A stretch of 63,067 bases of DNA, filler included, from Stramenopiles sp. TOSAG23-6 (taxonomy: Eukaryota): NCBI GenBank assembly GCA_900128565.1. It is 11 parts of 11 records of this genome, joined end to end, with 100 filler letters (N's around TTAATTAATTAA, not from the genome) between each part and the next. Parts side by side here need not be neighbours in the genome. Positions count along the whole stretch, not along the records: positions 1 to 5,668 come from LT636857.1; 10 more parts are not named here. The stretch is one strand, 5' to 3'. How positions within the stretch are numbered: position 1 is the stretch's first letter; every line of letters begins with the position of its first letter. The notes under the pieces are model-generated. The model saw only the letters and a program-made list of their open reading frames with translations, had not been told where the DNA came from and did not search any database. Of this stretch, positions 1 through 63,067 are shown piece by piece. A program made the translations under genes and the position numbers.

Positions 1-86
1 AAAAAAATTAAATTCGAAATTTGTTAGGTACAAAATTTCGTACGAAAAAAAAATTAATTATTTTGAAATTCATAATGAAAACGTAC
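1..86 (-). mobile_element. Introner-family intron (donor GTACGT; acceptor outside window)
   Basis: ATTGGA|GTACGTTTT; TTCGTACGAAATTTTGTACCTAAC core present. Confidence 0.85.
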
Positions 87-3000
87 TCCAATTCTCGTAA
101 ATAATCGATCACAAATCTTTAATTTAGCTTTCTTACAAGGTACGTAACAACCACTTTGTGCCAGTATTTGAATCAAAGCAACTTGTCTGATAAATGTACT
201 TTTTCCAGCGCCATTTGGTCCTGTAACAATTTGTACATTTCCAGTCGCAAGATTTACATACATTGTGAAAAAAAAAAAAAAAGTTTGAAATTTGTTAGGT
301 ACAAAATTTCGTACGAAAAAAAAAATTGAAATTCATAATGGAAAAACGTACATCATTCGAAACGAATGATTCTTCGGAGATACGTTCAATGATAGGATGT
401 CGACATTGACGAATATCTAGAGCATATTTATTATTCGCAATTTCTGGATGGAATTCGGGTCGTACATTTACAATGTAAAATATTTTTTTTTTTTGGTACA
501 ATTGAATAGGTATAAAATTTTCATAGTAAAAAAAATGATGAAAATGATAAAAAAATCCAGAAAACGTACATAATCATTAAATTCAGCCACAAGGCTTGCG
601 AATCCAGTAATCATATCTAATTGAGCAACGGCTTCAGTGACACGAACTAGAACTTCAATATCGCATCGTAGAGAGTCTTTTGCAGTATCAATAGCACGAT
701 GTGTTCGTAGAAATATAAGTTTCAATGATTGTTCAATTTGACTATTTAATGATAATAATTCACGAATCGTCCAATTGATGTATTGTGAAAAAAAAAAATT
801 AAAAAAAATCGTTAGGTACAAAATTTCGTATGAAAAAAAAATTTAAATTAGAAATTCATATAAAAATACATCCACTTCCCTTTCCGTACTGCTTGTAAAA
901 TTTCATCTTGTGGTAATTCATTTTCAAATTCGGCTGGAATTCGTAAGATATATCCTCGTGATACCGTATGATATATATTACATTCTGGTAGATCCCAAAT
1001 ATTTCGTTTTGTTTCTTCGAGTTGTTCAACTTCATTAATAAGACCAGTGAAACATTCTCTTTCTACATCAAGATCATCATCAATATTTTTTTCTACAGCC
1101 CAGACCGCTTGAAATTGCATTCCTAAACTATCTTTTGTAAACATCGTGTCTTCACTAAAAATTGAATTCAAAATATTTTCCATCCGTGGAAGTGCTCTAT
1201 CTGAAAAAGTCTTTTGTATTGCAGACAAAAGTTCAGACTTTGCATCTGAAAGCGAATTGGCCAATCTTGGAAGCAACCCTAAAATATGTTTTAAGGATAT
1301 TAAACTGACTATAGAAGATTTTGCTGTTTGCATGGAAGGTTCTTCAAATTTTGATTTTGAAGCCAATTGATTCAGTAATGTATCAAGATTGACAAACTTT
1401 GATAAAATATCACCAACACCAAAAAACATATATTTTGGAAAAATATTTCAAAAAAAAAAACTAAAATTTGTTAGGTACAAAATTACGTACGAAAAAATAA
1501 ATTCGAAATTAAAAAAAATAAAACATACATCGTTGAAGATGATAAAAGTTCTTCAACAGCATCTAAACGTCCATTAATGGTACCTTCATTTGCTGGTGGA
1601 CAAATTAATGTAGCTCGGAGTTTTTGTGCACCAACGGAGGTTTTCGTGCGATTTACAATGGCTAATAATGTATTCGTCTTCTGTTTCCCAGTTCTAGCAT
1701 TAGTGACAATTTCAAGATGTCGAACACTCACATGTATTGTGAAAAAACACGAAATTGTACGAAAAAAAAGTTAGGTACAAAATTTCGTACGAAAAATAAA
1801 TAAATTTGAAATTGAAAAAAAATAAAAACATACATGATCTACTATCATTTGACCTTCTAAATCAACCCATTTGATTTGCATACTTTTTGGTAAAAACAGA
1901 ATTTTTTGATATTCTTCTGTATGGTGAATTAAACACGCTAAAGAGGCAAGTGGCAAATATTTTGCTTTTATATCAGTTTCAACGGCATTTGCACCAAGCT
2001 TTGTGACTAAAGAAACTCCTGCATCTTCGTTATAAAACTTTCTCTGACAAGGAAGAACATCAATACCAGGAAAAAAACGTTTTACAGATTGTACTAAAAT
2101 ACCTTGAATCAATGTGTCAGGGACAAGTAACACTGATGCATTTTTGACAATATTTCCAAAAAAAAAAATTTTTTTTTTGTTAGGTACAAAATTTCGAAAA
2201 AAAAAAAAAATCATATAAAAACGCACATGGATCGAAAGCTTGTAATAAGGCAAGAGTTTTGCTAAAGTTTCGATTATCATTAATCTGAGATAATTTCAAT
2301 GAAGTTTGATTATTTAAATCCATACATTGTGAACAAATATTTTTTTTTTGATTTTGAGATGTAAAAAAAAATTGTTAGGTACGGAATTTTTGGAGAATGT
2401 TTTTGAAAAAAAATAAATACAATTCAAATTGAAATTCAATTTTGAAAACATACATTGCAGCTAATCCGACTTCAAATGCTCGGGATTGTGAGATTGCAAC
2501 TTTGACTAAATATGACCTATTTGTATTCGGGTTGGAGTTATTTGCACGAGATCCACTTCTATTGCTACTAGTACTTTTACGACTTTTAGATTTTCTAGTC
2601 GAATTTTGTGTTTTTCGTGTATTTCTACAACTTTTGTCTTCTGTTTTTGTTCTCGTAGATTTTGTGACATTTCCATTTAATCTCATCCTTTTACAAGATG
2701 ATGGTCTACAATGACTATCTAATTGGGATGTTTTTCTTCTGATTGATTGTGGCACCAAACGTGGAGTATATGGTGGTGGATTTTGTTGGATTCGACTTTG
2801 TTGGATTCGATTTTGTTGCATTGGTGGTGATGGATTTTGTTGGGTTGGTGGATTTTGTTGCATTGGTGGAGGTGGATTTTGTTGCATTGGTGGTTGTGGA
2901 TTTTGCTGCATTCGACCAAAACTACCTTCAATATAGTGCGATGTATCACTTTGGTAATTGTAACCATTATTGGTGTCTGGTTGGAAAGCTCCGATAGAAG

Positions 3001-3331
3001 ATATAGTTGAAATGCTTAATGGAGGTGGATAATCATTTGTTCTAAAGGTTCCAGGTGTAGTATAAGAAAAATGTGGATAACTTTCCCGATATTCCAATCC
3101 TTGTGATGCAGGGTAGGTAAATGACTGATTTCCAGTGACAGGCGTATGCGGTTGAAATCGTATCGGTGTATAGACGGAGTCACTCGCTTGTGTCGATGAG
3201 TCTCTTCGTCTCTGAATTTGTTGTTGCATTAGACCAGTTTGTTCTGCTGGGTAAGATGCATATTCTACCTGAGGAAGTGGAGATCGTGACAAAAATAAAT
3301 CTTGGCTATTTAATGTATTAGGAGATACCAT
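87..3331 (-). CDS. MSH4: MutS homolog 4 (meiotic crossover factor), 3'-truncated; exons 3331-2454, 2321-2227, 2135-1834, 1731-1529, 1427-870, 777-570, 465-352, 257-87
   Basis: Spliced product has [43 protein letters not shown] and Walker [36 protein letters not shown]; long disordered N-terminus. Confidence 0.85.
258..351 (-). mobile_element. GT-AT introner intron (MSH4)
   Basis: gAT|GTACGT..TACCTAAC..caatgtAT|gta; restores SNDVNL. Confidence 0.85.
466..569 (-). mobile_element. GT-AT introner intron (MSH4)
   Basis: tAT|GTACGT..gtaaAT|gtacga; restores NDYVRPEF. Confidence 0.8.
778..869 (-). mobile_element. GT-AT introner intron (MSH4)
   Basis: gAT|GTATTT..TACCTAAC..caatacAT|caa; restores KWINWT. 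Confidence 0.85.
1428..1528 (-). mobile_element. GT-AT introner intron (MSH4)
   Basis: gAT|GTATGT..TACCTAAC..aaatatAT|gtt; restores SSTMFFG. Confidence 0.85.
1732..1833 (-). mobile_element. GT-AT introner intron (MSH4)
   Basis: cAT|GTATGT..TACCTAAC..caatacAT|gtg; restores [10 protein letters not shown]. Confidence 0.85.
2136..2226 (-). mobile_element. GT-AT introner intron (MSH4)
   Basis: cAT|GTGCGT..TACCTAAC..aatgcAT|cag; restores FDPSVLLVP. Confidence 0.8.
2322..2453 (-). mobile_element. GT-AT introner intron (MSH4)
   Basis: aAT|GTATGT..TACCTAAC..caatgtAT|gga; restores GLAAMDLN. Confidence 0.85.
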
Positions 3332-3598
3332 TTGATAAAAGTGTAAAGTCGACTCAATGCGTAAGCTTAGCTATATTTAACTTTGATGATTTACAACAAT
3401 GACCAACATTTGCTCGTTCATTCGATCAAATCGATACCAAAAAAAAATGACATTATTTTTGACTTTTCGTTTCAAAAAAACGACCGTTATTTTCGAACAC
3501 AATTATACTAGCTACTATCCTATATAAGTTTAACTGCTTGAATTTTGAGTAAATTAGTAGGATTCAAAATCAACTTTGCAGTGACCTAAATCCCAGCA

Positions 3599-4995
3599 AT
3601 GACTACAAGCTCTAGTAACATAGAATGGTCAATCCCAGATCAACCTTTTAGAAGCTTAGGACCTTCAAAGAAAGCAATGCCACCTCCCGTTCCAAAAAGA
3701 CAAGACAAATTCTTCAAGAGTGACTGGGGTTGCCAAAACAGTGACGTCAAAAACAACGACGAAGAGTCGGAACAAGTAAACAAAATTCTTGAAGCAGAAG
3801 AGGCTATTCGACAAGCACGTGAACTAACACAAGGCAGTATGCGCTTCAACCATTTTACAAGTGGAGGCACGCGGAGAGATCAAATTAATACTTCAACTCT
3901 TCGGCGTATTTCGGAAGCTATTGCTAATCTTTTTCGTATCAAAAAAAAAGAAACAGTGGGAATTCTCGATTCAGGACATGACTACCATGTAGAAGCAATT
4001 GAATTGATAAAGTTCCAAAATACAGAATTTCTTGGTTATCTACGCCTCAAAATTCGTAAGGCAAGGTCCCGGCTGGAATTACGAAATGTCTTCAAGAGTA
4101 ATCAGCGATGGCTTGCCATGGTTGAACTTGCCCCTCCAGACCACAGCCATACTTTATTACCAGATGAACTATCAAAAATGTTATTTAAAGGTGTTGAAAA
4201 AGATGCTGAAATTGTCATCAATGACTGCGCTATTAAAGCTTGCTATGTAGATGAGCATGTATGTTTTACTTTTTTTCAAATTTTAAGTTGTTTTCGTACG
4301 CAATTTTGTACCTAACGAAAAACCATTTGAAATATTTTTCCAAAATACATATAAGTTTATTGTTTAGTAGAAAATCGAAGACTCGCCGAGCTGCTTTGGT
4401 CCACTCATTGAAGCAAGCAACACTTGTATCGTCAACTTCAGGAGATGCATGTATGTTTTATTTTTTTTTTAACAAAAAACTTTTCGTACGAAATTTTGTA
4501 CCTAACAAATTTTTTAGATTTTTTTTTGAAATATTTTTCCAAAATACATACTTAGTTTTATATACACTACTCGGACCGAAAAATTTATTATTGAAAAAAC
4601 TTCGCCTGAGGTTACGAAATGGTCGAGATAACTGCCGAACTGGAATAGAATATTCGACTGAGATGGACCGTGTTATAGTCGAATCTGTTAATATTTTTGA
4701 TATTTTATTTGTACGCCCTAAAAAGGATGGAACAAGTCAATGTGTACGTCTTTTTTCAGTTAGGGTTTGCATATTACAACAAATTGATATCCCAACTTGG
4801 AGTAATGTTAGAATGGCAAGCGTATTATTGATGGCACCAGAAGTAACAACTCAGTCCACGGAATCTCCTACAAAAAAGACAGAAGAGTCAAATATTCCTA
4901 ACCCTAACCCTATAGATAATATTCAGAGTCCAAAAGACACAAAAACACAAATTATAGAAAGTTCGCCTAGTACTGTTATATCCAAGGATAAATAG
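3599..4995 (+). CDS. Hypothetical protein, 3 exons (3599-4258, 4351-4450, 4550-4995)
   Basis: Two ORFs become one frame after removing two family introns; no motif recognised. Confidence 0.7.
4259..4350 (+). mobile_element. GT-AT introner intron
   Basis: cAT|GTATGT..TACCTAAC..ccaaaatacAT|ata; in frame. Confidence 0.85.
4451..4549 (+). mobile_element. GT-AT introner intron
   Basis: cAT|GTATGT..TACCTAAC..ccaaaatacAT|act; 99 nt. Confidence 0.8.
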
Positions 4996-5188
4996 AACAT
5001 ATTTTAAAATATTGAGATGAAGTACACCATTAAAATAAATGTATTTTAAAATATTAAGATGTAAAATAAATGTATTTATTTTCTACTAGGCTACAACCGT
5101 AGTATTATATTGTGTGCTATTTTTCTGCATATGAAAAAAATAATTGTACACAAAATTTTCAAAAGTAACTCATTCATTAGGGCCCTCT

Positions 5189-5638
5189 TCATCCTCTGTT
5201 TTTGAGGTAGTGGTGAGGTAGTGGTGACATGAAATCTCGCATTGATGCTTTTTCATTATTGAATAGTCCAAGCCTGGAGATGACTCGAGCCGTATCCCGA
5301 CGAAGGCGTAAACGGTACTGACGATAGTATGGGTTTATTATTGCACTAACTGAACGCCAAGGTTCCATCCAATATTCTGTGCCGGAATCGAATCGGTTAC
5401 CTTGCCATTCAGGTCGAAAGTAGTAAAAATCAAACTCTTTATTGTCGTCAGCCCGGCGGATATATGGGTAGATTCCAGCAGCTTTCCTTTTCGAAATTAA
5501 TGGTACAGCCCGATTGTTAAGAAGTAAATGCAAAATTGCATCTCTCTTTTGCACGTGCTCTTCAATTTTTGATAAATCGTATTTGTAGCCGTATGCAACA
5601 GCATGTCCTAGATTACGTATCTTTGGATTCCGTACCAT
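5189..5638 (-). CDS. Basic hypothetical protein, probably a terminal exon
   Basis: 149-aa ORF; TACCTAA-like motif just upstream at the contig edge. Confidence 0.55.
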   Translation of the reverse strand: MVRNPKIRNLGHAVAYGYKYDLSKIEEHVQKRDAILHLLLNNRAVPLISKRKAAGIYPYIRRADDNKEFDFYYFRPEWQGNRFDSGTEYWMEPWRSVSAIINPYYRQYRLRLRRDTARVISRLGLFNNEKASMRDFMSPLPHHYLKNRG

Positions 5639-5668
5639 TTTTTTGTACTTATTTTTTTAGGTATGAAA

Positions 5669-5768
5669 NNNNNNNNNNNNNNNNNNNNNNNNNNNNNNNN
5701 NNNNNNNNNNNNTTAATTAATTAANNNNNNNNNNNNNNNNNNNNNNNNNNNNNNNNNNNNNNNNNNNN
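5669..5768. other. Artificial contig linker; also at 11426-11525, 17181-17280, 22927-23026, 28673-28772, 34418-34517, 40161-40260, 45896-45995, 51626-51725, 57355-57454
   Basis: Identical 100-nt spacers of N around TTAATTAATTAA (stops in all six frames). Confidence 0.98.
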
Positions 5769-5862
5769 GGAAAAATATTTCAAAAAAAATCTAAAAAAAA
5801 TTGTTAGGTACAAAATTTCCTATAAAAAATAAATTCGAAATTGAAAAAAAAATAAAACATAC

Positions 5863-7014
5863 ATCTTTCCCTTCCTCATTTTCATCAATTGCCCAACGTT
5901 TGACGAGGTCGTGATAGTCTCTGTACGGTGCTCCACCTGTACATTGGAAATATATTTCAAAAAAAATGATTGGTTTTGTTAGGTATGACATTTGATACCA
6001 AAAAAAAAAAATTCGAAATTCGAAAAATGAAATATACCTGTGTAAGGGATGCGTCCAGGATTAGATCGAACCTCAGGCATTGATTTACAACGGAGCACAT
6101 TATCTCTAAGATCTGCGAGAGTTCGACAATCGCGTAATTTTGTAAAAGCCTCGGGAAATAAGTAACCACAAGTAGGAAGAAGCGACTGTCTTTCCGTCCG
6201 ACCCATATAGTATTAAAAAAAATGTAAGAAAAAAAAATTTTAGGTACATAATTTTCTATGAAATAATAATAATAAAATGTAAGAAAAAAAATATTAGGTA
6301 CATAATTTTCTATGAAATAATAATAATAATGATGAAAACGTACATGTGTGTCTTTGAAAGGTTTGAGAAATCAGCAATAAATGAAGCATCAATGATACTA
6401 ATACTTATCTGATCAGCACGAACTTTGAGTAAATGGCCCATTATGAATTATGAAAAAATATTTCAAAAAAAAATTGTTAGGTACAAAATTTCGTATGAAA
6501 AAAAAATTATATAAAAAATTGAAATTGAAATGAAAACGTATATTTCCGCTGTCTCTCCACCTAAATTTTGTGTAAATGTATAAAAATCTTCAAGATACAA
6601 CTTCATAACACCATTTTGAAGCATATAATCACGTTGTTCAGAGAGTAATGAAGTAACTTCATCAGATCCTTGCAGTTTCTGTTTGTCTTTTAGTGACAGT
6701 AAATATTCCTCAAAATATTTTCCAACAGACGTTCCAATCAAAACAGTCCAGACAAGTATTGTGAAAAAAATATTTCGAAAAATCTAAAAAAATTTGTTAG
6801 GTACAAAATTTTCAAAAAAAAAAATCGAAATTGAAATGAAAACATACAAGTTGTTCAGTTCCTTTCTTAGTGGGCTCGAATGAGGCAATCGCCTTCATCG
6901 TAGATTCATCAAACATTCCTAGCGGGTGACAAGACTCCATTATAGCACTTATTTCCACTCCCACATCCGCATTTTTGAAGAGATTGAGAATCTTAAAGAC
7001 ATTGTCTATCATAT
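5863..7014 (-). CDS. ATP6V0D: V-type ATPase V0 subunit d, internal fragment; exons 7014-6848, 6753-6542, 6442-6344, 6204-6038, 5936-5863
   Basis: YMIDNV..CHPLGMFD..VLIGTSVGKYF..KLYLEDFYTFTQNLGGETAEIMGHLLKVRAD..GYLFP matches Vma6/subunit d motifs. Confidence 0.85.
5937..6037 (-). mobile_element. Family intron with GT-AG ends
   Basis: cAG|GTATAT..TACCTAAC..caatgtacAG|gtg. Confidence 0.85.
6205..6343 (-). mobile_element. GT-AT intron with internally duplicated core
   Basis: cAT|GTACGT..2x TACCTAA..actatAT|ggg; restores KTHMGRTER. Confidence 0.75.
6443..6541 (-). mobile_element. Family intron with AT-AT ends
   Basis: aAT|ATACGT..TACCTAAC..aattcAT|aat; restores conserved TAEIM. Confidence 0.7.
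6754..6847 (-). mobile_element. Family intron with GT-TT ends
   Basis: cTT|GTATGT..TACCTAAC..caatacTT|gtc; restores EQLVWTVLIGT. Confidence 0.8.
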
Positions 7015-7109
7015 ATGTATTTTGGAAAAATATTTCAAAAAAAAGTTTGTTAGGTACAAAATTTCGTACGAAAAATAAATTCGAAATTGAAAAAAAAAAT
7101 AGAACATAC
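7015..7109 (-). mobile_element. GT-AT introner intron at the NOL6 / V-ATPase d junction
   Basis: cAT|GTATGT..TACCTAAC..ccaaaatacAT|ata. Confidence 0.8.
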
Positions 7110-8841
7110 ATGCTAGTGCTGGTGCACCAGAATCGGCAGCAGGACCTTTTTCTACCAACCGCCAAGCATCTGGTTCATTTAAACGTAATGCTAAACTCAT
7201 CACAGGTGCATTATCCTTATTTGAATTATATGTAGGTGGAGATTCGAAAACACCCCATTGAGCTTTACAACCAACGCTATCACGTACACGAATCATTTGG
7301 ACTCTGTCCCCTAATGCATACGCCATCGTACGAGCTAACGAATTACGGAAAGCAATTGGCCATGATTGATCACACAATGAATTAAATATTGGAAGATCTC
7401 TTTTCGCTTGAATAAGTTGTTTTTTTGTATCCTGTGAATCACTGTCAATGTTTTGTGGTTCCTTTGGTCCAAATCTTGGCATAAACACAGTGAAAAACTC
7501 ATCAAAATTTACATCAAATCCAGAAGAGATCATAAATATAGAATGAAAGGCATCAACAGGATCTCCAAGAAAAGCAATCGCAGATTGTTTCGCAAGATGA
7601 CGTAATTCGATATAAGCATCTGTCGAGACTCTGCTAAAAATATTCACTGCGGGTATTCCTCTCTTTCCTGGTAAAATAATAGCAATATCGAATACTTTAT
7701 TCCAAGCTGATACATCAATACTTTCAGATATGATTTCATCATCATTTTCATCTGAGTTTTCTTCGGAATCTTCTGCATCATTTGGAGCAGGAATTAAAAT
7801 GCCTGATTCAGCAACATCAGTATTAGCAATAAACTCAATTGTTAATCGAAATATATGATATGGATCCATCTGTGGTGTAACAACGCCAGTACGAAATAAG
7901 TGAAGGAGGAGAATACAAAGCTGAAAACCATTGACGCTATCTGAAGCCTCATGAAGCTGCCGTCTTCTACTCCATATCTTCAAGAGAATACATGCCTGTG
8001 CAAATGAAGGTGACTCCAAAGCTAGTGCATGCAGCTGTTGAAGATGATCACGAAAACACATATCTTCTAAAATAGAGTTATTATAAAGAGGAGTAGCCGG
8101 TTGAGGTTCATCAAGGAAGCATCGGCGGCGGACGTTATTCCTTCGTAGTGCTAATTTCCCATGGCTAAAAGCGTCAGCTGAAACACAAGGCAAAATACGC
8201 AAAACACACTTTGATAGAGATGAATTAGTAGATTTTGATGAAGTTGCAGAAGTTTCTGTAGGTTGAAGGCAAAGTACAATTTTAGACAAATCACCACGAA
8301 ATCCTTCCAGCCAAACTTTTTTGAAGAGTTTCGTCTTTTTTAATTCTTGTGCGACAACACCGAGATAGAGTGCACGCTTGTCAGTGTATCTGTGATTCAA
8401 GTAGTCTTTCGGGGTAATACATGCGTCCGGAATCTCAATGGCTACGTCAATATTCAAGGAAGGCTTCGCCAAAGAGCGTATAAGGAAACTGCCAACAACG
8501 TCAACGCGAGCAGGGCTTTTGAAAGATAACTCAACTGGCTTGGTATGACGGTTCTGACAACAAATACCACTAAGAGAAAGTGTACTCTCTGTGACAGTCT
8601 GATCAGGTATTGTATCGATAGCAGACTTAAGGGCGAACATTACTTCCTGTATGCCAGAAAGTTTTTCGTAGTTTACAGAAAATTCGGACAAAAGTTCTTT
8701 GATTTCGAGTTGCCACAAATTTGACTTGAGTACACTATTCAGATTGCCTTCACGACTTGAAAGTGATCGCAAATGGCGAGATTCTTCCTCTGTTGGGGCA
8801 CTGAAGCGTGAGTCATGCTTCTTCATTGTAATTGGTGCCAT
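7110..8841 (-). CDS. NOL6: Nucleolar protein 6 / Utp22 (Nrap family), 5' part only
   Basis: VVGSFL..IDVAIEIP..KDYLNHRYTDKRALYL, ATPLYNNSILED, LLKIWSRRR, VEKGPAAD. Confidence 0.9.
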
Positions 8842-9018
8842 CTGTATGTTATATACAGATTTCTAGCTAGGGGGAAGTAACAGTCCTACTCCCTTGCAGT
8901 TCTGTCTGTCTCTTTTTTGTCTTTTTTGAACTGACTTTATTTACTACTACTACCGTTTAGCTTAACTACAAACCAAGTACCTTTTCATACACCAATTCTA
9001 TAAATTATAAGCATTTCA

Positions 9019-10032
9019 ATGGGCAAACGGCATAGGGCTCGTGCTCGTCAGGCAAAGAAGACTCGTGCAGGGAAGCGCAAAAATATAGCTAGCAATGCCA
9101 TTACACCATTAAGGAAGCGTTACAAAACAGGTGAGAATACTCCTTCCAATCCAGTAAAAGGAAAACCTTGGGGCATTAAATATCTCTCTAGTCAGCGTAC
9201 TTTAGTAGTTGGTGATGGTGATTTTTCTTTTTCAGAGGGCCTTGTACATCATCGTGATGGAACAGAAAATTTAATGTGTACTTCTTATGATGGTAGAGCT
9301 TCTGTTTGTGAAAAGTATCGAAATGCTGAGGAACGTTTGGAACGGTTGAAGAAAATGAATCTCTTAGTTGTGCATAAAGTAAATGCTACAAAGCTATCGC
9401 ATACCATAAAGTCATGGGCGTTGCAGAGACTATCTACCACGGGAAAAGTTTTATTTGATCGTATAATATTCAATTTTCCTCATAGTGGCAAACAACGAGT
9501 ACATTTAAATCGAAATCTTTTGCGTGATTTTTTTGCAAGTGCACGAGAAATCTTGATGCCTTTAGGTGAAGTTCACGTTACGCTAAAACTACGTCCTCCG
9601 TATTCCGGTTGGCAAGTAGATGAAAACGCGGCAGAAAGTGGGTTTGAAGTATTAAATGTAGTTCGTTTTAATCCTGAAGCCTTTCCGGGCTATCGCCATC
9701 AAACAACTGAAGCTGATGCAAAAATGTTTATAGCAGAAAAATGTTCAACATTATGTTATGGTTTAAATAAAGAATCTAGAATAAAAAGACGCCAACAAAT
9801 ACGAATAGACATGGGTAAAGTCATTGCTGCAAACTCAAAGTCAAATCACAACAGTATTACTAGGAGTGATCAACTTGGCAATAGTAATAACAGTATTACT
9901 AGGAGTGATCAACTTGGCAATAGTAATAGTAATAAAAAAACGAAAAGTGCAACAACTAAAAGGAATGAGCGGAGAAAACTTTTGAAGATGAAAAAGAAAA
10001 AATTAGAAAAAAGCACAAAAACTATTTTATAA
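9019..10032 (+). CDS. BMT5: BMT5-like 25S rRNA (uridine-N3)-methyltransferase (DUF2431)
   Basis: LVVGDGDFSFS, TSYD, VNAT, FDRIIFNFPH, NRNLLRDFFASA, GEVHVTL; intronless. Confidence 0.85.
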   Translation: MGKRHRARARQAKKTRAGKRKNIASNAITPLRKRYKTGENTPSNPVKGKPWGIKYLSSQRTLVVGDGDFSFSEGLVHHRDGTENLMCTSYDGRASVCEKYRNAEERLERLKKMNLLVVHKVNATKLSHTIKSWALQRLSTTGKVLFDRIIFNFPHSGKQRVHLNRNLLRDFFASAREILMPLGEVHVTLKLRPPYSGWQVDENAAESGFEVLNVVRFNPEAFPGYRHQTTEADAKMFIAEKCSTLCYGLNKESRIKRRQQIRIDMGKVIAANSKSNHNSITRSDQLGNSNNSITRSDQLGNSNSNKKTKSATTKRNERRKLLKMKKKKLEKSTKTIL

Positions 10033-10201
10033 TAAAATATTAAAAATGAAAATGTAGTATATTTGTCATTCAAAATAACTTTGGACAATGTAATCATAGA
10101 GAAAACATCATATTGCATTTATATAAATAGGAAGTTTGGATGCTGGTTTACAGTGATAGTCAATACTGGCACCACCACTGGCACCAATATCAAGCCATGG
10201 A

Positions 10202-11373
10202 CTAATTTGACTTGGGTTGACCTAATACTTCCAGAATAGTAGCTTGGCAAGCTTCTGCTAACCTAGTTGCTGCTTCCAACGTCGATGCCTCTGCATATAC
10301 TCTCACTACATCCTCAGTTCCACTTGGACGAACAAAAGCTCGACCTTCTTTCCCTTCAGCCGCTACTAATTCGTCAATTTTAGTTTGTAAATTAGGAGGT
10401 TGTATAACTTTGAGACCTTCCGGTGTCAAAGAATTTGAGATCGCATTACGGTCAGGGACCCGAACAGCAATTTGTTTTGAAGGAGTATTAGTGAAGAGGT
10501 CCTTCCATTCTGAAAGACCCCAACCCTCCAATGCTAAAATAGCTTCTACCATCAACATATCAGCAAGCGAATCACCAACACCTTGATTAATGAGCTTATA
10601 CGAAGAAAGTAATCGCTGAAGAGCTAAACGCTTTCTTGGGGACAATGTATTTTGGGAAAATATTTCAAAAAATTTAAAAAAATGTTAGGTACAAAATTCA
10701 CTACAAAATGTTTTTTCAAATTGAAATGATGAAAACGTACATGCATCTGGATCTTTTTCATTATTCTTTGATGACTCGATTGTGGCCTTATCACGTTTTT
10801 CCATATCACGAAGACGTTCAATGAATGTTGATTTAAATACTGCAGTACCATGGCCATTTGCTTCAAAATACACACCAATATCAAATTCTAGGGCTTTATG
10901 ATGTACTGGAAAAAATATTGTAGAAAAAAAAATGTTAGGTACGGAATTTCATACCAAAAAAAAAAACATTTTTGAAATTCATGATCAAAACGTACATGAC
11001 AATGCTTAACACCAGTTCGAGTAGTTGCAACTGTTAAACCTAAATCCTCCTTCATATATTTTGTAGAAGCCCCGTTCGCATAAGGAGTTTGAACACAACC
11101 AAATGTCATGGTGTTGGCTGTGGTATCTCCATCAGTAGATAAAAGACCTAAAACTTGACACTCACGTACGAGAAAACGGGAGAACAAAACTGTCTCTGCA
11201 TCACCATCCAATAAATGCCATTTTGAATCAGCATCGTAATAGTGATATACAATTCTATCAGCATCACCATCGATAGAAGCAATTCGTTTTCCTCGATCGT
11301 TAGAAGAAATCCCTTCTGGCGGAACACCATTTCTGTATACATGATCAGCACCACACTTAAAGTTGAGTACGCC
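10202..11373 (-). CDS. PGM3: Phosphoacetylglucosamine mutase, 3' part; exons 11373-10996, 10900-10741, 10644-10202
   Basis: [59 protein letters not shown]. Confidence 0.95.
10645..10740 (-). mobile_element. GT-AT introner intron (PGM3)
   Basis: cAT|GTACGT..TACCTAAC..caaaatacAT|tgt. Confidence 0.85.
10901..10995 (-). mobile_element. GT-AT introner intron (PGM3)
   Basis: cAT|GTACGT..TACCTAAC..ccagtacAT|cat; restores conserved KHCHHKA, the nearby AG is out of frame. Confidence 0.9.
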
Positions 11374-11577
11374 ATGTATTTTGGAAAAATATTTCAAAAA
11401 AAAAAAAACTAAAATTTGTTAGGTANNNNNNNNNNNNNNNNNNNNNNNNNNNNNNNNNNNNNNNNNNNNTTAATTAATTAANNNNNNNNNNNNNNNNNNN
11501 NNNNNNNNNNNNNNNNNNNNNNNNNACGAAATTTTGTACCTAACAATTTTTTTTTGAAATATTTTTCCAAAAAACAT

Positions 11578-12386
11578 GTGTCGCTGCTGAGACTGAGCTT
11601 GCTAAACAAATAACAAAAACGAATGCAATCATGTCTAAATTAAAATATATGAAAAAAATGGTAAAAAATAAAATTATAGATGCTTCAGGATTAGTACAAA
11701 AAATGCTACAACAATTTCGTATACAAGAATTAGTTGAATTAAGAAGAGGAGAATTGGAACACCATGAAAAAAGCAGAAAAATAGATAAATGTCATCAGAC
11801 TGATACAATACATCACATGAATCATATACATCAAATGAATAATATCATTGACCAATATAGTGATGTAGATATTGAACAAAAACAGCATAGAAATAAATAT
11901 TCAAATCAATACAAAAACATAAGAAATCTAGATGATTCGTATGCCCATATTACACAAAAAAAATCCGTCCTTCAAAGGGAGTTACGAGAGCAACAGATTC
12001 ATGATATATTAAAAGAGCAAAATATTCGTCAAAGTAATATTGAATTTGATAGGATACAACAAGAACATGATATTGATGCCAGACGAAAGTTACATTTGAA
12101 AAGGCATAGTGAATCTTTGAGTCGTGCTTGTGAATCTGCCTCCGGGACAGCTCGAGCTTCAACTTTTGTCGTTGAGCAATTAGATACTACGTTACAACAA
12201 TGGCAGGATGCCTTACGTGGAGCATACTCTTCTCCTTCAAAAAGTTTGAAGTATTCAAGTCCTATTAGTAGTGATGAAAATACTGGAATTTCCCCAATAC
12301 TTGACCATGATTCATTTGAACTAGACGATGAGGATTGTGGAAACAATACTACAAATAGAAGTTTTGTTTGGAAAGAAACTTTATAA
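11578..12386 (+). CDS. Coiled-coil hypothetical protein, last exon
   Basis: Follows family acceptor (..aaaacAT at 11577); frame open into the 251-aa ORF. Confidence 0.6.
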
Positions 12387-12512
12387 AGAAAATTAAAAAT
12401 AAATTTATTTGAACGTAATCAAACACATTTTTTTTCACATTATTTTCTGAAACAGAAATTTTACATTTGCAACTCTTACTGTTGACATTAGGTGTACAGT
12501 TCAACTGCAAAC

Positions 12513-15500
12513 CTAACCTTGTACTTTAGCTGAAAAACTAAACTGAAACAAAGGGTTACCCTTTGACTGAAATACAGGCCACCATTCTTGATACATTGGT
12601 CCATCAGGTTTAAAACGTATTTTATATATTTTTGTATCTAGCATTTGTGAAATCGCGTCATAGACTTCATCATAAGTACTCTTAAACTTATGACCGAAAT
12701 TTTGTACCTCCATATCAAGTGATTGAGCTTTATCGTTGAAATGTACAATAGTTTGATGTCTTTTGTAATTATTAGGATCAGAAACAATTTTACTCATTTC
12801 ATCTTNGAAATCTTTTATTATGATTGCTTGACGAGCACTAAATTCTTCAAGCTCCCAACGAACCCAATGACATATTCGTACTCTTTCAGTATCCGAAATN
12901 CCATCAATGTTCGTATCCAAATTGATGAAATCCGGTAAATCTCTTGGTATGTCTGTACCTGGACTTTCTTGTTTGAATTTTTTCCTGAAATCACGCATTC
13001 CCTTTCGTCTTTTCTTCTTTATTTTTTTAATTCTTTTCTTGATATCCTTGGCGTTTTCTGGTGTTTCAGATATTTCTGTCATCATTTGCTCTTCTTCAAT
13101 GCGTGTCCATCTGATGGTCATTTGTATCTGATAATAATAATGTCTTTGTAGATGTGTTTTTCTCGAGATTGCATCATACATGGCATTACTTAAAAGCATC
13201 GGGGAAATTTTATTATATCTGTCTACTATTGCATTCCATTCATTTTGAAACCTAATCTCTGCCTCATTGCTGATTTCAAATGTTTGGTCACGACTAAAAA
13301 CGTAGTGAAATAAACTTTCCCAAGTTGTCATTGGTACACCAGCCAATCGGCATTTACGAACAGCCAAATCTGATGCTTCAAAGGAATACATATGGATTAA
13401 TCTTTCTTTTCGCTCCTCATCAGTCCAAGTTAAATGTCCAGGATAGTTTTGGGTAAATACTGCATAGTTCTGAAGTATATTCTGCAATAAGTCAACTTTA
13501 CGTGAAAGCAATGGACACAGTTTTGGCTGAATATTACCAATCTCATCCGGAATGTTGCCCATTTCTACATTTACAATTGTGAGTTCCTCTTCCTTACGTC
13601 GAACATCTTCCATGAACTTTTGGAAAATATGTCAATTGTTTTTCTGTAAGGTATAAAATTTCGTACGAAAAAATTATTTAGGTAAAAAATATAAGATGAA
13701 AACTTACATTAGTAAAGCAAATGGTAATTTAAGACGATCTGGTAGTTCTATATCTAAAGTTCTAGAACCAGGAAATATATCATTTTTGATTGTATCACTT
13801 TTCAATACATGTGTATCATCATAAACCTTTTCCCAATCTTGACCAATATTAAATAGATAACCAAAAGAAAGGAGCGGGATAACCAACCCAAGTATACTAT
13901 AATATATAGCAATTGGTTGCAGACTCCATCTAATTTTTGTTTTTTTCTCGGTTGGTTTATTTTTCTTGTTTTTATGATTGGTTTTAGTTTTAGTTTTAGT
14001 TTTAGTTTTGGTTTGATTTGCGGAATGCTCGTTGCCAACGTTTCCGTTTGCTTCCTCGTTTTTTTTCTTCCTTCGTCGGCGACGTCTCTTTTTAGTTTTC
14101 GACTGAGGTTTATGTTGTCCAACAAATAATTTTGTTTCAACAGGAGTTATTTTTTTCTCTTTAGGAGAAACATCAATCTCTTTTTGTTGTAGAAGTTCTT
14201 CAATTCGACTTTTATGTAGAACAGGCAGAATATCTTTAGAAGTATGCGAAATATGCTGAGAAACTTTTAATTTTTTATCATCGTGGGGTTCTTTGTTATC
14301 ATCTTGAGGTTTATTTTTATTCTCTTGAGGTTCATTAGTATGATGATCATTAGGAATAACTGCTGCTGTGCTATTTGCTTCCCCTGGACTCTTTGCTTCA
14401 TTTCTATCACCGAAACAAGGAATTTCAACCAAAGAGATACTAGAATTTTCAAAACATGGGCGAATATCACCACCACTAACAATATGTTTATATAAATCAT
14501 CAAATGACCTTTGAACTCGTAGAATATTCCGTACATTAACACTTGCATTTTTTTTCATTTTTTTCACAAAGTGGATCCTGGATAAACATTTCTCCTTGTT
14601 GATCAAATGGAGTATTTCTTTGTACCCCATCAGGGTAAAAAANACACTCAATGGGTCGCATGTGCATTTCTTTGTTTCGTCCGATATATGGACTATCACG
14701 AGAAAATGTTTTTAAAAACCTAATTAATTTTTCAACTAATGAATATCGATTTAAAATAGCACCTTGCATACTTAAAAAAAAATGTACCATTAAGATGAGA
14801 ACATAACCTGTTAAAGTTCCATCACGAGGATCGTATAATTTCGCTTTAAACAAATATCTCTTCATTAATAATACTATTTCTCTCATACCTTGATAACGCC
14901 CTAAGCTGTCTGTAACAAATTCAAGAGCACGAAGTCCCGAATGATTTGAAGTTTGTATTGAAATGTCGGCTTTTATATTTTGACCTTCCAGAATAATATG
15001 AGGAATCTCAGTACCAATAATTTCGGTTTCGTATCCAGAATCAAAAACAGTATTCAAAGTCTGCAAGTAATCGATGACTTCAGTAGAAGGAACTTCCCAT
15101 GGAAAAGATACAACAATATCAAGATCTGATATCCCATTGACGTAAAGGTTTTGAGCCACAGAGCCATACACAGTAGCCTTGACACCATTCGTGTAATATT
15201 TTACGCCGTGTTGGTCCACCAATGGCCACTGATAAATATTTTCTCCCAATTTTTCAACAAATTGTTCTTGATTCATCCGCTGCTTGTTGTCGTTATCGGC
15301 AAGAAGAATATTTTCAAGGTAGCGATTCGCCCAAACTTTATACTCAGGCTTTAATGTTGAATGGTCGAATGTAGGGGTGCTACAGTGTTTTCGTGTTGGT
15401 TTTGGTATAAATTCCTTCGAACTCTCCTTTAGATCCGATGTGGGTGAAACAGTAAGTGGAGCAAGTCCTCTCAAATGACTAGCGGCATTTACATGATCCA

Positions 15501-15537
15501 CGCAATGACATAGTAGAAACAATATAACAAGCATCAT
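12513..15537 (-). CDS. Trf4/Cid1-like nucleotidyltransferase-domain protein with signal peptide and TM helix; one intron, probable homopolymer frameshift near 14550
   Basis: YGSVAQNLYVNGISDLDIVV, KADISI, GTLTGYVLILMV, IQDPL; hydrophobic N-terminus. Confidence 0.7.
13612..13707 (-). mobile_element. GT-AT introner intron
   Basis: aAT|GTAAGT..TTCGTACGAAATTTTATACCTTAC..aagttcAT|gga; in frame LLMEDV. Confidence 0.8.
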
Positions 15538-15768
15538 TTTTCAATAGGTTGCAAGCACTGCGGCTAGTAAACGAGTGGTACATACGACGACTCGAGTCAC
15601 TCGACGAGGTGTAAAAGTTTGAGAGAGTCAGCTGCTTCGCTGGAGAGAATCACGAAATTTCGTTATTTTTGGCGCATAAGAAAAGTAGGGTTAGGGTTTG
15701 TTCTTCAGAAAATACATCAGATTATTCGTTCAATTTGTAATATTGTTTTCAATTTTATTGTATATAAA

Positions 15769-16929
15769 TTATTTTCTTTCAGCTTTTAGCTGCCATAGTT
15801 TAGCCATATGCCCCCCTGTTGTAATAATTTGAGTCAAGGTTTTATCAATTCCTATCGAATCAACTCCATTTTCTATACCTTTTTCTTGCTCTAATGTTTT
15901 TATACATTCTGCATTTTGAATTTCCCAGATTTTAATACTTTTATCCCAAGACACTGAAAATAAAACTTTTCCATCTGGAGAAGCAGAACAACTCTGCACA
16001 GGCCCCGAATGACCTAAAAAAACTCTAATCACTTTTCTAGTCTTAACCGACCAAAGTCTTAATGTCATATCAGCTGAGCAAGTAATGACTTGTTGATTGA
16101 GTATCGGTTGGCCAGGTCTGAAACAACACCACGAAATCATCTTTGTATGACCTGGTATGTCATTTTTGTCTTCACTAATACCATTAAATGTTTTAATACA
16201 CACATTATCTATTGTACTCCATAATTTTGCGGTACAGTCATGAGAACATGATAAAATAAAGTATCCATCAAATGAAAATTCACAACAATACACATAATGG
16301 GAATGACCTTTCAAAAGTCCTAAAGTTTCACCAGTTTCTACATTCCATTGTATAAGGGTTCCATCCCATGAAGAAGAAACGAGAACTGAACCACGAGCAA
16401 CATCAACTGTACCATTAAGTTGAGTTGCACCTGGACTAAATGCACAACAACTTACTGACTTACAAATTTCCCCTTGGTGTCCGATAAAAGTACGAACTTT
16501 TTTGCCAGTAGCGACGTCCCACATTATCATGGAACCGTCCTTTGAACAAGAAACGAGGTTCTTACTATCTAAGCTAAACACTCCCTTCCAAACACAATCA
16601 ATGTGTCCTACTTCGTTGAGTGCATTGACACTGTCTGGCATTATTCTTCCTTGAGGTTCAGTTTCTGAAAACAAACGTAAAGGCTCATTGCGATGACCTA
16701 AAGTTCTGACAAGTTTACCTGTCTCAGTATCCCAAAGTTTTAAAGTATTATCTTCAGAAGCAGTGGCAATTAACGTACCATCTGGAGAAAATGTACACCC
16801 CCAAACAGTATTTGTATGACCTTCGAATGTGTACATGCGTAGCAGTGTAGTGGTAAGAGTTGTTCCTGTCAGCATAATGTTTTCATCAGAGTCACTTGCA
16901 CTTGAATCGTCGTTGGTTTTCTCCGCCAT
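15769..16929 (-). CDS. WD40-repeat protein
   Basis: About 7 GH..WD repeats (GHTNTVWGCTFSPDG..LKLWD); intronless. Confidence 0.9.
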   Translation of the reverse strand: MAEKTNDDSSASDSDENIMLTGTTLTTTLLRMYTFEGHTNTVWGCTFSPDGTLIATASEDNTLKLWDTETGKLVRTLGHRNEPLRLFSETEPQGRIMPDSVNALNEVGHIDCVWKGVFSLDSKNLVSCSKDGSMIMWDVATGKKVRTFIGHQGEICKSVSCCAFSPGATQLNGTVDVARGSVLVSSSWDGTLIQWNVETGETLGLLKGHSHYVYCCEFSFDGYFILSCSHDCTAKLWSTIDNVCIKTFNGISEDKNDIPGHTKMISWCCFRPGQPILNQQVITCSADMTLRLWSVKTRKVIRVFLGHSGPVQSCSASPDGKVLFSVSWDKSIKIWEIQNAECIKTLEQEKGIENGVDSIGIDKTLTQIITTGGHMAKLWQLKAERK

Positions 16930-17280
16930 TGTACACTAAAGATTTCTCTAGGGTTGGACCTTACTCTTAAAGATCACTTCATCTGTACTACTATAAATTT
17001 GCTAAATGTATAGTTTAATCGCTCCAGTTGTTCATCAAATGAACGAAGATCAAAATCATATGGAATTCGTATATTAGGAAGAAGATCGATCGAGATCTTT
17101 TGATTTAGATTCGAAAAAATCGAAAAAACGTTTCCATTTCGATTTTGCGGAGGTGTCGGAGGTTATCAAGAACAGGTCTGNNNNNNNNNNNNNNNNNNNN
17201 NNNNNNNNNNNNNNNNNNNNNNNNTTAATTAATTAANNNNNNNNNNNNNNNNNNNNNNNNNNNNNNNNNNNNNNNNNNNN

Positions 17281-20200
17281 GAATGTAACTCCGGCAAACT
17301 ACTACGTTCGGCATTAGTTTTGTCATTTCGCAACCATTCACCAGTTGAAATATTTGGACTTTCTTTTGATAAAGATCTTTGTGATAATTTTGTCGCTGGA
17401 ACTGTTGGAGGGAGTGGCCCCCAATGTCTTGTACCAACTTTAATCGACTTTCTGTCTTTTGCAAAAGGAGAACGCGAGCTATCTTTTGATCTGGAACCTT
17501 TTGATGCAACACCCTGTTTTCTAGGTTTTAAAAGGATAGAATTATTCCGCTCGGGCTTTTCTTTGCTNNNNNNNNNNNNTGTTCTGATTCTGAGAAACTA
17601 GCCAAATGTTTCATATCTTGATTTGCCTGAAATAGGGCTTCTTTTCGCTTATTTTGCTCCGCGATGTTAGTTTTTGTCATTGGTTTTGCCTCTGCCTTAA
17701 CATACGCTCGAAGCAATTTCTCTTTTTTTCTCAATATTCCTTCAAATTCTTTTATTTTTTCGGGATCATCCAATTTTGTTGCTGCTTTGAGACTTTCTTG
17801 GGATTTCTGTATTTTATCTTTTCGTTGCTTATTTTTTGCAACAGAATTTTTCTTTTTCGCCTTTGATCTTTTCAGGACTCAATGCATCTGCTGTCGCGTC
17901 TTTCAAATCTTTATCTGCTTGGATGATGGCATTTTTACGTTTTTCGTGAATGTCATCTTCTCTCGCCTTTTCAACTTTGGCTTTCACATGTTCTTGGAGT
18001 AATTTTTCTTTTCGCTTTAACTTTTCTTCAAAATCTTTCACTTTATCAGGACTCATTAAATTTGCTGAAGTCTTCAGATCGTTATCTGCTTTTATGAGAG
18101 CTTCCTTGCGTTTCTCGTGTACTGCGAGATCCTTCTTTTGATCCACTTCAGCCTGTACACGTGCTTGAATGAGTTTCTCCTTCTGCTTAATTTTTGATTC
18201 AAACTGTTTCATTTTGTGGGACCCCATCAAGTTTGATGCATGTTTTAGATCGTTGTCAATTTGAAGTAGATCTTCTTTGCGTTTTTCATGTATTTCAAGA
18301 TCCTTTTGTATCTTAGCACTTGCTTGAATATGAGCTTGTACAAGTTCCTCCTTTTGTTTAAGTTTCTCTTCAAATACCTTTTTCTTCTCAGGTCTCATGA
18401 AGTTTGTTGCATCTTTCAGATCTTCATCAACCTTATCAAGAGCTTCTTTGCGATCATATATTTCTTTCACATCCTTCTTTGTATGAGCAGTAAGTAAATC
18501 TTCTTTCAGTTTTAAAGTTTCTTCAAATAATTTCTTTTCATTCTCATTCATTTCATTTGTTACTTCAGAAAGTTTTGTATTAATTTGATTCAAATCATCT
18601 CGAATTTTCCTTTGGTCTTCTTCATTATTCTTTAGCTTTATTTGAATGAGCGCAAGTTTTTGAAACATTTCGTCGTTTTGGAAAAGTTTAGCCTCCAACA
18701 TTTCCTTGTCAGTCCCTGCTGAATTTACCACATTTGTTAGATCTTGATGGATTTGGAGCAATTCTTTGTTTCGGTTTTGGTTCTCCACAGGATCATTGTC
18801 ATTGCTTCCTTTGGCTTCTAAATGTTCCAAGAGTAACTTTTCTTTGTGCTTCTGTTTTGCTTCAAAAATTTCAAGATTCTCGTCGTCCAGAAAAGATGTC
18901 GCCTCTTTTAACTCTTTTTCGGATTGATTTAGTAATTTCTTACATTTCATCTTTACTTTTACGTAATGTTCATTTGCCTTTTTTGCTTTTACAAGATCTT
19001 CAAGAAGAGTATCTTTTTCTTGTAGGGTATTCTCAAAATCCTTCATCTTGTCACTTCCTATCAGATTTGAACACGTTTTAATATCCATGTGTGTCTGAAT
19101 TAGTTCTTCTTTGCGTTTTCGAATTTCTTCAGAATCACCTGGTTTAGAAATTTCATCATTTATTCGATTTTCCAGCAGTTTCGATCTCTGTTTTAACATT
19201 GCTCCAAATTCATGTGTCTCGGTAGTCCCTACAACATTAGCTGCAGATTTTAGCTCATCATCGATATTTTTCAGTTTCTCTTTGAGTGTTTTATTCTTTT
19301 CATTTTTATTTTTTGTATCTGCTTTCGCTAGAATGTGTCTTTGAAGAATTTCCTCTTTTTGTGAAAGTTTTGCTTCAAATAAAACCATTTTATGGGTTCC
19401 CATCAAGTTCGATGCAACTTTTAGATCTTCATGTGCTTCAATTAACTCTTTCTTACGGTTTTCACTTTCTTCTGGATCATTGTCAGCACTTGCCTCGGCT
19501 TTTATATGTGCTTGCAGAAGCTCTTCTTTTCTTTTCAATTTCGCATGGAAATCTTGCTTCTTATCAGAACCCAATAAGTCTGTTGCTTCCATCAAGTCTT
19601 CATCTACCTGCACTAAAGCCTCTTCCCGTGACTCATGTTCCTCCTGACTCTTCTTTAGATTTTTTTCTGCTAAAACATTTTCCTGTACAAGGTGGTCTCT
19701 GTGTGCAAGCTTAGACTCAAAATTATTCACTTCTTCAGCATCGCTTAATTTTGAAATCTCCTTTAAATTTTCATTTAATTTTTTAAATGTTTCATTGTCT
19801 TTTCGTTTGGTATCTTTTGCTTCCTTTTTCTTCGCCTCTGCCAGTAAATGTTCTCGTAGAAGTTCATCCTTCTTCGAAAGTTTTGACTCAAATGTTTTCA
19901 TTTTTTCTGTCCCCATTTGGCTTACTTCCGATTTCAAATCGTCGTCAGCTTGAATTATGGCTTGTGTTCGCTTCTTATGCTTTTCCATTTCAGATGTTTT
20001 CTTTGCCTCTGCGTGTAGATGATCGTGAAGAAGATCTTCTTTGAGTTTTAATTTTTCCTCAAAATCTTTCATTTTCTCACCATCCGCGACATTGGCTATA
20101 ACCATTAAGCTTTTGTCAACTTCAGAAATTGCCACCTCTCGTTCCTTGTTTTCCATCAACGTATTCTCAGTCTTTGCTTCTTCATGTAAATGATCACGAA

Positions 20201-22876
20201 GTAGATCTTGCTTTAACTTCAACTTTGCCTCAAAATCCTTCATTTTTTCAGATCCCATAAGATTTGCTTCCGCTTTAAGATCTACGTCCGCTTGAAGCAA
20301 AGCTTCTTGGCGTTCCTGGTGAGCTTCCAGATTTAATTCTTTCTTTGCTTCTGCGTGTAAATGTTCATGAAGAAGATCTTGCTTTAACTTCAATTTTGCT
20401 TGAATATCTTTCATTGCCTCTGGATCAGTCGAACTTGCTATGTTTTTTAAATCTTGTGTTGCCTGTTGTAAAGCCTTCTCGCGTTTCTCATGTTCTTCTG
20501 CTTCTACAGCATCGTCAATAGCTTCATCGTTAGCCTGTGATCGCATATCAGCCTTCAATCGAAATTCTTTGCTCTTCATTTCTAATAGCTTTTGTTGGTA
20601 GATTTTTTTCTGGTAAATGTTCTCCTGTTGATGTGTACGAACTCTTCTCCACGCAATTTTAATCCTTGGTTTATTCATTCCAGGAATATGTATTGTGAAA
20701 AAATATTTAAAACTGAATTTTGTTGTTAGGTACAAATTTCGGTATGGAAAAATAAAACTTTAATTCAATTTTGAAAACGTGCGTGAAACATATTGCCGGG
20801 TTTTTGGTCAACTTCATATTCTCTCAGCGAGGATTGCTTTCCTTCAATATTGATCTCGACGCTACCAATGAGATTTGGGGTTGAGTGAAGTGATTCATCA
20901 GGACTACCTTCATCGTAATCAAAAAGATGTACATGCAGCACTGGTTTTTTTATATTAGTTCCATCACCTGGATGGACATGGACAATTTGTCGTTTAATGC
21001 GTAAAAGAAAGTATTGTTTCCAGATAGGTTTTAGAGTATCTTTCATTATTTTCGTTTTACCCCAACGGTCAGCCCCAACGTATGCTTTTATATAATCAAA
21101 CTTTTCAGGTACGTTAGACGTTTGGTTCGTTAGATATGTTAAGCAGCATGCATCAGTAGTTCGTTTCCTCTCAACTTTCGAATGTCGATCTGTTCGATGG
21201 GGATCAATATCGATATCATTCATATTCGGTAATTCAGTTGCTGAAAAAATACAAACTTCGACGTAAGCACCATCCCTAGAAACACCCCCAGGATGGACAT
21301 GTGGTCTGTGCATTCTTCGATGTACATTTGATATAATAGTGTCAGATTTGAATTTTGCATCGTGATGAACTTCGGTCAGTTCATCTGCAATAGCTTTAGC
21401 TTCAGCGGCTTCCTTTGCTGCCTCCGCAGCTTTCGCTTCAGTGTCTTTTAGGTTCGCCGTAGTCATATCTCCATCTCCACCTTTTTTCAATGAACGTTTC
21501 GCCGCAGTAGCTTTCGATATTAAAACTGCAGCATGTTCCTTCTTCTTCTTTGCTTCAGCTACAGCATCATCTTTCGCTTTATGAGCAGCAATTTCAGCTT
21601 CTGCAAGTTTAGAATGCTCTTGAGCGAGATTTGATATTTTAGTCTCAGCGGCTGTAGCTCTCACCCGGTCTAATTTTGACAGAGCTTCCGATTCGACAAA
21701 AGAGTATCGCTTTGATTTAGTTTTTGCATGTTGCAGTGCCACCCTTGCATCTTTCGCTGCCTTTTGTGACGCTTCATCTTGTTCAATTAAATGAGCAATT
21801 TGCTCAGTTGCCATGGGTCCTTTCGTTTCAACCGCTCTTTTCAGAGCCCGCCGAGTCTTTGCAGCAGCTGCTTTCTTCTCTCTTGCAACAATCACACTTT
21901 CTTTTACTGCATCATCTGCCTTTTTGGCGGCCTGTTTTGCTACGACATGTTCTTTTGCACAACTGAGTAGCAGTTTATTTGTTTCCTCTGGAAAATCATC
22001 ATTATGCCAACTTTCATGTGCCTCCTTGACGACTTTAGACTCTCTTTTGGAACGGGATGTTTCTTGTTTTGCAATTTCATAGTCAGCGACGGCTTTTGCC
22101 CTTTTCTTCTTTTTTGCTTCTAACAATTTCCATGCTGCAGAATCAGGACCTGCTTCTTTTGTTTTAAGGAGATTATCTTGAGCGTCTCTCCATTCTTTAG
22201 TAGCCNNNNNNNNNNNNNNNNNNNNNNNNNNNNNNNNNNNNNNNNNNNNNNNNNNNNNNNNNNNNNNNNNNNNNNNNNNNNNNNNNNNNNNNNNNNNNNN
22301 NNNNNNNNNNNNNNNNNNNNNNNNCTCAGCAATATCATGAATATTTGTAGCCTCTTGATGATTCACTTCGTCTTGGACTAATTTGTCACACGCAGCTTGG
22401 AAATTATTTCTCGTCCAAGTGCCACGATGTTGTGCTTGAAGTTTAACCATTGCTCTTTTAAACACTTTCTTCAGCTCGAGTTTTTTTCTCGATTCGTTAC
22501 CACGTTGAATTGCTTGTATTTTACTAGCTGCCTTTTCATTTTCAGAAGTAGCCTTTACTTCAATGGCAGGCTCTTCAGATTTATGATGATGGTGTTTATG
22601 ATGGTGATGGTGGTGTTCGCCATGTTCGCCCTGATGATGTTCGCCATGATGATGGTGTTTGCCATGATGATGTTCTCCTCCCTCATGATGCTCTCGCTGA
22701 TCTGATTTATCTTTCTCCGCATCTGTAGCTTCTTCAGCACCCGTAGCCGTATTATTTTCACTTTGTTTAGAATCACTTTCCACAACACTTTCAACGGCGT
22801 TTACTGCGTTGTCTTCACTCTGTATTGGAACTGGTTCCTCTGACGAAGAATCTTCTGAACTTGAATCGTCCGACAT
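17281..22876 (-). CDS. Large IQ-motif / C2-domain / repetitive coiled-coil protein, 3'-truncated, with gaps
   Basis: IQAIQRGNESRK and LQAQHRGTWTR; C2-like SATELP..KTKIMKDTLKPIW..LFDYD..IGSVEI; many KxFExKLxxKExLL repeats. Confidence 0.75.
20688..20782 (-). mobile_element. Family intron with GC-AT ends
   Basis: cAC|GCACGT..TACCTAAC..caatacAT|att; keeps frame NMFH-IPGM. Confidence 0.75.
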
Positions 22877-23064
22877 CTTAGAGCTTAATTACTAAATATA
22901 TTGTTTAAATCACAAGAATAAAGTAANNNNNNNNNNNNNNNNNNNNNNNNNNNNNNNNNNNNNNNNNNNNTTAATTAATTAANNNNNNNNNNNNNNNNNN
23001 NNNNNNNNNNNNNNNNNNNNNNNNNNTTGAGTTTTTTTTTTTGAAATATTTTTCCAAAATACAT

Positions 23065-23695
23065 GTGTTTTAAAAATGGATCATTAACTCGACAGGCCAT
23101 TTGCGATCTTTGTGCTTGTGGCAAATGGAGTGAATTCGAATCTCGAATGAATATGAAAGAAAAAGGAAATTCTGGGTGTATTGGCTTTTTCATACGAGTC
23201 CCGGAAATTACACCAAATATTTCAGCGAGTGAAACGTTTACTGAAAATATTTATTTGTTTGATGGTGATGATAATAGAATTTATGGTGTAGAACCAGAAG
23301 TTCAAATTCGCGCACTAGTTGAAGGACAATTTATATCAATGAGACTGCACAGTGAAAAAATGGGAATTCTACCATCACGAATCATTGTCACTGGTGGAGC
23401 TTCTGCTAATCGATCAATAGTACAAGTAATTGCAGATGTCTTTGGTGTTCATGTTTTCTCATTAGATCAAACTGATTCTGCTTCTCTTGGTGCTGCGTTT
23501 CGAGCTTTTCATGCATATAGTAATACAAAACAAAATGAAACAAAAATGGAATTCTCTGATTTGATCTCTGGAAGTGAAGGTAAGGGAGTTATATACAAAA
23601 GCGTGGCTAGTCCTGATTTGTCTGCACATGCTGAATATTCGCAAATGTTACCTCGATATGCCAAACTTGAACGTGTAGTGATTGAGGAAGCATAA
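23065..23695 (+). CDS. XYLB: Xylulokinase (FGGY kinase), last exon
   Basis: CFKNGSLTR, IRALVEGQF, IIVTGGASAN..QVIADVF, SASLGAA; preceded by AT acceptor at 23064. Confidence 0.9.
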
Positions 23696-23800
23696 AATAA
23701 AAATAATATGGGTTGAAATTGTAATGTGCTTTTCAGATAATTTTATTTCATAAAAAAGGATTCTAGAAAATAAATTTTGGATAACATTTTTAGGGAGTAT

Positions 23801-26800
23801 TCATTTTGTTTGTGTCCATTTTCGAAGACCTGGAGAGTCATGTGAGGCAATCAAAATACGCATGTCATTTGTGAAATCTTTATTACGTAAGATACCCTCT
23901 TCAGCAATATCATTTTTGAACATATCTATACCTGGAATAGTTTCTGTTTGGTCTACATTTTCATGAAGACTTTGATACTGAGCATTAGCTGGGATATTCA
24001 TTGATTTAGTTTCATATATCTCATATAAACTTGTGGAACATTGGTTTAGATCGTCATGATTAAAACTGTTGAGTTTTTCAAGGAAATATGCCGCGCGTGA
24101 TACAGAATCATTATTACACAATATTTCAGACAAGCCTCCTTTGGGACTTGGTAAATCGGAATAAGTAGAAGAAGCAATCAAGGCTTGGATTGATGATTTC
24201 CAGAGTTGGAAGTTCTCCTGAAATGCACTCGCGCAACTTTCCAACTGAGATTGTATTTGCTTGGCCCACAAGTCAAAGTCATTAGCCTTTGTTTGAGCGT
24301 GGTGCATCTGTGCTATATAATTTTCACGATTTATATGTAGCGTTCGAATAACTTTACTTTGTTTTCTTATCGATGCCGAAGCCAACTCTTGTGCCCATAC
24401 AATATTATTTTGATGTAAGGATTCTTTGTCTTTGCATACTTTGTATTGCCAATTACCCCAATGACCACCACAGAATAGATTATTACAGTTTCCTCCAACA
24501 CCAAGGGATGCAGCTAATGCTTGATAGCCAAATGATGCACCAGTACATGCGCCCAATGCACAGTCCACTATTGTACTGTCCTTTATTCTCGAATCCTGAT
24601 ATTTTGTGGTATTACCGTGAACCCGCAATTGGTGTGCAATCTCAGGATGATCAATACTAAATCGAGAATTGTGAGCAGTATTAAGACATTGTGTTGCATA
24701 GACCAAAACTCCCATCCACCATTCGCTATGTCCCGCTAAAGTATGCTGAGCCATCGCATTGAATATAGAAATCCCTTCAGAGGTAGTATTGGCTGAGGAT
24801 GTAGATGCCATAAGCGCAATTATTCGAAACGCGCATTTTTGAAGCAAAGATATTTTGTCAGAAATTTTTGTTGAACTTGTTTTACTCAAAGTTTCCGCGT
24901 TTGTTTCTGTGATATTACTGACTGCATAGTCAAACTTTTCAAGTTCTGTGCTAAGTAAATCAATAATTGTGAAAGTGTTAGAGCGGAACACTTTCCCTGT
25001 CGCAGCGGCTATCAATGCGTCGCTTTCCTTGTTCATGACATTTAGCAAATGCTTGCATGCATTTGCCGACTCAAACTTTGATACCTGAAAAGCTTCCCAT
25101 ACTTTTTGAGTAATGGGTACTTCTTTGGTAGATTGTTTCGAATCGACATTAGTTTTTGAAGGTTTCAAATATTCTATTTTTTTCTTACTCCCTATAAGAA
25201 CTATACCGTGTGAAAAATATCGACGAATATTTGATATAGCTCTTTGTAACAGTTGATGCTCAGAGGAGTGACATGATATAATAGTTAATAATGTTGCTGG
25301 TGCTATTATACCTATACCTGAAAAGTATGATGTCGTGTCTTTGGATAAGTCTGATAGAGTTTCTAATACAGACATTGCAGATTGAGCAATGACAACATTC
25401 CAAGGGAATCTCTCGATATACGTCTTGCATAAAAGTGTAATAACACCATCTCTTATTTGCTGAATGAAAGAACTTGTATTACTCTGCATTAGCTGTTCAA
25501 CTATAGCGCATGCCTCTTGGACCATATGCATACCAACAACAGCATGCCGCATACGTTTCTTGTATTCAAACGACTTTTGATGAGCACTAGGCCAATTATC
25601 AAAACACTCCAAAATACTTGATTCCATCCAAGTTTCTGGACCAGCTTGAAAAATCCACAAAATACACGCATTTAAAATACGTACTGCTGGTATCATGATA
25701 CTACTCTCATTTGTATATTCACGTAGCAATGATGCTAATTGTTGAATGCATCCTTCCTCTACGAGTATTTGTAGTCGATCAAGTCGATGGCTTATACGAG
25801 ATAGTATCTGTATTAAATAAACAATATTTTGTAAGTTTTGCTTTCTCTCGGATTTTACTAATTGTTGCTGTGATTCTTTGATGTATGAATCCAGTTTACG
25901 TGTGATTGTTATGACAAGATTCTTGTATTCTTCCACCGATGTAGGACACTGAAAATTATTTACCTTCATTTCAGCCATAAGTATATTTGCATCTGACGTT
26001 GCTGTTTTGTATACATATTTTCTAGCTTCTGACATATTACTGTTTTCAACACCGACATGAACTTCCGCTTCTTCAAATAAATTGGAAAAGGTTGTCAATT
26101 CTTCAGGTACATTTGAATATGGCAAATTTGATACTTTTGTGTCATTGTCACCTTGCCAAACGCGAGATATTTTTGGTATCTTTATCCTTTGTTGGTCGCC
26201 AATTTCTTGACTGGGTTTGACGGGTATTTTAGAAAGATGTCGAAGTCCTTTGAGTTCCAGAGATTCCTCTGGATTTCCACCAATTGCGTCTCCCCACCGT
26301 TCGTAAAATATCGACGCAGTAGCAATAAGTTTTCGATTATGTCGTAATGTTAACATTTCTTTCATGAAAAATGTGTTTTTCGTGTGTCTTTTCCACTTTC
26401 GTTCTAATTCAATCATACCAAAAGGACCCCGACATACCCAATGAAGGAAAGGGTAAGGAGTATCGGAGTTGTGTTCCGTGTCACTTTCATCTAGAAATGC
26501 CCGTAAAGTACCTTTTGCTAAGACTGACTTGAGTGACATGTCACAAGCAATATTTACTATAGGTCCTGATATAGTTTCTTTTCCAGATAAGGGAATTTCT
26601 CCGTCAAGGAAATCGTTACCATCTGCAAGGAAATGCATTACTTTAATCACCTCTTTGACACCAACGTTATTATCAAGAACAATATTCCTATTTGCTGAGG
26701 TTTGTTTTACTGTATCATCTGTAAAATGTTTACATCGCCGTAACAGTAATCGGTCACAACAATATAATGAGGCTGATATGACGCCATTCGAGTTAACCAC

Positions 26801-28672
26801 ATTATTTAAGGATTTTGGCATATTTTCAATGTTTGAATGTACACAATTATGAAAGCAATTCATGAAATATATCATACCAACAGAACTATTTCGAGTCCAA
26901 ATTCCCTCCCATTCGGCAAGTTGGCTAAATTGATCTATTGGAATATCTTCATCAATATTTGTTGCAAGTCTTGCATTTTGACGTAGCTGTGCTGCAACTT
27001 CAGGTTGCATAATTCTCAATATCTGGACCCAGTTGCGACCACGACCGTCTTTCAAAGTATGGTTAGCACCCGCATTATCAAGTGTGCGAAGAATTGATCT
27101 AGAACCTTTCATTGCTGCCATATGAATAGGAAACATGCTATTTATAAAGATAGGACCATTGCTAGTATTTGCTGACGCGCCTCCTTCATCAATTAAGTGC
27201 TGTACTAATTTACAATGTCCTGTAGTAGATGCGCTCAATAAGGCAGGAAGAACACGTAGACTATTTACAATGTCTACATTGAATTCCCCAGTGTTTATTA
27301 AAGCTTTAGTGAGGTAACTGTGACCAGCACCAATAGATGCACTTAAACGCCCAGAATGTGCAGCCGCAAGAGCAACGGGTTGATCACTTCCAATAACCAT
27401 GCATGAATTCCGGGTAACCTCTTGGACAGTACTTACAATCTCATCAAAAGATAGCTTTGATATATCACTGTTCTTACTGCTAAAGACTTTTGAGCAATGC
27501 TCAATCATTAGACGCACTTGTGCTATTGATTCATCAACCCCGTATTTTTGAACCTTACAGGCTTTACGAAATTGTATTTTAGATGAATCATCATCTACCT
27601 GCTTCTGAAAAGACAATGCTAATTGTCTTTGTAATTTAAGCTTCTTTTGGTACGATTTTGCTGTTAGTATCAAATAATTCAGTTTAGTAACATCTGAAAC
27701 ATCACCACATAGAACAAGTTTCATTTCTCTTTCTAATTCTCGACGAGAATTTTCAAAATTCATTTTGAGAGCATTAAAAGTAGATAAATGATGTAGGCGT
27801 TTTGCACACAGCGTCCGTGTACTTTCATTTTCAACATCACCCAAATTATCTGAATTCCAAGCCCATTTTGTGTGGAGACCAGGGCTAATATTATTATACA
27901 ACATCCCAGTATTTCTGTGTCCAAATTGAATGAGACTTGCCTGAAATACTTCTTCACTGGTAATATATTGGGTATTCATCCCCTCATTAAGTTTATGAAA
28001 GCCTGTAACTTTACGCTCAGATATATTTTCCTCCTTTTGACGCCGAAGTTTTGCATCTGCTAATGCCGTTTTTGTGTTTTCTATCATTATTTCTACTTCA
28101 CTTTGAACGCTTCTTTTCTTTGATTTCGGGTTCGAAGATATTTTGTCTATTGCTGAAGACCCGAGTGTCAAAGGTAGTAAATGCGTTTCATCAAGATCAT
28201 TATTAGGCCAACTCTTGGGAGTTGCAATCAAGCTATACAAATCATCTGGATAAGCAGATATTAAACCACGAACTCTTTCATCTATTTCATTGGCATCAAA
28301 GGCAGTATCATTGATTTCTGTTTGTAATACAAAAATACCATGTCCATTTATTCCGGTTACAACATTACCAGGATAACGTGTATCAACCTTCTTGAGATCT
28401 TCATCGGCGACATTCAACCTCAACTGATATATTGTTCGCTGTAGCTGTAAACGCCACAATTGTCGTTGTTTACTAATATCATCATATACATTTTTGCCAT
28501 ATAGTTGATGACAACGAGTTGTCAGAATATCATCAGATGTATTCGGGAGAGATTTCAACTCTTCTAATGCTATTTTCAATTTCATACAACAATCAATATT
28601 AGGATCAAGATCAATTAAGACGCTTGCATAGGTATCTCTATTGTCAATTGTTGGTATTACTGTGTCATAGTC
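23801..28672 (-). CDS. Large ankyrin-repeat / helical-repeat protein, 5'-truncated
   Basis: 1594+ aa intronless ORF; ankyrin-like FPIHMAAMKG..GANHTLKDGRGR. Confidence 0.75.
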   Translation of the reverse strand, partial: DYDTVIPTIDNRDTYASVLIDLDPNIDCCMKLKIALEELKSLPNTSDDILTTRCHQLYGKNVYDDISKQRQLWRLQLQRTIYQLRLNVADEDLKKVDTRYPGNVVTGINGHGIFVLQTEINDTAFDANEIDERVRGLISAYPDDLYSLIATPKSWPNNDLDETHLLPLTLGSSAIDKISSNPKSKKRSVQSEVEIMIENTKTALADAKLRRQKEENISERKVTGFHKLNEGMNTQYITSEEVFQASLIQFGHRNTGMLYNNISPGLHTKWAWNSDNLGDVENESTRTLCAKRLHHLSTFNALKMNFENSRRELEREMKLVLCGDVSDVTKLNYLILTAKSYQKKLKLQRQLALSFQKQVDDDSSKIQFRKACKVQKYGVDESIAQVRLMIEHCSKVFSSKNSDISKLSFDEIVSTVQEVTRNSCMVIGSDQPVALAAAHSGRLSASIGAGHSYLTKALINTGEFNVDIVNSLRVLPALLSASTTGHCKLVQHLIDEGGASANTSNGPIFINSMFPIHMAAMKGSRSILRTLDNAGANHTLKDGRGRNWVQILRIMQPEVAAQLRQNARLATNIDEDIPIDQFSQLAEWEGIWTRNSSVGMIYFMNCFHNCVHSNIENMPKSLNNVVNSNGVISASLYCCDRLLLRRCKHFTDDTVKQTSANRNIVLDNNVGVKEVIKVMHFLADGNDFLDGEIPLSGKETISGPIVNIACDMSLKSVLAKGTLRAFLDESDTEHNSDTPYPFLHWVCRGPFGMIELERKWKRHTKNTFFMKEMLTLRHNRKLIATASIFYERWGDAIGGNPEESLELKGLRHLSKIPVKPSQEIGDQQRIKIPKISRVWQGDNDTKVSNLPYSNVPEELTTFSNLFEEAEVHVGVENSNMSEARKYVYKTATSDANILMAEMKVNNFQCPTSVEEYKNLVITITRKLDSYIKESQQQLVKSERKQNLQNIVYLIQILSRISHRLDRLQILVEEGCIQQLASLLREYTNESSIMIPAVRILNACILWIFQAGPETWMESSILECFDNWPSAHQKSFEYKKRMRHAVVGMHMVQEACAIVEQLMQSNTSSFIQQIRDGVITLLCKTYIERFPWNVVIAQSAMSVLETLSDLSKDTTSYFSGIGIIAPATLLTIISCHSSEHQLLQRAISNIRRYFSHGIVLIGSKKKIEYLKPSKTNVDSKQSTKEVPITQKVWEAFQVSKFESANACKHLLNVMNKESDALIAAATGKVFRSNTFTIIDLLSTELEKFDYAVSNITETNAETLSKTSSTKISDKISLLQKCAFRIIALMASTSSANTTSEGISIFNAMAQHTLAGHSEWWMGVLVYATQCLNTAHNSRFSIDHPEIAHQLRVHGNTTKYQDSRIKDSTIVDCALGACTGASFGYQALAASLGVGGNCNNLFCGGHWGNWQYKVCKDKESLHQNNIVWAQELASASIRKQSKVIRTLHINRENYIAQMHHAQTKANDFDLWAKQIQSQLESCASAFQENFQLWKSSIQALIASSTYSDLPSPKGGLSEILCNNDSVSRAAYFLEKLNSFNHDDLNQCSTSLYEIYETKSMNIPANAQYQSLHENVDQTETIPGIDMFKNDIAEEGILRNKDFTNDMRILIASHDSPGLRKWTQTK

Positions 28673-28772
28673 NNNNNNNNNNNNNNNNNNNNNNNNNNNN
28701 NNNNNNNNNNNNNNNNTTAATTAATTAANNNNNNNNNNNNNNNNNNNNNNNNNNNNNNNNNNNNNNNNNNNN

Positions 28773-29823
28773 TGTTGGCAATGGAATCTTTACAGATAAT
28801 TCATCTGTAGATGTAAGTGATGATGACTGTGCAGATGTTGCTGTTAATAATAGCACTCATCCAACATTAACACCGAGTGTAAATAATTCATGTCCATATG
28901 TACCTTCACCACAATTCATTAATTCTGATTTTTACATCGATGAGACTTCATCGAGTACTGTATCTACCATAAACAGTCACTGGAATTTAAATGGACCAAC
29001 CAGTTCTTCGCAAAGTGATCCTGAAAATACATCTGTTGACAATTCAATGCTAAGTGATATTCGGAACTTTGCACTAATGGATGATTCTTTGAAAAGTGAA
29101 CATAATAACGAATTTGTTGATGATTCTATGCAAAGTGAAAATAATAACGAATTTGCTGATGATTCTATACTCAATATTAATAGTATTACACATTCCAGTA
29201 CTTGCAGCTCAAACGCTGACGATTCTGATGTATTACGATGTAATGAAATTGATATCCCTGAATTAATTAATGATGATACTAATAACGAAACTTGTAAAAA
29301 TGATTTATTTAAAACTCCAAGGAATGTTAAAGTGAATGAAAGTGATGATGAAAATGAAGACTTCAGTCAAATTAGTTACAGTATTTCCAGAAGTAGAAAG
29401 ACAATTCCAAGCGCTATTTTAGATTCAATTCGGATTCAGCTTTCTCCAAAATTCGATATAGTAGCAGACTCGAAGAAACGAAAACGAATAAATCTTGGAT
29501 CAAATCAAGTGTCTCCAATGTTAGATAGATTTCGAAGTAGTGAAACTCATTATACCAGTGATGAATCAAACAAACGTGTTCGATTTAACCCCACTATTGA
29601 AATCATCGCTACGAATAAGAAGGATAAAGATAAAACAAAGCACGTCTTTGCATGTACCGACCACTTGAGTGAAATGCAAATTATGAGTAATAATTATCAA
29701 CATCACCAAGTTGATAAAAAAGGAGGGCATATTATGAATGCACTTATGGGAGCAGCTGAAGCTATTTGTGAAGTTTTTCGTGGAGCTTACAAGCGTGTAC
29801 AGACATTTAAAAGTGTAGAATGA
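28773..29823 (+). CDS. Low-complexity S/D/N-rich hypothetical protein, 5'-truncated
   Basis: Open frame from the contig edge region to stop at 29823. Confidence 0.55.
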
Positions 29824-30047
29824 GTGTAATATAGTTATATTGTATTAATCGTGGCATCTTTTATTTATATAGTAAAGTTGTCAAGTACAACAAATACGGA
29901 ATCTTCAAAAATACGTCTTAATATGGAGGTGTTTTAATTAGTAAATGAAAAGAAATTGAAAAGGAATGATTTCTAATTTATTAACTGCCGTCCAATAAAA
30001 CGTTGATCTAAAAATAGAATAAATCTTGATTTGTATTTCTAATTTAT

Positions 30048-33000
30048 TCACTGCCGTCCAATAAAATGTTGATCTAAAAAGTGAATAAATCTTGATTTGT
30101 ATGCAGGTGCCGGATTTGAACTAATATCTTCTCCTTTTGCTCCCATTAACGCAATCTTACTTGTCATTTCAAGTCTTTTTTTCCAATCATAAGGTTGTAA
30201 GATATCAATTATACCTAAATAGTATACAGTATTGTTCATCACAATTCCACTGGAAATATTAGAGATGTTTGTACTTTCCGTCGTAATGATACCAAGCAGT
30301 AAAGAATAATCAATAATATTAAGCCTAGCAAGGAAATCTGTATCTATTTGCAACTGTTTCATCAGATTTATCTTTGCTTTGATTGGTATATCAATTTCAT
30401 GTAAATCTTCAATAAAGTTCACATCTTTACCGACTGCATATGGAAATGGTTTATTTAAAACTTTATCTGAAACTCTTCGATTTCGTTTAGATCCTTTCAA
30501 GTCATATATATCTATAGTTTTCACTCTATTATTTTGTTTGTTTTGCAAATTTCCCGATTTTACCAATTCAAAAATTGGTTCTAATAAGTTTTTCATTACT
30601 AGGACAATACGGTGTGATTTCTGAGGTAAACTTTTCATTTCAATAAGAGCACAAAGTTGGACGATACGCGTCTGGCAACCATACGATAGCATATGACAAT
30701 AATATTTTTCAATCATTTCAAGAAATTGTGAAATTTCAAATGGTTTTACGGTCTTCACAATAAATTTTCGGTCACTTGTATAATAAAAAGCTGCGCCACT
30801 TTTTCCAGCTTCACTTTCGCCGCCCACCAAAGGATTTGAGAAAGATTCAATAAATTGTGCATTCGAGATACCATAGTTGCTTCGAAGATGTGAAAAAACA
30901 GTAGGTGTATAATCAATTATTTCAGAATGAAAAGGACCAGTAAATCTTCGGTTTTGTTGAAATTCACCAAGGAAAATATTTTCACGAAATTCAGTTGCAG
31001 ATTTACACTGTTCAATGTACCCTTTAAATTGTTGGGTTGTTGTACAGTCTTGATTTGAATCTTTCTCCAAAGTATTTTCTACTATTTCCTCTTTTGCAAT
31101 AATTTCAAAATTCTTCTGCAACTGTGCTGCTCTAAATATTGCATCCCCTATTCTTTTTTCTGTTTCACTAAATAAATGCTGCTTTTGTTTTGGTATATTT
31201 GGTCTTTTTTCTGTTTCACTCAATAAATGCTGCTTTTGTTTTGGTATATTTGGTATTTCAAAAGCTTTATCATTATCAACTTCATTCAGCTTTTGTTTCA
31301 CATTTGATATCTTTATTGGTGATGCTTCAATAGAAATTGGTGTAGGATCATTAATTACTGAATTTGAACTAAATTCTTTTTCGTTATCTTGTTGTACCAA
31401 TTTAGATGTTTTTGCACGAAATATCTCTCTATTATCAAAATCATTCCGTCGATTATATGCACACTGTTGCTTCTCCGCCTCTTGTTGAATGATACATTCA
31501 ATAGAATTTGATGGTTCAAGTATGATATTTGGAGCAGGTCGTGTAGAACAAATCTTCATAATCCACATAGATAGTTCGCTTTTATTTGAGAACCCTAGAT
31601 ATAAAGTGTATTTGGAATTCTTTTCATTTAACTTTTGAAATTTTTGTGGTTTCTCATAAATATCTCTCGCTTGACATATATCAATTTCGTATGAATTTGG
31701 ACGAAGAAAAATATCACAAATTCGTAAATCATACTTTTTAGTGTACAAATCCGGCGTAGTATCACTAACCAACGGTCCATTTCCATCTGCGGCAAGTCTT
31801 TGTACTGTTATTCTTGTCCCATCAAAAGTAACCCACGAAAGTTGTGCTGTTGAAAAGGCTGTATAACGTTTTATATGACGCACTGGTCCCGAAATTGACA
31901 CTTCTTTCGAAGATGATTTCATTGAGTGATTTATACATTGATTTTTTCTTTGAAGTGTAGTAGTCTTATTATGAAGTTTTCGCTGCGAACTATTTACATT
32001 ATTTGTTTCTGCTTCTATTACTCGAAAAGTTCGTTTCACTGTATCAACGATAACATCTCTATTTGTCTGAAATATCTCCTTACCATATAGTAATACTAAA
32101 TCACTATAGGGAAAAGATGCATTCATACTAACGGACAAGTCTATTTCATTTGTTCTACCAGGATTACCACAATGTATACCTTTTTGTTTTCGAAAAGATT
32201 TGCGAGCAAGAATCTCAGTTCGATTAAGAATTGGTGGTGCACCAGTCAATGATTGTAATGATGCATTTCGTATTATAATTCTCGGCTGCAAAGTTTTGGG
32301 CTTTATATTTCTAAAAGAACGAATCCATTTGTCTAGTTCTGCTGCAGTCGCAAAACGTAATGTCCAATAAGTATATCCTAATGCTGCTGAAGTACTTTTT
32401 GATTGACTACACGTATTATTTTTTTCTTCTTTTATTTCATTGATTGTTGCTTGATTACTATCCCTTTTGGGTTCTGGATTTTCTGATTGATGTGAATATC
32501 TTATTTTGTTTGAACATGTACTGCCCATAGTATTGATGTATTGTAGGAAAATATTGCAAAAAGTTTGAGGTTTTTGTTAGGTACAACATTATCTAGGAAA
32601 AAAATGAATTAAACATTGTAAACATACAGGGTTCTATTAGATCCCCAATGACGCATCACTCGGATCTCCTTCTTCTCTTTATCACATACTATTGAACCAC
32701 ACGATAAATCAATCATATCAAAATGTTCCAGCAATATCTCTACGTTGTCTGTTATTTCATTGCTTTTAGCAAGTGGTAAACGCCAACTTTTAGATTTCCT
32801 TTCTTTTTCATTTTCTTGTGCACACCACAGTTTTGTTCCATACAATAAAAGACGACTATATTGCCATTTATCACTTCCCCAAGTGGATGACACACGGCGT
32901 GTTGTGTATCCAAACATTTGAGCTGGCGTCTGCAAAAATAGCTCGTGTGCGTATTCAATGGCAGAAATCCATAAACAAGAACTTTCATAATCTTGGGTGT

Positions 33001-33780
33001 CAAAATAATGCGATTCTGAACCATATCGTATTTCAAATTGTGAATTTTGATCTTTGATATTTTCGTACATCTGAGAAATAGAATGCATTTTGGTAATGAA
33101 CAATGACCCCACAAGTCCATTATAACCTGCAGTAGAATGTAGAGCATCGGCATATTGAGCAACTTGTGCAGATGACGTCATCGACGCATGGTATGGATAT
33201 TTTATTGCATCCGCTTCAGAAGCAAAATAAAAAAAANNNNNNNNNNNNNNNNNNNNNNNNNNNNNNNNNNNNNNNNNNNNNNNNNNCAATTTCTACATTT
33301 TCGTTGTAATGAACAGAAGAGGCAAATTCTAAGCCATAATCAAAGACATTCTTTGGAATAATCCTCGCTAAAACAAAATAGAATTTTCTTTCATTCTTCG
33401 GCCGAAAAGAGGATAGCCATTTCGCGTTTCGTTTGAACATCCAACCTTGTTTTATTATTCTAATTTTACTTTGATGATTTTCTATTTTCATAGCGTCAAT
33501 TTTACTTTGATGATTTTCTATTTTTATAGCGTCAATATCTTTTGGTATTTGTAATATGTAATCTTTTGAACAAAATTCCAGTCTTGAAAGTATATTTTTT
33601 TTATGCTGATTCCATAAGTCAACTCCAAATTCACACTTCATTACATTTGTTACAAAATCTATACAACAATCTATAGGACTGCACTGTTTTTGTTTTTGCT
33701 CTTCATCGTTATAGTTTTCAATGATATCTTTACAATTTATTGTACTGGAATTCTGAGTTTGCATTATTTCCTCTAAGCTA
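30048..33780 (-). CDS. PH-domain phosphatidylinositol-4-phosphate 5-kinase; 5' end lost in gaps/inversion
   Basis: GKSGAAFYYTSDRKFIVKTV, YDLKGS, KDVNF, IIDYSLLLG, YLGIIDILQ; PH-like IIKQGWMFKR. Confidence 0.85.
32536..32627 (-). mobile_element. GT-AT introner intron (PIP5K)
   Basis: cCT|GTATGT..TACCTAAC..caatacAT|caa; in frame. Confidence 0.8.
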
Positions 33781-34529
33781 TTATTAANNNNNNNNNNNNN
33801 NNNNNNNNNNNNNNNNNNNNNNNNNNNNNNNNNNNNNNNNNNNNNNNNNNNNNNNNNNNNNNNNNNNNNNNNNNNNNNNNNNNNNNNNNNNNNNNNNNNN
33901 NNNNNNNNNNNTTGACGTCTTTATTACAATGTCATTTTTTTGTTTCTCCATTTTCAACGAACTTTCGGCTTTTTTTATCCCAAATCTATTTGTATTTTCC
34001 GTACTATAATATTTCTTCATAGGTAATGTAACTGATGTAGTTTCAGTTTTATTTGTTGTTCTTGTCGAAATAGTTTTGTTGGATCTAGATTTATCTATAT
34101 TATGTGGGGTAAATGGTGGCATCGATTGAGAACTCGATAGGCTATTCATGATCATATGTTCCGATGATTTCAACATATTTGGAGCAGTAGACGTTTTTTT
34201 TAAAGAACGAGATTCGAGCCATTTTTGTTCATTTTGTAATGATTTTGGGTTCGTTGAAAATGGAGAAACAAAAAAATGACATTGTAATAAAGACGTCAAC
34301 AATGTGGGAAATGACTCAACGCGCAATAGAATTATTATTTCATCGCTGGTACGCAAGTGTTCAACTCGATGATGAAAATATGAAAGAAATACCAGGCTTG
34401 TGCCAAACACAAATTCANNNNNNNNNNNNNNNNNNNNNNNNNNNNNNNNNNNNNNNNNNNNTTAATTAATTAANNNNNNNNNNNNNNNNNNNNNNNNNNN
34501 NNNNNNNNNNNNNNNNNTCAGAGATTAAT

Positions 34530-34690
34530 GTATGTTTTCATCATTCATTTTCATCGTTCATTTTTTTTATTAGAAATATTTGTATCACTATTTTCATGTC
34601 AATTTATTTATGTAGTTGTAACATCAAAGCCTATATTTTTTTGTTTCTAACAAAACAATTAAATTTTTAAAATATTTCCCCAAAATACAT
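34530..34690 (+). mobile_element. GT-AT intron (SWR1), diverged interior
   Basis: aAT|GTATGT..TTCTAAC..ccaaaatacAT|gga; restores QRLMDRFN. Confidence 0.85.
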
Positions 34691-36971
34691 GGATCGTTTT
34701 AATTCAGATAAAAAATTGTTTGCATTTATTTTGTCTACTCGCTCAGGTGGAATGGGTATAAATCTAACAGGTGCTGATACTGTTATATTTTATGACAGTG
34801 ATTGGAATCCTGCAATGGATGCTCAAGCTCAAGATAGAGCGCATCGAATTGGACAAACTAGAGATGTTCATATTTATCGTATGGTGACGTCATCAACTGT
34901 TGAAGAGAATATATTGTTGAAAGCAAATCAAAAACGTCATTTACAAAAATTATCAGTAGAAAAAGGAAAGTTTAATACGAAATTTTTTGAAGCAGAAGAA
35001 GAACCTGTAAATGTTTGTGATCTATTAAAAGGTGCCATTCGCGAAAAAGATAATAATGATGATATTGTACAGTCGACATCAATGAAGAATACTGGTAAAA
35101 ATCCAACACAGAAAGAAATAGATTATGCAATGGCTGCCGCTGAAGATGCCGAAGATAGAGCAGCAAGGCGTAGAGTCAATGCTGAAGAATTAGCTGATTG
35201 TGCAGAATTTACTGAATTAGGTATTCAAAGTGGTTCATCGTCTGCATCCGAATCTCGTCCAACATCTCGATCAGTCAGTCCTTTACCCGACAAAGTCAAT
35301 TCTAAAAATGACCATTCTAAAAATAGAAAACATCAAAAAAGTAGTCAAAAAAATAACAAGAATACTACATCTACTATTAGTGGAGAACAAATTTCAGAAA
35401 TGTCTAAAGAAGAAGAAAAAAGATGGAGCTCAAGTCATGGTAAAAATCTATCTGCTTTGGAAGCTGCTTTACCACCTATTCAAAGACTTGCATTGCATAA
35501 TATTGAATCAAGTTTAAATCCTGAGGCCTTTGCCCGAGATGCTGCAAATAAATTGAAAGAAGAAATTCAAGGTATGATTGAACATAGAGAATCCGTCAAA
35601 GATGAATTGACAAGAAAAGAAGAATTACTTGAATTAGAACTGGATTATGGTAAACGTGGTGGTAAACGTGCAGCATTGGTAATGTATCGTGCAAATCGTC
35701 GTAGAATTCTAAAGAAGCGAAAAATTGATCTAATTACTGGACGTACGTGGGTAATGTTTCTAGATGAAGCTACACAATTGCAGTATTATTATTGTACTGA
35801 AACAGGTCGAAAGGTGTGGAATAAACCTGATGTTTTAGTAGCACGTGATTTAATGATTAATGCACATTTCCTGATGTATCAAGGTTTAAGTACAAATCTG
35901 CTTGTGCATATCTTTTGCTTTTTGTCACCTCTTCCTGATAGAATGAATGCAGGTTTATGTTGTCCGAAATGGCTTTCTGCATTGCGATCAAATTCTTTAA
36001 GTCTATTAGTCATTGATGAAAATAATAATAATGGAACTCAAGAAAAACATTTGACTAGTAATGTAAATAATAATAATACATCTCCTTCTAGTTTATATGA
36101 AGGTGTGTATTACTCATTATCAGAAGCAGTTTCTGCTGCATTACCAGGGCATACAATACATATAAAAACTGGTCTGTACAAAGAATCTGACATTTCAATT
36201 ACAAAAAAAGTAAAAATTCTTGGACAAGGAAGTGTCGTTTTACTCGTTCAAGGTGCAATAAAATGGTATGCAAAGGGTGGGGAAATTCGAGATATTGAAA
36301 TTCGTTCTGTATGTAGACGAAATACTTCAAATTCTCAGTTAAATTCACAGTCAAATTCAAAGTTAAATTCACAGTTAAATTCACAGTCCAATGCGATAAC
36401 AATAGAAAATCAAAGTAAAGTATCTTTGCTTCGTTGTGATATTAGCAACAAAGGAGGTATTGGTGCAGCTGTGTGTGTGAATCAAAATGCGACACTCATT
36501 ATGATGGATTGTAGTGTCCATCATTCACCTGGATCAGGTTTTTTTCAATGTGGTGGATCTTCGATGCTTTCTCGTAATCAAATATATAATAATAATGACA
36601 GTGGAATTTTCCTCACTGGTGGAACATCAATACATATGAATAATACTATTAAAAGAAATAAAAAGTTTGGAGCATGTATTCTTCCAAATGCATCTGCATG
36701 CTTTGAAGATAATTTATTTATGGGAAATGAATGGGGTTCATGGGACATACCTGCTCGTACAATAATACATGATAATGGGTTTCAATTACCATTGATACGT
36801 ATACGTAATAATTATGGTACAGATATGAAAGAAAATAAAAAACATAAAACTATCAAAAGTCGTATGAAAAATCAACAATTTATACAAGATATGTCTGATG
36901 AATCAAAACAGGCAAAACATAGAAAAAAATCTTCTATTCGATTTGTAATGGGGAAAATTTCTACTAACTAG
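34691..36971 (+). CDS. SWR1: SWR1/SRCAP C-terminal exon with WW-, F-box- and beta-helix-like extension
   Basis: [52 protein letters not shown]. Confidence 0.9.
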
Positions 36972-37225
36972 AATTAACGTCAAGTCTACTTAAAAGTTAT
37001 AGGAACATTTATGGTTTTTGAAAACATTCAATTATTTCTATATACTTTTTTAAAAAGTAAAAAATAAATTGAATTTTCTAATGTGCAAATAATCTAAACA
37101 TTTTTTAATTTGATGTTTCTATTGTATTTATTATATCGTGATTTTTACACATTAAAAATGAACAATCATGATTATCAAATGATTCAAAATGTCAAATGAA
37201 ATATACAACAACAACAACAAAAAAA

Positions 37226-37478
37226 AACCCTAATGTGTACATCAAAGCAAACATAGACGAGAGAGTAAACCTGTAAGTTGTAATAATAACCCTAACCCTA
37301 ATGTGTACATCGAAGCAAACATAAACGAGAGAGTAAACCTGTAAGTTGTAATAATAACCCTGACCTAATGTGTACATCGAAGCAAACATAAACGAGAGAG
37401 TAAGTTGTAATAATAACCCTAACCCTAATGTGTACATCGAAGCAAACATAAACGAGAGAGTAAACCTGTAAGTTGTAA
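37226..37478. repeat. About 4 tandem copies (~60-70 bp) of the RFC2 3' end
   Basis: Unit cctaatgtgtacatcgaagcaaacataaacgagagagtaaacctgtaagttgtaa. Confidence 0.9.
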
Positions 37479-37787
37479 AACTGTTGTCAATCCTTCTGCG
37501 ATACGTAAATGAGTTTTTCCAATTTCACGGATGAAATTCAACTTTACGTCCTCAGGAATATCAAGCAGTTTTGTGACACGAAATATCGTGCCTATAATAT
37601 CGGACGCAGCGTATCCCTTCTGCCAAAGTAATTGAAGATTAGCATTTGCCTTTTTTAAATTTGCTTCATAACAAGATTTCATCATTTCTTGGACTACTTT
37701 TGGATGAGGTTGATCACAAACTTTGAAAACATTTTTGCTGTTGACAAAGTCAAAACCAGCTTTTGTAGCTTGAAGATTATTGAGAGC
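37425..37787 (-). CDS. RFC2: Replication factor C small subunit (human RFC2 / yeast Rfc4), last exon
   Basis: ALNNLQAT..VFKVCDQPHP..GYAASDIIGTIFRV..IREIGKTHLRIAEG. Confidence 0.9.
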   Translation of the reverse strand, partial: ALNNLQATKAGFDFVNSKNVFKVCDQPHPKVVQEMMKSCYEANLKKANANLQLLWQKGYAASDIIGTIFRVTKLLDIPEDVKLNFIREIGKTHLRIAEGLTTVLQLTGLLSRLCLLRCTH

Positions 37788-37885
37788 ATGTACTGTGAAA
37801 AAATATTTCAAAAAAAAAAAGAAAAAGTCGTTAGGTACAAAATTCCGTACGAAAATAAAATCTGAAATGAATGATGAAAACATAC
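37788..37885 (-). mobile_element. GT-AT introner intron at the SWR1 / RFC2 junction
   Basis: aAT|GTATGT..TACCTAAC..cagtacAT|gct. Confidence 0.8.
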
Positions 37886-40160
37886 ATTAATCTCTGACGT
37901 TCTTCCACTTTCGTACTACCATCAAGTCGAACATAAGTATGTCCATGTNAATTCAGAAATATTTCTAAAACATTCAACATCTTTGTCATTTGTGTAAAAA
38001 TTAAAACTTTTGAATTTTGAGATTTCAATTTTCTCAGCAAAGGATCTAAAACTTGAAATTTACCACAGTCCCATTGAACTAAACGTTTATCCGGAAATAA
38101 AAGAGATTGGCGACGTAACCATTCATAATGAATTTCACGCCATTGGTGTAAAGCATTTTGTACAATACTATTATCTATATTTGATAATGCAGTACTTATT
38201 TCAAGAGGAACGGACCTGCCTGGTGTATCAATTTGTGGAATACTTTCTGACGGTTTTACTTTGGGAACAACTGACGTGAATTTTTGTGTTAAAATTGTAC
38301 CCATTTTCATTCTTTTTCTATAAGAATTAATCAAACCAATAGAATTATTAATAGAATCATCAACACCAAAATTTTTCCATAATAATTGATGCTTTAATAA
38401 AACATGTACACTATGACGTACATCTTTACCATATATAGGTTGTTGCTCAAGACGTAATTGATTAATACGTGAATTACGCATCCATCTATACTTCATTTCA
38501 TTGTCTTGTTTTTGTTTATACTGAAAATATGATGAGTATAATACTGAAGATTTTGGTACACCATAAAGTGTATCATTTTGATTTTGATTTTTCCACAGTG
38601 ATGATAATTTCTCTACTGTGGGACATAGCTCAAGCGCGCGAGATGAAGAAAAACTCGATTTTGATGTATTTGCTGATACATTAAAATGTATTGCTATAAG
38701 AATTTGTTTTTGTGTTTTTGAAAGATGAGAGGTTTCTGTTTCTGCAAAATGATTAGATGAACTATTGTGAATATCCATTATCAACCTAGGAAATGTCATA
38801 CATAATGGTGGAGGACAAAACGAAGACTCGATAAGTCTTTCTTCAAATAAATCTGGGTGATTACATACTTTACGCAGCTGCATCAACACACCCATCATAC
38901 TAATCACACTACCTCCTGATAGAGCAGCTCTTGTTGAACCTCTTGCCATAAAATCTTCATATAGAAATTGTTGACGTCGTGATAGCTGGCATTTAACAAC
39001 ATGTACTGTGAAAATATGTCTTAATAGTTTGGAATTCGTTAGGTATTGGATTTGAAATTATACAAATATTAAACAAATACGACACAAACAAATACTAAAA
39101 TTACTGATGAAAACATACATGTTCATATTTACCAGGTAATTCCTTTGCAACATCTTGTTTTAAACGACGTAAAAGAAAAGGACGAATAATTCCGTGTAAT
39201 CGTGAAATAACAGTTTCATTCACTGCAGTTTTACCCTCCACCATACCTGTCAATGGATTCGAAAACCAATATTTAAACTCACCACGTGAACGAAATATTG
39301 AAGGCATTAAAAAGTGCATTAAACTCCAAAGTTCCATTAAACTATTTTGTAATGGTGTTCCAGTGAGTAATAAACGTCTCTTCGTATTGAAATGTAATAA
39401 AGTTTGCCAGCGTTGAGATTGAAAATTTTTAATATTTTGTGCCTCATCGAGAATCATATAATACCATCGCTTACGACGAAAAGCATGGGCATCTTGGACA
39501 ACTAATTGATACGAAGTGATACATATATGAAAACTATTAAATTTTGACCACCCTTTTCGTTTCGTCGCACGTTGTTTTGCAGATCCATAATAAGTAATCA
39601 TATATTGTAAGAAATATGTGTACAATTTGAAAATTGTTAGATATAAAAAAAGTTTCACTTTGAATTTTTCATATGAAAATAAAATGAATAATGAAAATAA
39701 AATGAATAATGAAAACGTACACTTTAAAAGATGGACACCATTTCTTGATTTCCTGTTCCCAATTGACTATTACACTAGTTGGAACAATAATTAAATGAGG
39801 ACCCCACGCTGCTCTACTACTTGCTAAATACGCTAATAAAGTAATTGTTTGAATTGTTTTACCTAAACCCATTTCATCTGCTAAGATACCATTCAAACGA
39901 CGATCATGCATTGACACAAGCCAATCAACACCAGCACGTTGATAATTACGTAATGTTAGTTTTGGTGCAAGTAAAAATGGAACAGACACAGTGTACTTAC
40001 CAGATTTCAGATTCTCAGGAGTTTGCGTCGTTGATAACGGTTGTATTTGCTTTTCTATGGCACTATCATCATCATCTGTATATTCACAATTATCAACATC
40101 AGTATCACTATCAGACGATAAATCTCTATGTGCACCACCACCATATCGTTTTATTAATTC
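37886..40160 (-). CDS. SWR1: SWR1/SRCAP SNF2 ATPase, central exons (40160-39721, 39599-39119, 39000-37886)
   Basis: NGILADEMGLGKTIQT, ILDEAQNIKNF, LMQLRKVCNHPDLFE, DCGKFQVL, YVRLDGSTKVEERQRLM. Confidence 0.92.
39001..39118 (-). mobile_element. GT-AT introner intron (SWR1)
   Basis: cAT|GTATGT..TACCTAAC..cagtacAT|gtt; restores KYEHVVKCQLSRRQ. Confidence 0.88.
39600..39720 (-). mobile_element. GT-AT intron (SWR1)
   Basis: aGT|GTACGT..TATCTAAC..caatatAT|gat; restores FKVITYYG. Confidence 0.8.
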
Positions 40161-40345
40161 NNNNNNNNNNNNNNNNNNNNNNNNNNNNNNNNNNNNNNNN
40201 NNNNTTAATTAATTAANNNNNNNNNNNNNNNNNNNNNNNNNNNNNNNNNNNNNNNNNNNNAAAAATCTAAAAAAAATTGTTAGGTACAAAATTTCGTACG
40301 AAAAAATAAATTCGATTTTTTTGTTAAAAAAAAAATAAAACATAC

Positions 40346-40893
40346 ATTATCCCAGATGATCGAAATACTCCGATGAAACAGATCAAAGTAATAATGAAAA
40401 GTACACAAGAACTAACAACGATTTCAATCCAACTTCCAGGAGGATTCCATGCAAAAATATTTACACTGCTACGTAAACCAAGCTCAGAGACCAAAATCTC
40501 TGAAAAACCATTAAGATAGAATGCAGTGCCAACTATATAGGACGCATAAAATAATAATCCAATTAACAAAGTAAATTCTTCATTTAAATCATTTAAAGTA
40601 TTAGTAATTGTTTCATACATGGTTCCGGCATAAACATTTTGGCGAATATGTACATTTGTGATGAGGGCACATAGTGAAAGAGTAGTCAAAAAGGTTATTA
40701 TAAAACCAGTAAGAAGCATAAGTAGAGTCCCTTTGAAACCGGCAATACCAACGACAAAACCCATACGCAAGAACAAAATAACACCAAAGAGAGTTGATAA
40801 ACATGGTACAAATACACCAAGAAAAGTACCCAGCTTTTTTGTGTTTGATCGACGGAGTACGGTTGAAAACCCGTGGGAAAGTTGAGTTGACAT
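40346..40893 (-). CDS. SLC12 cation-chloride cotransporter, first exon
   Basis: KKLGTFLGVFVPCL..GVILFLRMGFVVGIAG; donor GTATGT at 40345. Confidence 0.85.
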
Positions 40894-41372
40894 TTTGCCA
40901 AGTTGATATCTTTTTTTTCAAATGAAAAAGACGATTCAATTCGTCCAACGCACAACACAAATATCTCAATGTATATATTAGCTACGCAAAACAATACTAG
41001 TGCCCAGACAAATAAACAAGACAATCAATCATGCCTCATTGATTAGCAATCGTACTGGTGGATTTTCGTTAAACTAGCTTATTATTACTGAATAATTTGT
41101 TGTTGGTGGTGGTTGACAACGCAAAATCAATCAAATGACAGCAGTAGCGAAATTCGAACCCGCCGCGGTTTTAATGACTTTTGTTTTGAGTCTTGACTGA
41201 CGTTTTTTGCCTGTTTTTCGTGCATTTTTTACTATGCAGCTGCACTTGCGCTTGATTTGCTATTTTTTAATTTGTTTTTTTGTGTTTACTGTTTAGTTTA
41301 CACAAAAAGCGCACCGATACGGTTCTTTTACACTTTTTACATGCTATAGACTATAGTATCTACACATAAAAA

Positions 41373-42305
41373 ATGATGATAAGATCATTTGTACTATTAA
41401 TGTTACTTTGTACTTATTGCGCTGAAGGTACTCTTTCTGAAGAATATCGTGTTTTAAGGAAATTCTCTGTAAGACCTTCGAGTTGGAATGACGGTGACAA
41501 TGTTTGCGCATTTGATGGTGTAATATGTGATATGCAAGGCACTACTATCGTTGAGTTGAACTTGGAAAACTACCAACTAACTGGTTCAATTCCAACGGAA
41601 ATTGGTCAACTAACAAATCTAACATATTTGAACTTGTCTTCTAACAAGTTTTCTGGTCCAATACCAACGGAAGTTGGTCAACTATCAAATCTTGAATATT
41701 TGAAGTTGTCTAACAACAACCTATCTGGTGAAATACCAAATGAAATTGGTCAACTAAGAAAACTTATTAGTTTGTACTTGGGTGACAACCAATTATCTGG
41801 AATACCAAAGGAAATTGGTCAACTAACAAATCTTGAAAGATTAAATTTGGAACTCAACCAACTATCTGGTTCAATTCCAAGTGAAATTGGTCAACTAACA
41901 AAACTCAGAATTTTGTACTTGTCTAACAACAACCTATCTGGTTTAATACCAAAGAAAATTGGTCAACTGACAAATCTCGAGAAGTTGTACTTGCATGGAA
42001 ACAACCTATCTGGTGAAATTCCAAAGGAAATTGCGGAATTAAAAAAACTCAAATATTTGGACTTGACAGGCAACGTCGATTTATGTAGCCCCGCGGGCAC
42101 TTTTTGGAATGATTTTTGTTACGATGTTGAGAAAAAATGGAAGGATGCTGTCAAATCCGATAAATGTAAGGTATCATTTACTGGGGCTGTGGGTGAAAAG
42201 TATGATAAGTGTCCACCTCCATCAGTGAGATCAGTGAGTGGATCTACTTCAACTGTATCATTTTCAATAACATTTTTGAGTTTTATTGTTGCAGTTTTAT
42301 TGTAA
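41373..42305 (+). CDS. Secreted, probably GPI-anchored leucine-rich-repeat protein
   Basis: Signal peptide, ~7 24-aa LRRs (IPxEIGQLTNLxxLxLxxNxLSG), Ser-rich plus hydrophobic C-terminus. Confidence 0.88.
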   Translation: MMIRSFVLLMLLCTYCAEGTLSEEYRVLRKFSVRPSSWNDGDNVCAFDGVICDMQGTTIVELNLENYQLTGSIPTEIGQLTNLTYLNLSSNKFSGPIPTEVGQLSNLEYLKLSNNNLSGEIPNEIGQLRKLISLYLGDNQLSGIPKEIGQLTNLERLNLELNQLSGSIPSEIGQLTKLRILYLSNNNLSGLIPKKIGQLTNLEKLYLHGNNLSGEIPKEIAELKKLKYLDLTGNVDLCSPAGTFWNDFCYDVEKKWKDAVKSDKCKVSFTGAVGEKYDKCPPPSVRSVSGSTSTVSFSITFLSFIVAVLL

Positions 42306-42773
42306 GTAGTATTACACTCTACAAATGTAATGCATAACTGAAATAGTGTATTTATTTTACCCATGTGGTGTATAATAGTTTTACTGGTGAAACCGACTTG
42401 ACCTTTCTATTGATAATAATAAATATTACTAAGAATTATTCTTCATTTATTCATTTTCAAAAATGTTAAAACTTAAATGTATAAACTTGATTGATCATAA
42501 ATAATAAAAAAGCAGGTTTCCTCAATCATTTTTTTTTTTGTATTTAGAGTTAAACTATCAGTAAAAAACACTTTTCACTCACCTTTCACAAATTCGCGTT
42601 GAAATGACATCCCCGCCGCGTGACCAAATACTAAAAAATTTTTGCGGTTTTCGTGATTGTGCTGTCTAAAAAATTAGTTCTCCTCACCACACACGTAATA
42701 AAAACATGTGATAAAATACAATCTTACATTAAATAACGCTTTCATTATATTATATATTAAATAAAGCACTATC

Positions 42774-43355
42774 TTAACTACTGAGCACAGGATATAATCC
42801 ACTCACAACATCATAAAACATGCGAAAATCTCCAAACAAACTAAAAATTGGGTAAACAAAAGTGGCAGGTTTGTTCTGTTCTATGAATTTATGGGCAAAC
42901 CAGGCAAAGCCATAACCAAAAATCAACGTTCGAAGTGCAGATTTGGTAGATCTTTGTATAAAAGAAGAGAGTAGAAAACTAGAAACAGCGGCTCCAAACT
43001 CAAAAAAACCATTTTCCAATTCCATGCTGAGTCGAAACACCAGTAAACCGACAATCAATGCGATTTCTCCACATAAAATTAATTTTGGTTCGTACATAAT
43101 GTTACCGAGTACAATTGTCGTACCAAGGGCATGCAACAATTTTGTTTCTGGTTGGGAATGTTGACTTAGATAGAATGGGTAAAATTGTTCAAAAGTTTTA
43201 TACGGCTTTGTTGACGCCTGTGTATGTGGATTTGGTGGATACTGGAGAAGTATTGCGATGATACTGGATAATAACGCGACTGATATCATGAATGAGACTA
43301 ACCCCCAGCCTTTATACGCAAGAACAAAATAAAACGAAAGAGAGTTGATAAACAT
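42774..43355 (-). CDS. DUF962/Mpo1-like membrane protein
   Basis: FEQFYPFYLSQHS..LHALGT, GYGFAWFAHKFIEQNKPATFVYPIFSLFGDF. Confidence 0.85.
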   Translation of the reverse strand: MFINSLSFYFVLAYKGWGLVSFMISVALLSSIIAILLQYPPNPHTQASTKPYKTFEQFYPFYLSQHSQPETKLLHALGTTIVLGNIMYEPKLILCGEIALIVGLLVFRLSMELENGFFEFGAAVSSFLLSSFIQRSTKSALRTLIFGYGFAWFAHKFIEQNKPATFVYPIFSLFGDFRMFYDVVSGLYPVLSS

Positions 43356-43651
43356 GGTACAAATACACCAAGAAAAGTACCCAGCTTTCGCGAGAATTTC
43401 ACTTAAATTTCACTTCAAAGAACAATGAAAAAACATCTGACTTGGCTCACGATTTTTCGTGATGGATGACGACATCAAACATCATCAAAACGCCACTAAC
43501 CTTGAATCTTGATGGTCTTACTTTTTTTTACGTAAATTTAAAATTTCAATCGAAATTTGCGAAGATTTTTACGCAAAGAAAAAATGCAGACCTCAAATTG
43601 CAATATTTAAATCACACTATTCTCCATTTGATATTTTCAATTGCATAACCA

Positions 43652-44446
43652 ATGCGAATCTTTCTCAAGTTTCTCACTGGTAAGACAATTACAATCGACT
43701 GTGAGGCTACTGATACAATCAGGTCAGTGAAGCAAAAAGTTAAAGAGGAGACATGCTATATGGTAATACATAGGCAACGTCTTATATTTTCAGGCCGTAA
43801 CCTTTTGCATACACTCTCACAAACACTAAAGGATTATAATATCGAGGATGGAAGTACTATCTATGTGACGTATATTTTGCGTGGCATGATTAGTAGTTTC
43901 ACAGATATTAATATTGACGATCCAGCAGTTAATTATTTATATCTAGACGACGAAAAGCGAATCACTAGCTCACCACCGTCCGTAGAACTACTCGAAAAAT
44001 TATGCGGAAAACATAAAGCGTCAAAGACAAAGGATTTTGAGCTCCATGGTGAAAGTTCCCATCCGTTTACCCCCCTAATGAGAGAAAAATGTAAAAAGTT
44101 TATGGATGCTACTGCATTCATGAGTAAAGCTGTGGGTGATTTTGACTTTCGAGACCTCAAAATTGTTTTTGAAGATGATGTTTCTGCTTTTTCTAGACTG
44201 TTTGGGTGGGAAGAAAATGTTTCACAAAGACTTATAAATACATTATGTACGTTTTCATTATGAATTTCAAATTTATTTATTTTACATACGAAATTTTGTA
44301 CCTAACAAAGTTTTTTAAGTGTGTCTTTTTTCTTCCAAAATACATATGATCTAAAAACCACAACAATGACTCATTCAAAGATTGCTCTACGCCGAACTGA
44401 AGGTCCAGTTGAGGGGTGTATTGGTTTTCATTGCGATGGAGGGCAT
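43652..44446 (+). CDS. Ubiquitin-like-domain protein with possible 2OG-Fe(II) oxygenase domain, 3'-truncated
   Basis: MRIFLKFLTGKTITI..QRLIFSG..LRG, then IALRRTEG..CIGFHCD (HxD). Confidence 0.7.
44247..44345 (+). mobile_element. GT-AT introner intron
   Basis: tAT|GTACGT..TACCTAAC..caaaatacAT|atg; in frame. Confidence 0.85.
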
Positions 44447-44566
44447 GTAGGTTTTTTTTTTTTTTTTNTCATAGAAAATTTTGTGCCTACACAAAAAAAA
44501 TTTTTTTTTTTTTTTACAAACAAAAAAAAAAAAAAAAAATTTTTGAAATATTTTTCCAAAATACAT
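44447..44566 (+). mobile_element. GT-AT intron, likely chimeric, low-quality interior
   Basis: cAT|GTAGGT..ccaaaatacAT|caa. Confidence 0.65.
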
Positions 44567-44747
44567 CAAACAAGACAAAAAAAAATGTTGATTACAAACA
44601 ATTTTCGAGATGATGATGAATTGCGGTATTTCGTGTCATGGTTTTTCTTGCTTGGTGGTTGCAATGTTGGAAAATCTGGAAATGAATCCTCATTTCAAAA
44701 ATATATAGATTATAAAAGTGTAGCTAATTCAATTGTGGATACATCAT

Positions 44748-44770
44748 GTATGTTGTTCATCAAAAATATC

Positions 44771-44811
<41 letters not shown>

Positions 44812-44864
44812 TTTTTTACCAAAAAAAAAAAAAAAAAAAAAAAAAATATTATTCTATTCTACAT
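44748..44864 (+). mobile_element. GT-AT intron, likely chimeric (phase mismatch)
   Basis: cAT|GTATGT..ttctacAT|tgg. Confidence 0.55.
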
Positions 44865-45804
44865 TGGTTATGTCTTTCAAAACGATCTGATGTATTGAAT
44901 AACACGAATTCTCTAGATATGAATCATTTGGATGAAATAAATATGACTGGAAATCCTCAATTAAATCAATTTAGTTGCAATGATAGTGAACTGGGAGGAC
45001 AAAATCATCGAGTACCAAATTTTGTACCTAACAAATTTCAAAATTTTAAAAAGAGAATTCGACCAATTTTATTCACATGTACGTTTTATTTTTTTGAAAA
45101 TTTGAATTTTTTTTTCGTAGTAAATTTTGTACCTAACAATTTTTTGATTTTTTTTCTAAAAATATTTTTCCAAAATATATGGTTTATAACTCAGATCTTT
45201 ATATTAATTGGACAAGTAGATCTTTTAGCCCCGATTGTTTCTGTTGTATTTTTGTATACTTTTCTTGTACTTAATATGACATGTTTAACATTAGAGTGGA
45301 GTAAGTCAAGAGAATCCTTTCAGCCAACATTTAGAATGTATTCATGTACGTTTTCATCTTTTTTTTTTTTTTTTTTTTTTTTTACGAAATTTCGTACCTA
45401 AAAAAAAAAAAAAAAAAAAAATATTTTGAAAAAAAAAAATATTTTTATAGTATACAGGGTTTTCATCTTTTTTTTTTTTTTCATCATTTTTTTAATAGTT
45501 AATTTCGTACCTAACAAAAAACCAAAAATATATATATTTATAGTATACAGGGTTCACTTCATTGTGTGGATCAATTTTATGTTTTGGTGCTATATTAATA
45601 TCACAACATTACATTATATCCCTTTTGATGATTGCTCTAATTGTCTCTGGGTTACTATTTAGAAAAAACAAATTAATAAACCGTTGGTCGCCAACGACGT
45701 TTTCTACTGATTCTCCTCATAATATGAAACGTTTGACCAAACAAAATTATAACATAAATGTACAACCAACAATGGATGACACAAATGTCAAAAATTCAGT
45801 TTTA
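44865..45804 (+). CDS. SLC12 cotransporter internal exons (44865-45078, 45181-45345, 45551-~45804)
   Basis: LFTWFITQIFILIGQVDLLAPIVSVVFL..LEWS..FQPTFRMYSWFTSLCG. Confidence 0.75.
45079..45180 (+). mobile_element. GT-AT introner intron (SLC12)
   Basis: cAT|GTACGT..TACCTAAC..caaaatatAT|ggt; restores FTWF. Confidence 0.85.
45346..45550 (+). mobile_element. Family intron ending in AG, appears tandemly doubled
   Basis: cAT|GTACGT..tagtatacAG twice; the second acceptor restores YSWFTSLCG. Confidence 0.65.
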
Positions 45805-45841
45805 GTGTGTGTTTTATTTATTTATTTTTTTTTTTTTACCG

Positions 45842-45872
<31 letters not shown>

Positions 45873-46061
45873 TTTTTTTTTTTTTTTTTTTTTTTNNNNN
45901 NNNNNNNNNNNNNNNNNNNNNNNNNNNNNNNNNNNNNNNTTAATTAATTAANNNNNNNNNNNNNNNNNNNNNNNNNNNNNNNNNNNNNNNNNNNNTTAGG
46001 TACAAAATTTCGTACGAAAAAAAAAATTCGATTTTTTTGTAAAAAAAAAAATAACACATAC

Positions 46062-46987
46062 ATGAGAGTTCTGCGCTGCGTAATGGATGACTGAGAAACC
46101 AGCTGGAGTGACTATGTGCAGATCAGCACCTCCAGCAACTAGTAGCTGAACAACTTGAATGTTGCCTTTGGATGTTGCCATCATGTGCTATGAAACATAT
46201 TTTGGAAATTGGATATTTGTTAGGTATGAAATTTTCGTAATAAAAATAATGTAGGTAAAGAATTAACAAAGACAACCTACATTATCGCGGTTTCACCATC
46301 TGAGTTTAATCCATTAACATCAGCATCACTTTCAGTAAGGAGTATTTCCAAGCATTCTAAGTGACTTCCATTAACATCAAGAAATGCTGCCCAGTGGAGC
46401 GCAAGACTTTTTTTATTATCTATCGCAGGAGTATTTGCACTCTCACCAGCTGCAATACAGTTTTTTAGTGCTTCAGGATCACACATTTTCACAGCAGTAA
46501 CAATTTTTGGGTCCATTTGATCAGACTGTTCACTAAGATTACCCTTACCAGCAAGTCCACCAGTACCGGCTTCCCCATTTTTACCACTTACTAGCTCACC
46601 ATCGTTTTCCTTTGGGGCACCAACGTCAGAAGAAAGTTTCTGTTTTTCCGTTTCTTCCGGTTTCAGTCCTAATCTTCTTGTTTGAGCACTACACGCGGCG
46701 CGGACACGAGCAACACGGTTTTTTTGTGGAAACGGATTTTGCGAAGGTAGTGACACCATTTGATTGCACGATGTACACATTACGAACGCAGCCTTTAAAG
46801 GTATTACAAACCGGAAGCGCGCTTCGCAGTTTGGACATACAGCAATCAAACTCGTCCGCATTTTCAGGAGACTCATAACATCAACTTTGGGTGGAAGTTC
46901 TTTATCCATAGAGGGCACTACGGTGGAAAGCTTACTATATTTGTGTCCTCCACATTCCTTTCCACCATGGCAATGCCCATGAGACAT
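46062..46987 (-). CDS. Zn-ribbon plus ankyrin-repeat protein, 3'-truncated
   Basis: CPNC..CTSC; ALHWAA, ADVNGLNSDGETAIMMA, SVIHYAA. Confidence 0.75.
46183..46280 (-). mobile_element. GT-AT introner intron
   Basis: aAT|GTAGGT..TACCTAAC..agcacAT|gat; restores ankyrin GETAIMMA. Confidence 0.85.
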
Positions 46988-47304
46988 TGTGTGGCAGGTG
47001 CAAAAAAATCAATAATAGTTGAGATCTCGATCCAGATTTGATCGACGAGAAAAGAGTTTCAAAGCGAAAAAAACCTAATATTACCGACAAACCTGCTGCA
47101 TCAGGACAAAAATCACAAAAAATTGTCATGTATTTGAGATTTTTTTTTACGATACTTTTTCAATTTTCAATATCTACGCGCACCTAACGATTAAATTTAT
47201 CTGTGTGTCGCAACAATTTATCTGTGTGTCGCAACAATGCGAAAATATTCAATATACCAAGCCTCCGTCATTTCGGCTTGATAAAAGTATTTATAAAAGT
47301 AGTA

Positions 47305-48894
47305 ATGTCTCGTGGACCACCATCTAGAAGCTTTCACGGTCGAGGTCCTCCACGTAGATTACCCCCTCGTCCCAACAGTAGACCTTCCCCTGGTTCTTCG
47401 CGTTCTGCTGGTGAATATTATGATGGTAATAACGCTACAGCGAGAAGAGATTCTCGTCCAGCACGTGGACCTGTACGTTCTCCAAATTACTCCACTCATG
47501 ATAGACGAATGGATGGTCCTGGTAATCGTCGTAATCCTCCCCCTGGTCGCCACTTCCAGACGCCTCCAATGTCAGGAAATCGGACAGTTCAAAGAAGAGC
47601 TTTTTCAGGCCCAGAAATACCAGGCAACGGCCTGCAAGGTACAATTAATCGACTTGGAGACTCAAAAGATCGTAACTATGAGAGAATAAATCGCCATTCT
47701 TCCGAAAGATCTGATGCTTCAACTTCTGGTGGTTGGACAGTGAACAGGAACAACCCTAATAGGAATGGTATTCGTCAACAGTATTCGAGCCCTGCTGACA
47801 GAGAAATCAATGATGATAGACGTCGTTTATCCTCAAATAGACCTGTTCATTCTGATAGGCGTGAACCTATACAAAACAATAGGCTTAATAGATTTCGAGA
47901 AACTCCTCCGGATAGAGGACAACAAAGAAATCGAAATAGACAAAGCTACGACTCTGATTGGAAGAATAGACCACATAAAACACGAAATAGAGAGGACAAA
48001 ACTCATTGGTCACATACACGAGGAAGGAATATGTCACCACAATTGGATAATCACCGAAATGTGTATAAACAAAGTAGTAATCAAATTCAACGACAAAATT
48101 CGCCGGGATATCGACAAAGTAATAGTAGGAATGAGAGTAATTCAAACAATTCTCCGGGTGTAATTTCAAGGTCTACACCTAGAAACTCTTCGAATCAAAG
48201 TATACATATGGATAATGCTGGAAATGGGAGTGTATCAATGTCCAGAAGTGTAAGCTCCGCTCGTCACCCATTAAAAAGTATTGCGGAAAGAAAACGTGAA
48301 ATAGCTCAACGTCTTGAGGAAATTGAAGTGAAGAAACAAAAACAGCAACAAACTATGAGTCGAAATATAAGTCGTTCAAGTGATCAAATAATTAATGATC
48401 ACAGTAGAGACAGGGGGTATAACAATTCCCGAACAAGATATAGAGAATCGAGAAAAAACTCACCGTTCCCTCCGGAGAATATGAGCTATTCTACATCACA
48501 AAAGCGCGCAAATAATTCAGAAGATTTTGCAAATGAACCTTTTAGAAAACGAAGTCGCTACGACAATTCGTATAGGGCATCTCCTCGAGGGCATCGACTC
48601 CAAAATGTGGAAACATCTCATATGAATTCTCTTGGGAAAGCAAATAATCGTAATTTTCAAATAGATAGAACGGGTGCGATTGATCCTGTAGCCTCCCCAT
48701 CAGCTGTCATTCCCCTTCCATCGAATGTACAAATTATTTACGATTCAGTTTTTAAAGGCCTTGAATTTTATGCAAAATCATTAATATCTAAATTCAAGTA
48801 TATCCAGAAAAAGAATAGACTTGTTGATATCCGTAAGCATATTGATATATTGGAAAAGTCTGACTTAACAGCAATGAGTGGAGTGGGTAAATAA
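47305..48894 (+). CDS. R/S/N-rich disordered protein
   Basis: Long ORF; first ATG in frame at 47305. Confidence 0.7.
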   Translation: MSRGPPSRSFHGRGPPRRLPPRPNSRPSPGSSRSAGEYYDGNNATARRDSRPARGPVRSPNYSTHDRRMDGPGNRRNPPPGRHFQTPPMSGNRTVQRRAFSGPEIPGNGLQGTINRLGDSKDRNYERINRHSSERSDASTSGGWTVNRNNPNRNGIRQQYSSPADREINDDRRRLSSNRPVHSDRREPIQNNRLNRFRETPPDRGQQRNRNRQSYDSDWKNRPHKTRNREDKTHWSHTRGRNMSPQLDNHRNVYKQSSNQIQRQNSPGYRQSNSRNESNSNNSPGVISRSTPRNSSNQSIHMDNAGNGSVSMSRSVSSARHPLKSIAERKREIAQRLEEIEVKKQKQQQTMSRNISRSSDQIINDHSRDRGYNNSRTRYRESRKNSPFPPENMSYSTSQKRANNSEDFANEPFRKRSRYDNSYRASPRGHRLQNVETSHMNSLGKANNRNFQIDRTGAIDPVASPSAVIPLPSNVQIIYDSVFKGLEFYAKSLISKFKYIQKKNRLVDIRKHIDILEKSDLTAMSGVGK

Positions 48895-48982
48895 AATTAA
48901 CAATCACGAATAATCAATTGATGAAGAATTTTTATTTTTTTCTATACAGTACAATTACGTAGACATAGGACATAGTAGAAAT

Positions 48983-49460
48983 CTAATCCTTCTTTGTATT
49001 TATTTTTTTAGGGTTTTCCAATCGAAATTTCACATCACTGTTCGAAAGCTGTCTTAACAATTTGTGACCAAAAAAACACAATAATGTCATTAATGAGACC
49101 AGAATTTTCAGTGTATCGAGGACACTCAAATAAATCCAATTACATAACAAAAGAACAAATATCGCTGCTAAACAACCATGGAATCCATAAAAGTAAATGT
49201 ATTTTGGAAAAATATTTCAAAAAGAAATCGTTAGGTACAAAATTTCACACGAAAAAAACTAAAATTTGAAAAAAACTAAAATTTGAAAACTAAAATTTGA
49301 AAAAAAATTAAACATACACGTCACTAACATCCTTTAATCCACTGAAGTCAACACCAACAATTCGTGTACCTTTTAGTAAAACTATTTTAGGCAATAGGAC
49401 GAATACAGTAAATATCAGAGATATTGCAGCATATGGGCGATCATCTGGTTTACTGAAAGT
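48983..49460 (-). CDS. RPN2: Ribophorin II (OST subunit Swp1), last two exons
   Basis: TFSKPDDRPYAAISLIFTVFVLLP..FHGCLAAIF..W..LSVLDTLK..GHKLLRQL; not in the ORF track. Confidence 0.8.
49197..49317 (-). mobile_element. GT-AT introner intron (RPN2)
   Basis: cGT|GTATGT..TACCTAAC..caaaatacAT|tta; in frame. Confidence 0.8.
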
Positions 49461-49553
49461 ATGTATTGTGAAAAAATATTAAAAAAAAATTCGTTAGGTA
49501 CAAAATTTCGTACGAAAAATAAATTCGAAATTGAAAAAAAAAATAAAACATAC
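49461..49553 (-). mobile_element. GT-AT introner intron at the kinesin / RPN2 junction
   Basis: gAT|GTATGT..TACCTAAC..caatacAT|act. Confidence 0.8.
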
Positions 49554-51623
49554 ATCAAATTCAAATGTCTTCCAATCTTTCCGAACTTTAAGTTTCAATG
49601 AATATTGATCTACTATTTGCACTGCGTACTCACAACCTCTTTCTTTTTCATATTTTGCAAAAGGGCGCATTCGACAGAATACTCGTACCTTTCCTTTTAA
49701 ATCTTCTAGTTCATTATAAAACTTTCGACGCATGGATTGCTCTTTCAGAAAACGAGCAGTCAAAGCTTTCATATCAGCCTCTACTTGCATTACTTTTCGA
49801 TTAGATTCAGCCGTGATGCGTTTCACATGCTCTGCAGCAATTTTTTCAGCATTCATTTTCATATCTTTCATTTTCTGTGCTAGATGTGCATTTGCAGTAT
49901 GTATTTGAGATGTTAAAGTCAAAATTTCGCTATTTTTATTCTCACACTCTTGATGTACTGTAACTAATTTTTCTTTTTCTAACTGCAGTTGTATTTTAAT
50001 CTTACTATTTTCAGTTTCCATTTCAGACATTCTCTCAGTCAAACGTTGATGTTCATTTTCAGTATCTCTTTTTACCTTAGCCTCTGTCGATACTGCCCCA
50101 GAAATTCTGGATTTTCTTTCTTTTTCTAACTGAAGTTTTAATTGACGACACAGTCGCTCAGATTCCACAAGCTTATTTGAATTTTCTTCGGTTTGATCAG
50201 TATAAGAGGGTTTTGAATTTACATTTTTCATCATAGGTTCTAGACATCGTGTGGTCATAATGATACCATGCTCTATAGCATCCTTTTGAATTCGTATTAG
50301 ATCATTTTCAGTCGTTTCATTTGATATTATAAGACATTGATCAAAAGGATCTGCTTGCCACGCGTAATTACTATCCATAATTTGTTTACCAAGCGGATTA
50401 TAACTCATAGAATTACTGGATAAGGTTTTCTCTACAAATTCAGACGATTCTTCGATGGACATTTTAGCTACCAAAGTTACCTTCTCATTCGAATAGCGAT
50501 CTTGCAATTGAGAACCTTCATTAGTGTGAGGCCATATATCACTAGATACAGCTTTATCATCATGCAAGTCCCAAGTTTTCCACCTACTTTCCCCTGTGTT
50601 TGTATTTATTTCATACTGCTGACCAGTTTCACTATCTATTTGAACAACCCATTCACAATCGTCTGCAATATTGCTATTGAGGTTTTGCTGTAATATTTTC
50701 GCTGCAGCTTGATTTGTTTTGGAAAGAGTTATTTCACGATGAAACAAGGATATTGTGCTTTCATCAAAAGGACTAATTCCTTTTGCACCAAGCATATCAT
50801 TTATGCACCCTTTTGCATCTTCGAGTTTCTTACAATTGTTAATTTCAATGATATCAAAATATCCTTTGATTGTTTCAATATCATCCTTCAGCCACCCCTT
50901 TTTTATACCTACTCGATCAAGCATTGCACAAAATTCAGATTCAAGCGAAATTTGTTCAAGCCTTTCAGCATTGGCATGTTTGTTTGCCGTTATAGCATAA
51001 TCTGCAGGAGTATAACCATAATACTCCAAAAGACCTGCATCAGCACCATTAGCGACGAGTAAATCTATAATACCAACGTCATCATATTGTGCTGCATAAT
51101 GCAGAGAAGAGCAACCAGACTCCGTCTCAACAGCATGTACATCTGCGCCATGTTTTAGAAGTATTTTGACCATTTCTACAGTCGTAGCAAAGTGCAATGG
51201 AGTTGCTCCAACATTGTTACAATCGTATGCCGTTGCTCCACATGAGGAAAGAAGTAGTTGAACAATATCAAAACAATTAGCGGCTACTGCAGCTTGAAGC
51301 ATCGTATTACCATACTCATCGCGAACAGATACGTCAATGACGTCACTTTGTAAAATACCTTTTACTATTTCTAATGTGTCTGGTGATTCAGCACAGTAGG
51401 GTAATGAATCAAACACAACATGTTCCATATTTTGTCAAAAAATATTTCAAAAACAAACTCGTTAGGTACAAAATTTCGTACGAAAAAAAAACAATACATT
51501 CGAAATTGAAATGAAAACGTACATCCCCCCTTCTTCATCTGGTTCTTGATCAGAAAACTCTGCCACAATAGCATAGTTTTCGTATAGGGTTTCGTTTCCA
51601 ACATTTGGCTTGCTACTTGTCAT
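49554..51623 (-). CDS. Ankyrin + WW + coiled-coil + C-terminal-motor kinesin (kinesin-14 type), motor truncated
   Basis: GATPLHFA, WVVQID..YEINTNTGESRW, RRKFYNELEDLKGKVRVFCRMRP..FEFD. Confidence 0.85.
51427..51522 (-). mobile_element. GT-AT introner intron (kinesin)
   Basis: gAT|GTACGT..TACCTAAC..caaaatAT|gga; in frame. Confidence 0.85.
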
Positions 51624-51810
51624 GGNNNNNNNNNNNNNNNNNNNNNNNNNNNNNNNNNNNNNNNNNNNNTTAATTAATTAANNNNNNNNNNNNNNNNNNN
51701 NNNNNNNNNNNNNNNNNNNNNNNNNCAAAAAAAAAAAACTTAAATTTGTTAGGTACAAAATTTCGTACGAAAAAAAAATTTTTTTTTGTTAAAAAAAAAA
51801 TGAAACGTAC

Positions 51811-53271
51811 ATGGACCATTTGTGAAATAAAATGAAACGCATCAACACGAAATGGACATAAAATAAGAACACGAGGTCTTGTAAATCCTTGATCTCTATA
51901 TTCAACCCAACCATCATTATTATGTAAAGATTTTTGAACATTTTGAACATTTTGAACATTTTCATTTTGAACATTTTCATTTTGAACATTTTCATTTTGA
52001 ACAATTTCCGCCAGTGCTTTTTTTTGTCGACGTATCCGATGCGACTTTTTCGCAGATGATATTTTTGAATCATGTTTACTGACTAAATCACGCATTTTAA
52101 TAATATGATTTGTAATATGAAGAATCCAAAGATTTTGAATTTCTTTTGCACTGCCGGAATGCATGGTACCGGGTATCACATGTTCAGTGACGTCATTCGT
52201 ATTACATTTGTTTTGTGTACAGGGTAAAATTCCACCATTTGTATATACAATATCTTTATACATTCGTAATGAATCAGCTAAACATTCTTGCGCTGGTGTT
52301 AATTGTAAATTACATTTTGGTATTTGTGATATAATTTTTGGTTTGATCCAATTCTTTACCCATGACAAATTCATCTTTTTTTTCATCTTTTTTTTAATTA
52401 ATGATTTTGTACCTAACAATTGTATATTTGTTTGACATTCATTTTGACTAAGAATTTTGCTTCCAGATATTTGTAATTTATATTGTATTGATGAGTCTTG
52501 TAGTAGTGTTTGATGGGCAGTTTTAGATATTGGCAGTTTTTGATGTTTAATTTTGTTTTTAGATATTTTTTCACAATTTGTTACTGTTGAAAATTCATAT
52601 TTTGTAAATGGTAATGGAAAATATCCGTCCAAACTGAATGAAATTGGATGATTATAATCATCTAATAGAATATTTTGTTCCTCATCCGAATCAGAAATTT
52701 CGTCTTGTTCATTCGTACAAAGTTCCGTAGTCGTAATTGTTACCATTTGTCTTGGTTTATTTTTAGGGTTAGGGTTAGATGATTCTGTTGGAGTGTATGC
52801 CGTTTGTGTTTGTTTTGTTGTTGTTTTTGTTGTTTTTGTTGTTTTTGTTGTTGTATCAAGACTCTCCTCCATATCATCATCTTCTTCAGACATGTCAGAT
52901 ATATCATCAAAGTTCTCATTAATATTATCTTCTCCACTGTCTTGTTCAGACAGAACAGCTACGTCATCTTTTACATGAATGTCGTCTTCTTCATCTTCAG
53001 ACATGGCTGCTACATCAACACCTTCTTCTTCCAACATTCTCGATTGATATAATTTTGCATGTTTTGTCGTATGAACTGTTCTTTGAAGAGACGAAAGAAG
53101 TGTTTTATATGATGCATCGGCATCACCAATAGACTCGTCGTCGTCGGAAGAGGAGGAAGAATGGTGGACAACTGGTTCAACTACTTTTTTTGATTCTTGA
53201 CGTCTACGTTGTTTTTTCCCGCGTCTTTTTGAGCCAGAATAACGAGATGATGGACGCTTGTACCCAGGCAT
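51811..53271 (-). CDS. UTP25: U3 snoRNA-associated protein 25, first exon
   Basis: YKDIVY, LHITNHIIK, EYRDQGFTRPRVLILCPFR; donor GTACGT at 51810. Confidence 0.9.
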
Positions 53272-53556
53272 CAGATAATATACTCGTCTATATTTCAATT
53301 GAGTTAATACTATATAAGCAATTGATATAAATACGTAAAATGTACACAATCTGAATGACTTTCAGCTTGGGGTAAAAGTAAAAAAGAAAACGACTGATCT
53401 GATGCGTACCTTTTTTTTTTTCAAGTAGTAAAAAATGGTACAAATTTTTTTAGTAGACTGGCTCCAAATGGAACAAACCTGCTTTTTTCAGCCGTGAGAT
53501 CATTTCACTATTAATAGCACTACAATATGAGGACTGTAGTAGTGGTAGCAGAGCAG

Positions 53557-53557
53557 C

Positions 53558-53591
<34 letters not shown>
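53557..53591. repeat. (CAA)n microsatellite
   Basis: About 11 CAA units upstream of MOB1. Confidence 0.9.
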
Positions 53592-53764
53592 GGATCTAAA
53601 ATCGTTTTATATAATATAGCTGTTATCATTCTTGAAACGACATACTTGCTTTCTATTCTTGGATTACTATTTTACACACCTTATAGAACATTTGTTGTGT
53701 GATTGTTGGATACTTACCATCATTGTACATCTGTTGTATTGTCCCTTTTTGAATAACCAAATAA

Positions 53765-55455
53765 ATGGGACTATTTTGTTGTTTTCCATGTTGCAACGGA
53801 ACATCAGACGTTGAAAACACCGCCGCTTCATCGGGAAACTTTTATCGTCTTCATAATTCTGATCCAGATCTTAATTTATTACAAGGTCAGCCATCTGTTC
53901 AAGTCAATGAGTCGATTTCTGGAGATAGTAGGATAAGTACAGATAATAGTACGGCGCAATCTAACAAAAACAATGATGCAACTCATAATAGACATATACT
54001 TAGTACGGATTCAAAAGTAAATGAACATGATCCATTTCAAACGTCGACAAATGCGAAACATGATTCTACTCATGACACGTCAATATCATCATCAGCAACG
54101 TATAGAGACTCAAAAAAAATATCAACAACAACAACAACAAATTCTAATTCTAATCCAAAACTGTTAACTTTTTTTGGGGGTTTGCTAGGACAAACAAAAT
54201 CATCAAAATCACTTAAACCATTACATGTATATACAAAAGGTACCCGACGACTCTATTTACACAAACAATTAGTTAAAGATTTATCATCAGAAAATGTAAT
54301 TTTACGTAATGTATGTTATTCAATCATTTTCATCATGAATTTCGAATTTATATTTTTTTTAGTCTCTATACGTTGCTGATGATGATATTGACGTGTCATT
54401 CATCCATTTTCATCAATTTTGAGATTTTTAAAATTTTCAAAATCGGTAGTTGTATCAAATGTTGACTGTTGTGTTGTCCCTACTACTTTAATAATTTCTA
54501 TACTATAATTTTTGATAATTTTTAATAATTTTTAATAATTTTTGATAATTTTTAATAATTTTGAATAATTTTTTGATAATTTTTTGATAATTTTTTGATA
54601 ATTTTTAATAATTTTAAAATTTCATATATTTTTTTACAATACATGTTGTTAAATTGCCTCCTTATGAAGACTTGAATGATTGGATGGCATTGCATTTGAT
54701 TGATTTTTTCAATGAAATTTCAATGTTGTACGGTGTGCGTTTTACTTTATGAATTTCATTTTTTGTACAAAAAAATATTTTTTTTTCATACGAAATTTCG
54801 TACCTAACAAAAAACAAAAAACAAAAAAAATTTTGAAACATATTTTTTCCAATATATGTTCTTACTGATTACTGTACGCCACAAACCTGTCCAATAATGA
54901 ATGCTGGTAAAAAATATACTTTTTTATGGTGTGAAAAACATTCAAAAAAGTTCAAAAAACCAAAAAAAGTATCAGCACCATTGTACATAGATTTATTATT
55001 AAATTGGGTCCAATCAAAACTTCACACTATTGAAAATGACGTCAACCCTAACCCTAGTAGTATTGAACATGGTGAAAAAACACGATATCCTGAACATTTT
55101 CATCGTGATGCAAAACAAATATTTAAGCGATTATTTCGTGTGTATGCACATGTTTTTCATAGTCATTTTAAACAATGTGTTGTTTTAGGTATCGATACCC
55201 ATGTATGTTTTTGTATTGATATTATTTGGAAAATTTGAAATTTGGAAAATTTGAATTTTTTAAATTTTTTTTTCGTACGAAATTTTGTACCTAACAAATT
55301 TTGAATTTAAAAAAAAAAAAAAATATTTCCCCACAATAAATGTAAACAGATGTTTTACTAGATATATTTTATTTATTTTAGAATTCGGTTTAGTAGAGAA
55401 AAAAGAACTAATGCCTTTAAGTAAACTTTTGCAATTTATTCAAAAAAGTGCTTAA
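53765..55455 (+). CDS. MOB1: MOB kinase activator with N-terminal extension; exons 53765-54310, 54645-54734, 54858-55202, 55342-55455
   Basis: LRNVVKLPPYEDLNDW..DFFNEISMLYGVLTDYCT..CPIMNAG, KQIFKRLFRVYAHVFHSHF, EFGLVEKKELMPL. Confidence 0.9.
54311..54644 (+). mobile_element. Long GT-AT intron with (ATAATTTTTR)n minisatellite
   Basis: aAT|GTATGT..caatacAT|gtt; restores LRNVVKLP. Confidence 0.8.
54735..54857 (+). mobile_element. GT-AT introner intron (MOB1)
   Basis: gGT|GTGCGT..TACCTAAC..caatatAT|gtt; restores LYGVL. Confidence 0.88.
55203..55341 (+). mobile_element. GT-AT introner intron (MOB1)
   Basis: cAT|GTATGT..TACCTAAC..caataaAT|gta; restores THVNRCF. Confidence 0.88.
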
Positions 55456-55705
55456 AAAATAAAAAAATGAAAAAAAATATTTTTGAATTTATATTTATTA
55501 GCTTGAATTTAAATTTAGAAATTAGATCTCAGATCAAAAAAAATTAATTTCTTAATTTATAGTAGTTTTTTTGGTTGCGTTTTTGACCAATGAATTTCAG
55601 AATTGTGTCGTCGTCGTACTTCCTATACTTGAGGAAAGAAATGCTACTAAGTAATATCTTCGGTACACTGTAACTACGTGCAAGAGAACTGCGCATTGAA
55701 GCACA

Positions 55706-57115
55706 ATGGCACAGCTAGTGCCGAATGAACTTTATTGCCCTATAACATTGGAAATATATGACGATCCAGTTGTTACTGCTGATGGTCACACGTATGAACG
55801 AGATGCAATTCTGCGCCACTTTCGTACAAACAATACATCGCCTTTAACAAACGAAGTGTTGCCTAATAAAAATCTTGTGCCAAACCTTAGTATTAAATCA
55901 CAATGTGTTTCATTTAAAGACAAACAAGCAAGAATGAAGAGTGATGATGTTGCTAAACGTAAAAAAGAAGCTTTTAAGAGATATACTAAATCAGCTAATG
56001 CTGGTGATAGCAAATCACAAAATAAACTTGGTGATTGTTATTTTTATGGTGANGGTGTTGCTCAAGACAAAAAAGAAGCTTTCAAGTGGTTCACTAAATC
56101 TGCTAATGCTGGAAATAGTGAAGGACAATATAATGTTGGTTTTTGTTATTATAATGGTCATGGTGTTGCTCAAGACAAAAAAGAAGCTTTCAAGTGGTTT
56201 ACTAAATCAGCTAATGCTGGGTATAGTTTTGCACAAAATAGTCTTGGTAAATGCTATAAACATGGTCGTGGTGTTGCTAAAAACAAAACAAAGTCTTTCG
56301 AGTGGTTCACTAAATCGGCTAATGTTGGTTGTAGTAAAGGACAATACAATCTTGGTAAATGCTATTATAATGGTTTTGGTGTTGTTGAAGACAAAAAAGA
56401 AGCTTTCAAGTGGTTCACTAAATCTGCTAATGCTGGTAATAGAGATGCACAATGCTATCTTGGTGAATGTTATTATTATGGTGATGGTGTTGATGAAGAC
56501 ACACACGAAGCATTTAAGTGGTATACTAAAGCAGCTAATGCCGGTCATAATAAAGCACAATACAAGGTTGGGTATTCTTATTATTATGGCGATGGTGTTG
56601 CTGAAGACAAAAAAGAAGCTTTCAAGTGGTTTATGAAATCAGCTAATGCTGGGTATAGTCGAGGACAATATAATCTTGGTAATTTTTATTTAAATGGTGA
56701 TGTTGTTGCTGAAGACAAAAAAGAAGCTTTCAAGTGGTTTACTAAGTCTGCAAATGCTGGTAATTGTTATGGACAAAATAATCTTGGTAATTGTTATTAT
56801 NATGGTNATGGTNTTGNTGAAGACTATGAAGAAGCTTTCAAGTGGTTTACTAAATCGGCTAATGCAGGTTATTGTGTGGCACAATACAAGCTTGGTTGTT
56901 GCTATTATTTTGGTGATGGTGTTGATGAAGACAAAAAAGAAGCTTTAAAGTGGTTTACTAAATCGGCTAATTTAGGTTATATCAAAGCACAAAATCAACT
57001 TGGTAATTGTTATTATTATGGTAATGGTGTTGCTGTAGACGAATTTGAAGCTTTCAAGTGGTTTACTAAATCAGCTAATGCCGGTAATGAACAAGCAAAA
57101 ACCTTTCTTTGTTGA
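55706..57115 (+). CDS. U-box E3 ligase with ~10 Sel1 repeats
   Basis: LYCPITLEIYDDPVVTADGHTYERDAI..SPLTN..LVPN; 36-aa AQYxLGxCYYxGxGVxEDKKEAFKWFTKSANAG repeats. Confidence 0.92.
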   Translation: MAQLVPNELYCPITLEIYDDPVVTADGHTYERDAILRHFRTNNTSPLTNEVLPNKNLVPNLSIKSQCVSFKDKQARMKSDDVAKRKKEAFKRYTKSANAGDSKSQNKLGDCYFYGXGVAQDKKEAFKWFTKSANAGNSEGQYNVGFCYYNGHGVAQDKKEAFKWFTKSANAGYSFAQNSLGKCYKHGRGVAKNKTKSFEWFTKSANVGCSKGQYNLGKCYYNGFGVVEDKKEAFKWFTKSANAGNRDAQCYLGECYYYGDGVDEDTHEAFKWYTKAANAGHNKAQYKVGYSYYYGDGVAEDKKEAFKWFMKSANAGYSRGQYNLGNFYLNGDVVAEDKKEAFKWFTKSANAGNCYGQNNLGNCYYXGXGXXEDYEEAFKWFTKSANAGYCVAQYKLGCCYYFGDGVDEDKKEALKWFTKSANLGYIKAQNQLGNCYYYGNGVAVDEFEAFKWFTKSANAGNEQAKTFLC

Positions 57116-57536
57116 TTTTTTTTTGCATAAATAAAAATCTTTTTAAATTTTCATAAGATTTTTTTTTTTTCATCTGATTCTCTTCTTCAATAAACAATAA
57201 ACACCTAAACTAGCCATTTGAAATTTTGTTTTTGATTTTTTTATGTTTTATAAAAAATTGAAAATGTATCAAGTACAAAATTGTCTACCAAAAAAAAAAA
57301 AAAAAAAAAAAATTTACTGTTCAATTTGTTAAGCCATATTTTCTCCACGTTTTTNNNNNNNNNNNNNNNNNNNNNNNNNNNNNNNNNNNNNNNNNNNNTT
57401 AATTAATTAANNNNNNNNNNNNNNNNNNNNNNNNNNNNNNNNNNNNNNNNNNNNTTTTTTTCAATTTCGATTTTTTTTTCGTACGAAATTTTGTACCTAA
57501 CAAATTTTACAAAAAATATATTTTTTCACAATACAT

Positions 57537-58101
57537 TGACATTGCCGGTGCGTATGCAGGTTTGTCGGGTTGGAATTCTATTGTAACTCCATTTTTATTG
57601 TGGTTATTGACAGCATCTGGGCCACTCATAACGGGTATCATATTGGCACACTGTTGTGTTATTCCGGTGTATAGTTTGAATATGGAAACAAAAAAAAACA
57701 AAAAAAATAGTAAAAAAAAGAAAAATAATTTTGACAATCCTCAAAAATCGTTAGGTACGGAATTTGTTACAAAGGAAATATATGGTTCTTTTTCTTTGAG
57801 TGCGTTTTATTCCGGTGTAACTGTCGTATTGTTTATGCGTTTTGTTGCTTCTTTTGTATATAGTATCTTATTCTTTGCTGTGCGGCACCATTTATTTATT
57901 TGGTCTGTATGTACGTTTTCATTTCAATTTCGAATTTATTTATTTTTTTGTACGAAATTTTGTACCTAACAAAAAATATTTAAAATATTTTTTTACAATA
58001 TATTTGCACCCAAATATTTATGTGATGTTGGAATGACATTTTCAACTTGTATAATTATTTGTATGAATATGATGAGTATTAATTTGTTTGTTCATCTCTA
58101 A
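57537..58101 (+). CDS. PIGG: GPI ethanolamine-phosphate transferase (PIG-G/PIG-O type), last two exons
   Basis: DIAGAYAGL..RHHLFIWSVFAPKYL. Confidence 0.75.
57911..58003 (+). mobile_element. GT-AT introner intron (PIG-G)
   Basis: tAT|GTACGT..TACCTAAC..caatatAT|ttg; restores conserved WSVFAPK. Confidence 0.9.
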
Positions 58102-58221
58102 AAATAAAGAAAATATGTTATGCTAAAATTTATTTGTGTGAGAAAATACAGAATAACGAAAAACTTGGTTCTTGTTTTACTATAATTTAGCTCTACTTTC
58201 AGACTTTATGTATCGTATTAC

Positions 58222-59535
58222 TTAGGCATAATATTGAAGACTTGCCTTTTTCTTCTGTTGCACTTGAGTGACACCTTCAACAAAATCTTCATGGCCAATA
58301 CTGTCTGCATCTCTTCTGAGGGCAAGCATACCAGCTTCAACACATACAGCTTTGAGCTGAGCACCGTTGAAGTCATCCGTCATTCTCGCAAGTTCTTCAA
58401 AGTTGACATCTTCTTTATTTACAGCCATTTTTCGACTATGAATCTCTAGAATTCGTGCGCGGGCGCTCTCCACAGGATGAGGAAGCTCAATTTTTCTGTC
58501 TAATCGACCAGAACGCAATAACGCTGGATCAAGAACATCTGGTCTATTGGTTGCTGCGATTACTTTAATTTTTGTATTCGAATCAAAACCATCCAATTGA
58601 TTCAGCAGCTCAAGCATGGTTCGTTGCACTTCACGATCTCCGGACTGATCACTATCAAAGCGTTTCGTTCCAATAGCATCAATCTCATCAATGAAAATAA
58701 TAGCACCACCCCTGTTATCAGAAGTAACCTTTTCCTTTGCGAGATCAAAAGCGTCACGCACAAGCTTCGCACCATCACCGATAAACATCTGTACAAGCTG
58801 AGGTCCTGCTAATTTTAAAAACAGAGCATCAGTGTGTTTCGCGCAAGCCCTGGCCATGAGTGTTTTTCCAGTTCCTGGTGGACCATACATTAATACGCCT
58901 TTAGGAGGTAATATGCCAATTGCATCGAATTGGTCGATAGCTGTCATAGGTAAGACGACAGACTCCAAAAGTTCCTGGATCTGTTTGTCAAGTCCGCCAA
59001 TATCGCTGAATTCTTCAGTAGGACGTTCGTCAACTTCCATAGCTTTTACTCTTGAATCATATTCAACTGGAAGCTTCTCAAGAATCAAATAACTATCCTT
59101 ATTTGTACCTACAAGATCGCTTGGTTTAAGCTCGGTATCTGATACAAGACCAATTACTGGCAAAAAGACCGTCTGTCGTGTTGACGTTTTGATTACGGCA
59201 CTTTTTGTTGCCCTCTGTGCGTCTTTGTCTATGGTGGACTCATCAGCCCCATCTTCACTTGGAAGTTGCATTATTTCAACTATATTCGCAACCAAGTAAG
59301 GTAACTGCTTGTTAAGTTTCACTTTCTCAAGGTTCTCTTTAATCTTCTCTTTCTGTGTGCGCATCTGATGCTTCAAAGTCGCTGCTGATGACCTCATGAC
59401 AGAGATATCATTCTCAATTAAAGTAGCTCTCGTTTTCAAATCATCATCCGTCATTGCTTCGATTTCAGGATCTACAGGCATATCACCCCATACAGAACTA
59501 TCATCTAGCTCAGCAACCAACTCATTAGACGCCAT
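58222..59535 (-). CDS. PSMC3: 26S proteasome AAA-ATPase subunit 6A (Rpt5)
   Basis: [48 protein letters not shown]-terminal YYA; intronless. Confidence 0.97.
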
Positions 59536-59803
59536 TATGAGTGTGATAATAATATCAGCACTCTTTTTTTTTTACGACACCGAGGAGAGTCTTTTGTACG
59601 CCCTTTTGCTTTTCTTTTCTTTCGCGTTGACATCATTTTTATTTGCAAATTTTTCGATTTCGTGTACTAGCCTAATAGATAGTGAAACTGTCGGTTGAAA
59701 ATTGAAATGCTTGCTTTCTACTACGCTGCTATCCTTGGCATTTTAGTGAAACTTCAATAATATAAGCTCCAATGAGAATGTTAGAATTTGAATAGATCTA
59801 ACA

Positions 59804-62800
59804 ATGGGAAGTGGTGCATCAACATCTAAAGGTTCCTCTAAGCCTTCTAATTCCGTTGAAAATGAGCAAAACTTGCAACCTTTCCCATCAACAATCCCGG
59901 AAACTAATTCTGATAATTCTGTTATAAATAATAGCACTTCAGCAGGAGATTTGCTCTTAATGAGGGGCACAGTTGAATCGCAGAATCATCCGATATATGC
60001 TGTAAATCTGGAACAACACAATCGTAATTTATACTGGCAAAGTCGCGCTTTTGTGAATCCTACTAATAATTTTCAGAGTCAAATTCCAACACAGCAACTT
60101 CTCCAAGGCACACAAAATCAACAGAGACAAATACACGTACAAGATGACGTTGCGTTGCAGCTTGCAATTGAAGCCAGTAAAAAGGAATATAACAGACAGA
60201 AATATAATAGTCAAAATATTACAGGTAATCTGCAATCTACAGAAAATAAGAGGAATGAGATAGGTATTACTAATGAATTGAATAACCCTAACCCTAATGA
60301 ATTGAATGAAAGCGCATCTGTTCTAAATGGTTCACAAAATACAACTGAAAGTGAATTACACCGTGCTATTGAAGAGTCAAAAAGTTCTTTTGAAGCAGAT
60401 GAAAATCGACGTAAAAATGTAGGTGTCCATCATGAATTTCATTCAATTTTTTTTTACTATGAAAATTTCGTACCTAACGAATTTCAAACTTTTTGAAATA
60501 TTTTTTCACAACACATAATCCTCTGTATAAATATAGTAATACCGATGATGCGGAAATTTGGGTTGTACCCAAAGGAGTAGTTCCACGATCATCACAATGG
60601 TCTAAACTTCAAACTGCTGCAATGAGTGTTTCAGGGTTAACTGGAGGAAATAATGTACAAATGTACGTTTTTATTATAAATTTCAAATTTTTTTTTCGTA
60701 GATAATTTCGTACCTAATGAATATTTTTAATGAATTTCAAAATATATTTTTCACAATACATAGATAGACGGAGTACTATAGATGAAGAGAAATTCAGTCA
60801 GCAACAACTTCAACACAGACTTTTATGTCAACTAGTTCCTTTATATATAACAAAAAACATCTCGAATATTCCAAGCAAGGAAGTAGAAAATACGAATAGA
60901 TTAAATACAAAAACTGAAGAATTGCTTCATCGTTGCTTCGAACAGAATGATCCAATCGATCCCAATGCTATTGATTGTATATCTGGATTAAGTCTTCTCC
61001 ATTTAGCAGTACAGGTATCTTCCTTGCAATTAATTGAAACTCTTTTAAATATTGGACGCGCAAATCCAAATATTTTATGCACTGAAAATAATAACCGCCG
61101 AAATACTATAACTCCACTATTACTTGCGACGCAACATAATAATAAGACGATAGACAGAAGAGATATTAAACACATGAAGAATATTCAACATTCACAAAAT
61201 AAGATTGTTCAGTTATTACTTGGAGCAGGCGCAGATCCAAATATGAAAGATATAAATGGAAACACAGCATTACACAACGCGGCTACACACGGAAACACAA
61301 AAATGATACTTCAGCTAACAATGTGCGATGCAGATATATCTCTTTTAGATAAAAGAGGGAGGACACCGATAGATGTAGCTGTGGACGAAGGTCATTGGAA
61401 TTCCATGGAACTATTATTAGCAGTACAAAATGAACCTAATACTGTAGCTAGTGTATTTGCATCTTTAGAGCAGAACAAAGAAAAAGATGTTGGACAAAAC
61501 CTTCATGAAGAAAAACAAGACGATGAAGGAATTATAGTATATACTAATAATGAAAAACGAATTCGCTTACTCAATGAACTGGAATCTACTTTTAGTGGAT
61601 GTTCAACCAAAAAGAAAATAGATAAATTCTCATTACAAAATAGTAAAACAAAGAGAAATATGTACGCATCGCGGAGAGATGTGGATGCAAAAGCAAAGTC
61701 AATAAAAGAGGAATATGAATCCAAAATAGAGGAAATGCGTTTACAGCAAGAAAAGGAACGTACAGCATTACACAAAATGCATAAAAAACTAGAAGCAACT
61801 GAAATGTTGTCAGATAAACAGGCTAAAGATTTACAAGATCGAGAAGCAGAAATGAAGGCGAGGGAACAAGAATTAAGCGTAAAATGTAAACAATATAGTG
61901 ATGCTCTTGCCGAGATACAAACTGTACAAACTGAAAAACAAAGTCTTCAAAGTTTCATTGATGAAAAGGATAGACATTTTGAAATGGAAAATAAGTTAAA
62001 ACAAGAAGAATGGAAAAAGAAATTAGAACGACAGGAAATCGTCATTCGGAAAAAGGAGCAATTAGAAAGAGAGGAATATGCCGATAAAATTAACAAACAG
62101 CTTCGTGACGAATGGACGATTCGTCTAAATAAGTTGAGCCAGAAGAAACAGGACGAATTCAATAATTCTTTAGCTTTGAAGGACGCAGAAATGCAACGAA
62201 AAACAGTGGAGATGAAAAATAGAGAAGATAGAATAAAAGGGGACGCTGACATACTCGCGACTAAATTACAATTTCAACATGACAAAGCTATGCAAGAAAA
62301 AATAGATTACGAAAAACAGTTATGTGCAATACAGTCGAAACAGGAACACGAGAAAGGTATTTTACACAAGGAGGTACAAAAACAATCCAAGTTGAATGAA
62401 GCAGAGACTGAAAAACTTCGTAAAGAACAAGCAGAATTATTAGATAAAGAGAGGCGTGTAATGCAGCAAATGGAAATAAGAATGAAAGACCTTGAGGAAA
62501 AGGAACGCATTGCAAAGGAGCTTTGTGATCGACAGAGTAGACAAATATTAGAGACTGAAAAGAGGGCTGAAGAGGACAAAAAACGTCTTCAAGCCCAATG
62601 GTCGCGAGAAATGGAACAACAGGAACTTGCACTGCGTCAACAAGAACGAATTCTTCGTGCAAAAAGAGAGAAAGAACTTGAAGAACGGCTAAAATGTGAA
62701 TGGGAAAATCGGATTACAAAATTAAACAATGAAAAGAATGATACACTGATGTTGGAACTTGAACGCAAAGAGCTTGAAGTAAAACAGAAGGAAATAGAAA

Positions 62801-63067
62801 TACAAGAACGCCTTCAGAAAGCCATGGAAAAATCCAATGAGGCTGCGAAAACATTGCAAGAGAAGGAGAATGAAGCAACAGCCAATGTAAAACGTTTCCA
62901 GATTGCATTAAATGAACACCAAGCAAAGGCAGAACATGAAAAGGGTGCCTTACTCAAGGAGATACAAAAACAATCCAAGTTGAATGAAACAGAGACTGAA
63001 AAGCTTCGTAAAGAGCAAGCAGAATTATTAGATAAAGAGAGGCGTGTAATGCAGCAAATGGAAATAA
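59804..63067 (+). CDS. Putatively myristoylated UIM/ankyrin/coiled-coil protein, 3'-truncated; exons 59804-60418, 60517-60662, 60762->63067
   Basis: MGSGAS; ALQLAIEASK and ELHRAIEESK; GADPNMKDINGNTALHNA; frame open to the window end. Confidence 0.8.
60419..60516 (+). mobile_element. GT-AT introner intron
   Basis: aAT|GTAGGT..TACCTAAC..caacacAT|aat; in frame. Confidence 0.82.
60663..60761 (+). mobile_element. GT-AT introner intron
   Basis: aAT|GTACGT..TACCTAAT..caatacAT|aga; the AG immediately downstream is out of frame. Confidence 0.85.

Follow-up and report, generated by a model that had tools for sequence, protein, structure and literature searches.

The window analysed here, the whole stretch of 63,067 nt (61,872 non-N bases), joins 11 contigs of Stramenopiles sp. 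TOSAG23-6 and includes genes for a MutS homologue, Nrap, phosphoacetylglucosamine mutase, MOB1, RPT5 and BMT5. The 33.9% GC noted for one uncultured stramenopile group (PMC5269757) resembles it in composition, which is no evidence of identity. Profile search combined with inspection identified one repeat family of 47 members, 38 full-length and nine truncated at contig ends (Table 1). The full-length members were 91-334 nt long (median 99 nt, n = 38); 35 of them measured 91-139 nt, and the remaining three 161, 205 and 334 nt. With the exception of one fragment, the members (46/47) were sense-oriented within genes. The family profile was built from 28 full copies and gave 42 matches in the window at a threshold of E<1e-3 (best E 6e-16). 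The 25-mer of the family core was matched 25 times at ≤3 mismatches, against 0 matches in each of 100 shuffles, and TACCTAAC occurred 39 times compared with 2.55 expected (20 shuffles).

Both copies in the region 1428-1833, at 1428-1528 (101 nt) and at 1732-1833 (102 nt), lie on the minus strand. The initial annotation had described a fixed architecture for such copies, and this was borne out by the alignment: GTAYGTTTT, a T-rich tract with CAATTTCGAATTT, TTTCGTACGAAATTTTGTACCTAAC, a further T-rich tract, GAAATATTTTT, (CCAA/CAC)AATAC and a final AT. Its statements that the family is present on all contigs (at least one member on each of the 11) and that most copies are 91-140 nt long also agreed with our counts, and no family match was present in RPT5, BMT5, the WD40 gene or the long ORF at 23801-28672, all of which it had listed as intronless. 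No intron from outside the family had been reported; the search for introns of other kinds covered the 5' signal GTA[TCA]GT, and a scan of 55 such sites beyond the known members added only family-like introns, namely 34530-34690, 54311-54644 and two copies truncated at contig ends.

Table 1. Members and fragments of the repeat family in the window.
Position	Strand	Feature	Support
1-86	-	Member truncated by window start (5' part, GTACGTTTTC...core)	Profile positions 1-69
258-351	-	Intron 94 nt, at/GT..AT, MutS-homologue gene	Phase 0 both sides
466-569	-	Diverged member 104 nt, GT..AT, branch motif TACCTATTC	
778-869	-	Intron 92 nt, GT..AT	
1428-1528	-	Intron 101 nt, GT..AT	MutS_III profile continuity
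1732-1833	-	Intron 102 nt, GT..AT, no in-frame GY-AG alternative	
2136-2226	-	Intron 91 nt, GTGCGT..GCAT	
2322-2453	-	Intron 132 nt, GT..AT, 3' AATGTAT variant	
4259-4350	+	Intron 92 nt, GT..AT	
4451-4549	+	Intron 99 nt, GT..AT, T-run/AACAAAAAA subtype	
5769-5862	-	Member truncated at contig start	Profile
5937-6037	-	Intron 101 nt, ag/GT..AG	Exact removal in RNA contig (run X9)
6205-6343	-	Diverged member 139 nt, internal tandem duplication, GT..AT	
6443-6541	-	Intron 99 nt, ATACGT..TCAT, 5' A replaces G	
6754-6847	-	Intron 94 nt, tt/GT..TT; skips AG 13 nt past branch motif	RNA contig
7015-7109	-	Intron 95 nt, GT..AT, Nrap gene; 94.6% identical to 49461-49553	
10645-10740	-	Intron 96 nt, GT..AT, phosphoacetylglucosamine mutase gene	
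10901-10995	-	Intron 95 nt, GT..AT in family register; removed length residue-exact	2dka, 4bju
11374-11425	-	3' part of member truncated at contig end	Profile
11526-11577	+	3' part of member truncated at contig start	Profile
13612-13707	-	Diverged member 96 nt, GTAAGT..TCAT	
20688-20782	-	Intron 95 nt, GC..AT, flanked by ORFs (474 and 952 open codons)	
23027-23064	+	3' end of member truncated at contig start	Profile
32536-32627	-	Intron 92 nt, ct/GT..AT	
34530-34690	+	Diverged member 161 nt, GT..AT; upstream exon truncated by contig start	
37788-37885	-	Member 98 nt, frame not restored; probably chimeric join within repeat	
39001-39118	-	Diverged intron 118 nt, GT..AT	
39600-39720	-	Diverged intron 121 nt, gt/GT..AT	
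40261-40345	-	Member truncated at contig start, T-run/AACAAAAAA block	
44247-44345	+	Intron 99 nt, GT..AT	
44447-44566	+	Diverged intron 120 nt, GTAGGT..AT	
44748-44864	+	Diverged member 117 nt, borders uncertain, frames out of phase	
45012-45045	+	Core fragment in exon, read as protein (exonised piece)	
45079-45180	+	Intron 102 nt, GT..AT	
45346-45550	+	Intron 205 nt, tandemly duplicated member, at/GT..AG	Phase 1 both sides
45996-46061	-	Member truncated at contig start, T-run/ACAAAAAAA variant	
46183-46280	-	Diverged intron 98 nt, GTAGGT..AT	
49197-49317	-	Intron 121 nt, gt/GT..AT	
49461-49553	-	Intron 93 nt, GT..AT	
51427-51522	-	Intron 96 nt, GT..AT	
51726-51810	-	Member truncated at contig start, T-run/AACAAAAAA block	
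54311-54644	+	Intron 334 nt, GT..AT, MOB1; family ends, foreign and minisatellite interior	
54735-54857	+	Intron 123 nt, gt/GTGCGT..AT, MOB1; no in-frame GY-AG alternative	Residue-exact, 5b6b_A
55203-55341	+	Intron 139 nt, GT..AT (AAAT), MOB1; no in-frame GY-AG alternative	Residue-exact, 5b6b_A
57455-57536	+	Member truncated at contig start	Profile
57721-57777	-	Antisense fragment within open + strand frame	16-mer common with two members
57911-58003	+	Intron 93 nt, GT..AT	
60419-60516	+	Intron 98 nt, GTAGGT..AT	
60663-60761	+	Intron 99 nt, GT..AT	

The family members are introns, as had been claimed. PolyA-RNA contigs of metatranscriptome run X9 join position 5934 to 6036 and position 6751 to 6846, in each case with no mismatch, so that 5937-6037 and 6754-6847 are absent exactly; DNA contigs of run X3 retain the sequence at both sites. 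These two RNA-confirmed members are AG-ended and TT-ended, respectively; no AT-ended member was observed spliced in RNA, and the support for these consists of reading frames and protein alignment. Once the member was removed, the best frames on its two sides were in phase for 33/38 members, where one third would be expected by chance, and for three members (10901-10995, 54735-54857 and 55203-55341) the exon junctions were residue-exact when compared with solved homologues. The MOB1 exons adjoin on chain 5b6b_A between residues 75 and 76 and between residues 180 and 181: across 54735-54857 the alignment covers 5b6b_A 47-75 and then 77-178 from residue 2 of the following exon, and across 55203-55341 it runs to 178 at residue 113 of 115 and then from 182 at residue 2. 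The phosphoacetylglucosamine mutase exons on either side of 10901-10995 adjoin at 374/375 of 2dka and 367/368 of 4bju. The MutS_III profile continues across 1428-1528 (positions 2-63 in exon 1531-1731, and from position 75 at residue 8 of exon 872-1426). Among solved structures no match was obtained for the short MutS exon 352-465 or the N-terminal MOB1 exon, and the Nrap exons below 7110 gave no significant tblastn match to homologues (85 of 150, those of 1,000-1,350 aa).

Few signals in eukaryotic genes are as constant as the AG that closes introns on the 3' side. In the present family the first two intron bases were GT in 36/38 members, and the last two were AT in 35, AG in two and TT in one. 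The initial annotation had written the 3' end as 'AATAC - AT' and had not remarked that the AG 3' splice site is missing. In 16 of the 34 members tested, no GY-AG pair lying up to 20 nt from either border would keep the frame; these include MOB1 54735-54857 and 55203-55341 and the RNA-confirmed 6754-6847. An unused AG was present downstream of the branch motif in 12/32 members. At 10901-10995, moving both borders 5 nt upstream gives a canonical GT..AG pair and removes an equal length; this shifted register yields Leu, as in both solved homologues, and the family register yields Cys. U12-type AT-AC introns have a ATATCCTT-like 5' site, a branch site TCCTTAAC near the 3' end and an AC terminus. 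A reading of the members as this type was rejected, as the family 5' end is GTAYGT, the branch motif lies 33-66 nt from the 3' end, the bases preceding the final AT vary (AC, AT, GT, GC, TC, AA) and 54735-54857 cannot be read as AT-AC. An Rfam search of the window returned no match, and snRNA genes were absent from the window. A published GT-AT intron class was not found in the portions of the literature consulted.

The non-canonical borders might suggest removal outside the spliceosome, either by DNA excision, as with the eliminated sequences of ciliates, or by a paired-end RNA pathway, as with the nonconventional introns of euglenids. The ends of the members can also form a 4-bp helix with a 2-nt tail, which was part of the lowest-energy fold in 5/8 members folded. 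This explanation is nevertheless extremely improbable. Independent DNA metagenome contigs keep the elements at a depth of 3-6, equal to that of flanking unique sequence, and a germline-limited sequence of the ciliate IES type was rejected on this ground and because the standard code leaves the long ORFs open. The terminal helix showed no covariation (110/136 pairs, compared with 111.3 in shuffles) and no common whole-intron structure was found (folding z-scores from +0.29 to -2.28); paired-end introns of the euglenid or Amoebophrya type were rejected because the 4-bp helix is the only one possible and has neither covariation nor a consistent fold, and the lack of covariation also led to rejection of the helix as a ruler for the 3' cut. 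The GTAYGT and TACCTAAC motifs are spliceosomal in type.

Several observations relate the members to one another as copies of a repeat. A subfamily block consisting of a T-run and AACAAAAAA was common to 4451-4549, 40261-40345 and 51726-51810, in unrelated genes, and 45996-46061 carries a close version of it in which ACAAAAAAA follows the T-run; the T-run/AACAAAAAA block and a second one, CAATTTCGAATTTATTT, each occurred in 3-7 copies in unrelated genes. Ten of the 22 contig ends fell inside a member, with members making up only 6-8% of bases. In a seawater DNA run, 8,340 contig pieces were placed on a 5.7-kb stretch, nearly all of them on members, and the summed depth was 3,788-41,164 in six member-dominated bins versus about 6-13 in member-free bins. 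In JGI metagenome contigs there were 0 matches with the 25-mer and three unrelated chance matches with a 19-mer; viral contigs and prokaryote genome contigs each gave 0 matches.

Pairwise identity among the copies was 54-95% (median 73%, 378 pairs) and identity to the family consensus 56-85%; the best pair reached 94.6%, and no two copies were identical. A recent mass invasion, as initially proposed, is not shown by these values, which suggest that the family was active for a long time or long ago and that some copies are younger. Near-identity had been claimed for three copies; it holds for 7015-7109 and 49461-49553 (88/93 aligned bases, 94.6%), and 1732-1833 is only 86.7% identical to 49461-49553. 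The core had been suggested to be under selection. In the half of the copies that had diverged more, identity stayed at 71-96% for the 5' end, for the branch-like TACCTAAC and for the 3' block; the palindromic TTTCGTACGAAA part dropped from 93% to 72% and therefore behaves as inherited sequence and not as a splice signal. The conservation of TACCTAAC is overstated, as this motif was the criterion by which 28 of the test's 34 copies were chosen. The palindromes TTTCGTACGAAA and GAAATATTTC were rejected as conserved RNA hairpins, since variants such as TTTCATACGAAA are uncompensated.

This pattern bears on the idea that the introns are old and immobile, and alike only because the host splicing machinery needs unusually long signals. 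The preferential preservation of the 5' end, branch motif and 3' block in diverged copies would be expected in that case, as would the family-like appearance of every intron found and a median pairwise identity of just 73% in T-rich sequence. We consider the idea very improbable all the same. The likeness includes the palindromic half of the core and the T-run/AACAAAAAA and CAATTTCGAATTTATTT blocks, which decay in older copies and are therefore not required for splicing. Two copies share 94.6% identity over 93 nt, contigs break within the repeat, the flanking dinucleotide matches within the locus, and there are tandem and nested rearranged copies as well as an exonised fragment.

The two bases upstream of the intron were the same as its last two in 32/38 members, among them the TT-ended member and one that ends in AG (permutation mean 28.6; 296 of 100,000 permutations reached 32). 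Two of the three non-AT-ended members (TT and AG) match their own upstream bases, and 45346-45550 (AG) does not, its upstream bases being AT; five AT-ended members are preceded by AC, CT or GT. The match is consistent with an element accompanied by one copy of a 2-bp target duplication, mainly through the two informative cases. At the target, C was found at -3 in 17/34 members and G at +1 in 17/34 (background 16% and 20%), a motif that cannot separate transposition from splicing constraint because C-AT/G also mirrors the ordinary exon consensus at splice sites. Inverted ends were short, 4-8 nt (GTAT/ATAC; 7/8 bases in the CCAAAATAC variant). MITEs are small, non-coding elements of high copy number that have clear terminal inverted repeats and a target duplication of fixed length. 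The family fits them in size and copy number; its inverted repeat is short, its duplication has statistical support only, with few non-AT cases, and it could be assigned to no superfamily. No transposase domain or longer element was found in the window. There was no clear intergenic copy or full antisense copy in the window, in which 5-10% of bases lie outside long ORFs and members; one antisense family fragment occurs at 57721-57777. No intron-less DNA allele was present among the metagenome contig matches listed.

The same family, spliced in the same way, might instead have spread through RNA, the excised intron reverse-splicing into another transcript between AT and G at ...AT/G... sites, followed by reverse transcription and recombination, with the flanking AT reflecting a site preference and no duplication. 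Such a reverse-splicing route has been proposed for fungal introner-like elements. Ascomycete introners are described without duplications or inverted ends (PMC9860276). The sense orientation of 46/47 members, the coincidence of element and intron borders, the very short inverted ends and the lack of a transposase in the window all agree with it, as does the lack of a clear intergenic copy in spite of the 5-10% of bases outside long ORFs and members. We nonetheless judge this route unlikely. The TT-ended member and one AG-ended member have the matching upstream dinucleotide, which reverse splicing does not predict, and the fragment at 57721-57777 is antisense. Genic enrichment is usual for DNA-type introners too (161/175 genomes; PMC9860276).

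The repeats are thus probably spliceosomal introns created by a short non-coding mobile element, i.e. an introner family, as the initial annotation had suggested: one dispersed family occupies unrelated genes with a likeness far beyond splice signals, and subfamily blocks across unrelated genes, contig ends within members, the seawater depth and the 2-bp duplication signal point the same way. Each member would bring the signals for its splicing, namely the strong 5' site GTAYGTTTT, the branch-like TACCTAAC 33-66 nt upstream of the 3' end and the conserved 3' block ATATTTTT-C-A-AATAC. The RNA would lose the element (GTAY...RTAC) together with the two bases after it, which would repeat the two bases before it, usually AT. 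As the two lost bases duplicate the upstream pair, the exon sequence would be restored exactly, and the intron would read GT...AT and not GT...AG. Removal by the major spliceosome is suggested by the yeast-like 5' and branch motifs, and the family may owe its spread to DNA transposition in which 2 bp of a C/AT/G-like target are duplicated. The 3' cut would be set by the 3' block or by position, and not by AG, because TT and AG ends are used and intervening AGs are skipped. A wider claim, to which we give slightly less than an even chance, is that the 3' splice-site rule itself has changed: GT...AT would be dominant genome-wide, with the cut set by a conserved block of the element, two bases past ...AATAC whatever these bases are, and AG ignored, the splicing code having been rewritten as an AT-duplicating element spread, and spliceosome and transposon having co-evolved. 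A U2 able to pair with UACCUAAC, or a U2AF small subunit that is missing or changed, would be consistent with AT-ended splicing.

Yeast-type introns, with GTATGT and TACTAAC, have long and nearly invariant 5' and branch sites. The family resembles them in this respect, and differs in the extra C of the branch motif TACCTAAC, in having no 3' AG and in consisting of introns related by descent. The introners of Micromonas, Aureococcus, Symbiodinium, Chrysochromulina and numerous further eukaryotes, marine algae among them, are likewise short non-coding repeats that form introns of unrelated genes (PMC9860276, PMC12130899). According to the consulted parts of these sources, introners are gene-enriched, common in marine protists and mostly non-autonomous, and one splice site can derive from the target duplication, so that the mRNA is restored exactly (PMC9860276, PMC12130899). 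Unlike in those accounts, AT takes the place of AG at the 3' border here, the apparent duplication spans 2 bp, compared with 3-9 bp there (PMC9860276, PMC12130899), and a single family accounts for every intron found in the window. Fungal introner-like elements are similarly confined to genes, with no evident autonomous partner, but are described there with canonical borders and with no duplications or inverted ends (PMC9860276).

The introners of Amoebophrya, also a marine protist, are repeated introns with non-canonical borders, terminal inverted repeats and short direct repeats that span the boundary of exon and intron (PMC7789003, in the parts consulted). No dinucleotide pattern dominates there, whereas the borders here are uniform (GT 36/38, AT 35/38); the inverted repeats measure 8-20 nt there and the direct repeats 3-5 nt, compared with inverted ends of 4-8 nt here; and the strong yeast-like 5' and branch motifs set the present family apart (PMC7789003). 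In the tunicate Fritillaria and its relatives, an animal lineage, the corresponding account describes non-canonical introns of several classes, whereas the introns here retain GT within an extended consensus on the 5' side and depart from the norm in the 3' dinucleotide alone (PMC13326754).

That nearly all introns come from one mobile-element-like repeat of ~100 bases, and end in AT, bears on intron origin and on splice-site choice. If true, this free-living marine protist would be a natural experiment on 3' splice-site choice, and on genome-scale intron creation by transposons and the ability of the spliceosome to follow. In the parts consulted, introner surveys began with annotated introns, and families with unfamiliar splice sites were dropped unless transcript-supported (PMC12130899); a GT-AT family would therefore be missed. 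AT-ended introns are missed by standard gene finders, and the gene catalogues and intron statistics of the lineage, as well as annotation-based introner surveys, are therefore likely to be wrong in its case. For Nrap, a publicly available protein predicted from the same sequence runs through intron 7015-7109 to the next stop.

The repeat copies form an introner-type family that is excised at a non-AG 3' site, and the family is real and odder than the initial annotation described. The element reported there at 1428-1833 was confirmed as two copies, both on the minus strand. When the flanks of all 39 sites of the branch-like motif TACCTAAC were aligned, both element ends fell in register, and the conserved 25-nt internal core gave 25 matches in the window at ≤3 mismatches, compared with 0 in 100 shuffles. 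A profile from 28 full copies, with four unclear TACCTAAC sites (45025+, 45508+, 52410+ and 57757-) excluded from the seed, gave 42 matches in the window at E<1e-3; two of the four excluded sites turned out to be one fragment and part of one duplicated member. The final tally, combining the profile matches, a reading of the weaker matches and a GTA[TCA]GT scan, was 47 members in 61,872 bases (38 full-length and 9 truncated at contig ends), with all 11 contigs represented. Length was 91-139 nt in 35 of the 38 full-length members (median 99). Spacing along the sequence was over-dispersed (index 1.55, p=0.006), ranging from nine members in the MutS gene (3.3 kb) to none in an ORF of 4.9 kb. Essentially all introns seen in the window come from this one family.

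The 11 contigs, each of about 5.6 kb and separated by N spacers, had a GC content of about 24-41% and a eukaryotic gene content (MutS homologue, Nrap, BMT5, phosphoacetylglucosamine mutase, WD40 protein, PIP5K, SNF2-type helicase, MOB1, UTP25 and RPT5). Near-identical DNA was found in small 2015 runs bearing a single coded organism label and in 2024 seawater metagenomes, with 0.43-0.75 of the sampled words present. The MutS-homologue gene carried a proline/glutamine-rich repeat of MQQNPPPP-like units in its N-terminal part (2715-2936, minus strand).

Contig pieces from 4 of the 19 listed runs were compared with contig 2 (5,769 to 11,425). Two contigs of the polyA metatranscriptome run X9, both with 0 mismatches, spanned 5874-5934 plus 6036-6198 (224 nt) and 6618-6751 plus 6846-6959 (248 nt), and thus lacked exactly the members 5937-6037 and 6754-6847, within a 2-nt ambiguity due to a repeated GT. 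DNA contigs of the seawater run X3 retained the sequence at both positions. No spliced RNA contig over an AT-ended member was present among the matches listed. After excision of each member as delimited, the longest open frames upstream and downstream were in phase for 33 of 38; the exceptions are tabulated below. Exon translations were matched one by one to solved structures. The MOB1 exons fell on 5b6b_A at 47-75, at 77-178 from residue 2 and at 182-212 from residue 2, and the mutase exons stopped at 374 of 2dka (367 of 4bju) and restarted at 375 (368), so that zero residues were gained or lost at these junctions. The MutS_III profile positions likewise ran on across member 1428-1528.

Members that were frame exceptions after excision, or that carry an AG exactly 5 nt short of the family 3' border
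Position	Frame exception	AG 5 nt before 3' end
5937-6037	RNA-confirmed; open in phase 0	
6205-6343	open in phase 2	
10901-10995		yes
13612-13707		yes
34530-34690	upstream exon truncated by contig start	
37788-37885	probable chimeric join	yes
39001-39118		yes
44748-44864	frames not in phase	
46183-46280		yes

The 38 full-length members began with GT (36), AT (1) or GC (1) and ended with AT (35), AG (2) or TT (1). As AT mostly precedes the intron too, an AT...AC reading is formally possible for 31 members. This reading was rejected: the bases preceding the final AT differ (AC, AT, GT, GC, TC, AA), it is the 5' GT that is near-constant instead, and the reading is impossible for 54735-54857, since GT precedes that intron. 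No in-frame GY...AG pair was found within 20 nt of either border in 16 of the 34 members tested, among them the two MOB1 introns and 6754-6847, an RNA-confirmed intron for which all six equivalent registers are non-AG. Downstream of the branch motif but before the 3' end, 12 of 32 members carried an AG that was evidently unused. The single intron 10901-10995 may be canonical, because with both borders set 5 nt upstream, as GT...AG, an equally long segment is removed and Leu is encoded, as in both solved homologues, not Cys. In five members (e.g. CAGTACAT) an A-to-G change puts an AG exactly 5 nt short of the family 3' end, and only 10901-10995 has the matching upstream GT that makes a canonical alternative of the same length. 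The manner in which the non-AG 3' site is recognised is something we could only infer.

The family introns were missed by the existing annotation. The public predicted protein P0001 (580 aa), which matches the Nrap frame (7012-8841, minus strand), continues through intron 7015-7109 as far as the next stop and lacks 30 residues present in the Nrap frame of the window; its residues 552-576 match the translation of another family copy (5769-5852). Neither a class of GT-AT introns nor the family motif was described in the literature searched, supplementary tables aside, and the accessible portions of PMC5269757 and of a 2026 bioRxiv preprint (marine single-cell genomes) held nothing on splice sites. 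Elsewhere, according to the text available, introners are diverse, with target duplications of 3-9 bp, may borrow splice sites from these duplications, and are enriched in genes in 161 of 175 genomes (PMC9860276); one survey kept families with unfamiliar splice sites only given transcript support (PMC12130899). Repeated non-canonical introns with direct and inverted repeats are described in Amoebophrya (PMC7789003), and tunicate genomes in which 95% of introns are non-GT/AG have been described (PMC13326754).

Several features bear on mobility. Subtype blocks were common to groups of copies sitting in unrelated genes, and 10 of the 22 contig ends lay within members. In X3, 8,340 contig pieces fell on the 5.7-kb stretch of contig 2; summed depth was 3,788-41,164 in the six member-dominated bins compared with about 6-13 in member-free bins, which is not a copy number but does indicate thousands of distinct pieces. 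The dinucleotide before the intron equalled its last two bases in 32 of 38 members (permutation mean 28.6; 296 of 100,000 permutations reached 32), the informative cases being tt|GT...TT and ag|GT...AG; at the third non-AT end (45346-45550) the upstream bases differ. The rebuilt empty site was C-AT-G, with C at -3 in 17 of 34 and G at +1 in as many. This site is palindromic yet resembles the usual exon consensus, and therefore does not settle the mechanism; spread would have been either DNA-based, with a 2-bp duplication, or RNA-based. The inverted ends of members were short. Neither a transposase domain nor a clear intergenic copy was found in the window, where just 5-10% of bases fall outside long ORFs and members.

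The 28 seed copies were 54-95% identical in pairwise comparison (median 73%), which does not fit a single recent burst such as the recent mass invasion first proposed, and identity to the consensus was 56-85%. In the more diverged half of copies the 5' end (71%) and 3' block (76%) kept up, as did the branch motif at 96%, a figure inflated by how copies were chosen. Selection on the core had also been suggested; the splice signals are indeed retained, but identity in the half of the core that precedes the branch motif fell from 93% to 72% in the more diverged copies. The identity spread and the region-wise retention point to a long history, with splice signals kept and the remainder decaying. 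Folds of eight members (z-scores +0.29 to -2.28) had no common structure, and no covariation was found in a 4-bp terminal helix.

Several copies were rearranged or partial. The exon end and intron start at the beginning of contig 7, TCAGAGATTAAT|GTATGTTTTCATCATTCATTT, recurs inverted at 37885 (34518-34530; 37886-37897). The helicase C-terminal domain carries on past 34690 on the plus strand and the frame is unrestored at 37788-37885, which suggests a chimeric join in inverted orientation, or a misassembly, within the repeat. Just upstream of 45079-45180, a fragment of one family member has been exonised at 45012-45045 (plus strand): a core piece and its downstream bases lie within an exon and are read as protein. 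An antisense fragment (57721-57777) has a 16-mer in common with members 10901-10995 and 2322-2453, and lies in a stretch of a membrane-protein gene (57669-57783, plus strand) that is open over 39 lysine-rich codons and could be a 117-nt GT..AT intron (57667-57783). Internal tandem duplication of the branch-motif half was seen in 6205-6343 and in the AG-ended 45346-45550. A 68-nt unit that includes the telomere-like AACCCTAACCCTAA was in tandem at 37226-37478 (3.9 copies, 88% matches), adjoining the 3' end of the ORF at 37425-37886 (minus strand). The 334-nt MOB1 intron (54311-54644) kept the family 5' and 3' ends without TACCTAAC, and contained a minisatellite built from units resembling TTTTTGATAA / TTTTAATAA (54460-54620).

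What the first reader, a model, noticed from the sequence alone, without database searches (positions are those of the whole stretch)
4293..4350. Unusual TACCTAAC branch-like motif embedded in palindromes, followed by a fixed 3' cassette
Seen: near-invariant TACCTAAC about 30-50 nt before the acceptor, differing from both U2 TACTAAC and U12 TTCCTTAAC. It overlaps an imperfect palindrome GTAC(G)AAATTTTGTAC and usually follows the perfect palindrome TTCGTACGAA; the palindrome AAATATTT sits just before the acceptor. The last bases before AT are A-rich rather than a pyrimidine tract. Inference: a hairpin and a strong branch site may replace U2AF-dependent AG recognition, or the palindromes are transposase-binding sites on DNA.
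Basis: partly seen in the sequence, partly recalled or inferred. Interest (0 to 1): 0.7.

Follow-up and report, generated by a model that had tools for sequence, protein, structure and literature searches.

The report
AT-ending introns with a rewritten U1
The motif is the ordinary branch site of thousands of short repeated introns in a protist that end in AT instead of the near-universal AG, and the organism's U1 splicing RNA has changed its recognition end to match how these introns begin.

Summary
The motif is real (39 copies vs 1.15 expected). It is the branch region of a ~100-nt repeated intron family (7,730 exact 16-mer matches in the assembly). The finding's copy is intron 4259-4350.

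Removal from GT to the AT-ending cassette keeps a frame open in 53 of 58 cases, against 16 of 58 for the first AG. PAGM and SWR1 junctions match solved homologues residue for residue while skipping a CAG 5 nt upstream.

U2 keeps GUAGUA, the hairpin shows no covariation, and TTCGTACGAA precedes only 46 of 177 copies.

New here: both U1 genes begin AAACGUACAUG, three changes from consensus and the best fit to the donor (C)AT|GTAYGTTT among 4,455 three-change variants. Exon and intron ends share a 2-nt repeat, as in introners.

No RNA reads were laid, so branch points and junctions are unmapped. The scan reported the GT-AT family before on other pieces of this genome; the U1 change did not appear in the notes I was shown.

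The parts
4259..4350 (+). Intron 1 of the host gene, 92 nt, GTATGT...AATACAT (GT-AT); the finding is its 3' two thirds
   Evidence: removing it and intron 2 gives 401 aa and one terminal stop, ending it at the first AG stops at aa 223
4256..4266 (+). 5' splice site CAT|GTATGTTT, complementary at all 11 positions (one G-U) to the genome's U1 5' end
4257..4258 (+). Exon-side copy of the 2-nt repeat AT (second copy at 4349-4350), read as a target-site duplication
   Evidence: 59 of 71 introns have identical ends, 0 of 20000 permutations
4293..4302 (+). Palindrome position, here imperfect (TTCGTACGCA); exact TTCGTACGAA in 46 of 177 copies
4296..4311 (+). Imperfect inverted repeat GTAC...GTAC; can fold, but shows no compensatory change
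4309..4316 (+). Branch motif TACCTAAC; predicted branch A at 4315; CUAAC pairs with unaltered U2 GUAG
   Evidence: branch point inferred, not mapped
4330..4350 (+). 3' cassette AAATATTTTTCCAAAATACAT: T run at 4335-4339, A-rich tail, terminal AT
3599..4258 (+). Exon 1 of the host gene (220 aa; no Pfam match; one metagenomic relative at 62% identity)
4351..4450 (+). Exon 2
4451..4549 (+). Intron 2, 99 nt, GT-AT, motif at 4499-4506; skips an internal TAG ending at 4517
4550..4995 (+). Exon 3 to the stop codon
10901..10995 (-). Family member in phosphoacetylglucosamine mutase; flanking residues match H367|H368 of 4bju; TTTTTTCCAG 5 nt upstream of the end is skipped
39001..39118 (-). Family member in SWR1; KYEH|VVKCQL matches yeast EH|IVYCKL (946-953); CACAG 5 nt upstream is skipped
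39600..39720 (-). Family member in SWR1 with exon ending GT and intron ending AT; FKV|ITYYG vs yeast FKVLTYYG
6754..6847 (-). Member with TT|GT...TT ends
   Evidence: open frame
6443..6541 (-). Member starting AT (AT-AT)
5937..6037 (-). Member with AG|GT...AG ends: the end dinucleotide follows the exon

Best explanation
TACCTAAC is the branch site of a genome-wide, introner-like family of ~100-nt introns removed by the major (U2) spliceosome from GT to a cassette-defined end that is usually AT. Step 1, origin (inferred): a short mobile element GTAT...ATAC inserted mostly at AT and duplicated 2 nt, so the duplicated bases supply the intron's last two letters. Step 2, donor (shown in sequence): U1 has changed at positions 2, 5 and 9 (U to A, U to G, C to A) and now pairs (C)AU|GUAYGUUU; G5 accepts both C and U at +4. 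Step 3, branch (inferred): unaltered U2 GUAG pairs CUAAC and the second A attacks. Step 4, acceptor (shown by frames and homologues): the cut is placed at the fixed cassette T5-6(C/T)CA(A/C)AATAC-NN, not at the first AG and not at a fixed distance from the branch (32-49 nt). Step 5, reader of the cassette (inferred, weakest step): a protein, probably U2AF65 on the set-back T run plus a changed or new partner in place of U2AF35, helped by weak GUAU/AUAC end pairing. The palindromes are inherited element sequence, not a selected RNA stem.
For: Frames: 53 of 58 open vs 14-16 for shifts of 1-2 nt, 16 for the first AG, 20 for the first YAG, 12 read-through, 7 antisense. Upstream frame open only in the intron's sense in 64 of 95, only antisense in 2. 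Exact homologue junctions in PAGM and SWR1 that skip a CAG. U1: two gene copies with different flanks and identical sequence, one on a contig carrying a family intron. On 107 donors, pairing at exon -1 is 83% vs 6% for consensus U1, a position not used in calling donors; rank 1 of 4,455 three-change variants. U2 GUAGUA, U5 loop 1 and U6 ACAGAGA intact; Prp8 region around human Q1522/R1532 identical (role of these residues recalled). 2-nt end repeat: 59 of 71, and 9 of 12 non-AT ends copy the exon, 0 of 20000 permutations; third base 30 of 71, near chance. Linked 5'/3' subfamily variants, p=5e-6. GTRAGTW is below chance in the window (17 vs 28.7).
Against: No RNA junction or lariat was observed. 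5 of 58 frames fail. Frames cannot tell shifts of 3 nt apart (52-53 of 58). The duplex-energy comparison (-10.3 vs -2.0 kcal/mol, 71 of 71) is partly circular because those donors were picked as GTAYGTTT. Terminal inverted repeats are only 4 nt and do not covary (+4C faces -6A in 38 of 84). No autonomous element with matching ends was found. The assembly misjoins at these repeats, which blurs end statistics. U1 scores 54 bits, below the 69.5 gathering score, and its expression and true first base are unshown.
Confidence: 0.8

Rival explanations
1. Re-coded spliceosome: AG has been replaced by AU as a read signal at both ends (CAU|GU...YAU|), with U1 A9-U10 also pairing the 3' AU, as proposed for U1 and the 3' AG in fission yeast.
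For: The U1 C9A change is exactly the one that would pair AU in place of AG. 59 of 71 ends are AT and 67 of 71 end in T. 9 introns with a non-AT exon end still end in AT. Perfect-looking CAG sites are skipped. Reich et al. 1992 and the contrary Seraphin 1993 seen as titles in the reference list of PMC5029451.
Against: 12 of 71 ends are not AT and 9 of these copy the exon end, including AG and AA, which a duplication explains without any AU reader. C9A is already explained by the donor. The mismatched pairs may be assembly misjoins.
Confidence: 0.25
2. One reading: a hairpin over the branch and an altered U2 make a strong branch site that replaces AG recognition.
For: The hairpin forms in silico (pair probability about 0.4) and leaves C+3/U+4 unpaired (0.87-0.88); it is in the minimum-energy fold of both introns here. 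The motif is more fixed than its flanks.
Against: U2 is unaltered. No covariation. Whole-intron fold z averages -0.9 over 70 copies. Branch-to-end spacing varies by 17 nt, so the branch cannot position the end.
Confidence: 0.07
3. AT-AC introns of the minor (U12) type, read 2 nt to the left.
For: The AT repeat makes GT-AT and AT-AC give the same mRNA in 50 of 71 cases.
Against: GT is kept while the 2 nt before it vary. U1 and U6 pair in the GT register. No ATATCCTT donor; branch is 32-49 nt from the end. U11, U12 and U6atac not found, though the assembly is incomplete.
Confidence: 0.04
4. No mobile element: old introns became alike through selection for strict signals and gene conversion.
For: Copies vary in the T/A runs; terminal repeats are weak; no matching transposase found.
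Against: Exon-specific 2-nt end repeats and linked subfamily variants across 90 nt; shared sequence well outside splice signals.
Confidence: 0.12

Closest known systems
Non-canonical, transposon-derived U2 introns of Fritillaria borealis (PMC13326754: abstract, section 4 and part 1 of 2 of section 26; PMC11282704: passages)
   Same: Most introns break GT-AG, derive from repeats with target-site duplications, end in AT or AC, and are handled by a U2 spliceosome with conserved U2, U5 and U6 motifs.
   Different: There the ends are mainly AG-AC and AG-AT and diverse, U1's 5' end is strictly preserved, and duplicated U2AF is implicated. Here one family with GT starts dominates and U1's 5' end is rewritten.
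Co-evolved U1 of Entamoeba (AACAAAC) and Mastigamoeba balamuthi (ACGUAC) (bioRxiv 10.1101/2022.06.08.495308: passages)
   Same: U1 5' arm changed to match an atypical donor; the U5G change giving ACGUAC is the same as in Mastigamoeba.
   Different: The passages I saw describe changes opposite intron bases. Here position 9, opposite the last exon base, is also changed (C to A), and the introns lack the 3' AG.
Introners of Micromonas and other eukaryotes (PMC11282704, PMC12130899: passages)
   Same: Many similar short introns in unrelated genes; 5' site carried by the element, 3' end taken from the duplicated target.
   Different: In Micromonas the duplication is 3 nt and supplies a normal AG. 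Here it is 2 nt and supplies AT; terminal repeats are only 4 nt.
Budding-yeast-type introns (GTATGT donor, fixed branch, long branch-to-end distance, no U2AF35; PMC8624252 and PMC10581693: passages)
   Same: GTAYGT donor, near-invariant branch, about 36-40 nt to the end.
   Different: Yeast keeps AG and an invariant U1 ACUUACC (236 of 240 genomes searched had a candidate, all invariant).

Membership tests
U2-type spliceosomal intron | 5' GT with complementarity to U1 | tested here: met
   GT in 89 of 120 with +1/+2 not scored; pairing to the genome's own U1
U2-type spliceosomal intron | Branch sequence pairing with U2 GUAGUA | tested here: met
   CUAAC core 93-100% fixed, U2 intact; sequence only
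U2-type spliceosomal intron | 3' terminal AG | tested here: not met
   AG in 2 of 71; first-AG splicing opens 16 of 58 frames
U2-type spliceosomal intron | Exact removal restores the protein | tested here: met
U2-type spliceosomal intron | Lariat at the branch A; junction in RNA | not tested
U12-type intron | RTATCCTT donor and TTCCTTAAC branch close to the 3' end (recalled; donor also in PMC5029451) | tested here: not met
   donor GTAYGTTT, branch 32-49 nt away
U12-type intron | U11, U12, U6atac present | tested here: inconclusive
   no match; assembly incomplete
Introner / MITE-derived intron | Many similar copies in unrelated genes, in sense | tested here: met
   7,730 matches, control 1 (assembly holds duplicated contigs); 64 sense-only vs 2 antisense-only of 95
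Introner / MITE-derived intron | Target-site duplication | tested here: met
   2-nt repeat, 59 of 71; 9 non-AT repeats; 0 of 20000 permutations
Introner / MITE-derived intron | Terminal inverted repeats | tested here: inconclusive
   4-nt GTAT/ATAC pairs in folds; no covariation
Introner / MITE-derived intron | Autonomous transposase element with the same ends | tested here: inconclusive
   one family searched (PF13359): two distinct loci, no matching ends seen
Introner / MITE-derived intron | Presence/absence between strains or species | not tested
   no related genome available; no metagenome result for the element
Conserved RNA hairpin over the branch | Compensatory base changes | tested here: not met
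Fritillaria-type non-canonical splicing | U1 5' end preserved | tested here: not met
   U1 begins AAACGUACAUG
Fritillaria-type non-canonical splicing | Duplicated, divergent U2AF subunits | tested here: inconclusive
   one U2AF65-like gene; U2AF35 not found

The most novel reading that the evidence does not exclude
This lineage lost or replaced essentially all ancestral GT-AG introns, was refilled by one mobile intron family, and its single major spliceosome was re-coded to it: U1 reads CAU|GU instead of CAG|GU, possibly also the 3' AU, and AG is no longer a 3' signal. It would be a natural spliceosome with a switched splice code, with Prp8, U2, U5 and U6 core motifs unchanged.
Probability: 0.35. 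Interest if true: 0.93.

Novelty: new variant of a known kind. Interest (0 to 1): 0.8.

Why it matters
Why introns end in AG, and whether the catalytic centre needs it, is an open question. Here thousands of introns in conserved genes end in AT and pass over good CAG sites, while the core RNA motifs and the Prp8 region compared are normal. This suggests the AG rule is set by early recognition factors rather than by chemistry. The U1 change opposite the last exon base shows snRNA adapting to what looks like a transposon's target site, the route that PMC13326754 says Fritillaria did not take. It also offers a natural test of the disputed U1-3' splice site pairing. In practice, GT-AG gene finders will truncate such genes: the public protein P0003 is 580 aa, against about 1,100-1,200 aa for many full-length Nol6 homologues.

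Tried and rejected
RNA: one search listed 3 seawater metatranscriptome runs (shares 0.25, 0.15, 0.08); none was laid, so they give no evidence on junctions or habitat.

Relatives of the snRNA cluster: a U5-U2 pattern in metagenome contigs gave 0 matches. A scan for the element in metagenomes returned no answer.

Canonical U1: the 12-mer occurs at 3 places, none a U1 gene.

U2AF35: not among 16 CCCH matches; the one hit of a recalled motif was a shifted frame of an unrelated gene. SF1, U1-70K, Prp18 and METTL16 were not found either, and the one zf-U1 hit did not look like U1C. U2AF65, Prp8 and Slu7 were found. The 3' half of Nol6 is also missing, so absence shows nothing.

Canonical intron class: among 321 donor-like hexamers at exon-to-T-rich transitions, GTATGT 39, GTACGT 16, GTAAGT 1, GTGAGT 0. 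This is a crude screen.

Nol6 as a junction test: rejected because the gene is joined to an unrelated 3' part. One homologue search timed out. Searches used wrong coordinates and were redone.

Literature: no paper for 'GT-AT introns' or for the term set; some searches returned the papers cited, none on this system. Supplements of the bioRxiv preprint were not seen and may list further U1 variants.

Full report
Setting. The window is a string of ~5.7-kb contigs joined by N linkers from a 21.1-Mb eukaryotic assembly of 6,236 contigs. The proteins look stramenopile to me; that label is recalled, appears in earlier scan notes, and was not tested.

Observation. TACCTAAC occurs 39 times against 1.15 expected. 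It lies in T/A-rich inserts with a shared start and a shared 3' cassette. AAATTTYGTACCTAAC matches 7,730 times in the assembly, control 1; some contigs are duplicated, so this is not a copy number. To avoid circularity I called 71 introns in 742,243 sampled bases (window plus loci, 15 overlapping or duplicate loci dropped) from donor and cassette alone. 63 have the exact motif, positions 0-6 are 97-100% fixed, the four central C/G positions of the palindrome 69-85%, and the branch A is 32-49 nt from the end. TTCGTACGAA is exact in 46 of 177 copies and GTACGAAATTTTGTAC in 40; the finding's copy has TTCGTACGCA.

They are introns, cut GT to AT. The finding lies in intron 4259-4350. Removing it and 4451-4549 gives 401 codons and a stop; using the first AG of either intron stops at aa 223 or 265. 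For the 58 of 71 introns with clean 90-nt flanks, the called ends leave a frame open in 53; shifts of 1-2 nt in 14-16; first AG in 16; first YAG in 20; read-through in 12; antisense in 7. Shifts of 3 nt cannot be excluded by frame (52-53). Homologues fix three junctions. In PAGM the exons end and resume at H367 and H368 of 4bju, although TTTTTTCCAG lies 5 nt before the end. In SWR1, KYEH|VVKCQL matches yeast 946-953 and again skips a CAG 5 nt upstream; FKV|ITYYG matches FKVLTYYG. 20 of 70 introns hold an AG between branch and end. No RNA reads were laid, so this rests on DNA and protein evidence.

Ends. In 120 motif-anchored introns, with the terminal bases left out of the scoring, the exon ends AT in 74, the intron starts GT in 89 and ends AT in 93 (this set contains some miscalls). 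In the stricter 71, exon end and intron end are identical in 59, and 9 of the 12 non-AT ends copy the exon (TT 3, CT 2, GT 2, AA, AG); 0 of 20,000 permutations match this, and the third base shows no excess. This is a 2-nt target-site duplication. Variants at +10 and -8 are linked (p=5e-6), so copies spread as units. The ends GTAT/ATAC pair in the folds of both introns here but do not covary. A search for one transposase family found two distinct loci without matching ends.

U2 was found and its branch-pairing GUAGUA is normal. CUAAC pairs as usual; the extra C makes the predicted duplex weaker than TACTAAC (-2.8 vs -5.0). The hairpin over the branch shows no covariation in 32 window copies (414 of 500 shuffles) or in 177 sampled copies. 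The upstream palindrome beats its shuffles (0 of 500), but it was taken from the consensus of related copies, and only 13 of 68 and 11 of 84 changes restore a pair. I count it as inconclusive.

The snRNA that did change is U1. U5, U2, U1 and U4 lie in a tight cluster at two loci with different flanks. U1 matches all 166 model positions (54 bits, E 5e-12; below the gathering score) and begins AAACGUACAUGG where Rfam has AUACUUACCUGG. On 107 donors the three changed bases pair at 83% (exon -1; consensus U1 6%), 99% (+4, half by G-U; consensus 1%) and 98% (+7; consensus 1%). This arm ranks first of all 4,455 three-change variants. Positions +3 to +9 were used in calling donors; exon -1 was not. 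One cluster contig carries a family intron, so contamination is unlikely. No canonical U1 gene was found. U6 ACAGAGA and U5 loop 1 are intact, and the Prp8 stretch around human Q1522/R1532 is identical. The U1 and U6 registers favour GT-AT over AT-AC; U11, U12 and U6atac were not found.

Other introns and factors. Canonical donors look rare: GTAAGT 1 and GTGAGT 0 among 321 candidates, GTRAGTW below chance in the window. U2AF65, Prp8 and Slu7 were found; U2AF35, U1C, U1-70K, SF1, Prp18 and METTL16 were not. The assembly is incomplete, so these blanks prove nothing.

Mechanism. Shown in sequence: element family, 2-nt duplication, U1-donor match, normal U2, AG skipping. Inferred: transposon origin, branch at the CUAAC A, and a protein reader of the 3' cassette. 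Because spacing varies by 17 nt and AGs are passed over, neither a ruler nor AG scanning explains the end. The bolder rival, that U1 A9-U10 also reads the 3' AU, rests on a fission-yeast proposal seen only as a title and is weakened by non-AT ends.

Comparison. Fritillaria has more non-canonical introns but keeps U1's 5' end (PMC13326754, abstract, section 4 and part of 26). Entamoeba and Mastigamoeba have co-evolved U1, the latter with the same ACGUAC (bioRxiv 10.1101/2022.06.08.495308, passages). U1 ACUUACC is invariant in Saccharomycotina (PMC10581693, passages). Introners take the 3' AG from the duplication (PMC11282704 and PMC12130899, passages). I found no paper on a GT-AT-dominated genome or a U1 position-9 change (open-licence library only).

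Verdict. It works like a U2-type introner intron but fails the AG criterion, so it is a new variant. The branch motif itself is ordinary; the AT end with a rewritten U1 is the surprise. The scan had already noted the GT-AT family on other pieces of this genome.

Noticed in passing
L001:9-645 (G000:C1146) and L002 (C6122): U5, U2, U1 and U4 genes lie head to tail with gaps of only 2, 23 and 5 nt, which suggests one polycistronic snRNA transcript.
   Followed up: partly
L001:349-508: U1 loop I and loop II (U1-70K and U1A sites, recalled) also differ from the Rfam consensus; U1-70K and U1C were not found.
   Followed up: partly
window 34671-36971 (+) and 37425-40160 (-): The SWR1 5' half is joined through a family copy to the last exon of an RFC-like gene, and the SWR1 3' half lies inverted on the same contig: misassembly or recombination between copies.
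   Followed up: partly
window 5863-8862 (-): Nol6 stops matching its homologues at the first family copy (7015-7109) and continues in frame into an unrelated protein; the Nol6 3' half is not in the assembly.
   Followed up: yes
window 13612-13707 (-): Degenerate member with a GTAAGT donor and TACCTTAC branch, still ending CAT.
   Followed up: partly
window 6205-6343 (-) and 45344-45544 (+): Members with internal or tandem duplications of the branch region or of a whole copy.
   Followed up: no
L120 (G000:C2432) and L114: DDE_Tnp_4 (Harbinger-like) transposase genes, one facing a second long ORF; no link to the intron family seen.
   Followed up: partly
G000, whole assembly: No METTL16 match, which would fit pyrimidine at donor +4 (PMC10581693), but the assembly is incomplete.
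   Followed up: partly
window 37273-37470; 55833-57212; 17969-20415: Short tandem repeat with AGGGTT-like units behind the RFC-like gene; 108-nt repeats in a SEL1-like protein; 171-nt repeats in a long charged ORF.
   Followed up: no
G000 contig ends (C4, C11, C13, C15, C2432): Many contigs begin or end inside a family copy, so the repeat fragments the assembly.
   Followed up: no

Follow-up and report, generated by a model that had tools for sequence, protein, structure and literature searches.

The window analysed in this study, a 63-kb stretch of 11 joined parts from which all counts of elements and flanks were drawn, contains a gene for V-ATPase subunit d on the minus strand (5769–7014). 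This gene is interrupted by five complete copies of a repeated element of approximately 95 nt, with a sixth copy truncated at the contig end (Table 1), and its coordinates and boundary letters agreed with the original prediction, which had been made from the sequence alone. The element family gave 44 matches in the window (nhmmer, E < 1e-3), with 36 copies being complete and every one of these lying in sense orientation to the flanking ORFs. Near-identical introns were found in unrelated genes, namely those for V-ATPase d, phosphoacetylglucosamine mutase (PAGM), Mob1, a SWR1-type helicase, PIP5K and a UTP25-like protein, and all 36 introns recognised in the 63 kb belong to this one family. Antisense core fragments of the element were also present inside exons at 52407–52419 and 57722–57778. 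The host can be read as an AT-rich marine protist, specifically a MAST-3-type stramenopile going by the GSMAST32 prefix in the label of an identical protein. No snRNA genes were found in the window by Rfam or ARAGORN (0 matches each). At least eight contig ends of the window are located within element copies, and fragmentation of the assembly is thus a further effect of the repeat. The upstream side of intron A in its contig is occupied by an Nrap ORF (Pfam Nrap, 7112–8862), and this join is therefore probably chimeric.

Table 1. Element copies in the 63-kb window and exons of the V-ATPase subunit d gene. Dinucleotides are given as exon end/intron end; ^ marks an exon-intron junction.
Feature	Position	Strand	Flanks and remarks
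Copy with exon-end GA	15..86	-	Truncated by left window end; 3' end outside
Element/intron	258..351	-	AT/AT
Element/intron	466..569	-	AT/AT; divergent 3' end TGTAA AT
Element/intron	778..869	-	AT/AT
Element/intron	1428..1528	-	AT/AT
Element/intron	1732..1833	-	AT/AT
Element/intron	2136..2226	-	AT/AT; GTGCG..AATGC
Element/intron	2322..2453	-	AT/AT
Element/intron	4259..4350	+	AT/AT
Element/intron	4451..4549	+	AT/AT
V-ATPase d intron F	5769..5862	-	AT^GT.., truncated by contig end
V-ATPase d exon GAPYRDYH..EEGKD	5863..5936	-	Related proteins; X9 record 26
V-ATPase d intron E	5937..6037	-	AG^GT..AG^, 101 nt; canonical register available; RNA contig, DNA contig, P0002
V-ATPase d exon GRTERQ..IPYTG	6038..6204	-	Related proteins; X9 record 26
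V-ATPase d intron D	6205..6343	-	AT^GT..TATAT^, 139 nt; internal duplication; P0002 reads THMGRTE across
V-ATPase d exon MGHLLKV..SKTHM	6344..6442	-	
V-ATPase d intron C	6443..6541	-	AT^ATACG..TTCAT^, 99 nt; tblastn gap of exactly 33 codons; frame intact
V-ATPase d exon VWTVLIG..GETAEI	6542..6753	-	
V-ATPase d intron B	6754..6847	-	TT^GT..TT^, 94 nt; RNA contig, P0003 (EMLVWTV); frame intact
V-ATPase d exon YMIDNV..TEQL	6848..7014	-	PDB V-ATPase d match; P0003
V-ATPase d intron A	7015..7109	-	AT^GT..AT^, 95 nt; P0003 reads YMIDNVF at 3' junction
Element/intron, PAGM gene	10645..10740	-	AT/AT
Element/intron	10901..10995	-	AT/AT; AG 5 nt before junction; PDB chains contiguous across, 374/375
Element/intron	13612..13707	-	AT/AT
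Element/intron	20688..20782	-	AC/AT mismatch; starts GC
Element/intron	32536..32627	-	CT/AT mismatch
Element/intron	37788..37885	-	AT/AT; uninformative in frame test
Element/intron, SWR1/SRCAP-type helicase gene	39001..39118	-	AT/AT
Element/intron	39600..39720	-	GT/AT mismatch
Element/intron	44247..44345	+	AT/AT
Element/intron	44447..44566	+	AT/AT
Degenerate copy	44748..44864	+	AT/AT by sequence; frame not consistent
Element/intron	45079..45180	+	AT/AT
Tandem double copy	45346..45550	+	AT flank, AG end (GT..AG)
Element/intron	46183..46280	-	AT/AT
Element/intron	49197..49317	-	GT/AT mismatch
Element/intron	49461..49553	-	AT/AT
Element/intron	51427..51522	-	AT/AT
334-nt copy with internal tandem array, Mob1 gene	54311..54644	+	AT/AT
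Element/intron, Mob1 gene	54735..54857	+	GT/AT mismatch
Element/intron	55203..55341	+	AT/AT
Element/intron	57911..58003	+	AT/AT
Element/intron	60419..60516	+	AT/AT
Element/intron	60663..60761	+	AT/AT

At the RNA level, exact excision is seen for introns B and E of the V-ATPase d gene, the TT and AG introns, respectively. Record 27 of the polyA metatranscriptome run X9 (248 nt, 0 differences) runs along 6959–6846 and continues at 6751–6618 with exactly 94 nt missing, which provides the spliced sequence over 6754–6847 that the original prediction had called for. Removal of this TT intron is exactly as had been predicted. The boundaries of intron B read ..CAACTT^GTATGT..CAATACTT^GTCTGG on the minus strand, and no register of the junction gives GT-AG, GC-AG or AT-AC. 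Record 26 of the same run (224 nt, 0 differences) matched 6198–6036 and then 5934–5874, with 101 nt missing at intron E (..CACAG^GTATAT..TGTACAG^GTGGAG, minus strand). In DNA run X3, record 1 (5908–6210) contains the whole of intron E and record 2 (6498–6782) extends into introns C and B, while X6 record 9 extends 19 nt into intron E and may represent unspliced RNA or DNA carry-over. The joined metatranscriptome contigs may themselves derive from an intron-free DNA allele. Most of the joints listed are contigs derived from other element copies and are uninformative on splicing, and none of the RNA contigs listed covers introns A, C or D.

The four junctions B, C, D and E are uninterrupted in the related proteins P0002 (90% identical) and P0003 (83% identical), with P0003 reading ..TEMLVWTVLIGTPVGKYF.. 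across intron B, both proteins reading AEIMGH across intron C, and P0002 reading THMGRTE and SGGAPY across introns D and E, respectively. The spacing of PDB chains was non-decisive at junction B, where the protein exceeds the solved V-ATPase d chains by about 20 residues. The first base of intron C is A instead of G, a variant absent from the list in the original prediction. Intron B contains an in-frame AG located 30 nt upstream of the junction, which is bypassed in the RNA contig and used by the source's gene model (P0001). This model retains element-derived residues, loses 17 conserved residues, adds 10 spurious ones and ends inside intron C. Its 10-residue insertion at junction B was ruled out by the RNA contig and P0003.

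Direct RNA evidence is confined to the TT and AG introns, and that for the AT-ending introns comes from homologous proteins and reading frames. The exons of the Mob1, PAGM and SWR1-type genes adjoin without gaps on PDB chains. When the element and 2 nt were removed, an initial pass left the reading frame intact in 22 of the 23 introns that were informative (P = 5e-10; expected 1/3), and the count was 29 of 30 once one 3' end had been shifted by 2 nt, a change made after that end had failed, and seven more informative copies had been added. A 3' end at 54859 (GT/GT) for the Mob1 intron beginning at 54735 was rejected on failing this test, with 54857 being confirmed by the MOB1 alignments. For the degenerate copy at 44748–44864, the frame is preserved only when the mRNA retains both ATs. 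Frames and homologues together showed that excision of the remaining predicted introns is frame-exact and homology-exact. The unit removed had been proposed to be the element plus one copy of its 2-nt flank, and both the RNA contigs and the frame test bear this out, with the related proteins likewise indicating that the length of the mRNA is unchanged by removal. At 10901–10995, a GT..AG alternative of the same length exists 5 nt upstream. The two models differ in the junction residue (Cys or Leu), which is Cys in the relatives P0007 and P0009 and Leu in P0008 and Candida 2dka. The possible standing of this intron as a case of a bypassed AG is weakened by that alternative.

The splicing signals were examined by position-wise conservation over 34 aligned copies. 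The donor, GTAYGT, has G at +1 and T at +2 in 33/34 copies each, G at +5 in 32/34 and T at +6 in all 34. A branch-like box, TACCTAAC, is conserved in 30–34 of the 34 copies at each position; this putative branch site lies 33–53 nt (median 39 nt) from the intron end, with a U-rich tail between. The donor, the box and the tail together led us to interpret the element as an introner of U2 type whose acceptor is not AG: it has the GTRNGT-like donor of U2-type introns and a branch-like motif with a pyrimidine tract 18–50 nt from the 3' end, but lacks the AG. U12-type introns are known to tolerate non-AG acceptors, the acceptor being chosen largely by its distance from the branch site, and in this tolerance the present introns resemble them. 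However, the U12-type donor (RTATCCTT; ATATCCTT/GTATCCTT) is absent here, and the branch box lies well beyond the approximately 10–26 nt from the 3' end that is typical of that class. We infer that the major (U2-type) spliceosome is used, with a relaxed or shifted acceptor specificity.

The acceptors of the 36 introns are AT (33), AG (2) and TT (1), so that 34 of 36 end in AT or TT rather than at the GY-AG boundaries used in published screens. It had been proposed that the 3' cut is set by position, two nucleotides after an AATAC motif. In that wording the proposal was not supported, as just 23/34 copies retain the C of AATAC and intron D is cut 5 nt past its own AATAC. The final A and the final T, each present in 33/34 copies, are nearly constant, also in copies with a different exon end, and the acceptor is therefore not purely positional. 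The copy at 15–86, for whose MSH4 intron an end in GA or AT had been predicted, runs out of the left side of the window before its 3' end. It looks instead like a preferred dinucleotide, namely AT with TT and AG tolerated, rather than a copy of any exon end.

The pairs of exon-end and intron-end dinucleotides comprise 28 AT/AT, one TT/TT, one AG/AG and six with a one-base difference (AC/AT, CT/AT, GT/AT three times and AT/AG). The form AT^GT..AT^ is thus the commonest, as originally predicted. Identical pairs number 30/36, of which 28 are the preferred AT, leaving the TT and AG pairs, both in a C_NN_G context, as the two informative matches. When the 36 flank pairs were shuffled, both non-AT matched pairs were reproduced in 326 of 200,000 permutations (p about 0.002). 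The predicted target-site duplication is favoured by these two pairs and opposed by the six mismatched pairs, including the Mob1 intron at 54735–54857. There the exon-end GT is part of a codon for Gly, a residue shared by the two MOB1 alignments that were printed, and as far as this point the sequence is matched by 18 PDB MOB chains. Since the exon-end G completes this aligned codon, the donor register is GT with the upstream flank copy retained, the GT flank is probably ancestral and the acceptor is not a copy of it. Either this acceptor mutated from GT to AT or the insertion took place without a 2-bp duplication. The flank pairs are best read as a 2-bp target-site duplication, although this is unproven. 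The short inverted repeat predicted at the element ends was present only as GTAT..ATAC (4 bp, or 6 with the AT flanks) together with a weak sub-terminal repeat, and at least three terminal pairs can form in 26/34 copies.

These features are best explained, at a probability of about 0.6 for the explanation as a whole, by a U2-type introner which inserts as DNA with a 2-bp duplication and is spliced at a non-AG acceptor, the element being a non-autonomous family of approximately 95 nt that colonises host genes. Insertion would show a strong preference for AT, and every copy would bring its own sense-strand signals in the form of the GTAYGT donor at its first base, the TACCTAAC box and the U-rich tail. 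The spliceosome would then cut at the GT and again about 33–53 nt beyond the branch box, directly after the downstream duplicate dinucleotide. Excision of the element with one flank copy would leave no scar, with the acceptor being AT in most cases, TT once and AG twice. It should also be noted that the unmatched pairs are points against this explanation, and that copies lying in genes and all in sense also fit an RNA-mediated spread.

An unlikely alternative is that no target site is duplicated, and that the intron itself (GTAYG..ATACAT) is mobile, through RNA by reverse splicing or by a duplication-free DNA route, landing preferentially after a proto-splice site ending in AT. Exon-end and intron-end AT would on this view reflect two parallel preferences, as with AG^GT..AG^ in ordinary eukaryotes, and reverse splicing has been proposed for the spread of fungal introner-like elements. 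This would account for all complete copies being in sense within ORFs and for the intron end staying AT in five of the six mismatched pairs while the exon end varies; on the assumption that the terminal AT belongs to the element, the Mob1 target (..GGT^GTT..) would lack a duplicated dinucleotide as well. It is further consistent with the absence of a transposase among the 11 window ORFs scanned with Pfam, which had ordinary cellular domains or none. However, it requires the TT/TT and AG/AG matches both to be coincidence, and the GTAT..ATAC repeat is exactly terminal without the flanks, as in a DNA transposon, whereas including the AT creates a 2-nt offset at one end. The antisense core fragments inside exons also suggest insertion in both orientations. 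A search of the metagenome contigs with P0002 gave four loci at only 25–32% identity, which were of no use for an empty-site comparison.

Three further readings retain the observed products and change how, or where, the element is removed. Cuts placed 2 nt further upstream on both sides (^ATGTAYG..ATAC^AT) would make most of the introns AT-AC, plus TT-AC and AG-AC. Wherever the two flanks match, both registers yield the same spliced product, and RNA contigs and proteins are therefore blind to the choice between them; AT-AC introns are a known rare class with A..C termini being a known compatible pair. This is nevertheless improbable, as the would-be terminal C is far less constant (23/34) than G+1, T+2 and both bases of the terminal AT (33/34 each), Asp would be encoded at 54735 in place of the Gly of the aligned MOB1 chains, the donor motif is GTAYGT and not the U12-type ATATCCTT, and the branch box is too distant from the end for a U12-type intron. 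A little less probable again is a structure-guided, non-spliceosomal or atypical excision in which the paired inverted ends align the exons and the cut falls two bases outside the stem, a mechanism proposed for the nonconventional introns of euglenids and the introners of Amoebophrya. A 4-bp GUAU/AUAC stem with the last two bases unpaired was indeed seen in the minimum free energy fold of three of six copies, but folding is weak (-5.4 to -13.1 kcal/mol, z +0.40 to -2.36), at most two terminal pairs can form in 8/34 copies, and intron C, which must be removed, has none. Position +4 is C or T equally often without a compensating change opposite, and donor and branch box are conserved as spliceosomal signals are. 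Stable end pairing as in euglenids and Amoebophrya (an inverted repeat of 8–20 nt or a CAG/CTG stem) was not found, with 4–6 pairs at most. Elimination from the DNA of a somatic genome, as for the internal eliminated sequences of ciliates, would suit short AT-rich segments bounded by a short direct repeat and precisely excised. It is very improbable, given that the elements are present in DNA contigs from an independent metagenome at a depth like that of the flanking exons (5.7 versus about 7–8), that the repeat is AT rather than the TA of ciliate sequences, and that the elements are strictly in gene sense with donor and branch motifs.

The preferred reading, a U2-type introner lacking an AG acceptor, was compared with known systems as far as these are described in the parts of the sources cited. 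The original prediction held that an introner splice site taken from a duplicated target is normally a canonical AG or GT. In the introners of Micromonas, Aureococcus, Chrysochromulina and Symbiodinium, a canonical site is co-opted from the duplication (Gozashti et al., 2022; PMC9860276). The prediction overlooked the non-AG acceptor reported to arise from a duplicated target in Fritillaria borealis (PMC11282704). In the MITE-derived introns of that animal a duplicated exonic TAC provides a 3' splice site other than AG, the major spliceosome removes introns with an AC or AT end (most commonly with AG-AC and AG-AT termini), and divergent U2AF paralogues have been shown (Henriet et al., 2019, via PMC11282704 and PMC13326754). 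The likeness to the present introns extends to their origin from a repeat, the inverted ends and duplicated target (both tentative here), the non-AG acceptor and a U-rich tract, which is retained in the relatives described (PMC11282704; PMC13326754). However, the donor of Fritillaria is non-canonical too and its duplicated target is 3 nt long, whereas here the putative target is 2 nt, the host is a stramenopile-type protist and the acceptor alone departs from a textbook GTAYGT donor. The introners described in PMC9860276 are similarly multi-copy, short and in gene sense, have terminal inverted repeats and/or target-site duplications and leave mRNA length unchanged, with one splice site in the element and the other from the duplication (the Chrysochromulina type having its own 5' and a co-opted 3' site); they differ in their GY-AG boundaries and duplications of 3–9 bp, against an AT or TT acceptor and a 2-bp duplication in our reading.

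The introners of Amoebophrya, as reported in the sections cited, have hairpin-forming inverted repeats of 8–20 nt, direct repeats of 3–5 nt and no consistent terminal dinucleotides, and U1 snRNA was undetected (Farhat et al., 2021; PMC7789003). They share with the present elements repeated introns, direct repeats overlapping the boundaries, non-canonical termini of ambiguous register and a marine protist host, but here the inverted repeat is weak (approximately 4–6 nt), the termini are consistently GT..AT, and there is a classical donor and branch box. The literature searched contained no account of GT..AT introners or of non-canonical MAST introns, the supplementary introner-family lists of PMC9860276 and PMC12130899 being outside that search. 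Among the systems compared, Fritillaria and Amoebophrya come closest, with the GT..AT introner combining a canonical donor with a non-AG acceptor.

To our knowledge, few signals of eukaryotic genes are as constant as the 3' AG, which has been given up in a small number of lineages, namely Fritillaria, Amoebophrya and the euglenozoans. It is suggested tentatively, at somewhat less than even odds, that the major spliceosome of this uncultured stramenopile lineage has come to recognise AU instead of AG at the acceptor, with one introner family supplying essentially all introns and the cut falling after AU (or UU) despite the presence of an AG further upstream. If true, this would be a protist counterpart of Fritillaria whose donor and branch site are both fully canonical, and the evolution of 3' splice-site recognition would stand isolated from that of the other splicing signals. 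An AU acceptor with an ordinary donor and branch box would also be a clean natural case for the choice of site in the second step of splicing, with changes in U2AF1/2 and in the Prp8 region being the candidate alterations. With regard to intron origin, it would be a stramenopile-type case of an instant intron formed by transposon insertion without an AG being required in the target. Gene finders that allow only GT-AG misread these genes, as in the example of P0001, and protein catalogues derived from such assemblies are likely to be damaged systematically.

A partial gene for V-ATPase subunit d was located on the minus strand at 5769-7014 by matches to PDB entries, with Pfam PF01992 being found on the homologues. 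The gene, which lies in contig 5769-11425, is interrupted by six intervening sequences, five of them complete and one truncated (introns A-F, see table), each being a copy of a single element with the sequence GTAYGTTTTC .. TTTCGTACGAAA .. TTGTACCTAACAA .. GAAATATTTTT .. CMAAATAC. In most copies TTTCGTACGAAA forms a perfect 12-nt palindrome directly 5' of a TACCTAAC box, for example at 7050-7075 on the minus strand.

Introns of the V-ATPase d gene, spacers and contig ends lying within element copies (^, splice boundary)
Feature	Position	Strand	Detail
Intron A	7109-7015	-	AT^GT..AT^
Intron B	6847-6754	-	TT^GT..TT^, 94 nt
Intron C	6541-6443	-	AT^AT..AT^, 99 nt
Intron D	6343-6205	-	AT^GT..AT^, 139 nt
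Intron E	6037-5937	-	AG^GT..AG^, 101 nt
Intron F	from 5862	-	AT^GT.., cut by contig end
Spacers	5669-5768, 11426-11525, 17181-17280, 22927-23026, 28673-28772, 34418-34517, 40161-40260, 45896-45995, 51626-51725, 57355-57454		
Contig ends within element	15-86, 5769-5862, 11374-11425, 11526-11576, 40274-40346, 45996-46061, 51739-51811, 57455-57536; weakly 23035-23064		

Two contigs of the polyA metatranscriptome run X9, both without differences to the window, show excision directly: record 27 (248 nt) reads 6959-6846 then 6751-6618, and record 26 (224 nt) reads 6198-6036 then 5934-5874. In length, the skipped stretches equal intron B and intron E exactly, and the breakpoints are reported 2 nt off because GT follows both boundaries; among the RNA contigs listed, these two introns are the ones spanned. 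Splicing at an in-frame AG 30 nt upstream of junction B would add IFRNIFFTIL, but this AG is unused in the RNA contig. P0002 (90%) and P0003 (83%), related proteins of other origin, are continuous across the V-ATPase d junctions. Related protein reads EMLVWTV at junction B, AEIMGH at C (where the tblastn gap is exactly 33 codons), THMGRTE at D, SGGAPY at E and YMIDNVF on the 3' side of intron A. The RNA skips and both proteins confirm the original observation of element introns with these boundaries, including the removal of the TT intron over 6754-6847. The AT-ending introns likewise appear to be removed exactly, judging from related proteins and reading frames.

Within the window, a 13-nt core of the element was detected in 41 places at up to two mismatches, and a profile made from 24 copies matched 63 times at E<=1 and 44 times at E<1e-3. 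Thirty-six complete copies could be defined, together with a doubtful one at 44748-44864, and every complete copy lies on the strand of its flanking ORFs. A homology-free frame test was applied, in which the unit from GT to the last dinucleotide is removed and the longest upstream and downstream frames must join. At the first pass 22 of 23 informative copies were in frame (binomial P 5e-10 against 1/3). The one miss, at 54735, had a misplaced 3' end and is in frame when ended at 54857, the Mob1 exons around it then abutting at residues 75/76 of PDB MOB1. With six of seven further informative copies in frame, the overall result is 29/30, counting 54735 with its revised end. The sole failure is 44748-44864, a degenerate, homopolymer-rich copy which is in frame only with a cut after ..CTAC that leaves both ATs in the mRNA; alternatively, the neighbouring exon may contain an indel error. 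It should also be noted that a tandem double copy at 45346-45550 ends in TATACAG^, its second unit being 5'-truncated and repeating GGTTTTCATC..TATACAG; no other GT..AG intron follows an AT exon end. The Mob1 gene holds a copy of 334 nt (54311-54644) with the normal ends AT^GTATGT..ACAATAC AT^ and an interior tandem array of TTTTTGATAA/TTTTTAATAA units. Antisense core fragments, reading ..QLLGTKSLIKKKMKKKM.. and ..QKSLGTEFVTKE.., one of them a 13/13 match, were observed in opposite-strand coding ORFs at 52407-52419 (+) and 57722-57778 (-) and may represent antisense insertions turned exonic.

Where the two flanks match, the spliced product is identical in every register; at intron B, TTGT is repeated at both boundaries, so the termini could be TT..AC, TG..CT, GT..TT, TA..TG or AT..GT, none of which is canonical. 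The GT .. AT register is favoured on account of conservation in 34 aligned copies, the mismatched flank pairs and a G in Mob1. G+1, T+2, the final A and the final T are each present in 33/34 copies, against 23/34 for the C that would end an AT..AC intron and 29/34 for the exon-end A. In five of the six mismatched pairs the exon end varies and the intron end is AT throughout, and the upstream G at Mob1 must be in the mRNA. The copy at 20782 starts with GC, the usual tolerated variant of a GT donor. It had been proposed that the cut falls two nucleotides after AATAC, but intron D is cut five bases past this motif and other introns end in TGTAA-AT, AAAAT-AT or AGTTC-AT; the five pairs that keep AT also speak against an acceptor that simply copies the exon end. 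The acceptor is best described as AT, with TT and AG tolerated, after a U-rich tail. The distance from the putative branch box to the junction is 33-53 nt (median 39), with many other ATs in the tail. An AG lies between box and junction in 11/34 copies, at 5 nt before the junction in five of these, and its use at -5 breaks the frame in three informative copies without a compensating donor. The copy at 10995-10901 has a same-length GT..AG alternative 5 nt upstream (T^GTCATG..CCAG^), the junction residue being Cys (KHCHH) under GT..AT and Leu (KHLHH) under GT..AG. Relatives do not divide the two, since P0007 and P0009 have C at this residue and P0008 and the Candida enzyme have L.

The pair of exon-end dinucleotide and last two removed bases was AT/AT in 28 of the 36 copies, GT/AT in three, and TT/TT, AG/AG, AC/AT, CT/AT and AT/AG in one each. 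A duplication of 2 bp of target site that strongly prefers AT, as originally proposed, is supported, short of proof, by the two matched non-AT pairs, a number equalled in just 326 of 200,000 shuffles of the 36 pairs, and by their common C_NN_G context (C at exon -3 and G at exon +1 each occur in 17/34 copies); the target is perhaps CATG-like. Because AT is palindromic, a longer inverted repeat would account for the 28 AT/AT pairs as well as a duplication would. Against the claim stand the one-base mismatches in six pairs and the Mob1 flank. There the GT at the exon end is part of a Gly codon, which it completes; the residue aligns to Gly in the MOB1 alignments printed, and the match to 18 PDB MOB chains extends as far as this residue. 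This GT is probably ancestral, in which case either the downstream copy mutated from GT to AT or the insertion produced no 2-bp duplication.

Across the 34 aligned copies, conservation of the element is highest at the GTAYGT donor, the TACCTAAC box (30-34/34 per position) and the terminal AT; selection keeping spliceosomal signals would yield such a pattern, and U12-type features were absent among the aligned copies. Excision guided by a hairpin, as in euglenids or Amoebophrya, is unlikely because the terminal stem is just 4 bp and is missing in 8/34 copies, including intron C, and because the folds of six copies are weak (-5.4 to -13.1 kcal/mol, z +0.40 to -2.36). Elimination of the element from DNA is also unlikely, as contigs of the DNA metagenome run X3 hold it at exon-like depth: record 1 (5908-6210) contains the whole of intron E at a depth of 5.7, neighbouring unique contigs being at about 7-8, and record 2 (6498-6782) enters both introns C and B. 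A contig of the non-polyA metatranscriptome run X6 (record 9, 6019-6188) consists of exon and 19 nt of intron E, and could come from unspliced RNA or from carried-over DNA. Taken as a whole, the original interpretation is partly supported.

Established introners are known to bring one splice site themselves and to recruit the second from the duplication, but with canonical sites (PMC9860276). In Fritillaria borealis, non-AG acceptors supplied by the duplicated target are described, an exonic TAC preceding AG..AC introns and 3' AT also occurring (PMC11282704, PMC13326754), and 3' AC/AU recognition has been tied to divergent U2AF paralogues (PMC13326754). Amoebophrya has repeated non-canonical introns with direct repeats of 3-5 nt and inverted repeats of 8-20 nt (PMC7789003). 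Compared with these systems, the present family differs in keeping a canonical donor and putative branch box, in its consistent GT..AT form, in its probable 2-bp duplication and in its stramenopile-type host. A literature search covering the main text of articles found no description of this GT..AT introner family.

The window, with a GC content of about 0.24-0.41, consists of about 11 unlinked contigs, each of about 5.7 kb, and its ten spacers read 44 N + TTAATTAATTAA + 44 N, so that genes on the two sides of a spacer are not neighbours; the same holds for sequence left of position 1. Matching DNA is present in small 2015 DNA runs, seawater metagenomes and metatranscriptomes. One exon is 100% identical to a protein whose source label starts with GSMAST32, which suggests a marine stramenopile of MAST-3 type. 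At least eight contig ends lie inside element copies, which indicates that the repeat breaks assembly. Within 7015-8862, an Nrap (NOL6-like) ORF is cut at position 105 of 160 of the Pfam profile Nrap_D3, and on the other side of element A it is followed directly by exon 2 of V-ATPase d; residues 1-106 of P0001, the source's own V-ATPase d model, are absent from the entire window; contig 5769-11425 is therefore probably a chimeric join at element A. P0001 is itself mis-spliced: against window 6466-6958 it keeps 16 element-derived residues, omits the 17 conserved residues IDNVFKILNLFKNADVG, gains the ten residues of the unused AG through a forced GT..AG intron (6847..6784), and runs into intron C, where it stops. 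AU is a candidate working acceptor genome-wide, and the damage that element copies have done to the source gene model and to contig ends is directly seen.

What the first reader, a model, noticed from the sequence alone, without database searches (positions are those of the whole stretch)
54735..54857. MOB1 intron fixes the register as GT-AT rather than AT-AC
Because of the AT repeat, most introns could also be read shifted by 2 nt as AT..AC (U12-like). Here the exon ends GGT and the intron ends AT. GT..AT yields the conserved MOB1 LYG, while the shifted register gives LYD. In four other mismatched cases (20688, 32536, 39600, 49197) the upstream copy differs (AC, CT, GT, GT) while the intronic copy stays AT; the SLC12 intron at 45346 is the reverse (exon AT, acceptor AG). 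The bases before the terminal AT also vary (ac, gt, gc, at, aa, tc), so AC is not invariant. Inference: the terminal AT is the selected acceptor.
Basis: partly seen in the sequence, partly recalled or inferred. Interest (0 to 1): 0.8.

Follow-up and report, generated by a model that had tools for sequence, protein, structure and literature searches.

The report
MOB1 intron ending in AT
A short intron in a MOB1 gene of an uncultured marine protist starts with the usual GT but ends with AT instead of AG, like nearly every other intron in this stretch of DNA, which suggests a splicing machinery with an unusual end signal.

Summary
54735-54857 is a 123-nt intron between two MOB1 exons. The exon ends GGT, and the intron starts GTGCGT and ends ATATAT. 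Removing it joins Pfam Mob1 positions 41 and 42/43. The joined codon reads Gly, which 128 of 158 MOB relatives carry; 3 of 158 carry Asp.

AT..AC is excluded here, because the register shifted by 2 is itself GT..AT. Family-wide, the shifted register gives AT-AC in only 18 of 37 complete introns, against GT-AT in 32 of 37. But the junction does not fix GT-AT. TGT stands at both ends, so four registers give the same mRNA. Exon base -1 is T in all but one AT-ended copy, so cDNA cannot separate GT..AT from TG..CA/TA at those.

GT-AT is still the best reading, for four reasons:
- The donor is GTAYGT.
- There is a TACCTAAC branch-like box.
- Two family copies carry AG exactly where the others carry AT.
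- A CAG 5 nt upstream of the AT end is skipped in introns whose exons abut residue-for-residue on solved homologues.

No transcript evidence was obtained. All 37 introns belong to one introner-like family in a stramenopile-like genome.

The parts
53765..54310 (+). MOB1 exon 1. ATG at 53765 follows a TAA. Reads MGLFCC... to ...SSENVILRN.
   Evidence: open frame; exon ends ..CGT AAT before GTATGT
54311..54644 (+). MOB1 intron 1 (334 nt), same family: AT|GTATGTTA ... CAATACAT|GT. The interior holds an inverted copy of exon 1 and a 10-nt tandem array.
   Evidence: DNA metagenome contigs skip 54366-54625 (table 5)
54645..54734 (+). MOB1 exon 2: VVKLPPYEDLNDWMALHLIDFFNEISMLYG
   Evidence: Pfam PF03637 positions 12-41; solved MOB1 chains end ..NMLYG
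54735..54857 (+). The intron of the finding (123 nt), best read as GT..AT
   Evidence: removing it joins Pfam positions 41 and 42/43
54735..54743 (+). Donor block GTGCGTTTT (family consensus GTAYGTTTT)
   Evidence: +1 G 32/33, +2 T 32/33, +3 A 31/33, +5 G 32/33, +6 T 33/33
54789..54808 (+). Family core TACGAAATTTCGTACCTAAC. It ends in the branch-like box TACCTAAC, 51 nt before the intron end.
   Evidence: 0 mismatches here; 31 matches in the window against 0.01 expected; distance
54840..54857 (+). 3' block ATATTTTTTCCAATATAT with terminal AT at 54856-54857
   Evidence: -1 T 33/33, -2 A 32/33, -3 C 22 / T 9 / A 2 of 33
54734..54736 (+). TGT, left copy of the 3-nt direct repeat that makes the cut ambiguous
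   Evidence: kl 1 and kr 2
54857..54859 (+). TGT, right copy of the direct repeat
54858..55202 (+). MOB1 exon 3 (115 aa)
   Evidence: Pfam PF03637 positions 43-144, E 4.9e-30
55203..55341 (+). MOB1 intron 3 (139 nt): AT|GTATGT ... AATAAAT|GTA
55342..55455 (+). MOB1 exon 4 with stop codon
   Evidence: Pfam positions 145-170

Best explanation
54735-54857 is a real intron of a MOB1 gene. It is one copy of a single introner-like intron family that supplies all 37 complete introns I could find in this window. The family has four conserved blocks:
- a yeast-like U2-type donor (GTAYGTTTT);
- a conserved core ending in a branch-like box (TTTTGTACCTAAC), 34-54 nt from the intron end in most copies;
- a T run;
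- a 3' block ending YAT where ordinary introns have YAG.

The most likely mechanism is inferred, not shown. A major-type spliceosome pairs with GTAYGT and the branch box, then cuts after a context-defined AT, passing over earlier YAT and even a nearby CAG.

The MOB1 copy rules out AT-AC. Its exact cut is taken as GT|..AT| by homology with the rest of the family. The flanking AT on the exon side is either half of a 2-nt target duplication or a preferred insertion site.
For: - Precise removal restores the frame. 31 of 32 copies give an open frame across the junction, and the 32nd has N upstream. Lengths are spread over all three residues mod 3.
- Five junctions match profile or solved-structure numbering exactly. 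MOB1 joins Pfam 41|42-43. The SRCAP-like gene joins 695|696 and 855|856, and SWR1 773|774 and 947|948. The AGM1-like gene joins 374|375 in 2dka and 367|368 in 4bju.
- Register 0 gives GT-AT 32, GT-AG 2, GC-AT 1, AT-AT 1, GT-TT 1 of 37. Register -2 gives AT-AC in only 18 of 37, spread over 12 classes.
- Two family copies carry AG exactly where the others carry AT: 6037-5937 (AG|GT..AG|GT) and 45346-45550.
- 15 of 16 AG dinucleotides between the branch box and the AT end close the frame if used. This includes CAG 5 nt upstream in 10995 and 39118.
- No copy has a U12-type donor or branch box: 0 of 37.
- MOB1 junction residue: G 128 and D 3 of 158.
- AGM1 junction: the first residue of the downstream exon, His, matches His in 3 of 3 solved sequences, and register +1 would make it Asp.
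- All tested copies lie in the sense of the gene.
- Family relatedness: median pairwise identity is 0.71 against 0.61 for shuffled copies, with a top pair at 0.93 between unrelated genes. The core has 31 matches against 0.01 expected.
Against: - No transcript was seen joining the exons. The one RNA-library contig at this junction (run X6, 54836-55027) still carries 22 nt of the intron.
- Registers 0 and -1 give identical mRNA in every AT-ended copy except 20782, and there the two codons are synonymous (CAC/CAT). So no sequence comparison here separates GT..AT from TG..CA/TA.
- Asp does occur at the MOB1 column in 3 of 158 relatives.
- Val versus Met in the SRCAP-like gene is a conservative difference.
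- A G at the first base paired with a U at the last has no known counterpart in the spliceosome's second step (recalled, not tested).
- No snRNA was found in the window and no genome is held, so the machinery is unseen.
- The only independent DNA evidence for G at 54733 is the lack of a listed difference. That is not proof.
Confidence: 0.68

Rival explanations
1. The cut lies one base to the left (TG..CA or TG..TA) or, in this intron, one or two bases to the right (TG..TG, GC..GT). The mRNA is the same, so GT-AT is only one of several chemically possible registers.
For: - TGT is repeated at both ends of the MOB1 intron.
- Exon base -1 is T in 32 of 33 copies, as invariant as intron base -1, which is T in 33 of 33.
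- Register -1 gives TG at the start in 34 of 37 copies.
Against: - Register -1 ends in CA 25, TA 9, AA 2, CT 1 of 37, which is less uniform than AT.
- It turns the AG|GT..AG copy into GG..CA.
- In 45346 it changes the codon TGG to GGG.
- Register +1 would replace a His shared by 3 of 3 solved AGM1 sequences.
- It makes the last intron base variable: G 19, A 9, C 5, T 3, and one copy where it is T of the repeat.
- GTAYGT is the textbook U2-type donor (established knowledge).
Confidence: 0.14
2. Most family members are AT-AC introns (the register shifted by 2), U12-like or U2-type AT-AC. The MOB1 copy is an odd member that yields LYD.
For: - 29 of 37 copies have AT on both sides, so they can be read AT..NN.
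- A at the first base with C at the last is a known compatible pair (recalled).
- Asp occurs in 3 of 158 MOB relatives.
Against: - Only 18 of 37 would be AT-AC.
- No copy has [AG]TATCC or TCCTTRAY: 0 of 37.
- The branch-like box lies 34-54 nt from the end in most copies. A distance of about 10-20 nt is typical of U12 introns (recalled).
- MOB1 gives Gly against Asp, 128 to 3.
- The SRCAP-like junction would read Met where three solved homologues have Ile, Val and Val.
- The 45346 copy would lose the TGG codon.
Confidence: 0.05
3. The elements are removed by something other than the spliceosome. One option is an RNA-structure-guided route like euglenid nonconventional introns. The other is excision from DNA, like ciliate eliminated sequences bounded by a short direct repeat.
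For: - Short direct repeats flank the element: 31 of 37 concordant pairs, including TT/TT and AG/AG.
- The consensus ends are inverted repeats, GTAT..ATAC (19-21 of 25 copies paired at the first three positions).
- No spliced transcript was seen.
Against: - RNAalifold finds no consensus structure.
- The terminal helix and the core hairpin show no covariation: 489 of 500 shuffles reach the observed score, and paired cells are 77.8% against 78.4% shuffled.
- The donor and the branch box are conserved and orientation-specific, and all tested copies lie in the sense of the gene. DNA excision would not require that.
Confidence: 0.08
4. The shared sequence is only this organism's strict genome-wide splicing signal, not descent from a mobile element. 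This bears on origin, not on the register.
For: - Conservation is blocky: donor, core and 3' block.
- No transposase, no empty site and no insertion polymorphism was seen.
Against: - Full-length identity reaches 0.93 between introns of unrelated genes, and 42 of 465 pairs are at 0.80 or more. The shuffled maximum is 0.725.
- Spacer segments such as AATTTCGAA are shared too.
- Six of ten contig ends fall inside a copy.
- The core has very high depth in seawater DNA runs.
Confidence: 0.25

Closest known systems
Non-canonical introns of the tunicates Fritillaria borealis and F. pellucida (bioRxiv 10.1101/2025.08.15.670264; abstract, introduction and first results section read)
   Same: - Most introns break the GT/AG rule.
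- They derive from non-autonomous transposons ('introners').
- 3'AT is the most frequent acceptor (44% and 34%), preceded by a regular pyrimidine tract.
- They are removed by a U2-type spliceosome with no U12 system.
   Different: - In Fritillaria the donors are diverse too (AG/AC and AG/AT are the commonest classes) and canonical introns are about 5%.
- Here the donor is a strict GTAYGT and one class, GT-AT, makes up 32 of 37.
- The host here is stramenopile-like, not an animal.
- Transcripts and snRNAs were studied there, none here.
Introners of marine algae such as Aureococcus and Micromonas (as cited in PMC7789003 and PMC12130899; passages only)
   Same: A multi-copy, near-identical intron family in unrelated genes of a marine protist. 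It has short direct repeats and inverted ends, and it sits in the sense orientation. Aureococcus is also a stramenopile.
   Different: Those are described as having canonical splicing motifs. The PNAS survey lists only AG and AC as accepted 3' sites, and it discarded unfamiliar families without transcript support. An AT-ended family would therefore not have been kept.
Amoebophrya introner elements, and hemistasiid or euglenid nonconventional introns (PMC7789003 passages; PMC12621601 introduction and first results section)
   Same: Many non-GT/AG introns with direct repeats across the borders.
   Different: Those have no conserved terminal dinucleotides and rely on 8-20 nt inverted repeats or extensive end pairing. 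Here the termini are uniform, no consensus structure is predicted and there is no covariation.
U12-type and U2-type AT-AC introns
   Same: The shifted reading of 18 of 37 copies begins AT and ends AC.
   Different: No U12 donor or branch box is present (0 of 37) and the branch-like box is far from the 3' end. The MOB1 copy has no AT-AC reading.
Strict U2-type introns of budding yeast (GTATGT, TACTAAC; recalled)
   Same: Donor GTAYGT and the branch-like box TACCTAAC closely resemble the yeast signals.
   Different: Yeast introns end in YAG and are few. These end in YAT, are dense (37 complete copies in about 60 kb) and share sequence throughout.

Membership tests
U2-type (major) spliceosomal intron | GT (rarely GC) donor with a consensus able to pair with U1/U6 | tested here: met
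   GT 35, GC 1, AT 1 of 37. GTAYGT: +3 A 31/33, +5 G 32/33, +6 T 33/33. The MOB1 copy reads GTGCGT. The snRNAs themselves were not seen.
U2-type (major) spliceosomal intron | Branch-point motif with an adenosine upstream of the 3' end, followed by a pyrimidine tract | tested here: met
   A CCT[AT]A box occurs in 32 of 37 copies, 34-54 nt from the end in 29 of those 32, and T runs follow. The branch itself is not mapped.
U2-type (major) spliceosomal intron | AG as the last two bases | tested here: not met
   AG in 2 of 37, AT in 34, TT in 1. The MOB1 intron has no AG anywhere between the branch box and its end.
U12-type (minor) intron | Donor [AG]TATCCTT | tested here: not met
   0 of 37 in either register
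U12-type (minor) intron | Branch box TCCTTRAY close to the 3' end | tested here: not met
   0 of 37 within the last 40 nt
U12-type (minor) intron | U11, U12, U4atac and U6atac snRNA genes in the genome | not testable with these tools
   No genome is held. Rfam found nothing in the window.
Introner (transposon-derived intron family) | Many near-identical introns in unrelated genes | tested here: met
   37 complete copies plus partial ones. Median identity is 0.71 against 0.61 shuffled, with a maximum of 0.93.
Introner (transposon-derived intron family) | Target-site duplication and terminal inverted repeats | tested here: inconclusive
   The 2-nt flanks agree in 31 of 37 copies, including TT/TT and AG/AG. 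Consensus ends are GTAT..ATAC. But the MOB1 target has no AT, so the flank could be an insertion preference instead.
Introner (transposon-derived intron family) | Evidence of mobility: empty sites, polymorphism, or an autonomous partner | tested here: inconclusive
   No contig in two seawater DNA runs skips a whole copy in the 5 kb laid. No transposase was looked for beyond the Pfam scan of ten ORFs.
Euglenid-type nonconventional intron | No conserved termini; ends brought together by stable base pairing | tested here: not met
   The termini are uniform. RNAalifold predicts 0 pairs. There is no covariation.

The most novel reading that the evidence does not exclude
A marine stramenopile has replaced the universal AG acceptor by AT across essentially its whole intron complement. 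One mobile intron family (GTAYGT ... TACCTAAC ... YAT) has colonised its genes, and a major-type spliceosome has been retuned to cut after a context-defined AT while ignoring a CAG five bases upstream. That would be a second, independent case, beside the Fritillaria tunicates, of a genome-wide shift in 3' splice-site identity. It would be the first case with a single, uniform GT-AT class.
Probability: 0.5. Interest if true: 0.85.

Novelty: new variant of a known kind. Interest (0 to 1): 0.66.

Why it matters
The AG at the end of introns is among the most constant signals in eukaryotic gene expression. How far the spliceosome can depart from it is an open question. A genome where a canonical donor is paired with an AT acceptor in nearly every intron would be a clean natural experiment on 3' splice-site recognition. 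That covers U2AF1 specificity and the pairing of the first and last intron bases in the second catalytic step. It would also bear on how mobile introns impose their own ends on a host.

There is a practical side as well. Gene finders that assume GT-AG will mis-annotate such genomes, and introner surveys that accept only AG or AC acceptors will miss such families.

The narrow point of this finding matters because it decides which machinery to look for. If the register were AT-AC, the family would be a minor-spliceosome expansion. With GT-AT it is something not yet described in protists, in the papers I could search.

Tried and rejected
- **Transcript evidence.** One search for runs found two seawater RNA runs holding 7% of the sampled words, and two DNA runs. 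The second, over 51726-56800, gave no contig that joins 54734 to 58. Only 15 of 47 joints were listed, and all of those came from the repeated core. The RNA contig at 54836-55027 keeps 22 nt of intron. This neither supports nor contradicts splicing.
- **Whole genome.** None is held. So I could not look for snRNAs, U2AF genes, more copies or copies outside genes.
- **Rfam on the window.** 0 hits.
- **More copies elsewhere.** The exact 20-mer has 0 hits in JGI metagenome contigs. A 17-mer gave 6 viral contigs. Only L001 had a weak model match, and that lies in ordinary coding sequence without intron features, so it is chance.
- **A spliced MOB1 protein of this organism.** The best relative is 46% identical, so no cDNA-derived copy was found.
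- **SLC12 junction Trp.** No homologue was fetched. The downstream exon alone has no solved match, and the upstream exon aligns to KCC3 only up to ..FRYY. The Trp argument therefore rests on recall and is not used as evidence.
- **RNA structure joining the ends.** No consensus structure and no covariation.
- **Diplonemid origin.** I considered it because the literature predicts non-canonical introns in single-cell genomes of marine diplonemids (PMC12621601, PMC10161547). I rejected it because the best named relatives of the proteasome ATPase are oomycetes and ochrophytes at 70-75% identity.
- **Prior reports.** Five literature searches succeeded and one failed on syntax. Term searches inside two papers on single-cell genomes of uncultured stramenopiles (PMC5778133, PMC3998028; passages only) found no description of GT-AT introns in protists.
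- **Earlier notes of this scan.** Nothing on this genome or on look-alike sequence.
Full report
**What the window is.** It is AT-rich eukaryotic DNA (27-41% G+C in 2-kb steps). It consists of eleven pieces: nine full contigs of about 5.73-5.76 kb in descending length, plus a cut piece at each end. The pieces are joined by ten N44-TTAATTAATTAA-N44 linkers, so neighbours across a linker are not physically linked. No genome is held for it. The best named relatives of an intron-free proteasome ATPase (58222-59571, minus strand) are oomycetes and ochrophyte algae at 70-75% identity, and an unnamed protein is 87% identical. The organism is therefore stramenopile-like. Near-identical DNA occurs in runs labelled 'organism A' and in seawater metagenomes.

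**The observation.** The exon ends ..TTG TAC GGT at 54734. A 123-nt stretch, 54735-54857, begins GTGCGTTTT and ends ..CCAATATAT. Coding sequence resumes with GTT CTT ACT.

The gene is MOB1. Its four exons are 53765-54310, 54645-54734, 54858-55202 and 55342-55455. The last three match Pfam Mob1/phocein positions 12-41, 43-144 (from the second residue of the exon) and 145-170. Removing exactly 123 nt therefore loses and gains no residue. Solved MOB1 chains read ..NQINMLYG at the exon end.

I aligned 158 MOB relatives: 8 and the best 150 of 6353. At the junction column they have G 128, S 13, A 8, D 3, N 2, E 2, M 1, K 1. Gly is the usual residue, and Asp is rare but not unknown.

**The family.** The 20-nt core of this intron, TACGAAATTTCGTACCTAAC, has 31 matches in the window at up to 3 mismatches, against 0.01 expected. 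A profile built from clear copies finds about 45 full or partial copies. I could delimit 37 complete ones.

They share these blocks:
- GTAYGTTTT at the start;
- a semi-conserved AATTTCGAA;
- the core ending in TTTTGTACCTAAC;
- a T run;
- GAAATATTTTT;
- [CA]A[CA]AAT[AG]YAT at the end.

Removing each unit restores an open frame in 31 of the 32 copies tested. The remaining one has N upstream, and its readable part is open. Lengths fall in all three classes mod 3 (13, 9 and 11 of the 33 copies). Every copy tested lies in the sense of its gene.

Median pairwise identity over the full length is 0.71, against 0.61 for shuffled copies (shuffled maximum 0.725). 42 of 465 pairs are at 0.80 or more, and the best pair is 0.93 between introns of unrelated genes on different contigs. 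Six of the ten linkers abut a truncated copy. The core has very high summed depth in two seawater DNA runs and in one RNA-library run.

I saw no intron that is not a member. The two apparent frame breaks I checked are an N before a T run and an intergenic gap.

**The register: what this intron shows.** For this intron the shifted register (54733-54855) is also GT..AT, because the upstream copy is GT and the bases before the terminal AT are AT. So this intron cannot be AT-AC under either reading. This is a firmer statement than the Gly/Asp argument.

But the junction does not fix GT-AT. TGT stands at 54734-54736 and again at 54857-54859. Cuts at TG..TA, GT..AT, TG..TG and GC..GT therefore all give TACGGTGTTCTT.

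**The register: what the family shows.**
- Register 0 gives GT-AT 32, GT-AG 2, GC-AT 1, AT-AT 1, GT-TT 1 of 37.
- Register -2 gives AT-AC in only 18 of 37, spread over 12 classes.
- Register +1 makes the last base variable.
- Register -1 gives TG at the start in 34 of 37, and ends in CA 25, TA 9, AA 2, CT 1.

Protein evidence narrows this further:
- In the SRCAP-like gene, the exon read one base into the intron ends ..WCPSFKV. It aligns to SRCAP ..FKI695, SWR1 ..FKV773 and a SMARCAD1-like ..LKV392. The next exon starts at 696 and 774. The shifted register would give Met.
- In the AGM1-like gene, the upstream exon ends at residue 374 of 2dka (367 of 4bju). The downstream exon starts at 375 (368) with a His shared by 3 of 3 solved sequences. 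Register +1 would give Asp.

Registers at or below -2 and at or above +1 are thus disfavoured for AT-ended copies.

Registers 0 and -1 cannot be separated by any mRNA or protein comparison. Exon base -1 is T in 32 of the 33 copies profiled, and by the table it is T in every AT-ended copy but 20782. At 20782 the two readings are synonymous (CAC or CAT).

I prefer register 0 for three reasons:
- GTAYGT is the textbook U2-type donor.
- Its exceptions are the known kinds (GC, and A at +1).
- The two copies that end in AG (6037-5937 and 45346-45550) carry AG exactly where the others carry AT, which makes them ordinary GT-AG introns in that register only.

**Is AT really used?** This is the stronger result. 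Between the branch-like box and the AT end there are 16 AG dinucleotides in 13 introns. Using any of them would close the frame in 15 of 16 cases.

Introns 10995-10901 and 39118-39001 end ..CCAGTACAT and ..CACAGTACAT. A canonical CAG lies 5 nt before the end. Yet the exons abut residue-for-residue on solved homologues only if the cut follows AT: AGM1 374|375, SRCAP 855|856, SWR1 947|948.

Earlier YAT triplets are also passed over in 28 of 32 introns. The end is therefore defined by context, not by the first YAT. Position -3 is C or T in 31 of 33 copies, so the end reads YAT where other eukaryotes have YAG.

**'Selected acceptor'.** Five pairs changed on the exon side only, one on the intron side only (to AG), and two changed alike on both sides (TT/TT and AG/AG). 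A two-sided sign test on 5 against 1 gives 0.22 (my arithmetic).

The two concordant variants argue that the flanking dinucleotide is coupled. That fits a 2-nt target duplication. Against a simple AT duplication, the MOB1 target (TAC GGT GTT) holds no AT. I leave duplication versus insertion preference open.

The only TT-ended copy (6847-6754) has an in-frame TAG 30 nt upstream. It may in fact be a GT-AG intron.

**Mechanism.** What is shown: precise removal is needed for the reading frames, and the copies have uniform termini, a fixed orientation, and conserved donor and branch-like boxes. What is inferred: removal by a major-type spliceosome.

It is not U12-type. No copy has [AG]TATCC or TCCTTRAY (0 of 37), and the branch-like box lies 34-54 nt from the end in most copies.

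It is not the euglenid kind. RNAalifold predicts no consensus pairs. The consensus inverted ends (GTAT..ATAC) and the core hairpin show no covariation: 77.8% of cells are paired against 78.4% in shuffles, and 489 of 500 shuffles reach the observed covariation score.

DNA-level excision is unlikely given the strict sense orientation.

**Transcripts.** I could not get junction evidence. The contigs of two seawater RNA runs and two DNA runs, laid on 51726-56800, show no joint at this intron among the 15 of 47 joints listed. One RNA-library contig (54836-55027) keeps 22 nt of the intron.

**Comparison with what is known.** The nearest case is Fritillaria, where introner-derived introns mostly break the GT/AG rule and 3'AT is the commonest acceptor (bioRxiv 10.1101/2025.08.15.670264; sections read). 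There the donors are diverse too.

Introners of marine algae, including the stramenopile Aureococcus, are described as having canonical motifs (PMC7789003, passages). A recent survey lists only AG and AC as accepted 3' sites (PMC12130899, passages).

Amoebophrya and hemistasiid diplonemids have non-canonical introns without conserved termini, and with end pairing (PMC7789003; PMC12621601, sections read).

I found no report of a uniform GT-AT class in a protist. This rests on the searches, and on term searches inside PMC5778133 and PMC3998028. Supplements were not available.

**Verdict.**
- It overstates what this one junction fixes, and it overstates the statistical weight of the asymmetry.

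The thing itself is a new variant of a known kind (introner-derived non-canonical introns). It deserves transcript and lariat data.

Noticed in passing
window, linkers starting at 5669, 11426, 17181, 22927, 28673, 34418, 40161, 45896, 51626 and 57355: The window is a chain of about 5.7-kb contigs in descending length, joined by N44-TTAATTAATTAA-N44. Six of the ten linkers abut a truncated family intron, so the assembly breaks at the repeated intron.
   Followed up: partly
34518-34550 (+) and 37865-37897 (-): The same exon end and intron start (..tcagagattaat|GTATGTTTTCATCATTCATTT) occur twice on one contig in opposite orientation. The SNF2 helicase C-domain continues after the 34530-34690 intron, not after 37885-37788. 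The contig looks like an inverted chimera joined inside an intron copy.
   Followed up: partly
54311-54644: MOB1 intron 1 (334 nt) holds a 47-nt, 98% inverted copy of exon 1 (54072-54118 against 54353-54399) and a 10-nt tandem array (54499-54628). Contigs of two seawater DNA runs skip 54366-54625. The interior is either an assembly artefact or a polymorphic insertion.
   Followed up: partly
10901-10995, 39001-39118, 37788-37885, 46183-46280, 13612-13707 (all minus strand): An AG (CAG, TAG or AAG) lies 5 nt before the AT end in five introns. Using it closes the frame in each case.
   Followed up: yes
6754-6847 (-): This is the only copy ending TT, and its exon also ends TT. It has an in-frame TAG 30 nt upstream, so it may be spliced as an ordinary GT-AG intron that leaves ten extra codons.
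   Followed up: partly
5937-6037 (-): A family copy with canonical ends and a canonical exon context: ACAG|GTATAT ... GTACAG|GT.
   Followed up: partly
6443-6541 (-): A family copy that begins ATACGT (A at the first base) and still ends AT.
   Followed up: no
45346-45550 (+): The SLC12-like intron ends AG and contains a tandem duplication of its own second half. A first ..ATACAG ends at 45457 and is followed by GGTTTTCATC.
   Followed up: partly
57690-57810: A partial family core lies in antisense (57722-57777) inside a frame that stays open on the plus strand. The direct repeat TTATTCCGGTGTA stands on both sides.
   Followed up: no
44992-45063 (+): A core fragment (TACCAAATTTTGTACCTAAC) lies inside the open frame just upstream of the 45079 intron and reads ..VPNFVPNKF... 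It is either exonised or an unrecognised degenerate intron.
   Followed up: no
55265-55302: The intron core has summed contig depths of about 52,000 and 19,000 in two seawater DNA runs, and about 10,000 in an RNA-library run. Many contigs branch there.
   Followed up: no
55228 and 55237: Seawater DNA contigs carry a 19-nt and a 2-nt insertion in MOB1 intron 3. This is length variation of the same intron in wild relatives.
   Followed up: no
14643: A single N before a T run coincides with a frame shift between two overlapping ORFs (13704-14711 and 14536-15540). It looks like a homopolymer length error, not an intron.
   Followed up: partly
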